Positions 1-64,000 of a stretch of DNA of 64,000 nt are shown here, one piece after another. Both the position numbers and the translations under genes were made by a program. Within the stretch, counting starts at the first letter, position 1. The number at the start of each line of letters is the position of its first letter. The DNA lies in assembly GCA_046290225.1 (NCBI GenBank), contig JBKAGE010000078.1, positions 477,049 through 541,048 on the forward strand, read 5' to 3'. The DNA is from Bradymonadia bacterium. Its GTDB lineage: Bacteria; Myxococcota_A; Bradymonadia; UBA7976; UBA1532. The notes below the pieces were generated by a model. That model searched no databases. It saw only the letters and a program-made list of their open reading frames with translations, and was not told the DNA's origin.

Positions 1-430
1 TGAAGGCCGCTGGGACCTCTCGGTGAAAGGTCAGCAGCGATGGCTGCGCGTGGACGAGGGCACGATGCACGTGGCCCGCGGCGGGGCACAGTCCCTCACC
101 CTCACCGACGGCGCCATGGTACGCCTCGATCTCGATGACGCAGCCCCTGAGGCGGTCCCGGCGCCGTGGGTGGTCGTGCGACCCGCCGACGACGCACCTC
201 AGAAGGCACTCCAGTGGGTGATCCCCGAGGGGCATGTGGGGGCCAGCGAGGTGGAGATCGCCACCGACATCGGCTTTGGGGCGTGCATCGTGCGGGAGGT
301 CGTCGACATCGACACGCTCCCGCTGGCGGGTTTGCCTCTGCAGGTGGGTCAGACTGTGTACTGGCGGGTGGTGCCGGTCTTCGAGGACGGCCGCCGAGGT
401 CGGCCCTCGGCCATCTACGCCATCACGCCT

Positions 431-2425
<1,995 letters not shown>

Positions 2426-2439
2426 CCTCTCACCTCACT

Positions 2440-4401
2440 TCAGCGGCGACGACGGCGCCGCTTCTTCTTTTTGCCGCCATTGATGCGATTGGCCAGGGTC
2501 AGCGCGGCCTCGGCGGCCCGGGCGCGGATCAGAGGCTCTTTGTCGGTCATGCCGGGGATCACGAGCTCCAGGGAGGCCTCGCTGCCGTAGTTGGCCAGGG
2601 CGCCGTAGGCCTCGGCCCGCACGGGCAGGTGCTTGCTCTCGAGCTGCTTGCGGTAGGTGGCCATGGACTCGCCCTTGCGCATATCTGCGAGGGCCTTGAA
2701 GGCGGCGGTGGCGGTGTCGGCGTGGGCACCGTTCACCAGGCCCAGCAGGCGCGTGGCCCCGGCGTTGCCCCGAGAGACCAGGCCGTCGACGGCGTAGACC
2801 CGCTGCTCGTCGCTCCCCTTCAGGGCGATGGCCTCGAAGACGGCGATGTCCACCTTCTCGTCTTTGGCGAGGGTCTCAATGTGGCTGGGCTGCATCCAGC
2901 GCACGGCGCTGTTGAGGCTCTTCAAGGTGGTCTTGGGGTCGAGCTTGAGCAGCTGCTGCAGGGCCAGGAACCGCACATCGAGATCAGGATCGCGCTTCAC
3001 CAGACGAATGGCGGTCACCGCCTCGGTCCGGCCCGTGGCGCCAAGGGCCTTCACCGCGGCGGTCTTGAGGCTCTTCTGCGGCGACATGACCACGAACTGC
3101 AGAGGCGAGACGATCTCGCCGGTGCCGATGTTGGCCAGGGCCTGCACCAGGGCCTCCTTCACCTGAATGTCGGGCTCCTTGCGCAGCACCTGGGAGATGC
3201 GCTTGATGTCGCCGGGCTTGGACACCGCGGCCCAGCCCTTCGCCGCGGCGAGGCGGACCTCGGTGCGGCCCTCTCGCATCGACTCTTCGAAGATGACCAC
3301 GCTGGGGCGGTGCTTCAGCTCGGTGAGCACCTGCAGGGCCCGCATGCGCAGCTCGTCGCGATCGCTCTTGGCCACCTTCTGCAGCAGCTTGATCACCTCA
3401 GGCTCGCTCCGGGCTTTGGCCCAGGCCTTGAGCCAGGCATAGCCCGCGTCGGCGTCGGCCTCTTTCTCGTTGGTGAGCAGCTGCCCCTTGAGGGCCTTCA
3501 AGGCGTCCATCCGGAACACCTTGTCCATGCCAGCCCAGGCCACCCGGCGCTTGGCGGCGTGCTCGGCCTTCTTCATGCGGGCGAGGCAGGCCACCAGGGG
3601 CTTGTGCACGTCGCTGCCGATGCCGCGACGGGACATCACCGAGGCGGCGTTGAGGCGCTTGTCGAAGGGCTCCTTGTCGAAGGTCTTCTTCAACAGCTTG
3701 GTGAGCTTCTTCACCGACTTTTTGTCATCAAGGCGCACGAGGTAGTCACGGGCCAGATCGCCCATGGCGCCCATATCGTGCAGGTTGTTCGTGGCCCACT
3801 TGAAGGCTGAAGGGTGGCTGAAGGACTTGAGGGCCTCGAGGGCCTCTTTGTGCTCCGGCTCGTCGGCGGGCTCCGCGAGGCCGAGCTCGATGACCTGCCA
3901 GGCGGTCTTCCCGCCCATCTTCAACAGCGCCTTGCGCGCCTGAGCCCGGGCGTCGGGCACGCCTTCCTTCGCGGCCTTCTTGATCAGGGCCAGCTGCTGC
4001 TTCGCCGGCAGCTTGGCCACGAGGCCGTGGCCCATCTCCCGCTCCGCCTCGTCACCGGAGGCCAGCAGCTTGTCGAGGGCCGCCTGGCCCTTGCCCCGGA
4101 CCTTCTTGTCCTTGGACTCGAGGGCGAGCACCACAGAGCGACCCTTGATCTCGGCGTCGCCGTCTTCGAGGCCACCCTCGATGGCCCCCTTCTGGGCGTC
4201 GCCGCCGAGGAGCAATTTGCCCCGGAAGATGGCCTGGCGCACCAGCGGATCAGTGGTGCCCTCAAGATCGGAGTACAGCGTCGTGGCCTGGGCCTCGAGC
4301 TCCTCCAGCGAGGGCAGACCCCCTTCGGGATCCTGGGCGTGGGCAGCGGAGAGGGCGATGACAGCCCACCCGACAGCGGGGAGCAGCGCGCGTCGAATCA
4401 T
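2440..4401 (-). CDS. Secreted HEAT-repeat protein
   Basis: Signal peptide (MIRRALL...AAHA). Repeated helical units such as 'VKEALVQALANIG' and 'VRAEAYGALANYG'. Poly-basic C-terminus. Confidence 0.8.
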   Translation of the reverse strand: MIRRALLPAVGWAVIALSAAHAQDPEGGLPSLEELEAQATTLYSDLEGTTDPLVRQAIFRGKLLLGGDAQKGAIEGGLEDGDAEIKGRSVVLALESKDKKVRGKGQAALDKLLASGDEAEREMGHGLVAKLPAKQQLALIKKAAKEGVPDARAQARKALLKMGGKTAWQVIELGLAEPADEPEHKEALEALKSFSHPSAFKWATNNLHDMGAMGDLARDYLVRLDDKKSVKKLTKLLKKTFDKEPFDKRLNAASVMSRRGIGSDVHKPLVACLARMKKAEHAAKRRVAWAGMDKVFRMDALKALKGQLLTNEKEADADAGYAWLKAWAKARSEPEVIKLLQKVAKSDRDELRMRALQVLTELKHRPSVVIFEESMREGRTEVRLAAAKGWAAVSKPGDIKRISQVLRKEPDIQVKEALVQALANIGTGEIVSPLQFVVMSPQKSLKTAAVKALGATGRTEAVTAIRLVKRDPDLDVRFLALQQLLKLDPKTTLKSLNSAVRWMQPSHIETLAKDEKVDIAVFEAIALKGSDEQRVYAVDGLVSRGNAGATRLLGLVNGAHADTATAAFKALADMRKGESMATYRKQLESKHLPVRAEAYGALANYGSEASLELVIPGMTDKEPLIRARAAEAALTLANRINGGKKKKRRRRRR

Positions 4402-4562
4402 GAGACGGCCTCCATGGAAGAAGAGCAGATCGGTGCGCACACCGACCGGGGCTCAGGAGAGTTGCATCTGGCGGGGGTACCAGCGAAATGCCGGGATTGG
4501 CAAGGGCAAAGGCGCTCACGTGGCGTGGAGCGCCGCGGCGTCACACGACGCCCGAGGCAGGA

Positions 4563-5603
4563 TCAGACTTTTTCTTTGTACTGCTTCACCAGCACGGCGC
4601 TGGCCTCGCCGAGCTTCGTGGGGCTTGAGAGCTTCACGGGGGTGCGGTGCGGGTCGAGGCCCAGCCACAAGGTGCCCTTCTGAGGGGCCTTGTCGAGATC
4701 GGCCTTCTTGATGAAGCCGCCGGTGATCTTGGTCTCGATGTCGATCTTGTGGGTCTCGAACCAACCCGCCGGCGTCCAGACCTTCTCCTGCTTGTCCACG
4801 CTGATGGTGACGAAGCGCTCCCGGCGACCATCCCAGGCGTAGAACGAGAACTTCATCCCGGGCTTGAGGTCCATCCGGCGCAGGGCGAAGAGCATGCTCA
4901 GGGCGTCGTAAGGCCCGGCGACGTAGTTGTGCGTGCGTCGGAGCGGGTGCACCTTGTCGCCGTTCTTCACCCGGGTGGAGCGCACCACGCTCTTCTTGGG
5001 GTCGTAGACCGACAGGTAACGCAGATCTTTACCGTTCTCCTTGATCTCGAAGTCGGTCTTGAGCGGCAGGAAGTTCGACTCCTCCACCAGCACGCTCACC
5101 TTGTCGTCGATGGGGTAGAACTTCGCCAGGAACTCGCTTGACCGCATCCAGCCCACCAGGGGCACCACGTTGCGGCCCATGAGCTCATAGGGCGCCCCGA
5201 CGCCGAGGATGACGTCGGCGGCCTCGGCGTTGAGCATGCGCACCTTGAAGACCAGACGCTCCCCAGGCTCGAAGGGGATCTGCCCCATGGCGGGGATCTT
5301 CATCTGCTCAGGTGAGGTCTTCGGTCGACGGTGGGGGTATCGGTTCGCCCGCTTCTTCGACTTTTTGCTGACAATGTGCCCCTTCTTGCCGGGCTTCACC
5401 TTGATCTTCTTGCCCTTCACCTTGGAGCTGACGGGCTTGGCCTTGAGCATCGGCACCTTCTTGCCCTTGGCCTTGACAGGGGAGTCAGCAGGGATCTTCG
5501 CCGGCTCGGGCGCCTTCTCCTGGGCCGAAGCCACCCCGGCGAAGGCGAGGAGGGCGGCAGCGAAGGCGGTGGCGAGGGTGTTCTTGGACATCAGGTGGCG
5601 CAT
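4563..5603 (-). CDS. DUF3108-like exported protein
   Basis: AGGAGA RBS before the ATG at 5603. Signal peptide, Lys-rich linker, and 'PFEPGERLVFKV', 'YDALSMLFALR', 'VWTPAGWFET', 'LWLGLDPHRTPVKL' segments typical of DUF3108. Confidence 0.75.
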   Translation of the reverse strand: MRHLMSKNTLATAFAAALLAFAGVASAQEKAPEPAKIPADSPVKAKGKKVPMLKAKPVSSKVKGKKIKVKPGKKGHIVSKKSKKRANRYPHRRPKTSPEQMKIPAMGQIPFEPGERLVFKVRMLNAEAADVILGVGAPYELMGRNVVPLVGWMRSSEFLAKFYPIDDKVSVLVEESNFLPLKTDFEIKENGKDLRYLSVYDPKKSVVRSTRVKNGDKVHPLRRTHNYVAGPYDALSMLFALRRMDLKPGMKFSFYAWDGRRERFVTISVDKQEKVWTPAGWFETHKIDIETKITGGFIKKADLDKAPQKGTLWLGLDPHRTPVKLSSPTKLGEASAVLVKQYKEKV

Positions 5604-5783
5604 GATCACTTCTCCTGACTGCGTGGCCTCGGCGAACCGGTCGGCGGCATGTCGATCTTGTAGAAACGTGCAGAGTAGAAATCTCAACGGCGCCTGACGC
5701 ACCCCAGGTAGAGGTTTATTTAGGCACGTCTTGTGATTCGCATAGGTAGATTCACCTCGCCAGGGGTTTCTGGTGAAGGTGGC

Positions 5784-7070
5784 TCAGCCCAGCCCCTGCC
5801 CCCGCAGGTAGTCGATGTAGGCAGGAATCTCTGCATCAGAAGGCAACTCACCGCGACGGACCGCGGCCTCGCATACACGACGCAGCTCGCCGATCCGAGG
5901 GCCTGGGGACACCCCGAGATCCTTGATGATGGCCGTGCCCAGCCCCTTGGGGATGCTGTGGGCCCGCTCGGCGTCTCTGCGGGCCACGTCGGCGATGCGC
6001 AGCTGCAAGTTGTGCAGGTGAAACATCACCTCGCGGCGCCGCCCGGGGCGCTTGCTGGTGACGTCGGCCCGAGAGAGCAACAACAGATCGTGCATCGCCG
6101 GCCCCACCTCGGCAGAAAAGCGGCGCACCGCGGAGTCACCCCAGCCCGCGTCAAAGGCCCCGGGCCGCAGGTGGTACAGGATCAACACCCGCATCCGCTC
6201 CGCCATGGCCGTCGGGAAGGACAACCTGTGGGCGATGCCGTCGAACATGTAGGCGCCGAGCTCGTCGTGCCGCAGGAAGCTCACCTTCTTGCCCGGGCCA
6301 TAGCCCCGGGTGTGCACCTTGCCGATGTCGTGGAGCAACGCCGCCCAACGAATCAGAGGCCGTGGCACCGCCTGCTCCACCACCTGGCGGGTGTGAGCCC
6401 ACACATCCTTGTGATGGAACCGGCTTGAGCGGTGGAAGTTCCTCAGCGAGGCCACCTCAGGCAGCACAAACCCCATGAGAGAAGTCCGGCTCATCGCTTC
6501 GAGGACTGGCCCCACACTCCGGCCCACCAGCACCCCGGTGAGATCATGGCGCAGTCGGTTGGCCTCCACCCTCAACGCCACCTCGGGGATGGCGTTCATC
6601 GCGTCGGTGAGCCCCTTGAAGGGGGTGAGGTTGAGGTTGGCGCACACGGCCAGCATCGACACCAAAGCTTCAGGATGCGCAGAGGCGAGAGCCTGTGGAT
6701 CGTCCACACCGAGCTGCCCCTTGGAGAGGGCGCTCATACCATCGAGAGGATCCAGCACCTCACCAGCAGGGGTGATGCCCACGGCATCTGCAGGGATCAA
6801 GCGATCTTCGAGGCCAGCGCGTAGCCCGCCGTTCGCCGGCCAGATACGCCAGCCCTGTCCCACCGCCGTACCCGGCAAATCAGGATCAGGGACGATCCCC
6901 GCGCCGGCACAGATCGTCTCCAACGTGCCCTCGACCAGGATCTCGGGCAAGCGTCGGGGCCGTCGGTGGCCCAGCACGAAGCGGGCCCCCTCTCCAACAA
7001 GGCACATCGCCGGCTCGCCGGGGATCCGCGGGGGCTCCGGGAGCGGCCTTTTCCAAACAAGCTGTTTCAT
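5784..7070 (-). CDS. HD-domain protein of CCA-adding/poly(A) polymerase architecture with a degenerate nucleotidyltransferase head
   Basis: HHKDVWAHT, ALLHDIGK, RHDELGA and SRAD motifs plus a C-terminal 'LGVSPGPRIGEL'. N-terminal catalytic motifs are eroded. Confidence 0.8.
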   Translation of the reverse strand: MKQLVWKRPLPEPPRIPGEPAMCLVGEGARFVLGHRRPRRLPEILVEGTLETICAGAGIVPDPDLPGTAVGQGWRIWPANGGLRAGLEDRLIPADAVGITPAGEVLDPLDGMSALSKGQLGVDDPQALASAHPEALVSMLAVCANLNLTPFKGLTDAMNAIPEVALRVEANRLRHDLTGVLVGRSVGPVLEAMSRTSLMGFVLPEVASLRNFHRSSRFHHKDVWAHTRQVVEQAVPRPLIRWAALLHDIGKVHTRGYGPGKKVSFLRHDELGAYMFDGIAHRLSFPTAMAERMRVLILYHLRPGAFDAGWGDSAVRRFSAEVGPAMHDLLLLSRADVTSKRPGRRREVMFHLHNLQLRIADVARRDAERAHSIPKGLGTAIIKDLGVSPGPRIGELRRVCEAAVRRGELPSDAEIPAYIDYLRGQGLG

Positions 7071-7155
7071 GGGGCGGAAGATACTGGAGGGCGTTGGGGT
7101 TCTCAAACGCCTCGGCAGGCCAGAGGCCTGTTCACTTCGACGCGTGGGGCTCGTC

Positions 7156-7500
7156 TCAGGAGGCGATGCGGCTCAGGCTATGGCTGCGGAGGTAGTCCTC
7201 GTAGGCCCGGCGGTCGCGGGGATTGATGTACTTGAACCTGAACCCGCGAACGTCTTCATCGGCGCTGCCGTCGTGGCACAGCTCACCGAGGGCGCGAATC
7301 TCGAGGGGAAAGTCGCCGGGCAGACAGAAATGAAGCCACACGAACCGTGGTTCGCCCCATGCCTGTCCGGGAAGTCGCCGAACCCGCATGCCATCGAGGC
7401 TCATGTCTTCACTGACACACAGACATTGTGCATCTTCATCGAGAATGTGATCGACAAACACCTGGATCTGCATCCGCGCGTCAGCACGACGTTCGCTCAT
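7156..7500 (-). CDS. Stand-alone PilZ domain protein (c-di-GMP receptor)
   Basis: RxxxR (RADAR) and DxSxxG (DMSLDG) motifs, plus a C-terminal 'GFRF' strand. Confidence 0.85.
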   Translation of the reverse strand: MSERRADARMQIQVFVDHILDEDAQCLCVSEDMSLDGMRVRRLPGQAWGEPRFVWLHFCLPGDFPLEIRALGELCHDGSADEDVRGFRFKYINPRDRRAYEDYLRSHSLSRIAS

Positions 7501-7754
7501 GGCGCACTCACCCTTTTGACTGTTGTAAGTTGTTGAGAAACCAACCTTAACGACGGTTTATCATGCCTTCGCCAGGGGTCCAAAAAATCGTACTGGTATT
7601 TTATGTGAGGGGTAGACAGCAGGCATCAGTGTGTGCATCCACCTCACATCGGCGCTGGCCTGATGACTCGCCGTGAGCCATACGTGCCATGCCTGGGCCG
7701 ATCCCCCCGTGCCGCGAAGCTCATCCTGGAAGGCTCAGTGGCGCAGGACCTGCC

Positions 7755-7783
7755 TTGACCCACCAGATCCAGTGGTGTATCTT
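7755..7783 (+). promoter_or_regulatory. Candidate sigma70 promoter for the HEAT/sigma54-activator operon
   Basis: TTGACC-17 nt-TATCTT, ending 45 nt before the ATG at 7829. The spacer contains a CACCA-N7-TGGTG inverted repeat. Confidence 0.55.
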
Positions 7784-7828
7784 GCCTGCCCGAACTTTGT
7801 AACCCCTTCAAACCGAAGGACTTTTTCC

Positions 7829-9549
7829 ATGCGAAGCCTCCTTCGGGCCCACATGGCGGCCCCCCTCTTCGCCCTCTGTATGTCTGCTGTGTCTGTCTCC
7901 GGCTGTGGTGAGACTGATCAGACCAAGCCCTCTTACTGGATCGAGAAGCTCGAGGGCGATCAGGCGCGAACCGCCATCAACAAGCTCGCCGAGATGAAGG
8001 CCCCCGAGTCGGTCGATCCGCTCATGAAGGCCTTCGAGAAGAGCACGCACCGGTACGAGATCATCGCCGCCCTCACCAAGATCGGCGACAAGAAGGCCGT
8101 GCCCACCCTGCTCGCAGCCCTCGCCGACGTGAGCGACGCCAAGACCGGCCAGCTCGCCGGCAACACGCTCCTCGAGTGGGATGCCAAAGAGCACCTCGGC
8201 GAGTATCTGAAGGTGCTGGCCAACACCAAGATCAAAAAAGAGACCAAGCTGGCGGTCATGGAGTTGCTGGCGAAGTTCGCCGACACCCCCGCCGCCGATC
8301 AGCTCGTGGGCATGCTCGAGCTCGACCCCGACATCGAGCCCATCGTCTTCCTCGGCCTCGCCGCCGAGGGTGTGGGCAACATCGGCGCCGAGAAGCTCGG
8401 TCCCGAGCGCACCAAGAAGGCCGTCGACGGCCTGCTGCGCTGCATGTGGCTCGACGACGCCCTGGGCCGCAATGAGGTCATGAACTGCCGCATGGCGCTG
8501 AACAAGCTGGGCCCCAAGGCCTCTGCCGACGCCATCATCGCCACCCTCGAGCGCAAGAACCGCGAAGTTGAGAAGCGGGCCCGGAAGTTCGGCTTCAACG
8601 TCGGTGGCACCATCGAGTTCAAGACCGCTGAGCTGCTCAGCGACATGAAGGTGGACCGCGCCCTCGATCCCCTGCTCGCCGCCCTCACCAAGGTGGAGGA
8701 GCCCACCCCGGCCATGCAGGCCGACGGCAAGAAGATGAACGCCTTCGTGATGAGCGGTGTGCAGAAGGTGATCTCCATCACCAACGCCCTGGCCCTCATC
8801 GGCGACGAGAAGGCCGTGGACCCGATGCTCAAGCTGGTCCTCGACGACGAGTCTCCTCTGGAGAAGCGCCTCGCCGCCGTGCAGCAGCTCGCCTTCCTCG
8901 GCAGCCAGAAGCCCGTGAAGGATCTGGTGAAGTTCTTCAAGTCGAAGGACAACCTCAAGGCCTTCGGTACCCAGGGCTTCCGCCTCAACGTGGCCATCAC
9001 CCTCGGCAACCTCATCGACGGCACCGACGCCAAGACCTTCGCCGACTTCGACAAGACCATCAACACGGTCTACGACCAGGTCGACGCCGCCCTCAAGAAG
9101 GCCACTGCGGACTACAAGACCGCCTCCAAGGGCGCCCAGCAGGGCCTCGCCGCCGACATCCAGGGCTACCGCGAGTGGCTCAAGGGCTACACCAAGGTCA
9201 AAGAGAAGCTCGCCGTGGTCAAGGAGTGCAAGGACGAGGTGGGCTGCCTCGTAAAGAAGCTCGACGACGAGAAGACCCACGTGAAGGTGCAGGCAGCCCA
9301 TCGCCTCGCCCAGAAGGCCGACGCCAAAGACACGGTGATCAAGGCCCTGCTCGCTCGGGCGGGCACCGAAGACATGGTGGTGCGCAACGCGCTGCTCTTC
9401 GGCCTCGATCGTCTCGGCGACAGCTCGCTGGTGCCCGAGCTGCAGAAGATCCGCGACAAAGACGCGGAGAAGGCCGCCAAGAACAAGAAGCTGCGGGGTC
9501 TGGTCAACGTGATGGACCTCACCCTGGCCAAGATGGCCCACCGCGGCAA

Positions 9550-9553
<4 letters not shown>
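7829..9553 (+). CDS. HEAT-repeat lipoprotein
   Basis: Signal peptide with lipobox-like VSG-C, then multiple 'ALxxIGDxKAV' HEAT/PBS-lyase repeats. Strongly biased GC3 codon usage. Confidence 0.85.
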
Positions 9554-11451
<1,898 letters not shown>

Positions 11452-11458
11452 GATCCCC

Positions 11459-12766
11459 ATGACCCGAGAGCAGCTCGTTCATCAGCTCCATCACGGCACC
11501 GAAGACGAGGCCATCGAGGCCTGCGAGCTCTTGGGGGCCATGGGTGATCCCAAAGCCCTCGGTGGCCTGCTGCACGGGCTCAAGTCCCCCAGCGCCGACG
11601 TGCGCGGTGCTGCCTGTGAGGCCCTGGGCCTGCTCGGCGACGCCCGGGCCGTCTCTCCCCTGGTGAGCATGCTCCGGGACGATGACGAAGATGTGCGGGC
11701 CGAGGCGTTCTCGGCCCTCTTCAACATCGGCCAGAGCCGGGCCTCCACCCTCAAGGTCGAGGCCTTCGTGGGGGAAGACCTCGCCAACCCCACGGCGGCC
11801 CTCACCCAGGTGGTCTGGGCTGCAGATCTCGAAGCGCTGCAGATGCTGCACGACGGCCTCGAAGACGAAGACCCCGAGGTCCGCATCGGCTCTGCCTACA
11901 CGCTGGGCCGTATGGGCGACATCAGCGCCTTCGACACCATCGCCAAGCTGCTGTCGAGCGATCCGGACGCCGACGTCCGCGCCGCGGCGGCCTTCGCCTT
12001 GGGTGATCTGCGGGCCCCCAAGGGGCTTGATGCCCTGGTTCAAGCCTGGCCTCACAACCAGCGGCCTGAAGATGACGAGGTGGCCATCTTGATCATCAGG
12101 GCCATCAACGAGTTGGAAGATCCTCGGGGTCAGTCGGCCCTGGTTCAGGGGTTGAGCCATCGCGATCCACGGACGAAGCAGCTCGCGTGCATGGGCTTGG
12201 GCTCCCAGCGCGCCACCGAGGCGATCCCCTACCTGCTGCACGTGCTCAACGATGCCCATGAGGGGGTACAACGCTGCGCCGCCGAGGCCCTCGGCCGCAT
12301 CGGTCACGACTCGGTCATTCAGCCACTCATCGACGGCTGTGGTGGTCGTGGGGCCGGGGTGCGACAGACGATCGGCCGCGCTCTCAAGCGCCTCAACGTG
12401 AACTTCGTGATCCACGCCCTCGGCGAGACCTTGAGCCGCCCGGAGACCTCGGTTCGGCAAGGGGCGGCCTACCTCATGGGCCAGGTGGGCGATGGAGGCA
12501 ACATTCGCAGGGCGATCAAAGATCCGGCTTGGGAGGTCCGCAAGGCCGCGGCCCTGGGTATGGGCACCATCGGAGACGTGACGCTGAGGGCCGATCTCGA
12601 GTTGGCCCTGGGCGACGAGGCCTGGCAGGTCAGGGTGGCCGCCGCCGAGGGCCTCAAGCGGCTTGGCGACGCCGCCGCCATCCCCGCGCTGCGCAAACGC
12701 CTCGGTGACGATCACCCCGTGGTACAGAACGCCGTCACCATCGCGCTGAAGGGTCTCGAGTCGTGA
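11459..12766 (+). CDS. HEAT/PBS-lyase repeat protein
   Basis: About ten 'DVRxAAxxALGxxG' repeats. Confidence 0.9.
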   Translation: MTREQLVHQLHHGTEDEAIEACELLGAMGDPKALGGLLHGLKSPSADVRGAACEALGLLGDARAVSPLVSMLRDDDEDVRAEAFSALFNIGQSRASTLKVEAFVGEDLANPTAALTQVVWAADLEALQMLHDGLEDEDPEVRIGSAYTLGRMGDISAFDTIAKLLSSDPDADVRAAAAFALGDLRAPKGLDALVQAWPHNQRPEDDEVAILIIRAINELEDPRGQSALVQGLSHRDPRTKQLACMGLGSQRATEAIPYLLHVLNDAHEGVQRCAAEALGRIGHDSVIQPLIDGCGGRGAGVRQTIGRALKRLNVNFVIHALGETLSRPETSVRQGAAYLMGQVGDGGNIRRAIKDPAWEVRKAAALGMGTIGDVTLRADLELALGDEAWQVRVAAAEGLKRLGDAAAIPALRKRLGDDHPVVQNAVTIALKGLES

Positions 12767-13392
12767 GCGCTCAACCTGATCGACCCCTCTACATCGCCGT
12801 CGAAGGCCCCATCGGGGTGGGCAAGACCACGCTGGTGCACAAGCTCTCCGAGCGACTCGATGGCCGCGTGGTGCTCGAGAACTTCGAGGAGAACCCGTTC
12901 CTCGCGCAGTTCTACGACGATCGCGACCGATACGCGTTCCAGACCCAGCTGTTCTTCTTGATGAGCCGGTTCAAGCAGCAGGAGGCCCTGGCCCAGGCGG
13001 AGCTGTTCACCCCGAACACCGTGGCCGACTACCATCTGCTCAAGGATCGCATCTTCGCTCGCCTGACCCTGTCGAGCCACGAGCTGATGCTCTACGAGCG
13101 GGTGTACGCCGCCCTGGAGCAGCACATCATCCAGCCCGACGTGCTCATCTACCTGCACGCCCCCATCGACGTGCTGCTCGGCCGCATCAAGAAGCGCGGC
13201 CGTGAGTTCGAGGCAGACTTCGACGCTGGGTATCTCACCGAGCTCAGCGCGATGTACCAGCACCACTTTGCCCACTACGATCGCAGCCCACTTCTGAGCC
13301 TCGACACCGCAGATCTCGACTACGTGGCTTCTGACGAGCCCGTGGACTTCATCTTGGACAAGGTGAGGCGTCTGGCGGCGGGGCAGAGCTGA
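12763..13392 (+). CDS. Deoxynucleoside kinase (Dck/Dgk family)
   Basis: IAVEGPIGVGKTT P-loop, ENPFLxxFY, FQTQLFFLMSR, RIKKRGREFE lid. Confidence 0.93.
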   Translation: MSAQPDRPLYIAVEGPIGVGKTTLVHKLSERLDGRVVLENFEENPFLAQFYDDRDRYAFQTQLFFLMSRFKQQEALAQAELFTPNTVADYHLLKDRIFARLTLSSHELMLYERVYAALEQHIIQPDVLIYLHAPIDVLLGRIKKRGREFEADFDAGYLTELSAMYQHHFAHYDRSPLLSLDTADLDYVASDEPVDFILDKVRRLAAGQS

Positions 13393-13437
13393 AGGTCAGC
13401 CCGAGCGACCCGAGAGCGTGGCTCAGGTGGGTGAGCC

Positions 13438-15570
13438 TCAGACGAAATCGACGAGATCGAAGTCGACTCGGCGCCGGCGGATGTCCACTTGGGCCACCCT
13501 CACCTGCACCGCGTCACCGAGGCGGTGCACAGTGCCTGAGCGGCGGCCCTTCACCATCCCCTGTTCCAGATCGACCTCGTAGCGATCAGATCCGATGCGA
13601 TCGATGGGCACCAGACCCTCGACGTAGTGGCCCACCAGCTCGACGAAGAGCCCGAAGTTCTGCACCCCGATGATGGTGCCCTCGAAGACCTCGCCCACGT
13701 GGCGACTCACGTACATGGCCTTGTAGAGATCCTGCACGGTGCGCTCGGCGTCGATGGCCACGCGCTCCCGACGGCTGCAATGTGCCGAAGACCCCTCGAG
13801 GGTCTCCGCATCCACCGGATCCCGGCCGTGCAGGCGATCCTTGATGAGCCGATGCACCACAAGATCGGGGTAGCGCCGGATCGGGCTGGTGAAGTGCAAG
13901 TAGGTCTCGGTGCCGAGGCCGAAGTGCAGCGCCGGATCGGCCTCGTAGACCGCCTTGGACATCGAGCGCAGCAACAGCTGGTGCAAGATGCGCCGTCGAG
14001 GGTGATCGTCGAGAGACTTCAAGTACTTGGTGAGCTGGCCCGGAGTCACCTTGCCCTTGATGCGCAGGGGCACCCCGAAGAGCTCCGCCTGGCCCTTGAA
14101 CCAGGTGAGGGCGTCTTCCGAGGGTCGGGGGTGAATCCGGAACATGGCCGGCTGGCCGCGCTCGACGAAGTCTGCGGCCACCACCTCGTTGGCCATGAGC
14201 ATCGCCTCTTCGATCATCATGTGGGCTTCGTGACGCTGGTAGATGGCCACGTCGTCCACCTCACCCTGCTCGTCGAGCACGATGCGGGGCTCTGGCAGGT
14301 CGAGGTTCAGGTAACCGCGGCGCTTACGCCACCGCCGGCGTGCCCGGGTGGCATCTCGCAAGCCCTCGAGCACCGGCCGGAGGGCCTCCATTTCGGGATC
14401 GTTGTCGGCCTGGGGCCGATCGTCGGGGCTGCGCACGCCGAGCATACGGGCCGCGCGATCGTAGGTGAACCGCCCATGGCTGCGGATGACCGCCTCGTAG
14501 AGCTGATAGGCACCGATCTCGCCGTCGCGGTAGAGCACCATCTCCGCCACCATGGCCAGGCGCTCTTCATGGGGCCTGAGGCTGCAGAGATCGCTCGACA
14601 GGTGATGGGGCAGCATCGGCAACACCCGATCGGGCAGGTAGACGCTGGTGCCCCGCTGCCAGGCCTCGTCGTCGAGGGGGGTGCCCTCGGTGACGAAGTG
14701 GGCCACGTCGGCGATGGCCACGGTGATCGTCCAGCCACCCTCGTCGTTGGCCACGACGTGCACCGCGTCGTCGAAGTCCTTGGCGCTCTCGGGATCGATG
14801 GTGATCAACGGCCGCGACCGCAAATCGTGGCGCGTCTTGAGCTCCCCTTCGGTCACCGCCTTCTCGTAGCCCTTTGCCTGAGCCTCCACGGCCTCGGGGA
14901 ACTCGATGGGCAGCCCGAGGTCGTAGATGATGAGATCAGTCTCCTGAGCCGCCTCACCGTCCTGCTCCAATGGGCGGATGATGCGCCCCGAGGGGCCACC
15001 GACATCACCAGGGTAGAGCACGAACTCGGCGGCGACGAGGGTGCCATCGGCGAAGTCCGCGGGCCCTTCGACCTGGATGAACTCCGGCAAGCGCGGATCG
15101 TGAGCGGTGAGGATTGCCCCCCGGCGCTGTTGGCGCACAGTGGCCACGAAGGTGCGCAGCCCGCGCTCGATCACCGCGGTGATCACCCCCTCGGGACCAC
15201 GAGGCCCCAAGTGCTGGCGCAGTCGAACGCGATCGCGGTGCAGCGCGGCCCCCACTGAGCGGGCGGGGATGTAGACATCGTCCCCGGCGCCGTCGAGATC
15301 GACAAAGCCGAAGCCTCGAGGGTTGAGCGTGAGCGTGCCCGTGACCTCACCATCGTGCTCTGCGATGGTGAAACGGTTGCCGGGGTGATGCGTCACCTTG
15401 CCGAGGCGCACGAGCTGCCTCACCCGCTCTGCGAGCTCGCCCCGTGCCTCTGTCGGCAGGCCGAGCTTCCGGGCCAGATCCCGGATACGAAGGCTCTTGG
15501 GTGCCGCAGGGAAAGCGGCGATGATCTGGTCGTCGGTGAAAGCCTGTGTCAACTTAGTCTCCCAATACAT
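13438..15570 (-). CDS. rnr: Ribonuclease R
   Basis: N-terminal HTH and CSD (GFGFV), RNB motifs TIDPESAKDFDDA and HFTSPIRRYPDL, C-terminal S1 domain. Confidence 0.95.
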   Translation of the reverse strand: MYWETKLTQAFTDDQIIAAFPAAPKSLRIRDLARKLGLPTEARGELAERVRQLVRLGKVTHHPGNRFTIAEHDGEVTGTLTLNPRGFGFVDLDGAGDDVYIPARSVGAALHRDRVRLRQHLGPRGPEGVITAVIERGLRTFVATVRQQRRGAILTAHDPRLPEFIQVEGPADFADGTLVAAEFVLYPGDVGGPSGRIIRPLEQDGEAAQETDLIIYDLGLPIEFPEAVEAQAKGYEKAVTEGELKTRHDLRSRPLITIDPESAKDFDDAVHVVANDEGGWTITVAIADVAHFVTEGTPLDDEAWQRGTSVYLPDRVLPMLPHHLSSDLCSLRPHEERLAMVAEMVLYRDGEIGAYQLYEAVIRSHGRFTYDRAARMLGVRSPDDRPQADNDPEMEALRPVLEGLRDATRARRRWRKRRGYLNLDLPEPRIVLDEQGEVDDVAIYQRHEAHMMIEEAMLMANEVVAADFVERGQPAMFRIHPRPSEDALTWFKGQAELFGVPLRIKGKVTPGQLTKYLKSLDDHPRRRILHQLLLRSMSKAVYEADPALHFGLGTETYLHFTSPIRRYPDLVVHRLIKDRLHGRDPVDAETLEGSSAHCSRRERVAIDAERTVQDLYKAMYVSRHVGEVFEGTIIGVQNFGLFVELVGHYVEGLVPIDRIGSDRYEVDLEQGMVKGRRSGTVHRLGDAVQVRVAQVDIRRRRVDFDLVDFV

Positions 15571-15728
15571 GCCCGGGGAGCATACGGATCGCGGCCCCGA
15601 GGCTCAAAAGACTTGTGTTTCTGGCCATACCGCTGGAAGGTCTCCCTCATGACCTGAACCAGCATGGCCAGAATGGCCGGGATCCCGTTAACCCGGCCCT
15701 CGAGCCGTCATCAATCAGGGCGGAGGGA

Positions 15729-17465
15729 ATGAAGGCACAGTTCGGCCGATACGTGTTCGTGAAAAAACTCGCCGTGGGCGGTATGGCGGAGATCTTCCTC
15801 GCCCGTCGGCTGAGTTTTGGGGGGTTCGCCAAGTTCGTGGTCATCAAGCGGCTGCTTCCGGAGCACAAGGGCCGCCCGGCCTACGAGAAGCTGTTCCTCA
15901 CCGAGGCCCGGATCGGCGCGCTGCTCAACCACCCCCACATCGTGAACGTCTACGATCTGGGCAAGCTCGACGACATGTACTTCATGGCCATGGAGTACGT
16001 GGACGGTCTCAACGCTGCAGAGCTGATGACCCGAGCGGCCCGCCGACAGAAGGCGATCCCTCTGGGCGTGAGCCTCGGTGTGGTGGCGGCGACGGCCCAT
16101 GCCCTCGACTTCTCGCACCACACGCCAGCCCTCGATGGCAGCCCGTTGTCGGTGATCCACAACGATGTGAGCCCCCAGAACATCGAGCTGAGCTTCGACG
16201 GTGACGTGAAGCTCCTCGACTTCGGCGTGGCAACACAGCAGGGTCACAAGGCCCCTGGCGGCCGCCGGGGCAAGTTCGGCTACATGTCACCCGAGGCCAT
16301 CCTCCGCGAGCCCATCAGCCACCAGAGCGACCTGTTCTCTCTCGGGGTGGTGCTCTACGAGATGGTCTGCGGCCGGCGCCTCTTCAAGGGTCACAACGGC
16401 GAGCAGGCCATGGCCCGGGCGAAGACCAACATGGTGCCCCGGCCCTCCGAGGTCCGCCCCGACATCTCCGGTCGTCTCGAAGAGATCATCCTCGATCAGC
16501 TGCACCTCGACCCCACGTGCCGGGCGCCCAGGGGCCGCATGCTCGCCGAGTCTCTCGAGAGCCTCGCCGAAGAGCTCGGGTGCGACATGAGCCCCGAAGC
16601 CATCCGCGCCTTCCTGCACGATCTCGACAGCGAGGCCATCACCCAGCGACGGGCCGAGCTCGCCGCCCTCGCCGAGGCCACCGACAAGAAGCGTCGGCGC
16701 AGCAAGAAGGCCCGCCCTGCAGAGGCGGCGCCGCAAGCGGCCCCGGAGATCGGCCTCGAAGAGCCGGAGCTCACCCAGGACACCGAGACCGAGCAGGCTC
16801 TGGAAGCGGCGAACCAGGACGCAGAGGCCATCGACGATCCGTCGAAAGCGGCCCTGCCCATCGATCAGAGCAAGCCGCCGTCAGTCCCGACGAAGCCACC
16901 AGAAACGCCCAAGGCACCCCCCTCAGCCCCTGCAGCTGCAGGCCCGCCGCCACCACCTTCGAAAACCTCGGAGACACCGGGCATCACGACCTCTGGCGAG
17001 TTTGCTCAAGATGTCTTCACGGGCATGTACGACATCCCCACCGAGGCCAACAAACCCGAAGAAGACGCATGGGACACCCAGTCTTCTCAGGGCAGCGCGC
17101 CGCCACCTCCACCTCAGGCCCCGGCACCGCCTCAGAGCAAGACCCCATGGCTGATCATGGCCGCGGGCATCGTCGTCGCCGCGGCAGGCGCCTTCTTCGT
17201 GGGTCAGAAGACCACCCAGAGCGCCACCCAGAGCGTCGCCACCAGCGGTACCCTCATGGTCACCTCCGATCCTGAAGGGGCGCATGTCTACGACGGCGAC
17301 ACGCTGTTGGGCTTGACCCCGCTCAAGAAGAGCAACCTGCCTTTTGGCAAGCCACTCAAGCTCAAGATCGACAAAGAGGGCCACACTCCGTGGAACACCT
17401 CGGTCACTCTCGACAAGAAAGACCCTCAACAACGGGTCGTGGTCAGACTCTCCCCCGCCCCCTGA
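15729..17465 (+). CDS. Membrane Ser/Thr protein kinase with C-terminal PEGA domain
   Basis: GGMAEIF, VIKR, HNDVSPQN, DFG, GKFGYMSPE, SDLFSLG; Pro-rich linker, one transmembrane helix, and PEGA signature 'VTSDPEGAHVY...LGLTP'. Confidence 0.93.
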   Translation: MKAQFGRYVFVKKLAVGGMAEIFLARRLSFGGFAKFVVIKRLLPEHKGRPAYEKLFLTEARIGALLNHPHIVNVYDLGKLDDMYFMAMEYVDGLNAAELMTRAARRQKAIPLGVSLGVVAATAHALDFSHHTPALDGSPLSVIHNDVSPQNIELSFDGDVKLLDFGVATQQGHKAPGGRRGKFGYMSPEAILREPISHQSDLFSLGVVLYEMVCGRRLFKGHNGEQAMARAKTNMVPRPSEVRPDISGRLEEIILDQLHLDPTCRAPRGRMLAESLESLAEELGCDMSPEAIRAFLHDLDSEAITQRRAELAALAEATDKKRRRSKKARPAEAAPQAAPEIGLEEPELTQDTETEQALEAANQDAEAIDDPSKAALPIDQSKPPSVPTKPPETPKAPPSAPAAAGPPPPPSKTSETPGITTSGEFAQDVFTGMYDIPTEANKPEEDAWDTQSSQGSAPPPPPQAPAPPQSKTPWLIMAAGIVVAAAGAFFVGQKTTQSATQSVATSGTLMVTSDPEGAHVYDGDTLLGLTPLKKSNLPFGKPLKLKIDKEGHTPWNTSVTLDKKDPQQRVVVRLSPAP

Positions 17466-17474
17466 ATCAAAGCC

Positions 17475-19178
17475 TCACGGGGTCTCTGATTCGCCGGCCT
17501 CGGACAATGATCCCTTCGAGGGTGCCTGGGCATCACCGCCTTGCACTCCAGTCCACTTCACACCAGCCTTCTGTCTCAAATCAGCGAGAAACCGGCGGGT
17601 CTCCGCCTCGCTCACTGGACGATGGGCCAGCTCCTTCTCCAGCTCACCACGGACCTCTGCCAGGGGCACAGTGGTGCGGTCCACCAACTTCACGAGGTGG
17701 AAGCCCCTGCGGCTCTGCACGAGCCTGATCTGGCCGGCTTTCATCTCCTTGAGGTTGGCATCCACCTCCGGGCCGAGGAGCCCGGGGCGCCACTGGGGGA
17801 TCGCGCCCCCCTGCCCTCGAGTGTTGCGATCCTCCGAAGCGGTCTTCGCCAGAGCCTCGAAGGTGATGTCGCCCTCAGCGAGGCGCTTCATGTACCCCAT
17901 GGCCTTCTGCTTCGCCTGCTCGGCGATCTTGCCTTTGAGCCTGCGGGACTTCACGCGCAGATAGGATGTGCCGACCATGATGTGCCGTACGAGGCGGCGG
18001 TCCGCCGAGGGTAGGAAGGTCCGGCTGTCCAGTTTGACAATTTGGTACCCGCCGTCCACTCGAATCGGTCCGGAGACAGAGCCCACGGTGAGAGTCTCCA
18101 ACACCGCATCGGTTTCCGGGCCGAGACGCCCGGGGCCGAAGGTGCCCAGATCTCCGCCCTGCGCTCGGGTACGCATATCATTGGAGTAGCTCTTGGCCTC
18201 GGTGGCGAAGTCGCCCCCCTCGGCGAGCCGTCGGACGATCTCCTCGGCGAGGGCCAGAGCCTGGGTTTGATCGCGCTCGCCAGCCTGCTCGGCGATGAAG
18301 ATGTAGCTGCCGGTGTAGCGTGCCCCTTTGCGCACCCCTTCGACCTGCACCACATGAAAACCCTGCTCTCCTTCGAGGACCGGGGAGATCTCGCCCACGG
18401 CGAGGCGGCCCACGAGGTTCTCGAAGGCCTGTCCATATCGACCGTTCCAGTCATCGCCGGCCCAACCACCCCGTGGCGCAGTGAAGTCATCGGAGTGTGC
18501 CTTGGCGAGGGCGGCGAAGTCGGCACCATCGATGAGACGCTTGCGCAGCTTCTTGGCCGCCAACCGTGCCTCTCGCTTGATGCTGGCCTGCTCGGCTTTG
18601 TGCTGCGCTTCGGTGTACAGGGTGCTGGACTGGATGTGGGTGGTCACCAGAATCTGGGCCACCTTCAAGGTCGTGCCTCCGGCCCCATACCGACGTGTGT
18701 AGAGTGCCTCAATGTCTTTCTCGGGGATCTGCTTCGCCATGATCTTGCGGGTGAGCAGTTGCGTCCGCTGGTCCCGGCGACGACCTTCGAGCCAGACATC
18801 GTAGGCCCAGCCCTGCTCTGCGAGGTGACTGCGCAGCCGAGCCTCGTCTCCACCAAAGCGCCCTTTGAGAATCGACTGCACTTCTCGATCGGCGGCGGCG
18901 TTGCACTCTGCATCTGTCACCGAGATGCCCGCCTCTGAGGCTGCCCGCTCTACGAGCTGCTTCTCGGCATATCGATTGAAGAACGCAGGGCCTTGCTCGG
19001 CGATGAAGGCCTGAACCAGCTCACCCTGTGACACAGGCGCGTCGCCGATGGTGCCGATCACGGGATCAGATCCGCCCTTGGGTGCGGGGCCGGGGGCATC
19101 GCAGGCCATGGCCAGCGAGATCGTACACACGCCGAGGCCGATCTTGAGAGGGTGAAGCCGTGATCTCAGGGGACGCAT
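17475..19178 (-). CDS. Peptidyl-prolyl isomerase lipoprotein (PrsA/SurA-like, three parvulin domains)
   Basis: Lipobox LAMA-C. Three 'F..LAK..S.D....GG' / 'GFHxVK' parvulin units. Confidence 0.9.
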   Translation of the reverse strand: MRPLRSRLHPLKIGLGVCTISLAMACDAPGPAPKGGSDPVIGTIGDAPVSQGELVQAFIAEQGPAFFNRYAEKQLVERAASEAGISVTDAECNAAADREVQSILKGRFGGDEARLRSHLAEQGWAYDVWLEGRRRDQRTQLLTRKIMAKQIPEKDIEALYTRRYGAGGTTLKVAQILVTTHIQSSTLYTEAQHKAEQASIKREARLAAKKLRKRLIDGADFAALAKAHSDDFTAPRGGWAGDDWNGRYGQAFENLVGRLAVGEISPVLEGEQGFHVVQVEGVRKGARYTGSYIFIAEQAGERDQTQALALAEEIVRRLAEGGDFATEAKSYSNDMRTRAQGGDLGTFGPGRLGPETDAVLETLTVGSVSGPIRVDGGYQIVKLDSRTFLPSADRRLVRHIMVGTSYLRVKSRRLKGKIAEQAKQKAMGYMKRLAEGDITFEALAKTASEDRNTRGQGGAIPQWRPGLLGPEVDANLKEMKAGQIRLVQSRRGFHLVKLVDRTTVPLAEVRGELEKELAHRPVSEAETRRFLADLRQKAGVKWTGVQGGDAQAPSKGSLSEAGESETP

Positions 19179-19289
19179 ATCGCTCCTCTTCTAGGGGACC
19201 GGAGGATGGTGCGGGGGGCCCCAGCCCCCGTCAAGACTGATGACCGGCCGTGCCGACAGTCTCCTTTTTCGGAAAATTGAAAAGAAGTG

Positions 19290-19318
19290 TTGACACCCTC
19301 AGGGGTCGGCGATAAGTT
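19290..19318 (+). promoter_or_regulatory. sigma70 promoter of tRNA-Ala
   Basis: TTGACA-17 nt-TAAGTT, with an A-rich UP-like tract upstream and a GC-rich discriminator downstream. Confidence 0.8.
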
Positions 19319-19386
19319 CCGCGTCACCTCAACGGGGCACCACCCCAAACGAGGCAACCCACTCAGCGGTAAGGCCCAATCATTTT

Positions 19387-19459
19387 GGGGCTGTAGCTCA
19401 GTTGGGAGAGCACTTGACTGGCAGTCAAGGGGTCAGGGGTTCAAGTCCCCTCAGCTCCA
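19387..19459 (+). tRNA. tRNA-Ala(GGC)
   Basis: Cloverleaf: GGGGCTG/CAGCTCC acceptor stem with G3:U70, anticodon arm CTTGA-CTGGCAG-TCAAG, T-loop TTCAAGT, discriminator A. CCA is not encoded in register (followed by CCC). Confidence 0.97.
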
Positions 19460-19479
19460 CCCACCGCTGAAATGTGGTG

Positions 19480-19513
19480 AAAAGGCCGGCAGAAATGCCG
19501 GCCTTTTTTATTT
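19480..19513 (+). terminator. Rho-independent terminator after tRNA-Ala
   Basis: AAAAGGCCGGCA-GAAA-TGCCGGCCTTTT hairpin followed by a T-tract. Confidence 0.9.
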
Positions 19514-19702
19514 CCGTGCGCAGTTTTTCATCTCTGTGCGCAGTGTCTCCATACACTGCTTCTCCGCACAACCTGCCTGCCCTCCTTCCTCAAGCCAACG
19601 CCCCACGACTGTTTTATCATTGTCGCCGTGTCGCCACGCGAAACACTGCCCATCCATGGTACAAACCGCTCGCTCGAAGACACGCCAGAATGGAGGACGT
19701 CG

Positions 19703-22700
19703 ATGCGTCGGAGCGTGAACTGGATGTTGGCCGCGGGCCTGTGCTTCGCACTGGGCTGCGACGATGGTGATGACACCGGAGATGGTGGCGCAGGAGGCGC
19801 CGGTGGCGTTGCAGGTGACGGTGGCGCCGGTGGCGTTGCTGGCATGGGCGGCGACGGCGGTGCTGGCGGTGTAGCCGGTGCTGGTGGCATGGCCGGCATG
19901 GGCGGCGCTGGTGGCGTCGCCGGTATGGGTGGTGATGGCGGCGCAGGCGGTATGGCCGGCGCCGGTGGCGACGGTGGCGCTGGCGGAATGGCCGGTGCTG
20001 GCGGCGACGGCGGCGCAGGTGGCATGGGCGGCGACGGCGGTATGGGCGGTATGGGCGGTATGGCTGGTGCCGGCGGCATGGGCGGTGGCGGTGTACCCGA
20101 TGGCCCCGAGCAGGTCATCTGTGGTGAGCTGCCCGCTGTAGAGGGCGGCACCTGCGCGGTGACGGCCCCCGGCGGTGACGCCATGCGCATTCGGGGCACC
20201 ATCCTGGCGCCCTCCACCATCTATGTGGGTGGTGAAGTCGCCGTCGACGGCAATGGCGACATCGTGTGTGTCGGCTGTGACTGCGCCGACGCAGTGGCCC
20301 AGGCCACGGAGATCACCTGCCCCGACGGTGTCGTGTCCCCGGGCCTCATCAACGCCCACGATCACATCTCCTTCACCCAGAACGATCCCGCCATGTGGGG
20401 GGACGAGCGCTTCGATCATCGCCACGACTGGCGCCGTGGCCTGCGCGGCCACAACGAGATCAACGCCAGCGGCGGCGCGAGCTTCGATCAGCAGGCCTGG
20501 GGCGAGCTCCGCCAGCTGATGGGCGGCACCACCAGCATGGCGGGCTCCGGTGGCTCCCGGGGCCTGGTTCGCAACCTCGACCGCGGCAACCTGCACGAAG
20601 GGCTGAACCAGGGTGAGGTCGAATATGAGACCTTCCCCCTCGGTGACACCGGCGGTCAGCTGCGGGCCATGGGCTGCAACTACCCCGACATCAACAGCCC
20701 CAACGTGCTCGAGAACGACAGCTACCTGCCCCACGTGGCCGAGGGCATCGACGCCGAGGCCCGCAACGAGTTCCTGTGCTTGAGCAGCGACATGGACGGC
20801 GGCGTCGACCTCACCGAGGCCAACAGCGCCTTCGTGCACGCCGTGGGCCTCAACGCCCTCGACGGTGACGTGCTGGCCACCGAGGGCACCGCCGTGGTGT
20901 GGTCCCCCCGGTCCAACATCTCTCTCTACGGGCACACCGCGCCGGTGACCCAGTTCGACAACCAGGGCGTGCTCATCGGCCTGGGCACTGACTGGACCCC
21001 TTCGGGCAGCATCAACATGAACCGCGAGCTCGCCTGCGCGGCCTTCCTCAACGACGTGCACTACGGCGGCCACTTCTCCACCTGGCAGCTCTGGCGCATG
21101 GCCACCATCAACAACGCCGCCGCCCTCGCTGTGGACGACGCCATCGGCAGCCTCTCCGAAGGCCTCGTGGCCGACATCGCCATCTACGACGGCGCCGGTG
21201 CTGAAGACCCCTACTCGGTCATCATCGACGCCAACGTCGGCGACGTGAGCCTCGTGCTCCGCGCCGGTGAGCCCATGTACGGCGATCGGGCCCTGGTTCA
21301 GGCCCTCGGCGCCATGGGCTGCGACAACGTCGACGACGTGTGTGGCACCGACAAGACCGTCTGCATCGACACCGGGGCCTCCTTCGCGGAGCTCCAGGGG
21401 GCCAACAACAACAGCTACGGCCTCTTCTTCTGCGACGTGCCTGCTGGTGAGCCCACCTGTGAGCCCTCCCGCCCCGGTGAGTTCGGCGGCCCCGAGGCTG
21501 ACGACACCGACGGCGACGGCGTGCTCAACGGCGACGACAACTGCCCCACGGTCTTCAACCCGGTGCGGCCCCTCGACGGTGAGACCCAGGGGGACATCGA
21601 CAACGACAGTGTCGGTGACGCCTGTGATGTCTGCCCCCTCGATCCCGACACCGACGACTGCTCCCCCTTCGATCCCCTCGATCGCGATCGCGACGGCACC
21701 CCCAACGATCAGGACAACTGCCCCGCGGTGCCCAACGCCGATCAGGCCGATGCTGATGAAGACGGTGTCGGCGATCTCTGCGATCTCTGCCCCGAAGACG
21801 CCAACCCCAACGGCGCCGCCTGCCCCTTCTCCATCTACACCGTGAAGCGCGGCGAGATCCCCGAGGGCACTGACGTGCGCATCAGCGGGGTGGTCACCGC
21901 CGTAGCCGGCACCCAGGCCATCTTCGTGCAGATCCCCGAGGATGCCCCTGGCTACGACGGCGCTGACTACTCCGGTATCTACATCTTCATGGGCAATGCC
22001 GCCGACGAGGTGGCTTTCCCCGCCGTCGGTGACGCCATCGTGCTCGATGCCACCTACAGCGTCTTCTTCGACCAGCGCCAGCTCAACGGCGTTCGCGCCA
22101 TCTCCGTGGAGAGCAGTGAGAACGCCCTGCCCGCCGCCGAGACCGTCGCCGCCGCTGATGTGGCCACCAACGGCCCCCGGGCCGAGGCCCTCGAGGGTGT
22201 ACGGGTAGAGGTCCTCGGTGCCTCTGTCACCGCCGTCAACCCCCCTGCTGGCCCCGGCGATCAGGATCCCAACAACGAGTTCGTGCTCGACGAGGCCCTG
22301 CGCGTGAACGATCTCATCTTCACCGTGGAGCCCTTCCCCACCGTCGGTGAGCGCCTCGAGCGCGTCGCCGGGGTGCTCCGCTTCGCCAACGGCGACAGCA
22401 AGCTCGAGCCCACTGGGCCCCAGGACATCGGCCGTGGCCTCCCCGAGGTGGCCAGCGTCGGTCCCAACGACACCTTCCTCCGCGTGGACGAGACCGCAGC
22501 GCCTCTGAACGCCGAAGGCATGATGCTGCAGGTGGTGCTCACGGGCCCCGCCGGTGAAGGCGGCCAGGTGATCGGCCTCCGCAGCGATGACATGGGCGTA
22601 CTCACCGTGCCTGCCGAGGTGACGGTGCCCGCCGGCGAGCTCACTGCCCCCGTGGTGGTCACGGGCGTCTCCGTAGGCCAGACCGACGTCATCGCCTCGA

Positions 22701-23542
22701 TCCCCGAGCGTGGCGAAGCCAGGGCCACCGTGCAGGTGCTCGCCGCCGACGCCGGCCCCTCCACCCTCAACATCGATCCCCCGAACATCATCCTCGCCGT
22801 GGGTGAGGTGGCTACGGTGACGGCCTTCGTGGACGTGCCTGCTGGCGAAGAGGGCTACAGCCTGGCCCTGGCCTCCGAAGGCGCCGCCTCTGCTGCGCCG
22901 AGCGTACTGATCGACCCCGGCGCCCAGTCCGCCACCTTCGAGATCACCGCAGCCATGGCCCCGGGTCAGGGCGCCGTCGTCGCCACCTTCGGCGAGCTGT
23001 CGGCCCGCGTTGAGGTCGAGGTGGTCGAGTCCGTGGGTACGCTGGTGATCAACGAGATCGACTATGACCAGCCCGGCGCAGACAACGGCGAGTTCCTGGA
23101 GATCTACAACGGCACCGCTCAGCCTGTGGCCCTTGCTGGCCTCACCGTGGAGACCGTGAACGGCAACGGGAACTCGGTGTACGGCAGCTTCGACCTGTCG
23201 ACGGCGGGCGCTGAGCTCCCCGCTGGGGGCTACCTCGTCATCGGTGTGCCTGCGATCATCAACGCCGTGCCCGAAGGTGTACTCACCATCGAGGCCGGGG
23301 TGAACTTCCTGCAGAACGGCGCCCCTGACGGTGTGCGCCTGCTCCGCAACGAGGGCGGCGAGCTCATCGACGGTGTGGCCTACGAGGGTGAGATGGCCGG
23401 TACCGGTGAGGGCGCGTCCCTCCCTGGCGAGAACGGCGAGAACGGGTACTCCCGCTGCGCCAACGGCGCTGACACCGACGACAACGCCGCCGACTTCGCC
23501 GAGGCAGCCCTCACGCCTGGTGCCGAGAACAACTGCCCCTGA
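19703..23542 (+). CDS. Large modular lipoprotein: amidohydrolase + thrombospondin type-3 repeats + OB-like/Ig-like domains + lamin-tail-like domain
   Basis: GGAGG RBS and lipobox FALG-C. Metal ligands NAHDH, PHVAEG, VHAVG, GTDW. 'DxDGDGV...DNCP' repeats and a C-terminal 'LVINEIDYD...EFLEIYN...TPG' domain. Confidence 0.88.
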   Translation: MRRSVNWMLAAGLCFALGCDDGDDTGDGGAGGAGGVAGDGGAGGVAGMGGDGGAGGVAGAGGMAGMGGAGGVAGMGGDGGAGGMAGAGGDGGAGGMAGAGGDGGAGGMGGDGGMGGMGGMAGAGGMGGGGVPDGPEQVICGELPAVEGGTCAVTAPGGDAMRIRGTILAPSTIYVGGEVAVDGNGDIVCVGCDCADAVAQATEITCPDGVVSPGLINAHDHISFTQNDPAMWGDERFDHRHDWRRGLRGHNEINASGGASFDQQAWGELRQLMGGTTSMAGSGGSRGLVRNLDRGNLHEGLNQGEVEYETFPLGDTGGQLRAMGCNYPDINSPNVLENDSYLPHVAEGIDAEARNEFLCLSSDMDGGVDLTEANSAFVHAVGLNALDGDVLATEGTAVVWSPRSNISLYGHTAPVTQFDNQGVLIGLGTDWTPSGSINMNRELACAAFLNDVHYGGHFSTWQLWRMATINNAAALAVDDAIGSLSEGLVADIAIYDGAGAEDPYSVIIDANVGDVSLVLRAGEPMYGDRALVQALGAMGCDNVDDVCGTDKTVCIDTGASFAELQGANNNSYGLFFCDVPAGEPTCEPSRPGEFGGPEADDTDGDGVLNGDDNCPTVFNPVRPLDGETQGDIDNDSVGDACDVCPLDPDTDDCSPFDPLDRDRDGTPNDQDNCPAVPNADQADADEDGVGDLCDLCPEDANPNGAACPFSIYTVKRGEIPEGTDVRISGVVTAVAGTQAIFVQIPEDAPGYDGADYSGIYIFMGNAADEVAFPAVGDAIVLDATYSVFFDQRQLNGVRAISVESSENALPAAETVAAADVATNGPRAEALEGVRVEVLGASVTAVNPPAGPGDQDPNNEFVLDEALRVNDLIFTVEPFPTVGERLERVAGVLRFANGDSKLEPTGPQDIGRGLPEVASVGPNDTFLRVDETAAPLNAEGMMLQVVLTGPAGEGGQVIGLRSDDMGVLTVPAEVTVPAGELTAPVVVTGVSVGQTDVIASIPERGEARATVQVLAADAGPSTLNIDPPNIILAVGEVATVTAFVDVPAGEEGYSLALASEGAASAAPSVLIDPGAQSATFEITAAMAPGQGAVVATFGELSARVEVEVVESVGTLVINEIDYDQPGADNGEFLEIYNGTAQPVALAGLTVETVNGNGNSVYGSFDLSTAGAELPAGGYLVIGVPAIINAVPEGVLTIEAGVNFLQNGAPDGVRLLRNEGGELIDGVAYEGEMAGTGEGASLPGENGENGYSRCANGADTDDNAADFAEAALTPGAENNCP
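19783..20092 (+). repeat. Degenerate coding tandem repeat (GGAGGMAGxGGD linker)
   Basis: About 100 codons of imperfect 9-12 aa Gly/Ala/Met units directly after the lipid anchor. Confidence 0.85.
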
Positions 23543-23578
23543 TGTACCGAGCGCCCCCTATGGGGCGTCCCCCCTGCT

Positions 23579-24298
23579 TTACAGAGGCACGTCCAACGCC
23601 TCGTAGTATCTGAACACCCCATCCTCGTTGAACGGTAGACGTCGCTCGCTCTGCAAGTACGCCTGTACCCTCGGCCGTGACTCTATCCGAGCCTTGAGCA
23701 CCTCCAGGTGGGGATACTCACCCTCGAGCTGAGACATGGCTTTGGGGAACGCATAGCCCAGCCCGCACAGCAGATGGAACACCGAGAGATCCACGTAGGT
23801 GTGTGCTCCACCGACGGTAAAGCCCCCTGCCACGGTGCATGCCTCGAGGTGGGCGAGGTACTTCCTCAGGCGATGTTGGACGAAGCCATTTGCGGCGATG
23901 ATGGCCACATCTTTCTGATCTTCGTAGTAAAGCGAGGTGCTCACGGGGTGATGAGTGTTGTGCGCTTCGGCGGTGACGTCCATCACCGTGAGCTGTAGTT
24001 GGTTGGCCCGCAGACGTGCGGCCTCGTTCTCAGGCACGAGGCCCAACCGCGGCGCCAGATACATGAGGATGTTGCTCGTCTGAGAGATGAGCAGCTCACC
24101 CACCCTCAGGATCGGCGGCGCGTACACCCCCTGAACATCGTCACGCTGCATAAACTCGATCACCGCCTGAGGCCCCTGACCTCGGGCGAGATCGACATAG
24201 GCGGCACCAGCATCCTCGAGGGCGAGGCGGACGAACTCTCCCCGCCCCTGAAGGACAGGCCAATACATCAATTCGTAGGGGGCGTCAGCTGCGGTCAT
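23579..24298 (-). CDS. Glutathione S-transferase
   Basis: 'ELMYWPVLQGRGEFVRLALE', 'APPIL', 'ISQTSNIL' and 'TYVDLS' motifs. Confidence 0.92.
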   Translation of the reverse strand: MTAADAPYELMYWPVLQGRGEFVRLALEDAGAAYVDLARGQGPQAVIEFMQRDDVQGVYAPPILRVGELLISQTSNILMYLAPRLGLVPENEAARLRANQLQLTVMDVTAEAHNTHHPVSTSLYYEDQKDVAIIAANGFVQHRLRKYLAHLEACTVAGGFTVGGAHTYVDLSVFHLLCGLGYAFPKAMSQLEGEYPHLEVLKARIESRPRVQAYLQSERRLPFNEDGVFRYYEALDVPL

Positions 24299-24374
24299 GG
24301 ATGGCCTCATAGTGATGAGACCTCAACTGACCGCGCTCAGCGCGGATTGGCAAGAGGAGAGATGCTGAAGAGGC

Positions 24375-26783
24375 TCAGCTGCGGCGGCGACGGAAGAGGA
24401 TCATGCCGGGCACGAGGAGCCACAGCAGAGCGGGGCCGGAGAGACCACGGCCGAAGGCGAAGCTGGAGCAGCCGCCATCGTCGTTGTCGCTGTTCTCGTT
24501 GTTCCCGTTGTCACCACCAACACCGTCACCACCAGCGCCGCCGGTCATGCCCATGTCGAGGTTCACCGGGGCCTCCATGTCGGGCTCATCAGCGCCCATG
24601 TCGGCCTCGCCACCACCCACGCCACCCTCACCACCGGCGCCGCCGGCCATGCCCATGTCGGGCATGTCGGGCTCGGGGGGCAGCACGGGCCAGTCGGCGA
24701 CACACTGAGCGGTGCCCAGCACGGCTTCGCAGCGCTGGTACTGAGGACAGGCGACGCCGTTGCAGGGATCGCCCACGCACTCACCGAGCATGCACATCTC
24801 GGCGGCGCCACACTCGACGCCGTCACAGGGATCGGCGACGCAGGAGTTGTCGACGCAGATCTGACCCTCTTCGATGCAGCCCACGGGGCCACAGCCGGTG
24901 TCTTCGCAGAGGCCGTCGATGCAGGTGGTGGCCTGAGGACAGCTCACGGCGGCGCAGCTGAAGACGCACTGGCCTTCGCGGCAGAAGCTGCCCAGACCAC
25001 AGTCGATGCCGGCGCAGGGATCAGCCTCGCAGCCGTTGGGCATGCAGCGCTCGCCCTCGGGGCAGCCGGTGAAGCCACAGTCTGCGGGGCCACACTCGCC
25101 GCCGACGCAGGTCTCGCCCTCACCACAGCTCACGCCGTCGCAGGGATCGACACAGCCTTGCTCGGTGCACTCCAGGCCCGCCTCACAGGCGTTGACCAGG
25201 CACCAGGGCACACACACGCCGTCGGCGCAGAAGGTGTCGGTGTTCTCGGGGCAGCTGTTGCCCTCGCCACAGGGCGGCAGGCAGGTGCCCTCGTAGCAGC
25301 CCAGGCCACCCTCGCAGAGGTCACCCTCGTCGACGGTGCCGTCGCAGTCCTCGTCGACGCCGTTGCAGGTCTCCTGAGGACGACCGCCACAGGTGCCACA
25401 GGCGTTGAGCACGTTCTCGTCGATGAGGCCGTCGCAGTCGTTGTCCTCGAGGTCGCAGACCTCTTCCGCAGGCACGGTGACGGGCACGCAGCGGGTCTGG
25501 CCGAACTGGCAGGCCCAGCTGCCGAGGCCACAGAGGCCGGAGAGGCCCGTGGCGCAGTCGCCGGGCACCACCACAGGGCTGCCGTCGGCGTTGGCGTCGA
25601 CGAAGCCATCGCAGTCGTTGTCGATGCCGTCACAGACCTCGGGACCACCGTCGGGCTCGCAGACCACGGTGTCACAGGCGTCACCGTCGCCGTCGCCGTC
25701 GGTGTCGAGTTGGTCGACGTTGAGCACCTTGGGGCAGTTGTCGCAGAGATCACCGATGCCGTCGCCGTCGAAGTCGGCCTGATCGGGGTTGGGCACGCCC
25801 GGGCAGTTGTCCTGAGGCAGGCAGATCTCGTCGAAGTCCTCGTCGGAGCAGGGCAGGCCGCGGCCCCACTGGGTGGCGAAGCAGACCTCTTCACTGGTCT
25901 GACCCGGCGCCAGGGGCCCTACGTCGTAGCGCAGAGCGATGGTGACGTCGTAGCCGCTGTCGGTCTGGAGGTTCTCGTCGAGGTCGGAGTTGTCACCGCG
26001 GCGGTTGATGTTGTTCCGCAGCTGGCTGCAGGCCCCGTTCTCCATGCTCTGGATGAGGGTGCGCTGCTCGGAGTACTGACCGACCTCCCAGGAGGTCAGG
26101 TAGGGATCATTGCGGGCGAGGCCGTACATGCCCAGGAAGGTGGCCGGCTCTTCGGGGTTGTCACCGGAGTCAAACTGCCAGACCGTCTTGGGCACCCCAA
26201 CGCTGGTGGCGCCGAAGTCGTCGCTCAGCGAGGGGTTCACGCCGAAGTACATGTCGCCGTCGGTGTAGGGGGTCAGCGAGACCACCTGCATGGGCTGACC
26301 GGAGATGTTGGTCAGCGTGTAGCAGCGCTCGAGGATGGTGCAGTCGAGGCGGTGACGGGCCACCACCTCGAGGCCCAGCGTGTTGAACTGCGCCCGGACC
26401 TCGTTGCCGTCGACCACGGCCTGGAGCTGTGCCCCACCCTGGCGACCGCTCTCGAGCCACTGGCCCTGAGTGCCCCCTGCCCCTTCGCGGCACAGGAACA
26501 CCATGGACTCGAAGATGGTGGAGGTGTCGCCCGTGTCGGGCTCGTCGTCCACAGGGTTGTAGAATGCCCGGCTGTTCGGCGCCGAGACCGCGCTGCCCAT
26601 GGCACCAAAGGCGTCGATGCCCAAACGGACCTGCCCGAGCTGAGGATCACAGAAGGGATCTGTGGCCAGCTGAGCAGAGTCGCCGTTGGCCAGTGGCTGG
26701 GCAGAAGCCCCGCTCCACCCGAAAGCGACCCCTGCCAGCGTCAGACAGGTGAGGTTGAGAATGCGATTACCGAGAAGGTTCAT
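24375..26783 (-). CDS. Cys-rich secreted surface protein with TSP3 and 'CDGxDNDCDG' repeats and a MYXO-CTERM-like tail
   Basis: Signal peptide, DNCP/DGDGIGD repeats, three ExCD/NGxDxDCDG repeats, DPCxGVxC repeats, C-terminal 'GGC...hydrophobic...RRRRS'. Confidence 0.88.
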
Positions 26784-26999
26784 CTGGTCTCCAGCCGGTA
26801 TACCCAAGTTCATACCGAGGTGGGTGCTGGGCCCACCTCACAATCGGCGTACGTTACCAGGGGAGGCCAGATGTAGGAAAGGTGTCACCTCATCTTCATC
26901 AAAAAACTGATTGTGTGACTGGAGAAATCTGAGGGAGGCGCACTCGAAGCGGTCACCGCCTGAGTGCGCAGAGTGCGGTCCGTGAGCCCAGGCAGTGGC

Positions 27000-29060
27000 T
27001 CAGTAGGCCGCGAGGCGGGTCATGGCGGCGAGGACGTCGTCTTCCTGAGGCAGGATGGCCCGCTCGAGGATGCGGGAGAACGCCACGGGCACATCTTTGG
27101 CCCCGAGACGCATCACCGGGGCGTCAAGCCACTCGAAGGCCAACTCCCCGGCCTCGGCGGCGATCTCGGCGCCGAAGCCCTGGGTGCGGTGATCCTCATG
27201 CACGATGAGCAGCTTGCCGGTCTTCTTCACCGACTCCACCACGGCCTCTTTGTCCCAGGGGCGGATCGAGCGCAGGTCGATGACCTCGGCCTCGACGCCT
27301 TCCTTGGCGAGCTTGTTCGCCGCCCGGATGCTCCAGTGCACCGGGGTGCCCCAGGCCACCACCGTGATGTCGGAGCCAGGGCGCCGGATACGCGCCTTGC
27401 CGAAAGGCACCGCGTGATCAGTGTCACAGCGCGGTGTGGCGGCGAAGAGCTGGTTGTAGAGGAACTTGGGCTCCAGGAAGAAGCTCATGCCCCGGCTGCG
27501 GATGCAGGTGCGCAGCAAGCCCGCGGCGTCGTCGGCGAAGGCAGGCACCACCACCCGGATGCCGGGCAGGTGGGCGAAGAGGGCCTCGACGTTCTGGGAG
27601 TGATACAGCCCGCCGCCGATGTAGCCACCGCTCGACAAACGCAAGGTGACGTTGGGGCTGAACTGGCCCACGGAGCGCCAGTAGTCGTGGCTCATCTCCA
27701 CGAGCTGCTCCATGGCCGGCCACACATAGTCGGCGAACTGCGCAGCCTCCACCACCACCCGGATGTCGTCCCGGTAGCGGCACAGGCCGTTGGCGGTGCC
27801 CACGATGTAGTCCTCGGCGATGGGGCCGTTGAACACGCGCTCGGCGCCGAAGGCCGCCTCCATCCCCTTGGTGACGTTGAACACCCCACCCTTGTCCTTG
27901 CTGGCCACGTCCTGGCCCCACAAGAAGGTGTTGGGGTTGTGGGTGAACTCCGCGTGCAGGGTCTCGTTGATGGCCTCCCGCAGCTTCCACTTGTCGCCGC
28001 TGTCGGGGGTGGCGGTCTCCCGGGGCTGCCAGGGATCAGGCCAGAGGTAGTCGAGGACCGTCTCCGGATCAGGGGTGGCCGCGGCCTCACCTCGGTCGCC
28101 GGCATCGTCGACGGTCTTCTTGTTCTGCGCCTCGATGGCCACGAGCTCGTCTTCGGTGGCGAAGCCCGCCTCGAGGATCGCCGCCCGCAGGCCCGGCAAC
28201 GGATCGTGGGTGGCGGCTTCGGCGATCTCCTCGTCGGAGCGGTAGAGGTCGTGACGATCGGAGTTGCTGTGGGCGCCGATGCGCACGCACTGGGCGTGCA
28301 CCAGGGCGGGGCCCTCACCGGTGCGCACGTAGGCGATGGCCTCCTGCATGGCCCGGTGACTGTCGATGAAGTCAGTGCCGTCGCAGTTGAAGATGCCCAG
28401 GTTCGCCAGGCCAGTGTAGTTGTCGCTCACCCGAGTGTTGGCGGACTGCTGCGCAGTGGGCACCGAGATGCCGTAGCCGTTGTTCTGCACCACGAAGACC
28501 ACCGGGAGCTTCTCGCGGCTCGCGCCGTTGAGCGCCTCGTAGACGTAGCCCTCGCTGGTGCTCGACTCGCCCTGGCTCGAGAAGGCGATCTCGTCGCCCC
28601 CATAGAACTTGATGGCCCGGGCCACACCGACAGCGTGCAGCGTGTGGTTACCCGTGCACGACGACACGTTCTGGATACGGATCGACGGCTTGGCGATGTG
28701 GTTGGACATGTGCCGCCCACCGCTCGCCGGATCATCCGCCCGGGAGAGCCCGTTGAGCACAATCTCGTAGGGGGTGACCCCAGCGGCGAGGCAGGTGAGC
28801 ATGTCCCGGTAGTACGGGAACAGGAAGTCCTGGCTCTGCCTGAAGGCCATCCCCAGAGCGAGCTGGATGCCGTCATGGCCCGCGAAGGGGGCGTGGTAGC
28901 TCCAGCCCATGGCCTTGCGGATGTAGCCGCTGGCCTTGTCTTCCATCAAGCGGCCGAGGTGGGTGGTGCGGTACCACGAGACCGCCGTCTCTCCTGGCAG
29001 ATCGGCGATGGTCTGCGGCAGTTCGAGCGCCTCGTCGTTCTTGGCCACGGGGTTTTGCAC
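27000..29060 (-). CDS. 2-oxoacid (probably branched-chain) dehydrogenase E1, fused alpha+beta subunits
   Basis: PYYRD, TPP motif GESSTSEG...NN, HSNSD; beta half has GQDV, GGVF, PIAE, HSQ, VIDLRS. Confidence 0.92.
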   Translation of the reverse strand: MQNPVAKNDEALELPQTIADLPGETAVSWYRTTHLGRLMEDKASGYIRKAMGWSYHAPFAGHDGIQLALGMAFRQSQDFLFPYYRDMLTCLAAGVTPYEIVLNGLSRADDPASGGRHMSNHIAKPSIRIQNVSSCTGNHTLHAVGVARAIKFYGGDEIAFSSQGESSTSEGYVYEALNGASREKLPVVFVVQNNGYGISVPTAQQSANTRVSDNYTGLANLGIFNCDGTDFIDSHRAMQEAIAYVRTGEGPALVHAQCVRIGAHSNSDRHDLYRSDEEIAEAATHDPLPGLRAAILEAGFATEDELVAIEAQNKKTVDDAGDRGEAAATPDPETVLDYLWPDPWQPRETATPDSGDKWKLREAINETLHAEFTHNPNTFLWGQDVASKDKGGVFNVTKGMEAAFGAERVFNGPIAEDYIVGTANGLCRYRDDIRVVVEAAQFADYVWPAMEQLVEMSHDYWRSVGQFSPNVTLRLSSGGYIGGGLYHSQNVEALFAHLPGIRVVVPAFADDAAGLLRTCIRSRGMSFFLEPKFLYNQLFAATPRCDTDHAVPFGKARIRRPGSDITVVAWGTPVHWSIRAANKLAKEGVEAEVIDLRSIRPWDKEAVVESVKKTGKLLIVHEDHRTQGFGAEIAAEAGELAFEWLDAPVMRLGAKDVPVAFSRILERAILPQEDDVLAAMTRLAAY

Positions 29061-29213
29061 GGGTCATTCTCCTTGTACGGCCTTCACCGGATTTACATCA
29101 GAACCAGATGCAGGCAGTCAGGTCTGTGTCGCGTGTCAATCTAGCTGCCCCCTTGCGGCCGTCAAGGCTCTGGGGCATCTGATGGCTCAAAGACACCACA
29201 TGAGGCCTTCGTC

Positions 29214-29546
29214 ATGAGCTCAGATCCCGCCCGAGACCGCCGTATCACCGCTTTGCAGCAGATGCTCGCAGAGCAGCCCGAGGACGAGTTCGCCCTCTAC
29301 GCGCTGGCGTTGGAATACAAGAACGGCGGCGAAGACCATTGGGATGAGGCAGAAGCGCTCTTCGAGAAGCTGCTGAAGGTGCAGCCCGACCAGCTCTATG
29401 GCTGGTATCAGCTCGGCGACCTGCGGATCGGAGACGGACGCCCCGACGAAGCCCGCGAGGCGCTGGAGGCAGGACTCGAGCGCGCCGAAGCCCTCGGCGA
29501 CGCAAAGGCTGCCGGAGAGCTACAGGCCCTGCTCGATCAGGTGTGA
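29214..29546 (+). CDS. Small TPR protein
   Basis: 'PEDEFALYALALEY' and 'YGWYQLG' TPR pairs. Confidence 0.8.
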   Translation: MSSDPARDRRITALQQMLAEQPEDEFALYALALEYKNGGEDHWDEAEALFEKLLKVQPDQLYGWYQLGDLRIGDGRPDEAREALEAGLERAEALGDAKAAGELQALLDQV

Positions 29547-29550
29547 GGGC

Positions 29551-30548
29551 TCAGCGGAGGGCGCCGGTGATGGCTGCGATCATCTCTGAGGTGGTGGCGG
29601 TGCCGCCGAGATCCTCGGTGAGATATTTCTTCTCCACCATCACGGTCTCCACCGCAGCTTGGAGGCGATCAGCGACGTCGCCCTGACCGATGTGCCGCAC
29701 CAGGTGGATACCCGGCATGATCATGGACATGGGGTTGACCTTGTTGGTGCCCGCCAGCTGCTTGAGGCGGCCGTGGAGCATCTCGAACATGGTGCAGTCT
29801 TCGCCCATGTCCACCCCCCACACAGCGCTGATGCCGCCCACGAGGCCAGCACACAGGTCGCTGATGATGTCACCGTAGAGGTTGCCGCAGATCAGCACGT
29901 CGAACTGGTAGGGGTTCTGCACGAGCTGCATGCAGGTGTTGTCCACGATGAGACCCCGGGTCTCCACATTGGGGTAGTCCTGCCCCACCTCGAGGCCGGT
30001 GTTCAGGAAGAGGCCATCGGCCTTCTTCATGATGTTGGCCTTGTGGATGATGGCCACCTTCTGCCGGCCCGTCTGACGGGCATAGCGGAAGCCGAAGCGC
30101 ATAATGCGCTCGGTGGCAGTGCGGGTCACCACCTTAAGCGACTCCACCACCCCGGGATGCACGGAGTGCTCGTGACCACCGTACACATCCTCGGTGTTCT
30201 CCCGGATTACCACCAGATCGAGATCGGGGTAGCGGGTGTCGAGGCCCTTGAGGGTGCGGCAGCGACGCACGCCCGCGTATAGATCGAGCTCGGTGCGCAG
30301 CTTGTACGAGGGGCTGCGGTAGCCCGCGGACATCGGCGTGCGCAGGGGGGCCTTCAACGCCACCCCGTTCGCCCGGATCGAGTCGATCCAGGCTTGGGTC
30401 ACCGGGCCCTCTTCGGGATCGATCTTCGAGGGAACCTCGAGCCACTCCCATTCCACCTGTGCCCCTGCCTGAGCGAGGAGCTCGGTCACCGGGCCAGCGA
30501 GATCACGGCCCAGGAAATCGCCTGGGATCAACGAGACTTTCTTGGCGC

Positions 30549-30552
<4 letters not shown>
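29551..30552 (-). CDS. Isocitrate/isopropylmalate dehydrogenase family protein, divergent paralog
   Basis: GTGA overlap start. LIPGD, RENTEDVY, HKANIMK and NLYGDIISD present; nucleotide-binding loop altered (HGRLKQLAG). Confidence 0.9.
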
Positions 30553-31577
<1,025 letters not shown>

Positions 31578-31767
31578 TGCGCTCTCCTTGGTTGAGCGGC
31601 AGCCCGTAGAGCTGCAGCTGAGCCACCGGGCGCTCTCGATGATCTCAGTCAACGGTGCGCGGGGCGACCCATAGGGGTGACGGCGGGGAGACTAACATTT
31701 CGCAGGATGGTTTCAAGAGCCGGCATATGAACAGCGGGCCCGGCCCCGGGCAGGACCGAGAGGAAGC

Positions 31768-32484
31768 TCAGATGCCCAACATCTGAATGGCGAGGCCACT
31801 CGACGCGATGGCGAGGCCCGCGAGGGTGTTGGCGTGGCGCTCCATGGACTTGAGAGGGGCGAAGGACAACCCCACGGCCCCCACGGCCACCGCAGCCACC
31901 ATGGTGAGGATGGTCACCACGCTGAAGACCGCCGCCACCGAGATCACACCGGACCAGTCGTGGGCATAGGCCGGCGCCATGAACATCGGGATCAACGCCT
32001 CACAGGGGCCGAGCACGAACAAGATGAACAGCGCCCACCGGGTCATGCCCTTGCGATCCCCTGCCCCATGGGCGTGGGCGTGGTTGCCCTGGTGGTTGTG
32101 ATCGTGATGATGCAGCGTGCCGTCCTCGTGGGCGTGCACGTGACTGTGATGCTTGCCCTTCGCCGCCCGCCACGCCGAGATGGCGGCATAGATCAGCCCG
32201 AAGGCGATGAGGCCCCAGGCGGCGATGGACCCTCGAAAGCCCTCGATGATCTCCAACCGCTCCACGGCGACGCCGAGGCCCACCCCGATGAGGCCGAGGG
32301 CCACAGAGCCCACCACGTGGCCCACGCCACACAATGCGGTAAAGCCGAGGGTCTTGCGCAGGCTCCAGTTTCGAGCCTTGCCGATCAAGATGAAGGGCAG
32401 ATAGTGGTCCACGCCGATGAGGGTGTGCATGAAGGCCACCGAGGCGGCGGCCCAGAGAAGCACTGTGAGTGTGGGATCGTTCAT
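31768..32484 (-). CDS. His-rich nickel transporter-like membrane protein (NicO/UreH-like)
   Basis: 'HTLIGVDHY', 'GVGHV', a His-rich loop, 'GPCE' and about six transmembrane helices. ATGA-coupled to sodX. Confidence 0.8.
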   Translation of the reverse strand: MNDPTLTVLLWAAASVAFMHTLIGVDHYLPFILIGKARNWSLRKTLGFTALCGVGHVVGSVALGLIGVGLGVAVERLEIIEGFRGSIAAWGLIAFGLIYAAISAWRAAKGKHHSHVHAHEDGTLHHHDHNHQGNHAHAHGAGDRKGMTRWALFILFVLGPCEALIPMFMAPAYAHDWSGVISVAAVFSVVTILTMVAAVAVGAVGLSFAPLKSMERHANTLAGLAIASSGLAIQMLGI

Positions 32485-32786
32485 GAAGGCCCATCCAGGG
32501 GGCCCAGGATCCGACCGAGGATCAGGGCCCGTGGGAGCGCCCCGAAGCCCCTGCTGTCAGAGCTCTCGAGGCGGTTGTCGCCGACGACGAACACATGGCC
32601 CTCGTCGGTGAGGTGGGAGACGCGCTTGACGATGCGCACCCCGCTTTTGAAGGGGTGCTTTGCCAGGACCACGTCGCCGGGGCAAGGGGGCGAGTCGCTG
32701 TAGACGCCTTCAGCGACGAGCAACACGTCGCCGTCGCTGAAGGTGGGGTACATGCTGTCACCGTCGATGCGGACGGCGAGGTGCCT
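32481..32786 (-). CDS. sodX: Nickel-SOD maturation protease (S26 family); start codon unresolved
   Basis: 'VRIDGDSMYPT', 'IVKRV', 'GDNRLESSDSRGFG'. The catalytic Ser codon precedes the first ATG (32753), and the frame continues directly from the sodN stop. Confidence 0.88.
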   Translation of the reverse strand, partial: RHLAVRIDGDSMYPTFSDGDVLLVAEGVYSDSPPCPGDVVLAKHPFKSGVRIVKRVSHLTDEGHVFVVGDNRLESSDSRGFGALPRALILGRILGPLDGPS

Positions 32787-33239
32787 TCAGGAGGCGGTGT
32801 ACCATGCCACGTCGCGGCCCTTGGACTTCCAGAAGATCTCGTGGATCTCCTTGATGGCGTCCATGAGCTCACCGGCGTGCTCCACGCTCACCTCGACCTT
32901 GCACGAAGAGCAGAGCTTCGCGGCCTTCCAGAAGACCTCGTGCAGGTTGGGGAAGTCGGCGAGATGCTTGGGCTTGAAGTAATCGGTCCAGAGCACGAGC
33001 AGCTCTTCCTTGGCGAGGTGAGCCTGCTCTTCCTTGATGGCCACGAACCGGGCGAAGGTGTTGTGGTAGGCCACCATGGCGGCCTTGTTGCCGGCATCGG
33101 GGACCTCTAGGGCCACAAGCTTCTTGGTCATCGAGACCACGGCCTCCGCGGCGATGCGGGCGCTGGCGGGATCGTACACGCCGCAGGGTCCATCACAATG
33201 TGCCTCGGCCACCATCACGTCGTCGATGTGAGTCTTCAC
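32787..33239 (-). CDS. sodN: Nickel superoxide dismutase
   Basis: Ni-hook HCDGPCGVYDP after a short propeptide, 'LWTDYFKP', GTG start with GAGG RBS. Confidence 0.97.
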   Translation of the reverse strand: MKTHIDDVMVAEAHCDGPCGVYDPASARIAAEAVVSMTKKLVALEVPDAGNKAAMVAYHNTFARFVAIKEEQAHLAKEELLVLWTDYFKPKHLADFPNLHEVFWKAAKLCSSCKVEVSVEHAGELMDAIKEIHEIFWKSKGRDVAWYTAS

Positions 33240-33439
33240 AAGGTCCTCTTTCCTCCCCAGGGGGAGCGCAACCAGGATTGATGAAAAAGCGTGCCCGAGT
33301 CGCCCCGAGCGCAACGCAGATTCGGCCATCCGATCCCTTGCGTCAAGGTGCAAGCGAGCCGAGTCTGCGTTGTGTGACCTGGATGCATTTCCGAGAAAAT
33401 GGTGGCAACAACCCACTCAGTTTATCGAATATTTTCCGT

Positions 33440-34021
33440 TCAGGGGCAGCCGCCGGGCGTCCACTGAAGCGTTTTGGCCAGAGCGGCCTCGAGCTCAGGG
33501 TCGTCGGGGGGGATCTCGTCGTAAGTGCGCCAGACGAGGCGGCCCTGCTGATCGAAGAGCATGCTCGCCGGCAACGAGGACACAGCCATCTTCGCCGCCT
33601 CGGTCCCCTTCGGATCACCCACGATCAGGAACGGCAGCTTCAAGCGCTGTTTCACCAACATCGCCTCTGAGGCCTGCGCGTCCAGGCTGATGGCCACCAC
33701 CTCGAAGCCCTCACGGTGATGCCTTCGGTACAGCTCAGCCAGCACAGGCAACTCTTTGACACAGGGCGCGCACCAGCTCGCCCAGAAGTTCACCAGGACC
33801 GCCTTGCCTCTCATCTTCGACAGAGACCAGTGGCCCTCGGGGCCCTTGATGGGCCCTGCGTCACCGAGCTTGGTACCCTTGAGATCCACGCCGACGGACC
33901 CGATGGCGCCCGGAAAGGCCGGCGCGGCCAGATCTGCAGGGTTCTGTGTGGTGGTCGCGGGGGGGTTCGCTGCGACAGCACCTGAGATACACAAGGTCAG
34001 GGGGATGAGCAGACGGTGCAT
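33440..34021 (-). CDS. TlpA/ResA-like thiol-disulfide oxidoreductase
   Basis: Signal peptide and 'LVNFWASWCAPCVKELP'. Confidence 0.92.
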   Translation of the reverse strand: MHRLLIPLTLCISGAVAANPPATTTQNPADLAAPAFPGAIGSVGVDLKGTKLGDAGPIKGPEGHWSLSKMRGKAVLVNFWASWCAPCVKELPVLAELYRRHHREGFEVVAISLDAQASEAMLVKQRLKLPFLIVGDPKGTEAAKMAVSSLPASMLFDQQGRLVWRTYDEIPPDDPELEAALAKTLQWTPGGCP

Positions 34022-34141
34022 GGGCTCTCCTGCGTGGGGCGTCGACCATCAGGATGCTGGACAATGGCCTCGGGGTCCATCCTCGACGGTGGTGGGGAGA
34101 GCCTTTATGATGCCCGCCTTTGTGCTCACCGGGGAGATTTC

Positions 34142-35647
34142 ATGGCCATCTGCTCCACCGCTCACGCCCGCGCTCGAGGCCTCCTGGTCGCCGCGCTGTG
34201 GGCGCCGGTGCTCGCCCTGACGACGGCCTGCGGCGAGCAGCCAGCCGCAGCCCCGGATGCCGCAGCGGCAGTGGCCATCGACGCAGCGGTCATCGCAGCC
34301 CCCACCTCCACGACCCCCCCCTCTGAAGAGGCTGTGTCACCGGACGCATCGCTGCCCGCTGACGCCGCGACGCCACAAAGCCCCATCATCGTGAACAAGG
34401 GCAAGATTCAACGCGGCCAGGCAGTGGCCACGGCGCTGAAAAGCCACGGCCTCACCAGCGCCGACGTCGCTCAAATCGTGAAGGCCCTCGAAGGGGTGTA
34501 CGACTTCCGCCGCGCCCGGCCCGGCTCGCCTTACGAGATCAAACGGCAACGGGCCGATGGTGCCCTCGTGCGGTTCCGTTTTCAGCATGGCCCCCTCGAG
34601 ATCTACGAGGTGAAGCGGGGTGACGACGGGATCCTCGTCGGGGGCCCTCTCAAAGTGGAGACCCGCACCGAGATCATCAGCAGAGGGGCGAACATCGAGT
34701 CTTCACTCTATGCGGCGATGAAGGCCGCCGGTGAGGAGCCGGGCCTCGTGGCTCTGGTGGTCGACGTCTTCGCCTGGGACATCGACTTCTTCAAGCAGAC
34801 CCGCAAGGGCGACACGTTTCGAGTGGTGGCCGAGAAGATCTTCGTCGCCGACAAGTTCATCCGCTACGGCCGGATTCTCGCGGCGCAGTACGAAGGCAAG
34901 GTGGGCAGCTTCAAGGTCTTCTGGTTCGCCCCCGGAGGAGACGACACTCGGGGGGAGTACTATCTCGAAGACGGCCGCAGCGCCCGAAAGAGCTTTCTGG
35001 CCACCCCGCTCAAGTTCACTCGGGTTTCCAGTGGCTTCGGCAAGCGACGTCACCCTGTGCTCGGCTATACCAAGAAGCACAACGGTGTCGACTATGCCGC
35101 CCCTCGGGGTACCCCCGTCTGGGCCATGGCTGCGGGCAAGGTCACCTGGGCCGGGCGCAAGGGCCCCAGCGGCATCCTGGTGCGCATCGATCATCAGAAC
35201 GGCCTGCAGAGCGCATACGCCCACCTCAACGGCATCGCCAAGGGGGTCAAGCGTGGCACATACGTACGCCAGAAGCAGATCATCGGCTATGTGGGCACCA
35301 CAGGCCGATCCACCGGCCCCCACCTGCACTTTGGGGTGAAGCGCAATGGTCGCTGGATCAACCCCACCAGCCTCAAGATGACCCGCGGTCGCCCAGTGGG
35401 CCGCAAGCACAAGCGCGCCTTCAAGGCCCTCGTGAAAGAGCGCGGCGCTCAACTCGCAGGCATCACCACCCGACGTTTTGAGGAACCCCCTGGCGCAGTT
35501 GAGGTCCAAGAGACCAGAGCCCAGGATACAGGGGCCCAGGATACAGGGGCCCAGGATACAGGGGTCCAGGATCCAGGGGCCCAAGACGCTGGGACCCCTG
35601 AGCAGGGGGCCACCCCGAGCCACCCAGGAGACGCTGAGACCCCATGA
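34142..35647 (+). CDS. M23 family peptidoglycan endopeptidase (MepM-like), probable lipoprotein
   Basis: HNGVDY (HxxxD), YAHL, STGPHLH (HxH), csd3-like middle domain, lipobox-like LTTA-C. Confidence 0.93.
   Translation: MAICSTAHARARGLLVAALWAPVLALTTACGEQPAAAPDAAAAVAIDAAVIAAPTSTTPPSEEAVSPDASLPADAATPQSPIIVNKGKIQRGQAVATALKSHGLTSADVAQIVKALEGVYDFRRARPGSPYEIKRQRADGALVRFRFQHGPLEIYEVKRGDDGILVGGPLKVETRTEIISRGANIESSLYAAMKAAGEEPGLVALVVDVFAWDIDFFKQTRKGDTFRVVAEKIFVADKFIRYGRILAAQYEGKVGSFKVFWFAPGGDDTRGEYYLEDGRSARKSFLATPLKFTRVSSGFGKRRHPVLGYTKKHNGVDYAAPRGTPVWAMAAGKVTWAGRKGPSGILVRIDHQNGLQSAYAHLNGIAKGVKRGTYVRQKQIIGYVGTTGRSTGPHLHFGVKRNGRWINPTSLKMTRGRPVGRKHKRAFKALVKERGAQLAGITTRRFEEPPGAVEVQETRAQDTGAQDTGAQDTGVQDPGAQDAGTPEQGATPSHPGDAETP
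35506..35595 (+). repeat. 15-bp tandem repeat x6 (consensus CCAGGATACAGGGGC) encoding QDTGA-like units
   Basis: Units start at 35506, 35521, 35536, 35551, 35566 and 35581; the inner four are near-identical. Confidence 0.9.
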
Positions 35648-37212
35648 GCAGCTTCATCGAGCGATATCGGCGGGTCTTCTTCTTCACGGGCCTCGCCTGG
35701 TTCGCCCTCCTGCTCATCGTGGGTCTCGTCGTCAGTCAGCTCGAAGCAAAAGAGGGCCTTCACGTCTTCGGTGGTGCTCAATGGCGGGCAGGACAACCCA
35801 CGGCGGTCCGAGTAGGCCTCCGCGTAGTCCGGCGCAGCCAGTTCCAGCACGCGCCCCCCTTGGAAGGTCAGTTGCTCGACACCGACGGCACAGCGCTGGG
35901 TGTCGCCTTCCCCATCGCCAATTACCAGGGCCCCTTCGTCACCGCGTCGATCAACCCGCCGAAAGCGGGCATGCTCACGTTGAAGATCACCGGCACCGGG
36001 CAACATGGCCCGGTGAAGGCAGAGGTGCCCATCGAAGTGGCCGAGGCTTTCACCCCCCTGCCCTTGCCGGTCCCCAAAGCCCGCAAGAAACGACCGCCCA
36101 CCGACCACGGCCCAATCCACCTCGATGTTTTCCCTGCTGATCATGCGGTGCCTGGTGATCTGCCCACAGTCCTCGCTTTCCGGGCCCTCGACGCCTCAGG
36201 CGCTCCTCGCCGAGTCTCCCTCAAGCCAGAGCTGAAGCGCGCCAAATCGACCCGCTTGGCGTTGCCCAGCAGTCTCAAGACCGATCGCCTCGGCCTCGCC
36301 TGGGCGCCGATCTGGTCTGCGCACCCCGAGCTGGAGTTCACCCTCACCACCGAGCAATCCCCACAGCCTGACGGCGCAGAGGGCCCACCCGATCGCTCGT
36401 TGGCGAAACGCACCCTCGTCGATACGCCCACCCAGTTCACCCTCGACGTGGGGAACCCGATCAGAGAGGCGGGGGGCAGCATCGGCGCCACAGTGAGATC
36501 ACTGCACAAGCGAGGCGCTGTCTTCATCGATGTGTACCTCGAAGGCCGCTGGCACAGCACCCACGGCGTGGAGCTGAACACAGGTGAAGGGCAGGCGGTG
36601 GTGCCTCTGCCCGAGTCTCTTCCTCACGACCCGGCACTGGCCTGGGTCCAGGCCTATCGAGATCCGTACCAGCCCGGTAGGGCCCGCGGTGGAAGATGGC
36701 TGCTGCTCACCCAAAAACCTGCCCACGAGGCGGCGAAGGCGCTGATGACCCGGTTGAAAGCCGCCGGGGTGGAGGTGCCGTACATCGAGAAGCTCACCGA
36801 GGCAGGCCTGCCAGGGCCAGGAGACGAGGCCCAGCGTCTCACCCGCTACCTGCTCGGCCGCCTCAAGCGCCCTGAGGCCAACCCACCACTGCTCGCCGAC
36901 TCAGGCAAGTCAGCCCAACTTCAGGTGGACATGCTCAGAGCGGCCTGGATGCAGCGGATGGTGCTGGCCCTCGTGATCAGCGGCTGTGTGCTCTTCATCG
37001 TGGTGGGGCTGCTGTTGTGGCGCAACGCCCGGGAGGTCAGGGAAGGTTTCCAGGCCCTCGACACTGCAGAGGATGGCGAGGAGGCCCTTGATCCCGGCCT
37101 GGTGCTTGCCGCCACCCGAGGCCGCCTGCAATGGGGGGCCGTCTACATGCTCGGTGTGCTGGTCACCTTCATCATCGCCCTGGTCCAGCTGCTCTCCACC
37201 ATCAGCTGGTAG
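35644..37212 (+). CDS. Hypothetical membrane protein (one N-terminal TM, large beta-rich domain, two C-terminal TMs)
   Basis: ATGA-coupled to the M23 gene; hydrophobic segments at both ends. Confidence 0.7.
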   Translation: MSSFIERYRRVFFFTGLAWFALLLIVGLVVSQLEAKEGLHVFGGAQWRAGQPTAVRVGLRVVRRSQFQHAPPLEGQLLDTDGTALGVAFPIANYQGPFVTASINPPKAGMLTLKITGTGQHGPVKAEVPIEVAEAFTPLPLPVPKARKKRPPTDHGPIHLDVFPADHAVPGDLPTVLAFRALDASGAPRRVSLKPELKRAKSTRLALPSSLKTDRLGLAWAPIWSAHPELEFTLTTEQSPQPDGAEGPPDRSLAKRTLVDTPTQFTLDVGNPIREAGGSIGATVRSLHKRGAVFIDVYLEGRWHSTHGVELNTGEGQAVVPLPESLPHDPALAWVQAYRDPYQPGRARGGRWLLLTQKPAHEAAKALMTRLKAAGVEVPYIEKLTEAGLPGPGDEAQRLTRYLLGRLKRPEANPPLLADSGKSAQLQVDMLRAAWMQRMVLALVISGCVLFIVVGLLLWRNAREVREGFQALDTAEDGEEALDPGLVLAATRGRLQWGAVYMLGVLVTFIIALVQLLSTISW

Positions 37213-37267
37213 AGCGATGTAAGAGGTCCTCTAAGATCTCGTCGCTGGCCTCGGGTATAGTGCCCTC

Positions 37268-39031
37268 ATGTTGCGCCGCCTGTCGTCATCACTCCCCCTG
37301 ATCTTCGCCCTCCTCATTCAGATTTGGGCCACTGCCTGCACCACCAGCGCCGAGCCGCGGTGCAGCTCTGACAGTGATTGTCGCAATGGCTTCATGTGCG
37401 ATCTCGAGCGCTTTGTCGGCGAGTGCGTGCAGATCGTCGAGGTCGAAGCCTGCGGCGAAGCTTTGTGTACTCTGCCAGAGGAGCGTTGTGTCGAAGGACA
37501 GTGCCGCGCGGTGACGCCTCAGGCCGATGCGGGGCTCGTCGACGGTGGGCCGTTGACTGATGGTGGTGTCATCGACGTGGCCGACGCAGAGCCCGGCCCG
37601 CCCCCGATGCCTCAGCTCTTCATCGACAGCCCGGCTCCGGACACCCGTTTCATCGATGCCCGACCGGTCGTTACGGGCACTGTGATCAACCTCGTGTCCT
37701 CAGGACGCCTCTACTTCATTCTCGATGATGGCGTCAGTGGTGATCTGTCCCCCGTAGACGGCCGCTTCGAGGTGGCCCTCGATCTGCCCCTCGGCATTCA
37801 CGACATCACCATCGTCGCCGAGCAGGGCACTCACCGCGCCGAGGCCTCGGTGACCTTCACGCTCAACGGCCGCGTGATTCGTCAGGGGAACCGCCTCACC
37901 CTCGGCGCCCGCCCCTTTCGTTTTCTCGGCTTCTCGGCCCCCGGGCTCCTCGACGGTGCCTGGCGCGACCTCTACGGCGATGACGACGACGAAGTGGCCG
38001 CCACGTTCGACGCCGCGAAGCGCCTCGGGGTTCAGGTCATCCGCGCCCGGGCCTATGACGATCGACCCGAAGCCCCTTCAGTGATCCAACGCAGGCCTGG
38101 CGATCTCTCCGAGGAGGGCCTCGTCGCCCTCGACCACCTCATCGCCGAAGCAGAGCGTCGAGGCCTCAAGCTGTGGCTGGTGCTCTCCACCTATGACGGT
38201 ATCTATGGCTCGGTGGACCAGTACCTGAAGTGGGCGGGCTACATGTTCCCCGAGGTGAGCGATCGCAACCGGTTCTTCGAGGCCGGTGAGATCCGCGAAG
38301 GCTTCAAGGCATACGTGCAGGCCATCGTCGACCGGACCAACTCCGTCACCGGCGTACGCTACGGAGACGATCCCACCATCATGGGTTGGGAGCTCATGGA
38401 GGGCCTCTCCGCCCGCGGCGTCTTCGACAGCGCCGGTGCAGGGGCAGAGCTGCTCGACTTCGTCAGCGATGTGACGCGACACCTCGACGGCCTCACCGAG
38501 GATCAGCTGATCGCCGTGGGCGACGAGGGGCAGGATGTCGATCCTCAACCCTACGGCCTGCTCGCTGATGGTCTGGAGAGCGCAGGGTTGTCCAACTTGC
38601 TCGACGGCACCTTCTCGGTCTCGTGGAGACGACACGTGGGGCTGGGCCCAGTGTCTCTCGCAGGCCTGCACCTGCGCCCTGCCCTGCTGGGTTTTCCGGC
38701 GAACGACGCCGGGGAGACCCTCGGCAGCATCTGGCTCTCGGGTCACAGCCGGGTGGCGGCTCAGGCAGGCCGGCCCACGTTGTTGCTCAATGTGCAGGTG
38801 CCTTCGTGGGATGGCCTCGATCTCGCCAGTCGCCGGGAGATGCTCACCACCTGGCTCGATGAAGTGGTGCGTCGAGAGTGGTCAGGGGCATTTGTCGGGG
38901 GGTTCCACCCTGAAGGGCGCGGAGGGGATGATCCCAATCGATGGGGGATGCGCCCGGGGACCCGCCCGGACGATCCGGCGAACGTGTTCGCCGACATCGT
39001 CGAGGCGGTGGCTGCGGAGCTGAGCCTGTAG
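37268..39031 (+). CDS. Lipoprotein with Cys-rich N-terminus, Ig-like domain and GH5 (mannanase-like) domain, catalytic residues apparently lost
   Basis: 'GLVALDHLIAEAERRGLKL' and 'RTNSVTGVRYGDDPTIMGWEL' match GH5 mannanases; NEP and ExG motifs are absent. Confidence 0.8.
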   Translation: MLRRLSSSLPLIFALLIQIWATACTTSAEPRCSSDSDCRNGFMCDLERFVGECVQIVEVEACGEALCTLPEERCVEGQCRAVTPQADAGLVDGGPLTDGGVIDVADAEPGPPPMPQLFIDSPAPDTRFIDARPVVTGTVINLVSSGRLYFILDDGVSGDLSPVDGRFEVALDLPLGIHDITIVAEQGTHRAEASVTFTLNGRVIRQGNRLTLGARPFRFLGFSAPGLLDGAWRDLYGDDDDEVAATFDAAKRLGVQVIRARAYDDRPEAPSVIQRRPGDLSEEGLVALDHLIAEAERRGLKLWLVLSTYDGIYGSVDQYLKWAGYMFPEVSDRNRFFEAGEIREGFKAYVQAIVDRTNSVTGVRYGDDPTIMGWELMEGLSARGVFDSAGAGAELLDFVSDVTRHLDGLTEDQLIAVGDEGQDVDPQPYGLLADGLESAGLSNLLDGTFSVSWRRHVGLGPVSLAGLHLRPALLGFPANDAGETLGSIWLSGHSRVAAQAGRPTLLLNVQVPSWDGLDLASRREMLTTWLDEVVRREWSGAFVGGFHPEGRGGDDPNRWGMRPGTRPDDPANVFADIVEAVAAELSL

Positions 39032-39063
39032 ACTCAGCGTTGCAGGCCTCAGTGCTGCAGGCC

Positions 39064-40971
39064 TCAGTGGGTCTCTTCGAACTCGGCGTCGATGACGTCG
39101 TCGTCACCGCCGGCGGCGCTCGCCTTCGGATCCATGTCGGGGCCCGGGGCTTCACCGGGCGCAGCGCCAGGCGCAGCGCCGCCGTACATGGCCTCGGAGA
39201 GCTTGTGCTGGGCCTGGGTGAGGTTCTCCAAGGCAGCCTTGATGCCCTCGACCCCACCTGACTCCAGAGCGCTGCGCACCCCGGCGATGGCCTGCTCGAC
39301 GTTGGCCTTGTCCGCAGGATCGATCTTGTCGCCGTGCTCGGCGAGCAGCTTCTCGGTCTGGTAAGCCATGGAGTCGGCGGTGTTGCGGACCTCCACCTCT
39401 TCCTTGCGCTTCTCGTCGTCGGCGGCGTGGGACTCGGCGTCCTTCACCATGCGGTTGATCTCGTCGTCGGAGAGACCCGAGGACGCCGTGATGGTGATGT
39501 CCTGCTTGGTGTTGGTGGCCTTGTCCACGGCGGTGACGTTCAAGATGCCGTTGGCGTCGATGTCGAAGGTCACCTCGATCTGAGGTACACCCCGGGGTGC
39601 CGGGGGGATACCCTCGAGGTTGAACTTGCCCAGCAGACGGTTGTCGCCGGCCATCTTCCGCTCACCCTGAAGCACCTGCACCGTCACCGCGCTCTGGTTG
39701 TCGGCAGCGGTGGAGAAGATCTCGCTCTTCTTGGTGGGGATGGTGGTATTCCGGGTGATGAGGGGGGTCATCACGCCACCGAGGGTCTCGATGCCCAGGG
39801 AGAGCGGGGTCACGTCGAGGAGGAGGATGTCCTTCACCTCGCCGGAGAGCACGCCGGCCTGCACCGCAGCACCGAGGGCCACCACCTCGTCGGGGTTCAC
39901 CCCGCGGTGAGGCTCCTTGCCGAAGAACTGCTTCACCTTCTCCTGCACCAGGGGGGTGCGGGTGGAGCCACCGACCAGGATCACCTCGTCGATGTCGCTG
40001 GGGCTCTTGCCGGCATCCTTGAGGGCCTGCTTGCAGGGCGCCAGGGTGCGCTCCACCAGCTCTGCCACCAGCTGCTCGAACTTGGAGCGCGACAGGCGCA
40101 GGTTCAAGTGCTTGGGGCCGCTGGCGTCGGCGGTGAGGAAGGGCAGGTTGATGTCGGTCTCCATGACACTCGACAGCTCGATCTTCGCCCGCTCACCGGC
40201 CTCCTTGAGGCGCTGGAGGACCATGCGATCCTTGCTGACGTCGATGCCCTGATCCTTGCGGAACTCCGCGATCAGGTAGTCGATGACGGCCTGGTCGAAA
40301 TCGTCACCGCCGAGGTGGGTGTCACCGTTGGTGGACACCACCTCCACGACGTTCTCGCCCACCTCGAGGATGGAGACGTCGAAGGTGCCGCCGCCAAGAT
40401 CGTACACTGCTACGAGCTGGTCGTCCTGCTTGTCGAGGCCATAGGCCAACGCCGCCGCGGTGGGCTCGTTGACGATGCGCTTCACCTCGAGACCGGCAAT
40501 GCGACCGGCGTCCTTGGTGGCCTGGCGCTGGCTGTCATTGAAGTAGGCCGGCACCGTGATGACGGCCTCGGTGACGGTCTCGCCGAGGTACTTCTCAGCG
40601 GCCACCTTGAGCTTCTGCAGGATCTTGGCGCTCACCTCGGGGGGCGCCCACTCGCGGCCGCCGGCCTCCACCATGGCCCCGCCGCCCTTGCCCTCGAGGA
40701 TCCTGTAGGGCATGCGGCCGCGCTCGGCCTCGATCTCGTTGTAACGCAAGCCCATGAAGCGCTTGACGCTGAAGACGGTGTTGTCGGGGTTGGTGATGGC
40801 CTGACGACGGGCCACCTGGCCCACGAGGGTCTCACCGCTCTTGTCCCAGGCCACCACCGAGGGGGTGGTCCGGGCGCCCTCTTCGTTGGTGATGACCTTG
40901 GGCTCACCACCCTCCATCACTGCAACGACGGAGTTGGTGGTGCCCAAGTCGATCCCGATGATCTTGCCCAT
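39064..40971 (-). CDS. dnaK: Chaperone DnaK (Hsp70)
   Basis: [32 protein letters not shown] and C-terminal DAEFEE. Confidence 0.99.
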
Positions 40972-41081
40972 GACTGGCTCCAATGTGTGGAAGTGTTGAA
41001 ATCGTATTTTCGTGACCCACGACAGCCTGGACAGTCAGACGCCGCGGGGGTTTTCAAAGGGTCAAACGACCTACGGCGCCG

Positions 41082-41109
41082 ACCTTAAACACGTCGATTA
41101 CGGTGTCAA
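41082..41109 (-). promoter_or_regulatory. Candidate sigma70-type promoter for dnaK
   Basis: Minus strand reads TTGACA-16 nt-TAAGGT, about 110 nt upstream of the ATG. Confidence 0.5.
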
Positions 41110-41155
41110 CTGCGTGAACTGCGAGTTTCTCGTGGTGAGCGCCCTGGGGGGTGGC

Positions 41156-41737
41156 TCAGCTCGGTGGGCGAGCGCCCATGCGGGCGAAGTCCTCGGCGGT
41201 GAGGTCTCGATCTTTGAGGTGCCTGGCGGGCACGCCGCCGACGATGGTGTACGGCGCCACGTCACGATGCACCACAGCGCCGGCGGCGACGATGGCCCCC
41301 TCCCCCACGGTGACTCCGGGCAGGATCACCGAGTGGGCGCCGATCCAGGCATAGCGCTCGATGTGCACCGCGCCATAATCACCGGTGTGATGGAACAACG
41401 GCGGGCCGTGGCGCTCCGGGTCGAAGGTGTGGCCCACACACGTGATCAACACCTCAGGGCCGAACATCACGTGATCGTCGATGTGAATCTGACCCTGTGG
41501 GTAGGCCATCAGGCGGCAGCCCTGACCCAAGATGACGTCGTCGCCGATGAAGACACACTCCGGGCGACGGAGACGACAGCCGTACTCGATCCAAGTGGTG
41601 CGGCCACATCGCCCGAGGGCGCGGCGGGCCAGGACCATGCGGGGCTTTGGCGGCAGCAGGTCGGCCCCACGCCAGAGGCCCTCGATGGCGTACGAGAGCG
41701 TGCCGCTGCGGGAGATGAGTCGGTCAGTGAGGAACAT
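41156..41737 (-). CDS. Hexapeptide-repeat O-acyltransferase (maltose/galactoside acetyltransferase-like)
   Basis: '[30 protein letters not shown]...GGVPAR'. Confidence 0.9.
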
Positions 41738-41902
41738 GAGTCTTCCTTCGGCGGGGCGCTGCCCGGACATGAGCGCTCAAAAATTGAAGTCGCACCGTAA
41801 ATTTGTGCTCATGTCTCCCCATAAGTCGACGATGTGCAGAGTGACGCTCGCCCCATAACGCTCAAGGACAGAGCGAGACACGGTTGCACGGAGGCACGAG
41901 AG

Positions 41903-42256
41903 ATGGTGGAGATTCACCTCGAAGAGATCGCCCGGGTCGAGCGCTTGCTCCGGGCGCTCAAGACTGGTCAGAGCAGCACCGACGAGATCACCCGACAGGT
42001 GGTGGCGGTGCCGGCCCTCGCACGGCGGCTCACCCACGAGCTGCGCGATCGCCGCACCAGCGGGCCCTACTCGGTCCGTCGGGCGATCTCCCTGTTGGGG
42101 CTCGATCGAGTCCGCGCCCACATCAAAGAGATGCTCGATCACTGGCTCAACGCCGTGGAGCGCCCTGGTGGCGCCCAGATCATCGGTGATACGCAACAGA
42201 CGCCCATCCCCCGCCACGAGAGCGGGCGACGGCGTCGGTCGAGGCTCACCGCCTGA
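41903..42256 (+). CDS. Small protein resembling the N-terminal half of an HDOD domain
   Basis: 'EITRQVVAVPALARRL...SVRRAISLLGLDRVR' parallels the HDOD pattern DPALxxxLL...SIxxAIxxLG. Confidence 0.6.
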   Translation: MVEIHLEEIARVERLLRALKTGQSSTDEITRQVVAVPALARRLTHELRDRRTSGPYSVRRAISLLGLDRVRAHIKEMLDHWLNAVERPGGAQIIGDTQQTPIPRHESGRRRRSRLTA

Positions 42257-43948
42257 TCACCGCCGCCGCCAGCGCCCCCAACCCCAGGCGCCGAAGATGA
42301 AGATGCAGCAGCCCCAGCCAAAGGCGTCACCGATGATTTGATACACGGTGGCCGACTGCAGCAGGGGCACATCGTCGATCAAGGTCTCGGCTCCAGTCGG
42401 TGCCGTCTGCTTCCGCAGGCGACCCACGGGATCGACGAAGGCGCTCACCCCCGTATTGGTGGCCCGAATGAAGGGCACCCGGTTCTCGATGGCCCGGGGG
42501 ATCGTCAAGATGAGGTGCAGGTAGCGCTCGGCGGTGATGCCGAACCAGTCGTCGTTGGTGATGTTGGCGAGGAAGTGGGGGCGGTTCTTCGCCACCTCAC
42601 GGGTGAAGGCGGGGATGATGCCCTCGTAACAGATGATGGTGCCGATGCGCACCGGGCCCTTGATGCCGTTCTTCTCGCCGAAGATCTCTGTCTCGATGAC
42701 ATCGGTGCTGGTGCCGGCGGTGAGATCACCTGCGGCGGGCACGTACTTGAAGATCCAGGGGAAGTACTCGCTGAAGGGGATGTATTCCCCGAACATGAGC
42801 AGGTAGACCTTGTCGTAGGATCCCTCCACCCTGCCGTCGCCGTTCACCAGATATGCAGTGTTGTAGTAGGCGTACTTGTCGTCTTCGGGGTACCGCAGCT
42901 CTTTCTTCTGCTCAGCGGTCTGCAGCCCCATGAGCACCGGCACGTCGAAGCCCCGGACGATGGCCCGGCGATCACGCAACGGCGTGCCCCGCTGGAGATC
43001 GTCGGCGTAGCTCTCCGGGAGAGGGGCATCGGAGGTGGGCAGCGCCTTCAGCCGCTTGGCGACGATATTCGCTCGGTAGGCTGTCTCCGACCACACCACG
43101 AGATCAGCGCCCTGCTTCTGCAGTTCCGCGGTCTGTCTCTGCAGGATGACCACGTGATCGTCGCGCTGCTTCCTGGTCTCCCGTTGGAAGATACCCACGT
43201 CGTTCTCGGCGATGCCCACCTTCAGGCTCGGGGCCTCTTCGACGGCGCCGTCGAACTGCACGATCCGGAAACCACCATAGGCGAGCACCGCGGCGAGCAT
43301 GGCGGCGGTGCTCAGCGTCGCCTTCATGGGGCGGCCTCGGCCTTCGAATCGGCACCGCACCCACAGATAGAGCACGGCGTTGACCCGGTAGATCAGGAAG
43401 GTGACCCCATAGATGCCCACGAGATCGGCGATCTGCATCACGGGCAGGAACTGATACTGGCTGTTGCCCATGTAAGCGGGGAAGATCCGAGGCCACAGCA
43501 TCTCCACGGCCACCATGGCCAGAGGGGCGGACCACTGAATCGGCACCGGGGTGGTGTTGCCCACGCGGTTCACGAGGCGAGCCCAGATGGCCCACATGAG
43601 GCCGAGCTGCAGACTGTGGAGCAGCCACCCGAGCATCGCCAGGGGCCAGGGCAGCTGGCCGAAGGTGATCAACAGGCTCGCGATCCAGTAGTAGCCGCCG
43701 CCGTTGATGACGGTGCCGCACGCGAGCCCCCACCAGAAGGCCTGCTTGGGGCTCTTGTTCCGCAACATCCACAGCAGAGGGACATGGCTGAACCAGATGA
43801 GCCACCAGAACTCGTACTCCGGGGCCAGCGCGGTAGGGAACGAAGCGAAGGTGAGCACCCCGGCGAGCACGCACCACAGCCAGTCCATCGGCGAGGTCTG
43901 GCGTACGGCGGCGAGGCGACGCCTCAAACCCTTCAACGGGCCCTTCAC
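42257..43948 (-). CDS. lnt: Apolipoprotein N-acyltransferase
   Basis: Multiple transmembrane helices and the nitrilase triad VWSET, YDKVYLLMFGEY, ICYE, plus ITNDDWF and RAIENR. Confidence 0.96.
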   Translation of the reverse strand: MKGPLKGLRRRLAAVRQTSPMDWLWCVLAGVLTFASFPTALAPEYEFWWLIWFSHVPLLWMLRNKSPKQAFWWGLACGTVINGGGYYWIASLLITFGQLPWPLAMLGWLLHSLQLGLMWAIWARLVNRVGNTTPVPIQWSAPLAMVAVEMLWPRIFPAYMGNSQYQFLPVMQIADLVGIYGVTFLIYRVNAVLYLWVRCRFEGRGRPMKATLSTAAMLAAVLAYGGFRIVQFDGAVEEAPSLKVGIAENDVGIFQRETRKQRDDHVVILQRQTAELQKQGADLVVWSETAYRANIVAKRLKALPTSDAPLPESYADDLQRGTPLRDRRAIVRGFDVPVLMGLQTAEQKKELRYPEDDKYAYYNTAYLVNGDGRVEGSYDKVYLLMFGEYIPFSEYFPWIFKYVPAAGDLTAGTSTDVIETEIFGEKNGIKGPVRIGTIICYEGIIPAFTREVAKNRPHFLANITNDDWFGITAERYLHLILTIPRAIENRVPFIRATNTGVSAFVDPVGRLRKQTAPTGAETLIDDVPLLQSATVYQIIGDAFGWGCCIFIFGAWGWGRWRRR

Positions 43949-44877
43949 GGGGCGAAGCCCAACTTGAGGGCCTTGGGGTAGAGCGTGATCTTCGCCGGCA
44001 GCATCCCAGGCTGCTCACCGTCGACGTCGAGGCGCACCTGCTCGTCGCCGAGGGGCCAGGCCTCCACCACCGTGCCCCGATGCACGGTGATGTCGTCCAT
44101 CTCGACGTGGGTGCCCTTGTAGAGCCGAGGCATGTTGGTGGCAGAACGGATCGTGCCCAGATCGCCGAGGTTCACCACGTCGAAGGCGCCGTCGTCCATG
44201 GCGGCATCGGGGGCGATGTGCATGCCGCCACCAAAGTACTGGGCGTTGGCCACGGCGACGCTGTTCACGGGCCCCTCGTAGGTGGTCTCGCCGTCGATGG
44301 CGATGCGCACGCTCTGGTTCTTGTAAGTGAGACCCGCCCGGGCCACCCCGAGCATGAAGCTGAGCTTGCCGCCGAGCAGCTTGCCGCTGTTGTTCACCAC
44401 GTCGACCACCTTGCCGCTCAGGCCGAAGGAGGCCACGTTGATGAACCACCGCGCCCCAGGCTGGCCGTGATGATCGACGTACTCCACCCGGCCCACGTCC
44501 ACGGCCTTCACCGAGACGCCGATGAGGCTGATGGCCTCGAGGTGATCTTTGGGCAACCCCAGGGTTCGCCGGAGATCTCCCCCGGTGCCCGTGGGCACGA
44601 GGGCGAGCTCGGCATCGGGGGCCCGAGGCCCTTCATCATCGAAGAAGCCGTTGACCACCTCGTTGTGGGTGCCGTCTCCGCCCACGGAGACGATGCGGCG
44701 ATGACCCTCGGCGAGGGCCTCGGCCACCATGCCGGCGGCTTCGCCCCGAGCCTCGGTGAATCCGTGGCTGAACTCACCCACCTGGCTGCGCAGGGCGGCG
44801 GCGATCTCCGGCCAGCGCTGACCCGTACGGCCGCCGGCGCTGGCGGGGTTGATGCAGACGAAGGTGCTGATGCTCAT
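43945..44877 (-). CDS. Diacylglycerol kinase-family lipid kinase (YegS/BmrU-like)
   Basis: NPASAGG, GGDGTHNEVVNG, PTGTGGD, YFGGG, DGE. Confidence 0.93.
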   Translation of the reverse strand: MSISTFVCINPASAGGRTGQRWPEIAAALRSQVGEFSHGFTEARGEAAGMVAEALAEGHRRIVSVGGDGTHNEVVNGFFDDEGPRAPDAELALVPTGTGGDLRRTLGLPKDHLEAISLIGVSVKAVDVGRVEYVDHHGQPGARWFINVASFGLSGKVVDVVNNSGKLLGGKLSFMLGVARAGLTYKNQSVRIAIDGETTYEGPVNSVAVANAQYFGGGMHIAPDAAMDDGAFDVVNLGDLGTIRSATNMPRLYKGTHVEMDDITVHRGTVVEAWPLGDEQVRLDVDGEQPGMLPAKITLYPKALKLGFAP

Positions 44878-44931
44878 GGACCCTCTCGAAGATGACGCGG
44901 ACTGCGCTCGAGGGCCTGAGGAGACAGTGCC

Positions 44932-46068
44932 CTACTGGCGTTGCTTCAGAGCGTCATACACCAACTGGGACCAATGCACGATCTGATGGTGGGGATCATC
45001 CCCGGGATCTGAGGCGACGAGATGCCGCGTGCAGGTCATGTCGGCGGCAACGACGACCTCTGGGGCGTCTCTCATGCCTGGGGGCACGACGACACGGTCC
45101 CAGGCCATCTCTCTGGCCACCAAGGGGCTCGTGTGGGAGAGCCCGCCTCGGGCACCACAACACTTCGCCGGCATAGAGAGCTCCGGGCCGCCGGCGATCT
45201 CGATGACAACACCCACATGGGCCAGCAGATCGGCAACCGCGACGCGCTCAATGGCGCTGTGCTTGCAGCACTCCACCAGCCGGTGCGTCGGCCCCTTGAA
45301 GCCTCCGAGGATGGGGCCTGCGGGTTTGACTCTGGCGATGACCCACTGAAGGAGGGTGACGGCCCGGGCACACCCTGCGGCCACCAAGGCGTCGCGATCT
45401 TCCACCTCGAGGCAGATGACCTCAGATGACGAGCCCACAGCCTCTGCGACCCGGCCGGTCATTGCTCGCCCCTGGGCGGTGAGCCCGATGTGTACCAGCC
45501 GATGCCCGGTGGCGTGCATACCCCCTTGGGGACGATCTGGCGGATCGCCGCTCAGATGCTGAACCAACCCGATCGCCGCCTGACACTGAGCATCATCGGC
45601 CCATCCAGGCAGGAGGACGATCTCTCCCCCTTCGGACAACGCGTCGAAGGCAGGGCTACTCGGGCGATCTGCTTCGGCCCATGTGCGCAGCGCCTCGGGC
45701 ACCAGCCCCCCTGCAGCGGTCTCTGCTCGGGCGTCGGCCATGACCTCGGCGACGGGGATCTCGTGCTTGCAAGCCTGTGTACAGCGGCCGCAGCCCGTGC
45801 ATTGAGACCAGATGTCCGCCGTGGCCTGATCAAGCGGGCGCTGCCCCTTAAGGATCATCGCCCCTCGGCTCATCAGCCCCCACGGGGTCACCGACTCCCG
45901 ACCAGAGGCCGTGGCCACTGGGCAGGCGTGCCTGCAGAGCTTGGGGCAGTAGAGGCAAGTCTCCATGGCCGCGGCGTGGGCCTTCAGGGCTGTCACGATC
46001 TGAGCTCGTTTCTCACAGGGATGAGGATCAGAAGGGGCTCCCGGCGCGGAGCGGACGCTCAAGGCCAT
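44932..46068 (-). CDS. Fe-S binding protein (GlcF/GlpC-like)
   Basis: CxxCxxxCxxxCP and CxxCxxCxxxC ferredoxin motifs, plus a C-terminal CCG motif. Confidence 0.82.
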   Translation of the reverse strand: MALSVRSAPGAPSDPHPCEKRAQIVTALKAHAAAMETCLYCPKLCRHACPVATASGRESVTPWGLMSRGAMILKGQRPLDQATADIWSQCTGCGRCTQACKHEIPVAEVMADARAETAAGGLVPEALRTWAEADRPSSPAFDALSEGGEIVLLPGWADDAQCQAAIGLVQHLSGDPPDRPQGGMHATGHRLVHIGLTAQGRAMTGRVAEAVGSSSEVICLEVEDRDALVAAGCARAVTLLQWVIARVKPAGPILGGFKGPTHRLVECCKHSAIERVAVADLLAHVGVVIEIAGGPELSMPAKCCGARGGLSHTSPLVAREMAWDRVVVPPGMRDAPEVVVAADMTCTRHLVASDPGDDPHHQIVHWSQLVYDALKQRQ

Positions 46069-47290
46069 CGACGAGCACCCCTTCTGCCATGGGCTGCGAA
46101 TTCAAATGCGCCGACACTGCTGCGGCGATGTCGCCCCAAGGGTTCGACCCTCGGGGCACGCCGTTCACCGTAATCTGAGCGCCGGCTGCGCACCAGGCCT
46201 CGATCTGCGCGTCGTCGGGGACCACCTCGGAGAACATGATCCCTCCGCCGGTGTCGAGCCCCCAGAGGGCGCCACCCTCCACTTGGGGCGCAAGGGTCTC
46301 GAGCTGATGACGTGGGATCCAGAGGACCACAGCAGGTGGCGGAGTAGCCACGTCGTCCTTCACCGCCGGATCAGGGGTGATCGTGGGGAAGATCTCGTCG
46401 GCGAAGGCGGCGATTTGATCGCGATCCCAGGTCTTGCCGGCGCCCGCGTACATGTAGCTCGAGGCCAGCTCGCCATCCATGGGGTGATCTGCGAAGTCGG
46501 CCCACAGCGCCAAGGTGCCCTCTACAGGGGCCAGCCGCCACCAGCTGGGGGCAAAACCACGGCCGATCAGCTGCCACATGAGCTTGAGGCCCTCACCCCA
46601 GCTCTTCACCGAAATGCCGTGCAGGTCTCGCTTGCCGCTCTGAGGCCACGCCTGCAGGTACACTTCGGTGAGCAGCCCGTTCTGATGATCAGCGCCACGC
46701 ATGGCCCCCCAGAGATCAGGCCCCGTAGCCCGTCGAGGTGATGGGCTCAGGCGGCTCACGGCGCCTCGGGGCAGCACCGCGGCCCCGCCGAGGACGTGAT
46801 CGAGCAGCTGCCCGTATCGCGGCGACGGACGCAAGCGCTCATCGTGGGCCAGGGTCTCGGCGATGCTGCGATCGAGCACCCAGCGCGGCAATGGCCCAAC
46901 GGTGAGCCCTCGGCGCTGAAGCAGATACGCCAGGCGACGCCAACGGCTGCCGCTCTGCACATGGGCCACCTGGCTCTCTTCGTCGACCCCGAGCAGCGCG
47001 TTCATCCGGCCGAGGTTGATGAGCACGCACCCCGGGCGCTGACCCGGCACGTTGCCCTTGGGTAGGCCGATCACCGGCACGGTGTGCTGTCCGTCGAGCA
47101 AGGCCACGGCCCGGGCGGCGACCTCGGTGGTGTTCACGTGCACGAGACACCGCGGGCTCTCGTCATCGGGCTTGCGCAGCACCGAGACGTTGCCGGCGCC
47201 GAGGCGCGTCTGAAGCTCGTCCACCAGGGCATCTTCAGGGGGCGGCTGCCAGGGCGTCCTGCGGGTCTTCTCTTCCCATCGCCACCTCAC
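46028..47290 (-). CDS. Divergent FAD-binding oxidoreductase (GlcE-like partner subunit)
   Basis: 'INLGRMNALLGVDEES..AHVQSG', 'PRYG', 'PRRATGPDL'; lacks the C-terminal HG motif. GTGA-coupled to the upstream gene. Confidence 0.75.
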   Translation of the reverse strand: MRWRWEEKTRRTPWQPPPEDALVDELQTRLGAGNVSVLRKPDDESPRCLVHVNTTEVAARAVALLDGQHTVPVIGLPKGNVPGQRPGCVLINLGRMNALLGVDEESQVAHVQSGSRWRRLAYLLQRRGLTVGPLPRWVLDRSIAETLAHDERLRPSPRYGQLLDHVLGGAAVLPRGAVSRLSPSPRRATGPDLWGAMRGADHQNGLLTEVYLQAWPQSGKRDLHGISVKSWGEGLKLMWQLIGRGFAPSWWRLAPVEGTLALWADFADHPMDGELASSYMYAGAGKTWDRDQIAAFADEIFPTITPDPAVKDDVATPPPAVVLWIPRHQLETLAPQVEGGALWGLDTGGGIMFSEVVPDDAQIEAWCAAGAQITVNGVPRGSNPWGDIAAAVSAHLNSQPMAEGVLVDGLERPLRAGSPF

Positions 47291-48858
47291 GAGACACCTC
47301 CACGACCCCACCGCACATCATCGGCGTCGAACAGCTTGCCAGGGTTGAGCACCCCCTGTGGATCGAGGGTGGCCTTGAGCGCATCGAACCACCGCCTCGA
47401 CTCTCCATGCACACGCTGGAGGGCAGGCCCTCGGGCGAGGCCAACGCCGTGGTGGTGGGCGATGGCGCCCCCCGCAGCAGCAGTGGCTTCAAGAGCCGCA
47501 GCCCATGCAGCATCGTATCGACGCATGTTCTGCCCAGGATCCCCGGCGTGACCCACGAAGGTGAAGTAGATCGAGCACCCGCCGCGGTAGGCATGGCTGA
47601 AATGCGCCATGACCATGCCGAAAGGCGACAGCGCCGATCGTACGGCCTGATAAAGCGGCACGAGGTTGGACCACGTGGTCGCCACCTCGAAGGTGTCGGC
47701 GAAGGCCCCTGCGGTGTAGAGCTCTGATTGTTTGAACCCGGTGTCGTGGCGGTGGGCGAACCAGGCCTCCGCGGGCTTCGTGCCCAGCAGCTCGGCACCG
47801 TGGGCTTCGAGGGCGCCCTTCACCGTCTCCATGGCCAGGCCCGCCTCGGTGGTGTCCCCTTCGCAAACAGCAATGAGCGTGCACTTCCGGGCCAGCTTGC
47901 CCAGGGCGTTGATGGGCCCCGGACGCTTGAGCAGCCGCTTGAGCACTGCGTCTCGGGTGGAAGAGGCGCCGAGGATCGCTTCTCTGAGCTGGCCGAGAGG
48001 GCCCGACTTGCGCGAAGACCCGCCGCCATCATGGCCAGCGAAGAGGCTGTCGAACGGATCATAGAGCCGCAACACGGCAGGGGGCACGCCCCGCTGCATC
48101 ATGGCCGCCATGGCCTTGAGCCCGCTGTCGAGGGTGGGCATGCGCGCGGCGATGTACAGACGCCGTTGGGGCAGCGGGCACACCTTCAAGGTGGCTGCGG
48201 TGATCACACCGAGTGTGCCCTCGCTGCCAATGAAGATGCGGTTGAAGTCCATCGTGCCGGCGCCGAGGGCCCCCGCCATGGGGGTCTCCCGCACCACACC
48301 GTCTCCGGTGACCACCTGGAGCGACAGACACATGTCTTCGATCTTGCCGTATCGGCTGCTGCACTGACCCCCGGACCGGGTGGCGAGCCAGCCACCCACG
48401 GTGGAGCACCAGATGCTCGAGGGGAAGTGCCCAAGGGTGCACCCCGCTTCATTGAGGGCGTCCTCGAGATGTTGCCCGATCATGCCCGCTTCGACCTCGA
48501 CCACGCCTTCTTCGAGGCGCCGGATGGCCCGCATGCGCTTGAGATCGAGCACCACGCCGCCCCGCAGAGCCATCGCGCCCCCGCACACACCGCTGCCGGC
48601 GCCGAAGGGCACCAGCGGCACGCGATGTGCGCCGCAGATCTTCACGATCTCTGCCACCTGCTCGGTGGTCCGGGGCCAGAGGATGACCTCGGGGGGGGTC
48701 GGCGCCACATCTCCACCTTGAACGGCGAGCAGGCTCCGGGGCCAGAGATCACGGGCGTAGGCCGTTCGCTCAGCCTCTGCCGTCGCCAGACCCTCGGGGC
48801 CCACCACGGCGCTCAGCTGTTCGAGCACGACCGACCATGGGGCACGGGCCCCACTCAT
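47287..48858 (-). CDS. FAD-binding oxidoreductase, alkyl-DHAP synthase-like
   Basis: PFGAGSGVCGG, GHFPSS..STVGGW, YGKIED, GSEGTLGVIT, HFSHAY, HHHGVG, LNPGK. Confidence 0.9.
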   Translation of the reverse strand: MSGARAPWSVVLEQLSAVVGPEGLATAEAERTAYARDLWPRSLLAVQGGDVAPTPPEVILWPRTTEQVAEIVKICGAHRVPLVPFGAGSGVCGGAMALRGGVVLDLKRMRAIRRLEEGVVEVEAGMIGQHLEDALNEAGCTLGHFPSSIWCSTVGGWLATRSGGQCSSRYGKIEDMCLSLQVVTGDGVVRETPMAGALGAGTMDFNRIFIGSEGTLGVITAATLKVCPLPQRRLYIAARMPTLDSGLKAMAAMMQRGVPPAVLRLYDPFDSLFAGHDGGGSSRKSGPLGQLREAILGASSTRDAVLKRLLKRPGPINALGKLARKCTLIAVCEGDTTEAGLAMETVKGALEAHGAELLGTKPAEAWFAHRHDTGFKQSELYTAGAFADTFEVATTWSNLVPLYQAVRSALSPFGMVMAHFSHAYRGGCSIYFTFVGHAGDPGQNMRRYDAAWAAALEATAAAGGAIAHHHGVGLARGPALQRVHGESRRWFDALKATLDPQGVLNPGKLFDADDVRWGRGGVS

Positions 48859-50231
48859 GCAGGGGCCCTCAAGTGCCACGACCGGGGCACCAGGAAGGTG
48901 CGGATGCCTTCGAGGCCCAGGGTGGACCCGACGCCAGAGTCCCCACGGCCCGTCCAGGGCATGCGGGGGCTCACCCGATCACAACAGTTCCAATAGACCG
49001 AGCCGGCCTTGATGGTGCGCAGCAACCCCTCTGCCCGCTCGCGGTCAGGGGTGAAGACTGCGGCGGTGAGTCCGTATCGCGTGTCGTTCATCAATTCGAC
49101 GGCTTCAGCGTCGTCGGTGACCTTTTGAATGCCGATCACCGGGCCGAAGCTCTCCTCCACCATGATGTCCATGGTGTGGTTAACGTCCGCGAGGACCACG
49201 GGGTTGAACCAATGTCCCGGGCGATCGGCAGCGCCGCCCTCGACACAGAGTCGGGCCCCCTTGCTCACAGCATCTTCCACCTGCCCGGTGAGCACCGGGA
49301 TCTGCGCACCCCGAGCGAGGGGCCCGAGGTAGGTCCCCTCCTCTGTGGGCTCGCCGACGACAAAGCCCTTCACCTCTGCAGTGAAGGCCTCGACGAAGGC
49401 GTCGTAGATGGCCTGATGCACGTAGATACGCTCCACGGCGCAGCACGACTGGCCCGCGTTATAGAAGGCGCCATCCGCCGCAGAAGCCGCCACCGCAGCC
49501 ACGTCGACGTCGTCACACACATAGAGCGGATCCTTGCCGCCGAGCTCGAGCTGCAGGTGGGCGAGCTGAGAAGCCGCCGCCCGAGCCACCTTGACCCCCG
49601 TACCGTGAGATCCGGTGAAGAACACAGCATCTACAGGGGCATCGAGCAGGGCCGCCCCCACCTCGCCGCCGCCGACGATGGGGGTGAAGAGCCCCTCTGG
49701 TAGACCCGCCTCAGCCATCAAGCGCGCCATGTGCAGACCAGTGAGGGTGCTGTTCTCTGAGGGCTTGTAGAGCACCGCGCTGCCAGTGAGCAGGGCCGGC
49801 ACGTACACGTTGGTGCCCACGAACCAGGGGTAGTTCCAGGCCGAGATGTTCACCACCACGCCCAGAGGCTCGTAGGTGACCTGCTCCTCGGTGCCTCCAG
49901 TCTCCGCGGCGGTGGCCGCCGGCACGGGCTGCATCGCCTCGGCGATGTTCTGCAAGAAGAAGTCGATCCGGGGGCCGGTGGCCAGGATCTCGTTTCGAGC
50001 CTGGGTGATGGGCTTGCCGGTCTCAGCGGTCTGGGTCGCCGCGAGGGCGTCGGCCTGCTCGTCGAGCAACGCGCGGAACCGGGCGATGATCGACACCCGA
50101 GTCTCCAGAGCGGTCTGCGCCCAGGCCACCTGTGCTGTATGTGCGGCGGCGAGCTTCTCTCGGATGGAGGTCTCGGTGTCGGCGACCACCGTCTCGATGA
50201 CGGCGCCGGTGGCGGGGTTGAGGATGTCCAT
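48855..50231 (-). CDS. Aldehyde dehydrogenase
   Basis: AWNYP, KPSE, FTGS, LELGGKD, NAGQSCC, EESFGP. Confidence 0.96.
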   Translation of the reverse strand: MDILNPATGAVIETVVADTETSIREKLAAAHTAQVAWAQTALETRVSIIARFRALLDEQADALAATQTAETGKPITQARNEILATGPRIDFFLQNIAEAMQPVPAATAAETGGTEEQVTYEPLGVVVNISAWNYPWFVGTNVYVPALLTGSAVLYKPSENSTLTGLHMARLMAEAGLPEGLFTPIVGGGEVGAALLDAPVDAVFFTGSHGTGVKVARAAASQLAHLQLELGGKDPLYVCDDVDVAAVAASAADGAFYNAGQSCCAVERIYVHQAIYDAFVEAFTAEVKGFVVGEPTEEGTYLGPLARGAQIPVLTGQVEDAVSKGARLCVEGGAADRPGHWFNPVVLADVNHTMDIMVEESFGPVIGIQKVTDDAEAVELMNDTRYGLTAAVFTPDRERAEGLLRTIKAGSVYWNCCDRVSPRMPWTGRGDSGVGSTLGLEGIRTFLVPRSWHLRAPA

Positions 50232-50265
50232 GGTCGTCCTGAATGTCGGGGGCCCGGGGCGGGCC

Positions 50266-51462
50266 TCAGAGGGCGCCCTGGAACAGGGCGGTGAAGCCAT
50301 CGGCGTCGACGGCGCGGGGGCCGAGGGGGTGGCACACGTCGGCGAGCGAGGCGGTGACGAGGGCGGGGATGTCCCCGGCTTCCACGCCGTGGTTGCCCAG
50401 GCCCACAGAGATGCCCACATCTTCGAGCAGCTGGTCGATCCAAGCGAGGAAGCCTGCAGCGGAGGCCTCTTTACAGCGAGCGGCCACGGCGAGGCGCTCG
50501 AAAGCCTCAGGCACCGCCACAGCGTTGTACGCCATGCACTGGGGCAGCATGAGGGCGTTGGCCAGCCCATGGTGCAGATCGCGCACGGTGCTCAGGGCGT
50601 GGGCGCAGGAGTGGTTCAGCCCCAGGCCCTTCTGGAAGGCGATCGCCCCCATCATCGACGCCTGCAGCATGCGCCCTCGGGCGAGGACGTGACGGGCGCG
50701 GGTGGCCTCGTCGAGAGCCTCCACCCCGCTGAGCATCACCTCACGTGCACAGGACACGGCCTCGGCGAGGTGCTGCGACACCAGGTACACGCCCTCGAGG
50801 GCGAGCCCGTCGCACAGGGGGTTGTCCCCCTTGGCGAGGAAGGCCTCCACGAGGTGTGTCAGCGCGTCCACCCCGGTGGCTGCGGTGACCTTCGGCGGGA
50901 GGCCCAGGTGCAGCTCGGGATCAGCGAGCACCACCACCGGCAACAGCTTGGGGTGGAAGATGATCTTCTTCACGTGGGAGTCGTTCTCGGAGATCACCGC
51001 GCTCCGCCCCACCTCGCTCCCGGTCCCCGCCGTGGTGGGGATGGCGATGATGGGGGGCAGCAGATCGCCATTGATCGGCCGAGCGCCGGGGACATCTTCG
51101 TAGTCGAAGAGCCGACCGGCGTGGCGTGCCATGACCGCCGCGGCCTTGGCCACGTCTACAGGGGCGCCACCGCCAATGGCCACCACACAGTCGGCGGTGT
51201 GGCCCTGGAAGGCCTGAACACACACGTCGACATGTGCCGCAGTGGGGTTCCCCTGCTCGTGGACCGCCTCGGCGACCTCAAGGCCCGCGTCGGCGAGGGC
51301 CTGCACCAGAGGGCGATACCACGACAGGGCAGCGACCCCGGCGTCGGTGATGATCAGCGGACGCTCGTGACCGAGCTCTCGGACCACGTCGGCGAGCGAA
51401 GACGCCACCCCGGGGCCAAAGCGAATGTCGGTGGGAAACCCGTATCGGGCGTTCGACAACAT
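50266..51462 (-). CDS. Iron-containing alcohol dehydrogenase
   Basis: GGGAPVDVAK, PTTAGTGSE, DALTHLVE, HSCAH, HHGLAN. Confidence 0.95.
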   Translation of the reverse strand: MLSNARYGFPTDIRFGPGVASSLADVVRELGHERPLIITDAGVAALSWYRPLVQALADAGLEVAEAVHEQGNPTAAHVDVCVQAFQGHTADCVVAIGGGAPVDVAKAAAVMARHAGRLFDYEDVPGARPINGDLLPPIIAIPTTAGTGSEVGRSAVISENDSHVKKIIFHPKLLPVVVLADPELHLGLPPKVTAATGVDALTHLVEAFLAKGDNPLCDGLALEGVYLVSQHLAEAVSCAREVMLSGVEALDEATRARHVLARGRMLQASMMGAIAFQKGLGLNHSCAHALSTVRDLHHGLANALMLPQCMAYNAVAVPEAFERLAVAARCKEASAAGFLAWIDQLLEDVGISVGLGNHGVEAGDIPALVTASLADVCHPLGPRAVDADGFTALFQGAL

Positions 51463-51516
51463 CAGCGGCTCCTCACTCCAAAGAGATGCTCAGATGAGTG
51501 CTTCAAAAAGAGATCC

Positions 51517-52902
51517 TCAAATGATCTCGAAGTATCGTTCCAGCTCCCAGGACGTCACCGCCTGGGCGAATTGTCGCCACTCCCACCGTCGAGTCTCGGC
51601 GAAGTGGTCCACGAAGGCGTCGCCGAGCACGGCGCGGGCCACGGGCGACGCGGCCATGCGCTCGGTGGCCTCCGGCAGGCTGCCCGGCAGCTTGGGTGCC
51701 CCTTCCACGGTGTAGCCGTTCCCCGTGACGGGGGCCGACTGCAACGTCAGCTTGTGCTCGATGCCGTACAGGCCGCTGGCGAGGGCGCCGGCGATGGCCA
51801 GGTAGGGGTTGATGTCGGATCCCGGCACCCGCAGCTCCACCCGATGGCTCTTCTGACCCCCGGGGATGACCCGCAGGGCCGTGGTGCGGTTCTCGATGCC
51901 CCAGGTCACTGTGGTCGGGGCCCACATACCCTCGACGAGGCGCTTGAAGCTGTTCACCGTGGGGGCGTACACCGGCAAGATCTCGGGCAGGCAGTGCATG
52001 AGCCCGGCGAGGTAGTGCTCGAACAAGGGGCTCATCTGGTGGGGCGCGTCGGCCTGATGGAACAGGTTGGACTTGCCCTCCAGATCCCAGAGGCTCTGGT
52101 GCAAGTGCCCACTGCAGCCCGGCAGCTCGGCGTTCCACTTGGCCATGAACGAGGGCACGATGCCAAAGCGCCGGGCGATGTCTTTGACGCCGGCCTTGAA
52201 CAACACCGAACGATCAGCGACCTCCAGCGCTGGGGCGGCGCTGATGGCGGCCTCGAACACCCCGGGGCCGGTCTCGGTGTGCAGACCCTCCACAGGTACG
52301 CCGAAGGCCTCCAGCTCGTTCATGATGGCGGCGAAGAAGGCCTGGTTCTCCTGGGCCCGCAGCAACGAGTAGCCGAACATGCCCGGGGTGATGGGCTGAG
52401 GGCGGTGGATGTTGCCGTCAGCGAGGCTCTGGGGCGTCTCTCGGAAGTTGAACCACTCGAACTCGGGGCCGAAGAAGGCGCGATAGCCCATGTCGGCGGC
52501 CCGGTCGATCACCCCCCGCAGCAGTCGCCGGGGGCAGATGGGCAACGGTGAGCCGTCGCTCTGCTCGAAATCGGCGAGGAAGAACGGCACGTCATCATCC
52601 CAGGGCACCTCTCGGAACGTGCTCAGGTCGATGCGGGCGTGGGCGTCGGGGTAGCCGGTGTGCCAGCCGGTGTAGGTGCTGTTCTCGTAGCACACGTCGG
52701 CGGCGTCCCAGCCGAAGATCACGTTGCAGAAGCCGAAGCCTTTATCCACGGCGGAGAGGAACTTCTCCGTGCGCACGTATTTGCCGCGGAGCACGCCGTC
52801 GATGTCCACCACCGCCAGCTTGACCCGGGGGCTCGAGGCACCCCGGATGCGATCGATGATCTGCTCGGGCGACAGAGGGGTCGAGGCTGTTCCAGCGGGC
52901 AT
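51517..52902 (-). CDS. Glutamine synthetase-like gamma-glutamyl-amine ligase (PuuA/GlnA4-type)
   Basis: DIDGVLRGK, GPEFEW, HTETGPGVFE, GCSGHLHQS, WGIENRT, RVELR. Confidence 0.92.
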   Translation of the reverse strand: MPAGTASTPLSPEQIIDRIRGASSPRVKLAVVDIDGVLRGKYVRTEKFLSAVDKGFGFCNVIFGWDAADVCYENSTYTGWHTGYPDAHARIDLSTFREVPWDDDVPFFLADFEQSDGSPLPICPRRLLRGVIDRAADMGYRAFFGPEFEWFNFRETPQSLADGNIHRPQPITPGMFGYSLLRAQENQAFFAAIMNELEAFGVPVEGLHTETGPGVFEAAISAAPALEVADRSVLFKAGVKDIARRFGIVPSFMAKWNAELPGCSGHLHQSLWDLEGKSNLFHQADAPHQMSPLFEHYLAGLMHCLPEILPVYAPTVNSFKRLVEGMWAPTTVTWGIENRTTALRVIPGGQKSHRVELRVPGSDINPYLAIAGALASGLYGIEHKLTLQSAPVTGNGYTVEGAPKLPGSLPEATERMAASPVARAVLGDAFVDHFAETRRWEWRQFAQAVTSWELERYFEII

Positions 52903-52991
52903 TCACACTCCCATCAGCGTCTGGCGACGTCTTGGTTCACACGATCGAGTGGGACTATATCCTGGGGGCAGCGACCGTCCAAAGAACCGTC

Positions 52992-54401
52992 TCAGCGACG
53001 ACGCCGCCCGCGATCCTTCCGGCCGCGTCTGGGCCGATAGATCCGGCTGCCGCCTCCCTGCACCACACGCTGAGATGGGGGCTCGGGCCGAACGACCCGA
53101 CCCACCTGCACCTGACCCACAACTTCGGCCTCGCCCGGGGCCAGCCTCAGCACGTCGCCGTTGCGAATCTCCACCGCGGGGATCCCCTGCCCTTCGCAGA
53201 ATTCACGGTGGGCGGCGAGGTGCTTGGGGTACCCGTGGACCGGCACCACCAACTGGGGCTTCACCCAGTCGTACATCTGGGCCAGCTCCTCGCGGCACGG
53301 ATGCCCGGAGACGTGGATCTGGGCGTCGCGCTCGCAGAAGACGGTGACCCCACGCTTCTCGAGGGCTTGATGCAGCGCGGCGATGGGCACCTCGTTCCCG
53401 GGGATGATCTTGCTGCAGAAGATGGCGGTGTCGCCTTCTTCGAGGTGCACCAGCGGGTGGGCGTCCCGAGCGATGCGGGGCAACGCCGCGGCGGCCTCGC
53501 CCTGACTGCCCGTGCAGATGACCAGAGTCTTCTCCGAAGGCAGATAGTCGGCGTACTCCCCACGGACGAAGGGCAGATCCCTCGGCAGATAACCTGTGGT
53601 CTGAGCCGCCCTCACCATGCGCTCGATGCTCCGACCGAGAAGCACAGGGTGACGATCACTCTGCAACGCTGCCTCTATGAGGGTCTGCAGCCGGGCGATG
53701 TTGCTCGAGAAGCACGAGGCGATGATGCGGCCTGGGCGGTTCGCCGCGAGTTCGAGGATGGCCTCGCGGGTGGAGGCCTCCGAGCCGGAGTGCCCTTCGT
53801 GGGTGGCGTTGGTGGAGTCGGCGACGGCGGCGATGATCGAGTTGGCCTTGCCGAGGGCCCTGAACCGCTTCTCATGGGTGACCTGTCCCACGAGGGGCTC
53901 CGGATCGAGCTTCCAGTCACCAGTGTGCAGAATCGAGCCGAGGGGTGTGGTGATCACCACACTCTGGGACTCGGGGGTCGAGTGGGTGATGGGGATATAC
54001 TGGATGCCGAAGGGGCCCACCTTGAACCGGGCCCCTGGTGCGTGCTCCTCGATGAGCTCTGCCCGCCCATACTCCGAGAGCCGCCCCCGAATCACCTCGG
54101 CGGCAAAGGGCGTGGCGTGAATCGGACACTCGAGATGCCTCGCCAGAGCGCCCACGGCGCCGATGTGATCTTCGTGGGCGTGGGTGATCACCAGCCCGGC
54201 GAGTTTGATGCCCCGCTCGGTGATGAAGCTGATGTCGGGGATCAGCACCCGGGACTCTGGAGGCGCGTCGCCGTCGATCATCATGCCACAGTCCAACATC
54301 AACCACTGGCCGGCCCAGTGATAGAGGTTGAGGTTCATGCCGATCTCGCCGGTGCCCCCGAGGGGGAGGAAGTACAGCGTCTTGGGATCAAAGGCGTCCA
54401 G
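52992..54401 (-). CDS. rnj: Ribonuclease J (short C-terminus; probable CTG start)
   Basis: 'FLPLGGTGEIGMN', THAHEDHIG, HTGDWK, DSTN, GSQGE, HVSGH, PVHG. AGGAGG lies 5 nt before the CTG at 54401. Confidence 0.93.
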   Translation of the reverse strand: MDAFDPKTLYFLPLGGTGEIGMNLNLYHWAGQWLMLDCGMMIDGDAPPESRVLIPDISFITERGIKLAGLVITHAHEDHIGAVGALARHLECPIHATPFAAEVIRGRLSEYGRAELIEEHAPGARFKVGPFGIQYIPITHSTPESQSVVITTPLGSILHTGDWKLDPEPLVGQVTHEKRFRALGKANSIIAAVADSTNATHEGHSGSEASTREAILELAANRPGRIIASCFSSNIARLQTLIEAALQSDRHPVLLGRSIERMVRAAQTTGYLPRDLPFVRGEYADYLPSEKTLVICTGSQGEAAAALPRIARDAHPLVHLEEGDTAIFCSKIIPGNEVPIAALHQALEKRGVTVFCERDAQIHVSGHPCREELAQMYDWVKPQLVVPVHGYPKHLAAHREFCEGQGIPAVEIRNGDVLRLAPGEAEVVGQVQVGRVVRPEPPSQRVVQGGGSRIYRPRRGRKDRGRRRR

Positions 54402-54560
54402 AAATGCCTCCTGGGTTCGAGTCCGCGGAAGTATAGACGAAGTGTGGCCTGTATCGACGAAGGTTGGGCTCCGCCCATGTGCACCTCAAGCACCACGGCG
54501 TGGGCTCGGCTCTGATTCCGGGAGTGGTCCTGGGGGGTCCCCTCGCGGTATTCTGCACAG

Positions 54561-55964
54561 ATGCGATGCGTTCTCCTGTCTCTGACAGTGGGCCTCTTGG
54601 GACTCGGTTGTCAGTCTGCACCACAGCCTGCACCACAGACCGCGGCTCCGCTGGCGCCACCACAGATGGATCTCGATCTGCTGGTGGCGTGGCTCGACCA
54701 GTCTCCATTGCAGTACGACCTTCAGGAGCAACCGCGGGCAGTTGACGGCTTCGAGTCTTTTTTTCAGTCAGGCTTCTCACCGGTGCGGGTCCCCCTCGAT
54801 CGTCGGGCCCTTCAGCGCCGGCTCGCTCGACCTCGGGCTGGATCGGATCAACAGACAGCCCTCGAAGACTCGGTCCTCGTGGACACCCGCGGTGGGGAGG
54901 CCTGGGCCGCATATCTCGCCTTCCTCGCTCGGGAAGGCCGGGGCCTGCCTCCAGCGCCGCTGTTGCCACCCGGCACAGTGCAGCTCGGTGTTGATCGCGC
55001 AGAGATCAAATATCCACGTGGTCAGTCCATCTGGGCCTTCTATCTGGCCTGCAAAGCCGCCGCCCGCCTTGAGCCCGGGTTCCGACGGCTGCTCGGCGCC
55101 CCCGAAGCTGAGCCTTATCGCTGGACCCTCGCCGAGGAGCGGGGGTGTCTGTCCATCTTCGCGCAAGGGGCGAGGCGGGCAGCCTCTGAGGGTGTTCAGC
55201 CACGTGGCCTCGCAGCCCACGTCCTCGCCGCCGCCCGAGCGGGTGTTCTCGAAGGGTACGTCGTCGTCGAGGCCGTGGGGGTCATGGCCCCTGGGGTCCT
55301 GCCCACGCTGCCCCCTGGCGCCCGCCGAGCTGGCCGCGCCTACCTGCGGTGGGCCGCACGCCCCATCGCCCACCTGCCACCTCCAGCGCCCCCACTCGCC
55401 AAAGCGGCGCTCCCCCCCGAGCCACTGCCCGCACAGGAGCGGCTGCGCTTCGACGCCGCCGTCACCGCCCTCGATGCCGGCTCACTTCGGCGCGCCCAGG
55501 CGGTCCTGTCAGATCTCGCCCGGCGCCACGGCCGCAACGCCGAGGTGCTCCGAGCCCTCGCCGAGGCCCGTATGCGCAATGATGATCCTCGGGGTGCAGC
55601 AGAGGCAGCAGATCAGGCCGAGGCCATCGCTCCAGGGCATCTGGGTACGTGGGCCTTGCTCGCCCGAGCCCGGCTCGCCGCCGGCGATGAAGAGGGCGCC
55701 CGAGCCGCAGCAGATCGGCTGCGATGGCAGTGGTGGCTCGGCGGTGACCAGGCCATCATGCGGGCCCCCATCTTATTCTGGGGCGCCGCCGCTGGAGGCG
55801 CGGTCCTTGAGCGGCTCGATCGCATCGACGAGCTCACTCCGCGGTTCTGGTGGATTAAACCTCACGGCCCCGGAGGCCCTGCCCGCAAAGCCCTACAGGC
55901 CGAGAGCCCCGCGGAAGCGCTGAGCGAAGCCGCCCGCATCGGAGAGGCACCCCACCCACAGTGA
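54561..55964 (+). CDS. Hypothetical lipoprotein with TPR-like C-terminal region
   Basis: Lipobox LGLG-C and Ala-rich TPR-like helices ('NAEVLRALAEA', 'TWALLARARL'). Confidence 0.65.
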   Translation: MRCVLLSLTVGLLGLGCQSAPQPAPQTAAPLAPPQMDLDLLVAWLDQSPLQYDLQEQPRAVDGFESFFQSGFSPVRVPLDRRALQRRLARPRAGSDQQTALEDSVLVDTRGGEAWAAYLAFLAREGRGLPPAPLLPPGTVQLGVDRAEIKYPRGQSIWAFYLACKAAARLEPGFRRLLGAPEAEPYRWTLAEERGCLSIFAQGARRAASEGVQPRGLAAHVLAAARAGVLEGYVVVEAVGVMAPGVLPTLPPGARRAGRAYLRWAARPIAHLPPPAPPLAKAALPPEPLPAQERLRFDAAVTALDAGSLRRAQAVLSDLARRHGRNAEVLRALAEARMRNDDPRGAAEAADQAEAIAPGHLGTWALLARARLAAGDEEGARAAADRLRWQWWLGGDQAIMRAPILFWGAAAGGAVLERLDRIDELTPRFWWIKPHGPGGPARKALQAESPAEALSEAARIGEAPHPQ

Positions 55965-56006
55965 GGGATTGAACATCCCCGCCCCCTTGGGCCACAGTGA
56001 CGGCCC

Positions 56007-56723
56007 ATGATGACGCCTGCCCACCTACTCGCTGTCTCCGCATTGCTCCTCCCGCTCTCCGCAGGGGCGCAAGATCCCGACGACTTCGATCCGATCCTCG
56101 ATGGTCAGGAGAGCCCTTCTGGAGGCTCCGAGCCCATCACCCCCGAGGAGCCCTTCCCCCTCGGCTTCATGATCGGCGCCGGCGGCGGGCTCTACTTCGG
56201 ACGTGTGAAGAGCTACCTCGATCCCGACATCAGTCGCCTGGAAAGCGGTCTGCGTCCCGGCCTCAGCCTGGGGCTATCCGGGCGTACGCGGAGCGGGTGG
56301 GAGATCGGTCTCGAGATGATGGTGGGCTTCGGCCGCACCTTCGAGCCCGACGAGGGCGAGGTCGAGGCCTTTGATCTCATGGTGCAGCCCCGGGTGCTCT
56401 ATCACTTCGTCGAAGAAGAGAGCTACGGCTTCTACGGGGGCCTCGGTGGCACTTTCTGGGGGTTCGATCTCGGCGGCGAGGGCCTGAATCAGGGCGGCGC
56501 CGGGCCGGGTGCGGTGCTGGGCCTCGTCTTCGCCCGAGATCTGCACGGGCACCTCTACCTCGAGCTGGGCACCACCGCCCTCTACGACTTCCTCGCCTAC
56601 CGGTTCGAAGATCCCACAGCGGAGCAGCTGATCGAGGATCCCACCGCGGAGCCGGAGAAGATCGAGGGGGAATGGTTCATCTTGAGCCGGGTGATTCTGG
56701 GGTATCGTCTGACGAACTTCTGA
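56007..56723 (+). CDS. Putative outer-membrane beta-barrel protein
   Basis: Signal peptide, alternating Gly/aromatic beta-strands, terminal Phe. Confidence 0.7.
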   Translation: MMTPAHLLAVSALLLPLSAGAQDPDDFDPILDGQESPSGGSEPITPEEPFPLGFMIGAGGGLYFGRVKSYLDPDISRLESGLRPGLSLGLSGRTRSGWEIGLEMMVGFGRTFEPDEGEVEAFDLMVQPRVLYHFVEEESYGFYGGLGGTFWGFDLGGEGLNQGGAGPGAVLGLVFARDLHGHLYLELGTTALYDFLAYRFEDPTAEQLIEDPTAEPEKIEGEWFILSRVILGYRLTNF

Positions 56724-56994
56724 GGGCCCCCTGTTCGAGCTGACCGGACATCTGCTCCGCAGCTCTCAGGCGTTGTCTGACCCAGCTCCGATTTGGCCCT
56801 GGACCCAGCCTGCCAGGGCCCGCCCGACGGCCAAAGCACGCCCGCGGCTGACGCTGAGGCCCCCGCGTCGGCGGCCCGCGGTGCCAGTGGTCCCCTTCGA
56901 GCCCCAATGACCAGCCCGGCGATCCGCCCCAGCGCTCGGCGACGCTCGAGGCCCTCGGCGGCCCCTGCGCCCAGAATGGTGCGCACCACATCAT
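56677..56994 (-). CDS. Possible small hypothetical protein downstream of recombinase 2
   Basis: ATGA overlap with the recombinase stop; fills an otherwise empty gap of about 270 bp. Composition is weak evidence for coding. Confidence 0.3.
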   Translation of the reverse strand: MMWCAPFWAQGPPRASSVAERWGGSPGWSLGLEGDHWHRGPPTRGPQRQPRACFGRRAGPGRLGPGPNRSWVRQRLRAAEQMSGQLEQGALRSSSDDTPESPGSR

Positions 56995-57965
56995 GCTGCC
57001 TCCTCCCACGACTCGCCCTCGTATTGCTCGGCGAGCCTCAGATAGACCCGGGCGGCGTCGAGGCTCTCCAGGCCCAACAGCTCCGCCAAAGTGACAGGAT
57101 CCTTGAACTTGACCGCATACTGCACCGCGAAGATGTGCCGCAGCACCTGGGGGCTGGCGTCGACGCGGGCGAACTGACCGTGCTTGCGCACCACCCGCTG
57201 CACCGCGTTCGCCGTGAGCGGTCCTCTCTCCCCCACGAACACCGCCTGATGTTCATCTCTCGGCCCCGCGCTCAGAGGCATGGGTGAGGTGATCATCAGC
57301 CGGCTCGCCGGAGGCGAGGGCAGGTCCGGGTCGAGCACGTGGCCCGGGAACCCTCGCTCCATCAGGCTCCAGCCCAGCCGCCACGCCACGCGATCCGAGA
57401 TGGGGATCACACAGCGCCGCCCGGGGATGACGATGCGTCGCGCTGGCAGGTCGAGCTGACCCACGGTCATGCTCACCAGCTCCCCCACCTTCATCCCGGT
57501 GCCCAGCAGCGTGTAGATGACTGCTTGGTCCCGCAGACACCCGTGGGCGTCCACCTGCAGACAGAGCGCCCGGACCTCCGGCGGGCTCAGCAGCTTCGGT
57601 GACCGGTGGGTGGTGGGCAGCGCCTCGATGGTCTTCATGTCGTCACAGACCTCCCTGGCCAGCCACCCCTCCGCGGCGAGCCACTGTGCGTAAGTGCGGG
57701 CAAATGCGAGCCGCCGCGCCGCCGTGGCGCCGCTGCGGCCCTTCTTCAGGGCCCCGTCCCGCCAGGCCCTGATGTGAGCGGCGTTGAGCAGCCCCGCTTC
57801 GAAGGAGGCCTTCTCCACCCGACGAAACCAGCAGCTCAGATCGATCCAGTCAGAGGTGTAGGCCCGGATGGTGGCCGGACGGCGCCCCCGTGCGCTCAGC
57901 TCGTCGACGAACTGTGAAAAGCGCCGCCCCTCAGTCTCCGAGGCGAACGGGTTGTCGATGTCCAT
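56991..57965 (-). CDS. Xer-like tyrosine recombinase paralog 2 with degenerate active site
   Basis: SAM-like N-domain ('ATIRAYTSDW'), RDQA..TGMKVGEL, SPQVLRHIFA, LLGLES...VY; strong AGGAGAGGAG RBS. Confidence 0.88.
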   Translation of the reverse strand: MDIDNPFASETEGRRFSQFVDELSARGRRPATIRAYTSDWIDLSCWFRRVEKASFEAGLLNAAHIRAWRDGALKKGRSGATAARRLAFARTYAQWLAAEGWLAREVCDDMKTIEALPTTHRSPKLLSPPEVRALCLQVDAHGCLRDQAVIYTLLGTGMKVGELVSMTVGQLDLPARRIVIPGRRCVIPISDRVAWRLGWSLMERGFPGHVLDPDLPSPPASRLMITSPMPLSAGPRDEHQAVFVGERGPLTANAVQRVVRKHGQFARVDASPQVLRHIFAVQYAVKFKDPVTLAELLGLESLDAARVYLRLAEQYEGESWEEAA

Positions 57966-58001
57966 GATCTCTCCTCTCCTTCGACGGCCTCAGCCTGCAT
58001 G

Positions 58002-59411
58002 TCACTGCAGCAGCGACAGGGCTTGCTGTGGCGTCGAGTTCGCCTGGGCCAGAATGTTGTTTGCGGCCTGGGTCAGGATCTGGCTCCGGGAGAGCTGCAT
58101 CGACTCCTCGGCGAAGTCGGCGTCCTGGATCCTGCTCCGGGCGGCGCTGATGTTCTCGCTGGTGGACGACATGGCACGGATGCTGGCGTCCAACCGGTTC
58201 TGCAACGCGCCGAGGCGTCCTCGGCTGGCGTTGATCTCCTCGAGCACTCGATCGACGACGTCGAGGGCGGACTCCGCGCCGAAGCGTGTGAGCACGCTGA
58301 TGGTGTCGAGCCCCTGGGTGACCGTGCGGCCCACCCGGTGATCGTTGGTGAGCCCGATGAAGGTCTCGGCGTTCCCAGTGACCTGGAAGCCCTCCTCGCT
58401 GTCGAGGGTCAGCGTGCCCAGGCTCACATCTGAGGCGCCCAGGCCGGTGATGCCCGCGGCGCCGCCTGCGGTGACCACCTCGATGTTGCGCCCGTCGGAG
58501 GCGTCGAGCTGAATCCGACCGTCGGCATCTCGCGACGCCACCACCCCGGTGCGCTCCACCAGGCTGTTGATGGCGTTGATCAGCTCGTCGCCGGCATCAG
58601 AGGGGCTCACGCTGAACCCGGTGATCTCCTCGCCGTTGATGACGATGTAGTTCGTCTCGTCGAGCACACCACCAGCGGCGACGGCGTTCCCCTCTCTCGT
58701 AGTCTGGTTCACCACCGCCCTCACCCCCGTAAAGTTGGTGAAGTCGTTGATGGCCGCGGCCTTCGAGATGGCCGATCCGGTGGCAAACGAGGTGCTCACC
58801 CCATCGTCCACCGTTTGGGTGGCGCGGATGGTGACGCCATTGATGATGACGTCCCCAGCGGCGATGGCCTGGGTGGCCACCACGTTGCTCGTCTGCACCG
58901 CCCATCGCCCCAGAGAGTCCTGCCGAGCGTCACCGATGCCCACGGAGAATCGCTCACCGAACTCGCTGCCGATTTGCAGGTAGCGATCGATGAAGGTGCC
59001 GTCGAGCAGCGACAGGCCGTTGAAGGTGGTCCGGCGCCCGATGCTCCCGATCTCGTCGATGAGCTGGGTGATCTCGTCCTGAATCGAGGCGCGATCGGCA
59101 TCAGAGTTGATGTCGTTCGCCGCCTGAATCGACAGCTCTCGCACACGTTGTAAAAGATCCGAGGTCTCTTGCAGGGCAGACTCGGCTGTCTGTGCCAGGC
59201 CCACCCCATCGCTGGCGTTGCGCACCGCCCGGTTGAGCCCCCTGATTTGGGTGGTCATCCTGACGACGATGTTCAGGCCCGCGGGGTCGTCTTTGGCGCT
59301 GTTGATGCGCAGCCCGCTGGCCAGGCGCTCGAAGCTACGTTTGAGCACCTGATTCTTGCGCCCCAGTTGACCCATCGCCTGATGGGACGAGGCGTTGTGA
59401 TTGACGATCAT
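58002..59411 (-). CDS. fliC: Flagellin (paralog 3)
   Basis: 'ERLASGLRINSAKDDPAG', 'LQRVRELSIQAAN', 'RGRLGALQNRL', 'SRIQDADFAEES'. Confidence 0.95.
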   Translation of the reverse strand: MIVNHNASSHQAMGQLGRKNQVLKRSFERLASGLRINSAKDDPAGLNIVVRMTTQIRGLNRAVRNASDGVGLAQTAESALQETSDLLQRVRELSIQAANDINSDADRASIQDEITQLIDEIGSIGRRTTFNGLSLLDGTFIDRYLQIGSEFGERFSVGIGDARQDSLGRWAVQTSNVVATQAIAAGDVIINGVTIRATQTVDDGVSTSFATGSAISKAAAINDFTNFTGVRAVVNQTTREGNAVAAGGVLDETNYIVINGEEITGFSVSPSDAGDELINAINSLVERTGVVASRDADGRIQLDASDGRNIEVVTAGGAAGITGLGASDVSLGTLTLDSEEGFQVTGNAETFIGLTNDHRVGRTVTQGLDTISVLTRFGAESALDVVDRVLEEINASRGRLGALQNRLDASIRAMSSTSENISAARSRIQDADFAEESMQLSRSQILTQAANNILAQANSTPQQALSLLQ

Positions 59412-59426
59412 ACTCCCCTCCCATCA

Positions 59427-60857
59427 TTAGCCCTGAATCAGTGAGAGGGCCTGCTGGGAAGAGGAGTTGGCCTGAGCGAGGATCGAGGTGGCGGCCTGCT
59501 GCAGAATCTGGTTCCGAGAGAGCGAGGCCGACTCCACGGCGAAGTCAGCGTCGAGGATGCGGCTCCGGGCCTGAGTGGCCTGCTCCACCACGGTGGTCAG
59601 GTTGCTGATCGTGCTCTGCAGGCGGTTCTGCAGCGCGCCGAGCTGAGCGCGATCCTGGCTCACCTGCGACAGCGCCCGGTCGACGACGAGCAAGGCGAGG
59701 TTGGCGTTGTCTCGGCTCGTCAGGTCGATCTTGTCGAGCACCTGCGCGGTGTTCACACCGACCAATTGTGCGGGGTTGAAGCCGATGTAATCAGCGTTGA
59801 CACCGTCGATCTGGTACTGGTCGTCCGAGGTCAACGTCACTTGCGACAGCGTGACCGACTCGTTGTTCACGCCATCGGTGAGGCCCGTGAAGTCACCGGC
59901 GTTGCCCGTGGCGATGACCTCGATGTTGCGGCCGTCCTGAGCGCGCAGCTCGATTCGTCCCTGCTGATCTTTGATGGCCACGACGCCGGTGATGTCCGAC
60001 TCGGCGTTGATGGCCCTTACCAGTTGGTCGTCGGCGTCGTCCGGGGTCACTTCGAAGCCCAAGATCGTGCGGCCGTTGATGACGATGTTGTTGTTGGTGT
60101 CGAGCACCCCGCCCTGAATCGCCGCCACGCTCTCGCGCACCGTGGGGCTCACGTAGGCGGTGACCCCGTGGTAGTCGGTGCTGTCGTTGATGGCCGAGGC
60201 CTTGGCCACACCCGAAGCGGTGGGCAGCGAAGTCGACAAGCTGTCGTCCGCGGCGTTCGTGGCGCGAATGCTCACCCCGTTCAGGAGCACGTCGCCGTTG
60301 GCCAGGGCCTGGGTGCTCACCACGGCGCCGGTCTGCACAGCGACGCGGCCCAGGGTGCTGGCCCGGGCGTCTCGAATGCGCACCCGCAGGTTCTCTCGGA
60401 AGTTCATGCCGATGTGGAAGAACTGGTCGAGGAAGCTGCCGTCGAGGATCTTCTTCTGGTTGAAGGTGGTGCTCTCGCCGATGCGCTCCAGCTCGTCGAT
60501 GAGCTGGGTCACCTCGGAGTTCATGGCGGTGCGGTCCGACGTGGTGTTCACGTCAGAGGCCGCCTGCACCGCGAGCTCTCGAATGCGCTGGAGAATGTTG
60601 GTCGACTCTCTCAGCGCCCCTTCAGCGGTCTGGGAAAGGCTGATGGCGTCGTTTGCGTTGCGCATCGCCTGGCTCAAGCCTCTGATCTGGCTCGAGAATC
60701 GCTCGCCGATGGCCATCCCTGCGGCGTCGTCGGCGGCGCTGTTCACGCGCAGACCGCTCGACAAGCGCTGGAAGCTGGTCTGAAGGCGGCGGGTCGAGCC
60801 CACCATGTTGCTCTGGGCGTTGAGCGACGAGATATTGGTGTTGACGAACAGACCCAT
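59427..60857 (-). CDS. fliC: Flagellin (paralog 2, most canonical; probable major subunit)
   Basis: 'VNTNISSLNAQ', 'RLSSGLRVNSAADDAAG', 'LQRIRELAVQAA', 'RAQLGALQNRL', 'SRILDADFAVES'; GGAGG RBS. Confidence 0.97.
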   Translation of the reverse strand: MGLFVNTNISSLNAQSNMVGSTRRLQTSFQRLSSGLRVNSAADDAAGMAIGERFSSQIRGLSQAMRNANDAISLSQTAEGALRESTNILQRIRELAVQAASDVNTTSDRTAMNSEVTQLIDELERIGESTTFNQKKILDGSFLDQFFHIGMNFRENLRVRIRDARASTLGRVAVQTGAVVSTQALANGDVLLNGVSIRATNAADDSLSTSLPTASGVAKASAINDSTDYHGVTAYVSPTVRESVAAIQGGVLDTNNNIVINGRTILGFEVTPDDADDQLVRAINAESDITGVVAIKDQQGRIELRAQDGRNIEVIATGNAGDFTGLTDGVNNESVTLSQVTLTSDDQYQIDGVNADYIGFNPAQLVGVNTAQVLDKIDLTSRDNANLALLVVDRALSQVSQDRAQLGALQNRLQSTISNLTTVVEQATQARSRILDADFAVESASLSRNQILQQAATSILAQANSSSQQALSLIQG

Positions 60858-60864
60858 GGTGGTG

Positions 60865-60933
60865 TCCTCCGTGATCTTGTGTTCACCGCATCCATGCGGT
60901 GAGGTCTGTTGAGCCACGCCTCATCCCGGCGTG
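60865..60933 (-). promoter_or_regulatory. Candidate CsrA/RsmA binding sites in the flagellin 2 leader
   Basis: Hairpin TCACCGCA-TGGA-TGCGGTGA (60883-60902), hairpin CACGCC-GGGATGA-GGCGTG (60915-60933), and ACGGAGG overlapping the SD. Confidence 0.65.
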
Positions 60934-60974
60934 CGCAGTTCGGAACTTCTGAAACTCTCATGCAGCGCCGGAGC

Positions 60975-61205
60975 TCAGGGTCGTGGGCCCCGGCGCTGGT
61001 TCACGTGCTGTGTCTCGGTGCGTCCCTGGCCGGGCCGTCGTGGGCCGCGTCGGGACCAGCCCCGAGTCGGTGGGGCATGCATCAGGTCCTGGATGAGTCC
61101 TTCGAGGTCTCTCACCAGGTCCCTCACTTGCCCCACCAGCCCGGAGAAGGGCCCGGGGGCCATCGGCTCGCGCTCAGGGCCACCCCGCTGTTGGGTGTGG
61201 TCCAT
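60975..61205 (-). CDS. Small hypothetical protein (76 aa) downstream of recombinase 1
   Basis: ATG follows the recombinase stop after a 12-nt gap with a G-rich RBS; one amphipathic helix 'LVGQVRDLVRDLEGLIQDLM'. Confidence 0.5.
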   Translation of the reverse strand: MDHTQQRGGPEREPMAPGPFSGLVGQVRDLVRDLEGLIQDLMHAPPTRGWSRRGPRRPGQGRTETQHVNQRRGPRP

Positions 61206-61217
61206 GGCGCGCCCCCC

Positions 61218-62144
61218 TTATCCTCTCGCCGCGGCGCGCAGGGCGGCCATCCGTGCCGGGGTCTCCGCAGCGCGGCCTCTCGCCGCGGCCTGCTCCAGGT
61301 AGAGCCGGGTGGTCTCCAGCGATCCGTGGCCGAGCAGCTCCGCCAGGGTGTTGATGTCCACCTTGCCCTCCTCGAGGGCCCGCATGGCGAAGGTGTGGCG
61401 CAGGATGTGGGGGGTCACCGTGATGCCCGCCTTGCGGCCGTAGCCGCGCAACATGCGCTGAATGCCGTTCGCCGTGAGGGGGCCGCGCTCACCGAGGAAC
61501 AGCGGGCCGGGGCCGTCGCCGCGAGGCTCGATGAGGTAGGTCTTCAGAGCCCGGCGGGCGGTGCGGCCGATGGGCACCCGGCGGACCGGAGCGCCGGCGG
61601 GGCCGGGGATGTGAAACCAGGCGCGGCGGCTGCCGAGCTCCAGCTGCTCCCGGGTGATCTCCACCAGCTCACCGACGCGCAGGCCGGTCTCGAGCAGGGT
61701 CCAGATGATGGCCCGATCCCGGGTGCTCCCGCACTCTTCCACCACCTCGAGGAGCATGGCCTCTTCGCGATCGCTGAGCCCCTTGGGCTTGCGGGGGTCC
61801 TGAGCCACTGCCGAGAGCTCCCGCACGGCGGCTTCGGCGCCGCCGGTGAGGTAGCCCTGGGCCCGGGCCCAGCGAGCGTAGGCTTTGAGAAACACGAGCT
61901 TGCGGTTCACCGTGGAGGGGGTCATGCCCTCGCCCACCAGGGCCGCCTTGTACTCGGCAGCGGCGGCCTCGGTGATCTCGCTCACGGTGAAGGGGGCCTT
62001 GTAGTGCCCGGCCCACCAGGTGGCCAGCCCCCGCCAGTCGGAGCGGTAGGCTTCCACGGTGCGGGCCTTGCGGCCCCGTGCCTTCAGGTCGGCCTCGAAC
62101 TCGCCGAAGCGGGCCTGCTCCGAGGCGTCGAACATCTCACTCAT
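61218..62144 (-). CDS. Xer-like tyrosine recombinase paralog 1
   Basis: 'RTVEAYRSDW', 'STVNRKL', RDRA..TGLRVGEL, TPHILRHTFA, LLGHGSLETTRLY; AAGGAGG RBS. Confidence 0.93.
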   Translation of the reverse strand: MSEMFDASEQARFGEFEADLKARGRKARTVEAYRSDWRGLATWWAGHYKAPFTVSEITEAAAAEYKAALVGEGMTPSTVNRKLVFLKAYARWARAQGYLTGGAEAAVRELSAVAQDPRKPKGLSDREEAMLLEVVEECGSTRDRAIIWTLLETGLRVGELVEITREQLELGSRRAWFHIPGPAGAPVRRVPIGRTARRALKTYLIEPRGDGPGPLFLGERGPLTANGIQRMLRGYGRKAGITVTPHILRHTFAMRALEEGKVDINTLAELLGHGSLETTRLYLEQAAARGRAAETPARMAALRAAARG

Positions 62145-62254
62145 GTCTCTCCCCTCCTTGGGATGGTGGGCGCACGCCACCGGTTCGGGATCACCCCGTC
62201 GTGGCGTCGCTCATCGAGTCTTGGGTCTCTGTGGTGCGTCTCTGGCTGCGGCGG

Positions 62255-63667
62255 CTACTGCTGCAGTAAGGACAACACTTCTGATCTTCGAGAGTTGGCC
62301 TGGGCGAGCATGCCCAGCCCTGCCTGCTCCAGCACCTGGCTGCGGGCCAGGTCTGCAGAGGCCTTGGCAAAGTCGGTGTCGTTGATCCGGCTCCGGGCCT
62401 CGGTGATTTGCTCCATCTGCCCGGTCATCGTGTCCACGAGGGCCTGCAGCCGGTTCACCACCACCCCGAGACGCGCTCGGTCGGTGGACAGCTCCTCGAG
62501 CACCCGCTCGAGGACCAGAATCGCCTTGTCGGCCCCCTCGCGGCTGGTGAGATCCAGGGTGCTCAGGGCCTCGTCGAGGCTCACCTGCACCTGCTGGTTG
62601 TCTCCGAAACCGATGAAGGCCTCGTTGGCGCCACCGAGCACAAAGTCGCTGTCGCTGTGCAGGTAGAGCTGCCCGGTGACGGTGCTCAGCGCGTCCACCC
62701 CGACGATGTTTCCGGCGTTCCCGGTGGCCTCCACCTGGATGTTCCGGCCGTCGGAGGCGGTGAGGGTCAGCCGACCCTGCACATCGAGGCCAGCGACCAC
62801 CTCACCGTCGAGCTGAGCGTTGATGGCCTTCACCAGGGTGTCTCCAGCGCGGCCCTCGTTCAGGTCGACGACGATGTTCTGCCCGTTGATGACCAGAGCG
62901 TTGTCGAAGTCGAGACGCCCCGGCTGAATGGCGGCGTTGCCCACAAACTCGGTGGTGAGAGGCACGGCGGTGACGCCGTGGTTGCTGGTGCCCTCGTTGA
63001 TGGCGGCGGCCTTGGCGATGGCCGAAGCGGCGGGGAACGCCGTGCTCAGGTCATCGTCGCTGTCGGCGGTGGCCCGCACCACAGCCCCGTTGATGGTCAA
63101 GTCACCATCCGCGAGGGCGTCGAGGGTCACTGCGGCGCCGGTGCTCACGGCCTGTCGACCGAGGTTGGTGGCCCGAGCGTCGCGGGTCTGAACAGCCAGA
63201 CGCTCACCGGCGAAGGCCCCCACCTGAAAGCTCAGGGTGGCGACGCTGCCGTCGAGCAGGTTGCGGCTGTTGTACTGGGCGCCGCCGGCGATGCGGGTGA
63301 TCTCGGCGCTGAGGCTCTGGAACTCGTCGTTGATGTTCTCGCGGTCGATGGCGCTCACGGTGTCGTTGGCGCCCTGCACGGCGAGCTCGCGCATCCGCTG
63401 CACGATGTCGCTGATCTCACCGAGGCTGCCCTCGGCTGTCCGGGCCATTTCCTGCCCCGCGAGGGCGTTGTCAAGGGCCCGGGTGAGGCCCTTGAGGTGC
63501 CCACCGAGCCGAGCGGCGAGGGTGACCCCGGTGGGATCTTCGCCGGCGTGGCTGTTCCGCTCACCGCTGGAGAGCTGCCGAAAGCTCCGGCTCAGGCTCC
63601 GACGATGACCACCGACGGAGCGGGTGGCCCGGAGGCTGGCGCTGTCGGTGTTCAAGTAAAAGCCCAT
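62255..63667 (-). CDS. fliC: Flagellin (paralog 1, divergent N-terminus)
   Basis: 'QLSSGER', 'TAEGSLGEISDIVQRMRELAVQGAN', 'RARLGVVVNRL', 'SRINDTDFA'. Confidence 0.93.
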   Translation of the reverse strand: MGFYLNTDSASLRATRSVGGHRRSLSRSFRQLSSGERNSHAGEDPTGVTLAARLGGHLKGLTRALDNALAGQEMARTAEGSLGEISDIVQRMRELAVQGANDTVSAIDRENINDEFQSLSAEITRIAGGAQYNSRNLLDGSVATLSFQVGAFAGERLAVQTRDARATNLGRQAVSTGAAVTLDALADGDLTINGAVVRATADSDDDLSTAFPAASAIAKAAAINEGTSNHGVTAVPLTTEFVGNAAIQPGRLDFDNALVINGQNIVVDLNEGRAGDTLVKAINAQLDGEVVAGLDVQGRLTLTASDGRNIQVEATGNAGNIVGVDALSTVTGQLYLHSDSDFVLGGANEAFIGFGDNQQVQVSLDEALSTLDLTSREGADKAILVLERVLEELSTDRARLGVVVNRLQALVDTMTGQMEQITEARSRINDTDFAKASADLARSQVLEQAGLGMLAQANSRRSEVLSLLQQ

Positions 63668-63751
63668 GGTGACTCTCCGTATATGACGGGCCCGTTTTTT
63701 CGGGGCCCTCGGGGTTATGCGGTGACCCTCTCAGGGCCTCGCTCACCCACC

Positions 63752-63778
63752 ACATCGTCGGCGTCGGGGCAGACTTCA
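63752..63778 (-). promoter_or_regulatory. Candidate sigma28 (FliA)-like promoter for the flagellin-recombinase cluster
   Basis: TGAAGTCT-N11-GACGATGT versus consensus TAAAGTTT-N11-GCCGATAA (6/8 and 5/8), about 85 nt upstream of the ATG. Confidence 0.4.
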
Positions 63779-64000
63779 GAAAAAAGTGCATTTTTATCGT
63801 GCGGGCTGTCTCAACCCATCGAATTCGCGTGTTTTTTTGTTATCGGGAGAGGCGTATTTTCTTATCAGGCGAGGGGGGTGGGGGTTATCTGGCGGGTTGA
63901 GAAGAGAGTTTTTCGGGCACGGGCACGGACTCTCTATCAATTCGCAACCCCCCTTTTGAGGGTAGGTTTTGTGGTGTAGCGGAGGACAAGCCAAACCAGG

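What the first reader, a model, noticed from the sequence alone, without database searches (positions are those of the whole stretch)
56677..64000. Flagellin / tyrosine-recombinase cassette: three flagellins interleaved with two paralogous Xer-like genes
Seen: on the minus strand the order is fliC1 (63667-62255), recombinase 1 (62144-61218), 76-aa ORF, fliC2 (60857-59427), fliC3 (59411-58002), recombinase 2 (57965-56991). Gaps are 110, 12, 117, 15 and 36 bp, with no obvious terminators. The recombinases are paralogs (shared 'RF..F...L.ARGR...T..AY.SDW..L..W' and 'F.GERGPLTAN..QR'), and each directly follows a flagellin. No fliD/fliS/flaG, phage or plasmid genes are present. Established: recombinase control of flagella has precedents in Salmonella Hin (serine family), C. 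difficile RecV, integrase excision of E. coli flk islands, and FliZ, a regulator with an integrase-like core-binding domain. I know of no described operon that embeds two Xer paralogs among flagellins. Inference: a dedicated module that either rearranges/switches flagellin expression or uses domesticated recombinases as DNA-binding regulators.
Basis: partly seen in the sequence, partly recalled or inferred. Interest (0 to 1): 0.9.

Follow-up and report, generated by a model that had tools for sequence, protein, structure and literature searches.

The report
Flagellin operons with embedded Xer-like recombinases
A family of uncultured flagellated bacteria keeps two decayed relatives of the XerC/XerD DNA recombinases inside one of its flagellin gene clusters; they most likely act as flagellin-locus DNA-binding regulators, a job not yet described for such proteins.

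Summary
On the minus strand lie fliC1, rec1, a 76-aa ORF, fliC2, fliC3 and rec2, with gaps of 110/12/117/15/36 bp.

It is not a chance neighbourhood or a mobile island. The order flagellin–Rec1–(1-4 flagellins)–Rec2 recurs in one chromosomal slot (alaS … response regulator/d251) across the family.
- Rec2 follows a flagellin in 17 of 17 assessable genomes and 14 of 14 metagenome contigs.
- 0 of 64 control integrase loci carry a flagellin.
- Rec2 is absent from all 7 flagellin-less family genomes, where the flanks are adjacent.
- It is absent from 85 genomes of other families in the class, 17 of them flagellated.

Both genes are under purifying selection (dN/dS 0.06-0.29). None of 32 clade members keeps the canonical R-K-H-R-H-Y centre; only Arg-II and Tyr are invariant.

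I found no inverted repeats, no att/dif-like site and no orientation variant. Outside this genome, flagellins are position-specific orthologs.

Best reading (about 0.5): co-transcribed, recombinase-derived DNA-binding regulators, working like FliZ or MrpR. Active recombination is not excluded (about 0.25).

This scan reported the same module earlier on other genomes. I found no paper describing it.

The parts
63903..64000 (.). Terminus of a multicopy MITE/IS-like repeat. This is the boundary of the locus and the end of the contig, not part of the module.
   Evidence: The last ~100 bp match many contig ends. The 25-nt terminal repeat occurs at 28 places in the genome, often as inverted pairs 270-390 bp apart. 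Contig C36 starts with the inverted copy 40 nt from the alaS stop.
63752..63889 (-). fliC1 (F_A) upstream control region. It holds GATAA[CG] boxes (63884-63889, 63861-63866, 63839-63844; CGATAA 63794-63799), GCACTTTTTT (63780-63789) and a sigma-28-like CTGAAGTC-N12-GACGATGT (63752-63779).
   Evidence: Sequence read. The same ordered elements lie upstream of the flagellin preceding rec1 in the other genera and upstream of no other module gene. The sigma-28 consensus is recalled, not tested.
62255..63667 (-). fliC1, the flagellin that precedes rec1 (position F_A). In this genome its N-terminus is divergent and it lacks the GGA-hairpin leader.
   Evidence: Pfam Flagellin_N 2e-28 and Flagellin_C 9.8e-17. 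Long branch of 0.75 in the flagellin tree. Leader comparison.
61218..62144 (-). rec1, a Xer-like tyrosine-recombinase paralog (Rec1 clade). Catalytic positions read R-P-H-R-H-Y.
   Evidence: Pfam PF00589 3.3e-26 and PF02899 1.2e-06. NCBIfam XerA/XerC/XerD hits fall far below their cut-offs. Best PDB matches are XerA 4a8e, XerA 5hxy and XerD 1a0p. Catalytic table; clade tree.
60975..61205 (-). Small ORF (76 aa) starting 12 nt after the rec1 stop: a predicted helix followed by an Arg-rich tail.
   Evidence: Positional homologs occur in 8 of 13 loci carrying rec1, starting 3-22 nt after the rec1 stop. dN/dS is 0.31-0.35. There is no Pfam, PHROGs or PADLOC hit.
60858..60935 (-). fliC2 5' leader: two hairpins with GGA in the loop, plus a GGA-containing Shine-Dalgarno (CsrA-type layout).
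   Evidence: Fold (-25.8 kcal/mol; z -1.66, not significant alone). The motifs GCATGGATGC and TCAnGGAGGAC are conserved in flagellin leaders of 8 genera. CsrA and FliW genes are present.
59427..60857 (-). fliC2, first internal flagellin.
   Evidence: Pfam Flagellin_N 2.9e-44, Flagellin_C 1.4e-21 and Flagellin_IN 8.1e-09.
58002..59411 (-). fliC3, the flagellin that precedes rec2. It starts 15 bp after fliC2.
   Evidence: Pfam Flagellin_N 3.7e-41 and Flagellin_C 2.2e-23. In the tree it groups with this genome's own C75 flagellins, not with the orthologs that precede rec2 elsewhere.
56991..57965 (-). rec2, a Xer-like tyrosine-recombinase paralog (Rec2 clade). Catalytic positions read K-R-Q-R-L-Y. 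It carries the clade-specific insertion, shortened here.
   Evidence: Pfam PF00589 8.3e-13 and PF02899 5.3e-08. AlphaFold model with mean pLDDT 86.1, whose best Foldseek matches are XerA, lambda Int, XerH, Tn1549 Int, IntI and Cre. Catalytic table; insertion.
56007..56723 (+). Conserved downstream flank gene ('d251', unknown function, signal-peptide-like N-terminus), convergent with rec2.
   Evidence: 43% identical to the gene that lies downstream of the module in G024, and next to alaS/response regulator in the flagellin-less G013 and G014. No Pfam hit.

Best explanation
Rec1 and Rec2 are two anciently duplicated, chromosomally fixed descendants of a Xer-type tyrosine recombinase. In one bacterial family they have become dedicated components of a second, accessory flagellin locus.

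Proposed mechanism, with what is shown and what is inferred:
1. Each rec gene is the promoter-distal gene of a flagellin transcription unit (F_A-rec1-small ORF; internal flagellins-rec2-terminator). The proteins are therefore made only when, and in proportion as, these flagellins are expressed. Shown: gene order, short gaps, strong ribosome-binding sites, overlapping stop/start codons in single-Rec loci, and terminators after rec2 in relatives. Inferred: co-transcription.
2. They keep the two-domain recombinase fold and therefore sequence-specific DNA binding. They have lost the canonical catalytic centre. Shown: fold and residues.
3. They bind DNA in or near the module and feed back on transcription of the flagellin units. 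This would set which flagellins (F_A versus the internal block, or this locus versus the canonical fliC-flaG-fliD-fliS locus) are produced, possibly by bridging two sites as a Rec1/Rec2 hetero-oligomer without strand exchange. The only family-wide conserved non-coding DNA candidate is the GATAA[CG]/GCACTTTTTT region upstream of the F_A sigma-28-type promoter. Inferred.

In function this would resemble FliZ (a Xer-like core-binding domain acting as a flagellar-regulon regulator) and MrpR/YopR (a full-length recombinase fold acting as a repressor).
For: Dedicated and vertically inherited.
- The order F-Rec1-(1-4 F)-Rec2, all on one strand, is seen in 12 genomes of 9 genera (13 genomes with G026-type duplicates counted as listed). 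Further fragments come from G041, G043 and G007.
- Rec2 lies directly behind a flagellin in 17 of 17 assessable genomes. An 18th Rec2 gene starts at a contig edge.
- The same holds in 14 of 14 metagenome contigs with a close relative, against 0 of 64 loci with distant integrases.
- The chromosomal slot is the same across genera: alaS - cytochrome P460-like - module - CheY receiver - d251. It holds in this genome too, where alaS lies at the start of contig C36 across a MITE/IS break and d251 is at 56007-56723.
- In the flagellin-less G013 and G014 the flanks are adjacent and the module is gone.
- Census of 28 family genomes: Rec2 in 18, all with flagellin; 0 of 7 flagellin-less genomes have Rec2.
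- The clade was not found in 85 genomes of the 8 other families of the class, 17 of which have flagellin.

Functional genes. dN/dS is 0.06-0.29 for rec1 and 0.15-0.25 for rec2, like the flagellins at 0.04-0.35.

Degenerate catalysis. 0 of 32 clade members have R-K-H-R-H-Y, while both housekeeping Xer paralogs of this genome do. Arg-I is Lys in 20 of 32. The beta-hairpin Lys is present in 1 of 32. The first His is present in 7 of 32. The second His is present in 4 of 14 Rec2. In six genomes both Rec1 and Rec2 have Lys at Arg-I.

No substrate for rearrangement. There are no convincing inverted repeats and no conserved att/dif-like motif. No orientation or order variant appears in 31 loci. Position-specific flagellin orthologs occur across genera.

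Expression logic. The gaps between the last flagellin and rec2 are 14-82 bp in 12 of 15 loci. In G006 the rec stop overlaps the next flagellin's ATG, and a small ORF overlaps the rec start.

Precedents read.
- FliZ (183 aa; a 76-aa region like the integrase core-binding domain; XerD closest; DNA-binding repressor in the flagellar regulon). PMC3367168, passages.
- MrpR (recombinase fold, lost recombination; keeps the Tyr, which matters for DNA binding). PMC10516654, passages.
Against: - Tyr and Arg-II are invariant in 32 of 32. The second His is invariant in 18 of 18 Rec1-clade proteins. Arg-I is always R or K, and the Lys-beta position is Arg in 20 of 32. A positively charged pocket around a nucleophile is thus preserved, which is what a working though unusual active site would also look like.
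- The window's own Rec1 has 5 of 6 canonical residues.
- The alignment around the beta-hairpin is rich in indels, so the Lys-beta call is less certain than the others.
- From recall, not checked here: some active recombinases such as IntDOT lack Arg-I.
- No DNA-binding site has been identified. The GATAA[CG] boxes resemble sigma-28 -10 elements and may simply be promoter parts.
- Rec1-clade genes persist, away from any flagellin, in genera with no detectable flagellin gene (G013, G021, G014, G022; also G009, and a second copy in G007). At least the Rec1 type therefore has or can acquire a role unrelated to flagellins.
- In this genome fliC3 groups with the genome's own C75 flagellins (support 94), not with its positional orthologs. 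Replacement or conversion has thus happened at least here.
- Co-transcription, DNA binding and regulation are all untested.
Confidence: 0.5

Rival explanations
1. Rec1 and Rec2 are still active site-specific recombinases, an XerC/XerD-like heteromeric pair with an unconventional active site. They would catalyse a programmed rearrangement of the flagellin array. One example is excision of the block between the two rec genes as a circle; another is copy-number change of the internal flagellins in a subpopulation, changing filament composition.
For: - Tyr and Arg-II are invariant in 32 of 32. Arg-I is always R or K. The second His is invariant in the Rec1 clade. The window Rec1 has 5 of 6 canonical residues.
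- The full catalytic domain is retained under purifying selection, with a confident recombinase fold.
- Two paralogs, each placed at the 3' end of a flagellin unit, would give directly repeated contexts. These are the flagellin 3' ends, which are 64-74% identical over 138 nt in the window.
- The number of internal flagellins varies from 1 to 4 between genera, and the rec1-to-flagellin gap varies from 360 to 3617 bp.
- Precedent: tyrosine-recombinase excision of the flnA flagellin region in E. coli H17 (PMC3378880, abstract read).
Against: - No member has the canonical centre, and in six genomes both partners carry Lys at Arg-I. The beta-hairpin Lys is present in 1 of 32.
- No conserved core-type site was found in non-coding DNA, and there are no convincing inverted repeats.
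- All 31 loci show one arrangement, with no deletion or inversion variant.
- Flagellins at each position are orthologs across genera, so the array has been stable.
- Placement behind very highly expressed genes, with translational coupling, is unusual for an enzyme needed in catalytic amounts (inference).
Confidence: 0.25
2. The recombinase fold has been put to another use at this locus that is neither classical regulation nor rearrangement. Examples: a protein-binding sensor of unexported flagellin acting through the Rec2-specific insertion, or a nicking/topoisomerase-like activity serving the heavily transcribed flagellin operons.
For: - Rec2 orthologs share a conserved insertion of about 50 residues (ERGLLE.P.SGEI.LPA.GGWPP ... 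SPMPFG) that is absent from Rec1 and from Xer proteins. It is low-confidence in the window's model, residues 220-233.
- The retained R/K-R-Y triad resembles a minimal type-IB-like centre (recalled).
- Small ORFs are translationally coupled to the rec genes.
Against: There is no direct evidence of any kind. The insertion is shortened and divergent in this window's Rec2. Nothing links the proteins to flagellin binding.
Confidence: 0.12
3. The rec genes are leftovers of an integrative element that once delivered flagellin genes, and they have no present function at the locus.
For: They belong to the integrase superfamily. A MITE/IS repeat lies just upstream of fliC1 in this genome.
Against: - Purifying selection as strong as on the flagellins.
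- The same chromosomal slot across genera, with housekeeping flanks.
- Two ortholog clades that predate the family's radiation.
- No tRNA, phage, plasmid or defence genes.
- The MITE is a later, genome-specific insertion that is absent from the other genera.
Confidence: 0.03

Closest known systems
XerC/XerD (bacteria) and XerA (archaea) chromosome-dimer resolvases
   Same: Closest by sequence and fold. NCBIfam best hits are XerA_Arch, XerC and XerD. Best PDB sequence matches are XerA 4a8e, XerA 5hxy and XerD 1a0p. Both have two domains (SAM-like core-binding + catalytic). They come as two paralogs, like XerC and XerD.
   Different: - Scores fall far below the equivalog cut-offs (147 vs 220; 143 vs 335; 128 vs 330).
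- The genome has separate canonical Xer paralogs with intact R-K-H-R-H-Y.
- The Rec clade lacks the GKGxK hairpin, and 0 of 32 members have the full centre.
- The genes are embedded in flagellin operons, with no dif-like site found.
FliZ of Escherichia coli / Salmonella / Xenorhabdus
   Same: A protein of the flagellar regulon, expressed with flagellar genes. Its DNA-binding part resembles the integrase core-binding domain, with XerD as the closest family member. [quoted passage not shown]
   Different: - FliZ is 183 aa and has only a 76-aa core-binding-like region. Rec1 and Rec2 are full-length (308 and 324 aa), with the catalytic domain and the Tyr.
- FliZ sits in the fliA operon, not behind flagellins.
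- No FliZ model appeared among the NCBIfam hits.
- The resemblance is one of function, not membership.
MrpR (YopR), master repressor of Bacillus phage SPbeta
   Same: A full-length tyrosine-recombinase fold (CB + CAT domains) with most catalytic residues replaced but the Tyr retained. It shows no recombination in vitro and binds repeated DNA elements as a repressor. The Tyr contributes to DNA binding and stability (PMC10516654, passages read).
   Different: - MrpR is a phage protein controlling lysogeny.
- There is no detectable specific sequence relationship: it is not among the PDB sequence hits at E<=1e-10, nor in the Foldseek rows shown.
- Rec1/Rec2 keep Arg-II and a basic residue at Arg-I.
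- They are chromosomal, come as a pair, and are tied to flagellins.
Recombinase-driven flagellar phase variation: Hin/hix (Salmonella), RecV flagellar switch (C. difficile), Int1157 excision of flnA (E. coli H17)
   Same: A site-specific recombinase is linked to flagellin or flagellar expression. Sources: PMC3378880 abstract; C. difficile papers, search listing and abstract starts only; Hin as summarised in PMC8987985 passages.
   Different: - Those systems have an invertible or excisable segment bounded by repeats. Their recombinase is either not co-transcribed with the flagellins or lies on a genomic island.
- Here no repeats, no invertible segment and no island features were found. The active sites are degenerate.
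- Hin is a serine recombinase.
FimB/FimE-type invertases, Mycoplasma Xer1/HvsR and Rci shufflon systems (recalled)
   Same: Xer-like tyrosine recombinases placed next to families of surface-structure genes.
   Different: Those systems act on inverted sites among oppositely oriented genes or gene segments. Here all genes are co-oriented, and gene order and orthology are stable. This comparison is from recall; no paper was read for it.

Membership tests
Tyrosine recombinase / phage integrase superfamily (fold) | N-terminal SAM-like core-binding domain plus C-terminal catalytic-domain fold | tested here: met
   PF02899 + PF00589 in both proteins. The Rec2 AlphaFold model (pLDDT 86.1) matches XerA, lambda Int, XerH, Tn1549 Int, IntI and Cre at probability 1.00, with TM up to 0.66.
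Tyrosine recombinase / phage integrase superfamily (enzyme) | Catalytic residues R-K-H-R-H/W-Y all present | tested here: not met
   0 of 32 clade members have all six. The window Rec1 reads R-P-H-R-H-Y and Rec2 reads K-R-Q-R-L-Y. Both housekeeping Xer paralogs of the same genome read R-K-H-R-H-Y. The Lys-beta column lies in an indel-rich stretch.
Tyrosine recombinase / phage integrase superfamily (enzyme) | Tyrosine nucleophile and Arg-II present | tested here: met
   32 of 32 for both.
Tyrosine recombinase / phage integrase superfamily (enzyme) | Catalyses strand exchange between two specific DNA sites | not testable with these tools
   No sequencing run was listed for read mapping. No candidate site pair was found.
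XerC/XerD/XerA chromosome-dimer resolution | Score above the curated equivalog cut-off | tested here: not met
   Rec1: XerA 147.2 vs 220, XerC 142.8 vs 335, XerD 128 vs 329.6. Rec2: XerC 99.1 and XerD 88.4.
XerC/XerD/XerA chromosome-dimer resolution | One housekeeping set per genome, acting at dif | tested here: not met
   The genome has two further Xer-like genes with intact centres (C75:293785, C43:80992). These separate from the Rec clade with support 100/98. The Rec clade is absent from 85 genomes of the other families of the class. No dif-like motif is conserved in the modules.
DNA-inversion phase switch (FimB/FimE, RecV type) | Inverted repeats bounding an invertible promoter or gene segment; both orientations seen among genomes | tested here: not met
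   The best inverted repeats are 16-27 nt at 71-94% complementarity, and none brackets a promoter or gene in a meaningful way. 31 of 31 loci have the same orientation.
Integron (IntI + attI + attC cassettes) | IntI-type integrase and attC-bounded cassettes | tested here: not met
   Integron-integrase models score 42.4 vs 265 and 32 vs 435. No repeated attC-like element lies between the flagellins. The flagellins are stable orthologs, not cassettes.
Integrative mobile element / genomic island | att repeats, tRNA or other target site, phage/plasmid/transfer genes, patchy distribution | tested here: not met
   No tRNA. The flanks are alaS and d251, in the same slot across genera. The two ortholog clades track the family. 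There are no defence-system hits.
FliZ | Small (about 183 aa) protein with only a core-binding-like domain, encoded in the fliA operon | tested here: not met
   Rec1 and Rec2 are 308 and 324 aa with a complete catalytic domain. They lie behind flagellins, not next to either FliA-type sigma gene (C82:157689, C75:117596). FliZ features are taken from PMC3367168.
MrpR/YopR-like recombinase-fold repressors | Full-length recombinase fold, degenerate catalytic centre with the Tyr retained | tested here: met
   compared with Table 3 and text of PMC10516654. This is a likeness of kind. No specific homology to MrpR was seen.
MrpR/YopR-like recombinase-fold repressors | Binds repeated operator DNA and represses transcription; no recombination | not testable with these tools
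   Needs binding and expression experiments.

The most novel reading that the evidence does not exclude
Rec1/Rec2 are a working recombinase pair with a stripped-down active site: a basic residue at Arg-I, Arg-II and Tyr, without the beta-hairpin Lys or the first His. Being made only as a by-product of flagellin transcription, they would carry out a slow, expression-coupled rearrangement of the flagellin array. Examples are excision of the block between the two rec genes as a circle, or covalent Tyr-DNA 'bookmarking'. Either would give single cells a heritable choice of filament composition. This would be both a new catalytic variant of tyrosine recombinases and a new kind of flagellar variation, found in free-living predators and not in pathogens.
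Probability: 0.15. Interest if true: 0.9.

Novelty: new variant of a known kind. Interest (0 to 1): 0.7.

Why it matters
- About half of flagellated species carry several flagellin genes for reasons mostly unknown (abstract start of PMC6299084, seen in the listing). Here a whole bacterial family has attached two recombinase-derived proteins to one flagellin locus and kept them for the length of its radiation. That gives a concrete, testable handle on how multi-flagellin repertoires are controlled.
- It adds a chromosomal, paired, structural-gene-linked case to the very short list of full-length tyrosine-recombinase folds recruited for something other than classical recombination (MrpR). The MrpR authors suggested such recruitment may be more widespread than anticipated (PMC10516654, discussion passage).
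- If the proteins do still recombine DNA, they would redefine the minimal active site of the family.
- Genome annotation currently labels such genes 'site-specific recombinase XerD' or 'integrase'. That label would wrongly flag these flagellin loci as mobile islands.

Tried and rejected
- Read-level search for rearrangements: the look-up of sequencing runs on 56677-63890 listed no run, so none was listed and read laying was not used. No RNA holder was listed either.
- Complex prediction of Rec1 with the small ORF (G017 pair, with alignments): no verdict, score 0.00. This is not evidence either way.
- Empty-site test inside genus g4 by DNA: the flanks of G003 found nothing in G018 or G042 and only 64-68% identical pieces in G043. 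At protein level G018 and G042 lack even alaS. Their 'missing' module is therefore most likely an assembly gap, and they were not used as losses.
- Genome-contig scan with Rec1 alone gave one distant (30%) relative and was of no use.
- Motif search for a shared core-type site: 11-mers with up to 1 mismatch, present in at least 6 of 8 genera, in non-coding parts only. It recovered only leader hairpins, Shine-Dalgarno sequences, GCACTTTTTT, GATAAC and the -10-like CCGATGA, plus GC-rich noise. Sites inside coding DNA were not searched.
- GATAA[CG] hits inside rec1, rec2 and d251 were rejected as coding motifs, e.g. the AY.SDW codons.
- The sigma-54 reading of the internal promoters was considered by eye and dropped, because the pattern is not conserved between close relatives.
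- Small ORF identity: no Pfam, PHROGs or PADLOC hit. Atlas scores are at most 0.84, i.e. chance level.
- A shufflon- or gene-conversion-like reading was rejected on the flagellin tree. A mobile-island reading was rejected on synteny.
- My GC3-based gene picker failed on lower-GC loci (L031, L041) and mis-called some rec genes. Gene maps therefore rest on tblastn-anchored ORFs.

Full report
**1. The observation**

| Gene | Coordinates |
|---|---|
| fliC1 | 62255-63667 |
| rec1 | 61218-62144 |
| 76-aa ORF | 60975-61205 |
| fliC2 | 59427-60857 |
| fliC3 | 58002-59411 |
| rec2 | 56991-57965 |

- The gaps are 110, 12, 117, 15 and 36 bp.
- Pfam confirms three complete flagellins and two proteins with the integrase SAM-like plus catalytic domains.
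- NCBIfam ranks XerA, XerC and XerD first for both recombinases, at less than half of the curated cut-offs.
- The two recombinases are 35% identical (E 2e-50).
- The consensus scan found no terminator-like site on the coding strand, and there is no tRNA nearby.

**2. Where the window sits**

- The window ends exactly at the end of contig C78. Its last ~100 bp are a multicopy repeat found at many contig ends.
- The 25-nt terminal repeat occurs 28 times, often as inverted pairs 270-390 bp apart, so it is MITE/IS-like.
- The genome has seven flagellin genes: three here, three in tandem on C75 and one on C64. It has no further close paralog of rec1/rec2, only two more distant Xer-like genes.
- The C75 trio sits beside flaG, fliD and fliS, so it is the canonical locus. 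The window holds a second, accessory locus.

**3. Conservation**

- Searching relatives with Rec1 found orthologs at 44-50% identity across the family, usually with a second, Rec2-like hit 3-9 kb away.
- Fetching those regions showed one architecture: flagellin (F_A) – 66-191 bp – Rec1 – 360-3617 bp – one to four flagellins – 14-82 bp (397 bp in G005) – Rec2. All genes are on one strand. It occurs in G000, G024, G017, G002, G015, G023, G012, G005, G003, G020, G019 and G011, and split over two contigs in G008.
- Further fragments fit the pattern: G041, G043 and G007.
- Two genera (G004, G006) have a simpler form, F–F–small ORF–Rec–F, with a single Rec that branches at the base of the Rec2 clade.
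- In G006 the Rec stop overlaps the next flagellin's ATG, and the small ORF's stop overlaps the Rec start.
- In total, Rec2 lies directly behind a flagellin in 17 of 17 assessable genomes. In G007 the gene starts at a contig edge.

**4. Independent sample**

- A scan of metagenome contigs with a Rec2 alignment returned 80 loci.
- Fourteen carry a close relative: 13 Rec2 at 52-86% identity, and one Rec1–F–Rec2 fragment. All 14 have a flagellin directly upstream of Rec2 on the same strand.
- 0 of 64 loci with only distant integrases carry any flagellin hit.
- Two further loci (L082, L083: short contigs with partial 30-43% matches) were left out of both counts.
- Some of the 14 are near-duplicates from related samples (L074/L078, L075/L076).

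**5. Census**

- Of the 28 family genomes held, 18 have Rec2 and 21 have flagellin.
- All 18 Rec2 genomes have flagellin, and none of the 7 flagellin-less genomes has Rec2.
- Three flagellated genomes lack Rec2. They are 70, 81 and 87% complete. Two of them (G018, G042) also lack alaS, the module's essential neighbour, so the region is probably unassembled.
- Across the class, the Rec2 clade was found in 0 of 85 genomes of the eight other families, although 17 of those have flagellin.
- Kin are not independent, so these are counts and not statistics.

**6. A fixed chromosomal slot**

- In other genera the module lies between alaS plus a cytochrome P460-like gene upstream and a CheY-type receiver plus an unknown gene ('d251') downstream.
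- In the flagellin-less G013 and G014, alaS, a P460 remnant, the receiver and d251 are adjacent, with the module absent.
- In this genome d251 is the ORF at 56007-56723 (43% identity). alaS lies 222 nt from the start of contig C36, which begins with the inverted copy of the repeat that ends the window.
- So C78 and C36 most likely join across a MITE/IS that has replaced the P460 gene. The module is therefore ancestral and vertically inherited, not an island.

**7. Phylogeny and selection**

- Rec1 and Rec2 form sister clades (Rec2 support 97/93; Rec1 87/90). They are separated from the genome's housekeeping Xer paralogs with support 100/98.
- The window's two proteins sit on long branches of 1.56 and 1.54.
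- Rec1-clade genes also occur away from flagellins: in the flagellin-less G013, G021, G014 and G022, on a short contig of G009, and as a second copy in G007. Their placement inside the Rec1 clade is unresolved.
- dN/dS between close pairs:

| Gene | dN/dS |
|---|---|
| rec1 | 0.06-0.29 |
| rec2 | 0.15-0.25 |
| Flagellins | 0.04-0.35 |
| Small ORF | 0.31-0.35 |

**8. Active site**

The six canonical positions were read against the genome's own Xer paralogs, both of which are R-K-H-R-H-Y.

| Position | Rec1 clade (18) | Rec2 clade (14) |
|---|---|---|
| Arg-I | R 8, K 10 | R 4, K 10 |
| Lys-beta | K 1, R 12, other 5 | K 0, R 8, other or gap 6 |
| First His | H 1 (the window's) | H 6 |
| Arg-II | R 18 | R 14 |
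| Second His | H 18 | H 4 |
| Tyr | Y 18 | Y 14 |

- No member has all six. The window reads R-P-H-R-H-Y for Rec1 and K-R-Q-R-L-Y for Rec2.
- The GKGxK hairpin of Xer proteins is missing from the whole clade. This stretch is indel-rich, so the exact column is less certain.
- Rec2 orthologs share a conserved ~50-residue insertion, which is shortened in the window.
- The Rec2 model is confident (pLDDT 86.1; the insertion is low-confidence) and has the standard recombinase fold.

**9. Is there anything to recombine?**

- In the window, direct repeats are explained by flagellin paralogy, and inverted repeats are short and weak.
- Across genera, the only position-specific conserved non-coding elements are as follows:
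  - flagellin leader hairpins with GGA loops;
  - the Shine-Dalgarno sequence;
  - upstream of F_A only, one to three (C)CGATAA[CG] boxes, GCACTTTTTT and a sigma-28-like -35/-10 (consensus recalled).
- In the window these F_A elements lie at 63752-63889.
- No locus shows an inverted or deleted form (31 of 31).
- In the flagellin tree the F_A copies, the copies preceding Rec2 and the middle copies each group across genera, not within genomes. The array has therefore not been shuffled or homogenised.
- The exception is this genome. Its fliC3 groups with its own C75 flagellins (support 94), and its fliC1 is on a long branch.

**10. Expression logic (inferred)**

- The gaps are short, with strong ribosome-binding sites.
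- Hairpins without U-tracts follow some flagellin stops.
- Clear intrinsic terminators follow rec2 in several relatives.
- Overlapping stop/start codons occur in the single-Rec loci.
- Together these suggest that the rec genes are distal genes of flagellin transcripts.
- The genome encodes CsrA and FliW next to each other, and two FliA-type sigma factors. The fliC2 leader folds into two GGA-loop hairpins. That matches the CsrA-controlled flagellin leaders known from other bacteria (recalled).

**11. Interpretation**

- The data establish a dedicated, ancient, selected flagellin/Rec module.
- They do not show what the proteins do.
- The degenerate centres, the stable array, the lack of sites and the operon position favour DNA-binding regulators. 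There are two read precedents:
  - FliZ, a Xer-like core-binding domain acting as a flagellar-regulon repressor (PMC3367168).
  - MrpR, a full-length recombinase fold that has lost recombination yet keeps a Tyr needed for DNA binding (PMC10516654).
- The invariant Tyr and Arg-II, and the conserved basic character at Arg-I, keep an unconventional active recombinase in play.
- My odds are about 0.5 regulator, 0.25 recombinase, 0.12 another use of the fold and 0.03 relic. The rest is unassigned.

**12. Novelty and prior notes**

- Full-text searches returned only the known Hin, RecV and Int1157 cases and nothing like this module. The searches were:
  - tyrosine recombinase + flagellin + phase variation;
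  - flagellin/XerD/gene cluster/multiple flagellins;
  - Bradymonad + flagell;
  - tyrosine recombinase/catalytically inactive/regulator/domesticated.
- The Persicimonas paper documents flagella in the class but does not mention recombinases (PMC7188933, passages).
- Supplements were not consulted.
- This scan reported the same module earlier on other genomes (e1-735660, e1-735661, e1-735662), with a similar reading. I saw these notes after forming mine. They are not independent evidence, but one of them supplied the MrpR lead, which I checked in the paper.
- The taxon label (uncultured Bradymonadia, Myxococcota) comes from earlier notes and was not tested here.

Noticed in passing
window 63903-64000; G000 C36:1-222 and 26 other places: A MITE/IS-like element with a 25-nt terminal inverted repeat containing (GCCCGT)n-like units is present at 28 or more places, often as inverted pairs 270-390 bp apart. 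It breaks many contigs. Here it sits between alaS and the fliC1 promoter, where other genera have a cytochrome P460-like gene.
   Followed up: partly
window 60858-60935 and the flagellin leaders of L024-L041; G000 C75:228978-229791: Flagellin 5' leaders carry conserved hairpins with GGA in the loop (GCATGGATGC type) and a TCAnGGAGGAC Shine-Dalgarno. Adjacent csrA and fliW genes lie ~9 kb from the canonical flagellin locus. This points to CsrA/FliW control of flagellin translation in this family. In G015 and G023 the rec1 leader carries similar motifs.
   Followed up: partly
window 62255-63790: In this genome fliC1 has a divergent N-terminal helix (SGERNSHAGEDPTG where relatives read SGLR.NSA.DDAAG), lacks the GGA-hairpin leader, and has a shortened 5' UTR. 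It may be a specialised or decaying copy.
   Followed up: no
G000 C82:157689-158354 and C75:117596-118273: Two FliA/WhiG-type sigma factors score above the curated cut-off. Only F_A carries the clear sigma-28-like promoter. The internal flagellins have different upstream sequences, so two flagellar sigma factors may serve different flagellin sets.
   Followed up: no
L024/L025/L026, gap between the third and fourth flagellin; L030 between the last flagellin and rec2; L041 and L044 between flagellin and rec: Conserved small ORFs lie in these gaps. In the g3 genomes there is a ~69-aa 'mini-flagellin': the flagellin start MGLNIHT... fused to a C-terminal D0-like helix. In G005 there is a ~130-aa ORF with the RLSSG.RI flagellin motif. 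They could be decoys for flagellin chaperones or partners, or deletion remnants kept in frame.
   Followed up: no
L035, L036, L037, L040, L042, L021: Rec1-clade genes occur without any flagellin neighbour: in genera with no detectable flagellin gene (G013, G021, G014, G022, G009) and as a second copy in G007. They sit next to unrelated genes such as RNase HI and an SPFH/band-7 protein. They keep K/R-R-H-Y.
   Followed up: partly
G025, G026, G027 (sister family f2): These genomes give 10-25 Flagellin_N matches each, an unusually large flagellin complement, and have no Rec clade.
   Followed up: no
L027 about 9000-9150 and L029 about 8250-8360 (downstream of rec1): Short tandem repeats lie in the rec1-to-flagellin spacer: GACCGTGA-type 8-mers in G015, and four copies of a 27-nt unit in G012. 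The spacer is the most variable part of the module (360-3617 bp).
   Followed up: no
window 51517-54338: Ordinary neighbours: a glutamine synthetase catalytic-domain protein (51517-52902, minus strand) and an RNase J-like beta-CASP metallo-beta-lactamase (52992-54338, minus strand). A TPR protein lies at 54561-55964.
   Followed up: no

Follow-up and report, generated by a model that had tools for sequence, protein, structure and literature searches.

A conserved pair of degenerate tyrosine recombinase homologs in a flagellin array of a Bradymonadia bacterium, candidate DNA-binding regulators

The recombinase-fold regulators found in the literature searched are the repressors of SPβ-like phages and FliZ. 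The phage master repressors MrpR (YopR) and SroF have a two-domain recombinase fold with an eroded catalytic set and bind a repeated element. MrpR is reported to be a repressor that keeps its tyrosine, with Y304 required for stability and DNA binding (PMC10516654), and SroF monomers are reported to bind an operator of 24-26 bp (bioRxiv 2025.11.27.690993). FliZ of enterobacteria, a 183-aa protein made up of the core-binding domain only, is also derived from a recombinase and is described as a DNA binder of the flagellar regulon that acts at -10-like sites (PMC3367168). The family presented here was without description in the open-access papers and bioRxiv preprints searched.

In the 64,000-nt stretch of DNA that was analyzed (the window), two recombinase homologs, rec1 and rec2, lie within an array of flagellin genes. 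On the minus strand, the first flagellin is followed by rec1, a 76-aa ORF, two more flagellins, and rec2. The features of the locus are as follows.

63794-804, 63840-850, 63862-872 and 63885-895, minus strand: four direct-repeat 11-bp boxes with GATAA ends and no inverted partner arm, a candidate operator
63752..63789, minus strand: sigma28-like promoter (T-tract and -35 block, 14-nt spacer, -10 GACGATGT), conserved in 17/17 loci
63715..63725, minus strand: box within the leader, 3' of the predicted promoter (matrix match)
62255..63667, minus strand: first flagellin of the array (Pfam)
61218..62144, minus strand: rec1, sister paralog of rec2, with R-H-R-H-Y kept here and a hairpin without Lys; its orthologs are degenerate
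60975..61205, minus strand: 76-aa ORF directly 3' of rec1, no Pfam family
59427..60857, minus strand: middle flagellin (Pfam)
58002..59411, minus strand: last flagellin of the array (Pfam); rec2 begins 36 nt after its stop
56991..57965, minus strand: rec2, a 324-aa tyrosine recombinase homolog with core-binding and catalytic fold, a degenerate active site and a Pro-rich SPMP insertion
56007..56723, plus strand: convergent neighbor gene at the right border of the locus, conserved, no Pfam family

Structurally, rec2 has both parts of the tyrosine recombinase fold. Its frame is intact, Phage_int_SAM_1 and Phage_integrase both exceed their Pfam cut-offs, and the AlphaFold model (mean pLDDT 89.8), with core-binding and catalytic domains, matches XerA, IntI4, and XerH with Z of 19-20. 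The catalytic positions, read from the alignment and also pairwise to XerA and XerD, are altered in four of six cases: Arg-I is K159 (TGMKVGE), His-I is Q273 (QVLR), His-II is L299 (LLGLES), and the hairpin IVIPGRRCVIP is without Lys. Arg-II (R276), Tyr308, and Glu162 are kept. The R-K-H-R-H/W pentad plus Tyr of an active recombinase thus reads K, none, Q, R, L, Y. A preliminary description of this DNA had named these same substitutions, with the Arg of HxxR and the Tyr retained, and had proposed alignment to XerC/XerD-type proteins; the pairwise alignments bear it out. The Pro-rich insertion that it had noticed is also present, at about 31 aa (the RG-to-F stretch of "VFVGERG" is 38 aa, vs 7 in rec1 orthologs), and is ordered in the model (pLDDT 84-88). 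So are the intact ORF and ribosome-binding site, with AGGAG just 5' of an ATG that stands 36 nt past the flagellin stop. The GC3 of rec2 is 0.86, like that of neighboring genes. Two database proteins of 72-77% identity share its K/Q/L set and its length, and the database name of one rec2 homolog is Myxococcales bacterium.

The loss of catalytic residues is common to the orthologs. None of the 17 rec2 proteins has the canonical R-H-H-Y set; Arg-I has become K in 12 of them; at His-I, 10 have Q and 1 has R; at His-II, 10 have L and 2 have N; and the Tyr is missing in one (from genome G004). The rec1 protein is 40% identical to rec2, and in the window its hairpin is also without Lys, a point overlooked in the preliminary description. 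Among 16 rec1 orthologs, R-H-H-Y is found once, in a protein without the Lys, His-I is kept once, and Arg-I is K in 6. Any hairpin Lys is present in 3/17 rec2, 5/16 rec1, and 0/6 proteins from rec1-type genes that stand alone (solo genes), never in the same column, and the length of the hairpin varies. Arg-II is kept in all ingroup proteins and Tyr in 38/39, and Glu/Asp is nearly invariant.

Despite this erosion, the rec2 frames are intact in 17/17 loci, and same-genus dN/dS is 0.075-0.23 (6 pairs, a seventh being saturated). Values were also obtained for rec1 (0.05-0.27 in 8 pairs, one more saturated), the first flagellin (0.07-0.24), and the solo rec1-type genes (0.09 and 0.36). The pairs share members, and cross-genus pairs are saturated, so these figures do not describe the host genome's own branch. 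The preliminary description had argued against a decaying pseudogene and had proposed to check whether orthologs carry the same substitutions under purifying selection. Its argument is supported by a degeneration that orthologs share and that selection maintains.

The further claim that rec2 is catalytically dead stands in part. In a saturation study of Cre, only the Tyr and Lys are reported to be strictly needed; activity in vivo is retained by R173K, the H289Q and H289G mutants also remain active, and W315L is weakly active (PMC2943603). Because each of R>K, H>Q, and W>L is tolerated by Cre on its own, three of the four rec2 changes would be singly survivable. A dead enzyme is therefore suggested mainly by the absent Lys, along with the combination of several changes and the loss of Tyr in G004. 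Active subfamilies with a shifted Arg-I or a weak His-I exist, and IntCTnDOT is reported to use a shifted Arg (PMC8138268). Retention of the Tyr is compatible with a regulatory role since MrpR, a repressor, keeps its own.

In both a quick IQ-TREE tree (98 SH-aLRT) and a FastTree tree (0.98), rec1 and rec2 are sister clades that fall among intact non-Xer recombinases. These intact relatives have R-H-R-H-Y plus the hairpin Lys in 128/141 complete rows (a loose test). By this placement, rec1 and rec2 appear to derive from an intact mobile-element recombinase subfamily and not from XerC/D. A helix-J motif, identical in rec1 and rec2, is found in 35/37 ingroup vs 0/123 outgroup proteins, and one core-binding helix differs between the two. 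The conserved part of rec1 and rec2 corresponds in the alignment to their predicted DNA-facing helices, roles that we assume from Cre and Xer. On separate branches, these catalytic positions read K/Q/L or K/Q/Y in other recombinases, P0124 and also P0051, a case of independent decay along the same path. Ten further proteins in the set (P0070, P0074, P0098, P0099, P0111, P0112, P0121, P0122, P0128, and P0135) are 600-750 aa long and contain two complete recombinase units in tandem.

In the genomes searched, the pair was matched in one family. In a single-protein search, rec2 matched 17/27 genomes of the same family and 0/33 outside it, and a profile of both clades at 1e-45 matched 15/17 family genomes and 0/383 others in the phylum sample. 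At 1e-55, no intact close relative was found among 400 genomes of the phylum. The 19 relative loci that were fetched repeat the arrangement of flagellin, rec1, one to four flagellins, rec2, with the convergent border gene at the end. Their array genes share one strand, with no inverted gene, and alaS lies upstream of the array in most loci reaching that far. Two relatives, G004 and G006, have rec2 without a detectable rec1. Among metagenome loci, flagellin is present in 12/12 of the ingroup, some of which may come from the same organisms, vs 0/67 of the outgroup. Elsewhere, scanning named genomes with a single protein gave one match, which was irrelevant, and the ESM Atlas gave generic integrase clusters only.

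The link to flagella differs between the two clades. Of the seven family genomes without flagellin, five hold a solo, equally degenerate rec1-clade gene by profile and none holds rec2. Genome G007 has one additional solo rec1-type gene, and the solo genes stand in housekeeping contexts. Strict co-occurrence of the recombinases with flagella, which a single-protein search had suggested (0/7 flagellin-less genomes), was dropped upon the profile result of 5/7. Since flagellin-less genomes keep a selected rec1-type gene, the rec1/rec2 clade as a whole is not purely flagellar; flagellum-linked occurrence holds for the rec2 clade, which is found in flagellin arrays only. The border gene is also found in two genomes without flagellin. 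Three genomes with flagellin (G010, G018, and G025) gave matches at XerC/D only, and they are no test of co-occurrence because they are 70-87% complete and the border gene is missing as well. In three genomes of the same order but another family (G028, G029, and G030), no recombinase was matched at 1e-8 to 1e-20, even at the level of XerC/D, which may be a search miss; each has 9-19 flagellin-domain matches.

The promoter of the first flagellin carries what may be the operator. Just 5' of it are 11-bp direct repeats, or boxes, ending in GATAA or CATAA. In the window the five boxes between 63715 and 63895 are spaced 23, 22, 46, and 79 bp; over all loci the spacings run from 11 to 90, many at 13 and 22-26. 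The box was defined on these same promoters, with only a leave-own-genus-out matrix and one held-out locus (L138) as safeguards. By that matrix, 17/17 first-flagellin promoters have one box or more (27 boxes in sense orientation and 1 in reverse), as opposed to 1/39 internal flagellins, 1/32 rec genes, and 1/24 other flagellins; shuffles gave a mean of 1.3 and a maximum of 4. The match before another flagellin is probably the sigma28 -10 itself, an element that the box resembles. With a matrix trained without the window, the five-box cluster is the best of the 8.58-Mb host genome, scoring 54.4 vs 28.3-28.7 for the next independent clusters. Over 146 kb of array interiors and far ends there are 10 scattered box matches, with no second site at the far end, and the 64,000-nt window has no convincing inverted repeats. 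Upstream of the solo rec1-type genes, a box-like element occurs within 300 nt in 3/6, none on the sense strand at the threshold used for flagellin promoters. In two of the six, which belong to one genus, a pair of GATAA elements directly precedes the gene; a third has a strong box on the opposite strand, a fourth has a weak element, and two have none.

Several other places in the host genome, which is 99% complete, bear similar elements. The top matches to a sigma28-like matrix include the array locus, another flagellin, a fliS-like gene, and flgL, the fliS-like label being our presumption from the sequence. At the flgL promoter (G000:C75:227900, L062) a box abuts the -10. A box regulon at flgL was rejected, being limited to the host genome (0/19 relatives); the relatives have flgK and flgL adjacent without such a promoter. 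At 41798-41860 on the plus strand of the window, a sigma28-like promoter has a box within the spacer and a second one immediately 3' of the promoter, the second-best two-box cluster of the genome. It precedes an ORF (41904-42256; 117 aa, no family) that has no match in 27 relatives and is possibly a lineage-specific target. The genome also contains a separate flagellar cluster with three further flagellins and a FliW-like gene, and two FliA-type sigma factors. No FliZ was found in it.

A possible origin for the boxes is offered by the intact relatives, which were obtained from metagenomes (67 loci and 59 distinct proteins, 52 of them with sufficient upstream DNA) and represent near, not sister, branches whose members are kin rather than independent samples. 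A core of GATAA-N6-TTATC lies 5' of their own gene, perfect in 22/52 and within one mismatch in 36/52, and a 13-bp direct repeat is upstream in 40/52. By comparison, the core occurs in 0.25% of random windows and 0/56 generic phage recombinases. At the flagellin promoters, 0/17 have the 6-bp core within one mismatch and 3/17 have it if 7-8 bp is allowed. Active recombinases use a cognate core with two inverted arms and 6-8 bp between; apart from those 3/17, none was found at these promoters or at the far end of the arrays. Six of the 17 promoters have two boxes 13 bp apart, and the place of the right arm is occupied by the promoter T-tract. The outer arm letters and helix J differ between the intact relatives and the flagellin arrays. 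We infer that the box descends from a resolvase site. Ten further viral relatives were less uniform: one (L238, on another branch) has the same core and repeat, one has another core, and one has the repeat only. A perfect core at C31:1811 was dismissed as it sits in a coding repeat. One intact-relative locus lies beside ArdC.

Compared with the described systems, these intact simple tyrosine recombinases of mobile elements (P0043/P0064-type, with no named subgroup) are nearest to rec1 and rec2 in the tree and have the same GATAA-ending 11-bp arms and 13-bp direct repeat, but their R-K-H-R-H-Y is intact and their core is complete, with a 6-bp center, and 0/67 stand beside flagellin. We take their plan of a core plus direct repeats to resemble that of TnpI of Tn4430. 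MrpR and SroF share the eroded recombinase fold, and a repeated candidate operator lies at the flagellin promoter. The rec2 model matches the SroF-DNA structure 9rd5 with Z 16.3 and rmsd 5.4 over 270 residues. Kinship in sequence and the sro operon are absent, however: the MrpR/SroF structures have 11-14% identity to rec2, with Z below those of XerA or IntI4, which argues for an independent origin, and they are not among the rec2 profile matches in the PDB. MrpR keeps its Lys and loses both Arg, whereas rec2 loses other residues; the phage proteins are encoded in an SPβ-like sro operon, whereas rec1 and rec2 are a chromosomal paralog pair in a flagellin operon. Unlike FliZ, rec2 has two domains in its 324 aa, and it has no match to the FliZ family (TIGR03823). 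XerC and XerD are also two paralogs with the same two Pfam domains and 11-bp arms, yet identity with them was rejected: rec2 scores 88-143 vs equivalog cut-offs of 330-335, it does not group with XerC/D but forms a separate clade, and the host encodes intact XerC and XerD besides. At G000:C3 ~38006-38035, a dif-like site with a 6-bp center is presumably the target of XerC/D. Phase-variation recombinases (FimB/FimE, Hin, and flagellin-linked integrases) likewise have a recombinase gene beside surface-structure genes. A system of this kind was rejected on the lack of an invertible segment or paired sites and on invertase-model scores of 16-26 vs cut-offs of ~220.

The reading that we favor, and consider probable from sequence comparison, is that rec1 and rec2 are domesticated, non-recombining DNA-binding regulators that act like the phage repressors MrpR and SroF or like FliZ but arose independently. 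It sets out from what is observed, namely a degenerate conserved pair, its operon position, the promoter, the half-site array, and intact relatives with full cores. An ancestor of the family would have captured a mobile-element resolvase along with part of its binding site. The captured gene would then have duplicated and lost the general-acid Lys, with the other catalytic positions eroding and the DNA-reading helices being retained. In the present arrays rec1 follows the first flagellin and rec2 the last, all co-directional behind the sigma28-like promoter, which carries direct-repeat GATAA half-sites and no complete core. Both proteins may clamp these half-sites without cutting and so set the promoter output of their own operon, and rec2, which would be made only together with the last flagellin, could serve as a flagellum-specific late feedback copy. 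Because recognition helix J is common to both, rec2 may cooperate or compete with rec1 at the same boxes, its insertion providing an extra contact surface. Boxes upstream of the -35 would fit activation, and those in the spacer or leader would fit repression; by analogy we lean toward negative autoregulation since resolvases and MrpR repress from their own sites. Of the roles raised in the preliminary description, a FliZ-like DNA-binding regulator is the best reading and has now gained a candidate operator, the role itself being still a candidate one. A directionality factor or inhibitor of recombinase 1 fares poorly. As rec1 is degenerate too (1/16 with R-H-H-Y, and that without Lys), rec2 is unlikely to be its directionality factor, and rec2 is found without a detectable rec1 in G004 and G006 and rec1-type genes without rec2 in five genomes.

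The 76-aa ORF at 60975-61205 is possibly a third component of the system. Small ORFs of 50-95 aa also follow rec1 in relatives L034, L037, and L041-L044 and follow the first flagellin in L045 and L046. They encode an amphipathic helix, often with an Arg-rich tail, and their homology is significant among three genera, with no significant homology to the 76-aa copy in the window. The leaders of flagellins and some rec1 genes (window ~60860-60900; L033, L036) contain short hairpins with GGA in the loop, which we take to resemble CsrA sites. Long repeat-rich, GC-rich stretches lie between rec1 and the next flagellin in some relatives (L036:8219-10915, L040:9184-12418, and L033:9786-10746).

Alternatively, rec1 and rec2 may be slow or atypical enzymes that still cut, using a hairpin Arg for Lys, and that recombine, invert, or nick at an unrecognized site, for instance in flagellin shuffling. 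One study reportedly found integrase-driven flagellar phase variation in E. coli, and the arrays differ in how many flagellins (1 to 4) separate rec1 from rec2. Arg-II, Glu/Asp, and Tyr hardly vary, the changes R>K, H>Q/S/G/T, and H>L/N are among those that Cre is reported to tolerate singly (PMC2943603), and IntCTnDOT offers its precedent of a shifted Arg (PMC8138268). Such an enzyme is nonetheless unlikely given a hairpin tip without conserved Lys or Arg, several changes combined in one protein, and the Tyr lost in G004, to which are added 0/17 promoters with a complete core, no second site, no inverted gene, and no convincing inverted repeats in the window. At the other extreme, rec2 as a decaying pseudogene could appeal to four of six catalytic positions changed and to saturated cross-genus pairs that leave dN/dS on its own branch unmeasurable. 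That reading is already refuted at the family level, and for rec2 itself we give it almost no credence: frames are intact in 17/17 loci with dN/dS of 0.075-0.23, proteins of 72-77% identity share K/Q/L and length, and GC3 is 0.86.

There are two further explanations, both of which we regard as quite improbable. In one, rec2 might work mainly through a partner, as a subunit that poisons or modulates either rec1 or XerC/D, and the paralogs do share one operon and the same helix J with different core-binding helices, rec2 being the more eroded and having an ordered insertion. On the same evidence, rec1 has no activity to inhibit; rec2 occurs without detectable rec1 in G004 and G006, XerC/D are distant, and the regulator explanation already covers competition at shared boxes. 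The proteins could instead be global regulators or chromosome-binding proteins that are merely co-expressed with flagellin, the boxes belonging to sigma28 or another flagellar factor. The solo rec1-type genes in 5/7 flagellin-less genomes and their housekeeping contexts, under selection at dN/dS 0.09 and 0.36, count for this and against the regulator reading, as does the resemblance of the box to the sigma28 -10, and FliZ itself is described as a global regulator (PMC3367168). Against it, the boxes mark the sole flagellin promoter whose operon encodes rec1 and rec2, and they match the site architecture of the intact relatives.

If rec1 and rec2 are indeed regulators, they would be a chromosomal case of a recombinase-fold regulator with a short operator, in which the decay of the enzyme and the conversion of site to operator can both be traced against intact relatives. 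A more detailed version, which we hold tentatively, is a two-member chromosomal transcription-factor family whose origin can be read from sequence. Here a resolvase of plasmid type, together with its site's left half, would have been captured before a sigma28 flagellin promoter, the site becoming a phased operator array that mimics the sigma28 -10. The dead duplicates, a general rec1 and a flagellum-specific rec2, perhaps with the 76-aa ORF as antirepressor, would form a feedback switch. If true, a full-length counterpart of FliZ would have been invented independently in a lineage related to Myxococcota. The locus offers an initial way into the flagellar control of an uncultured flagellated lineage, and it serves as a warning that proteins annotated as XerC/XerD may be transcription factors.
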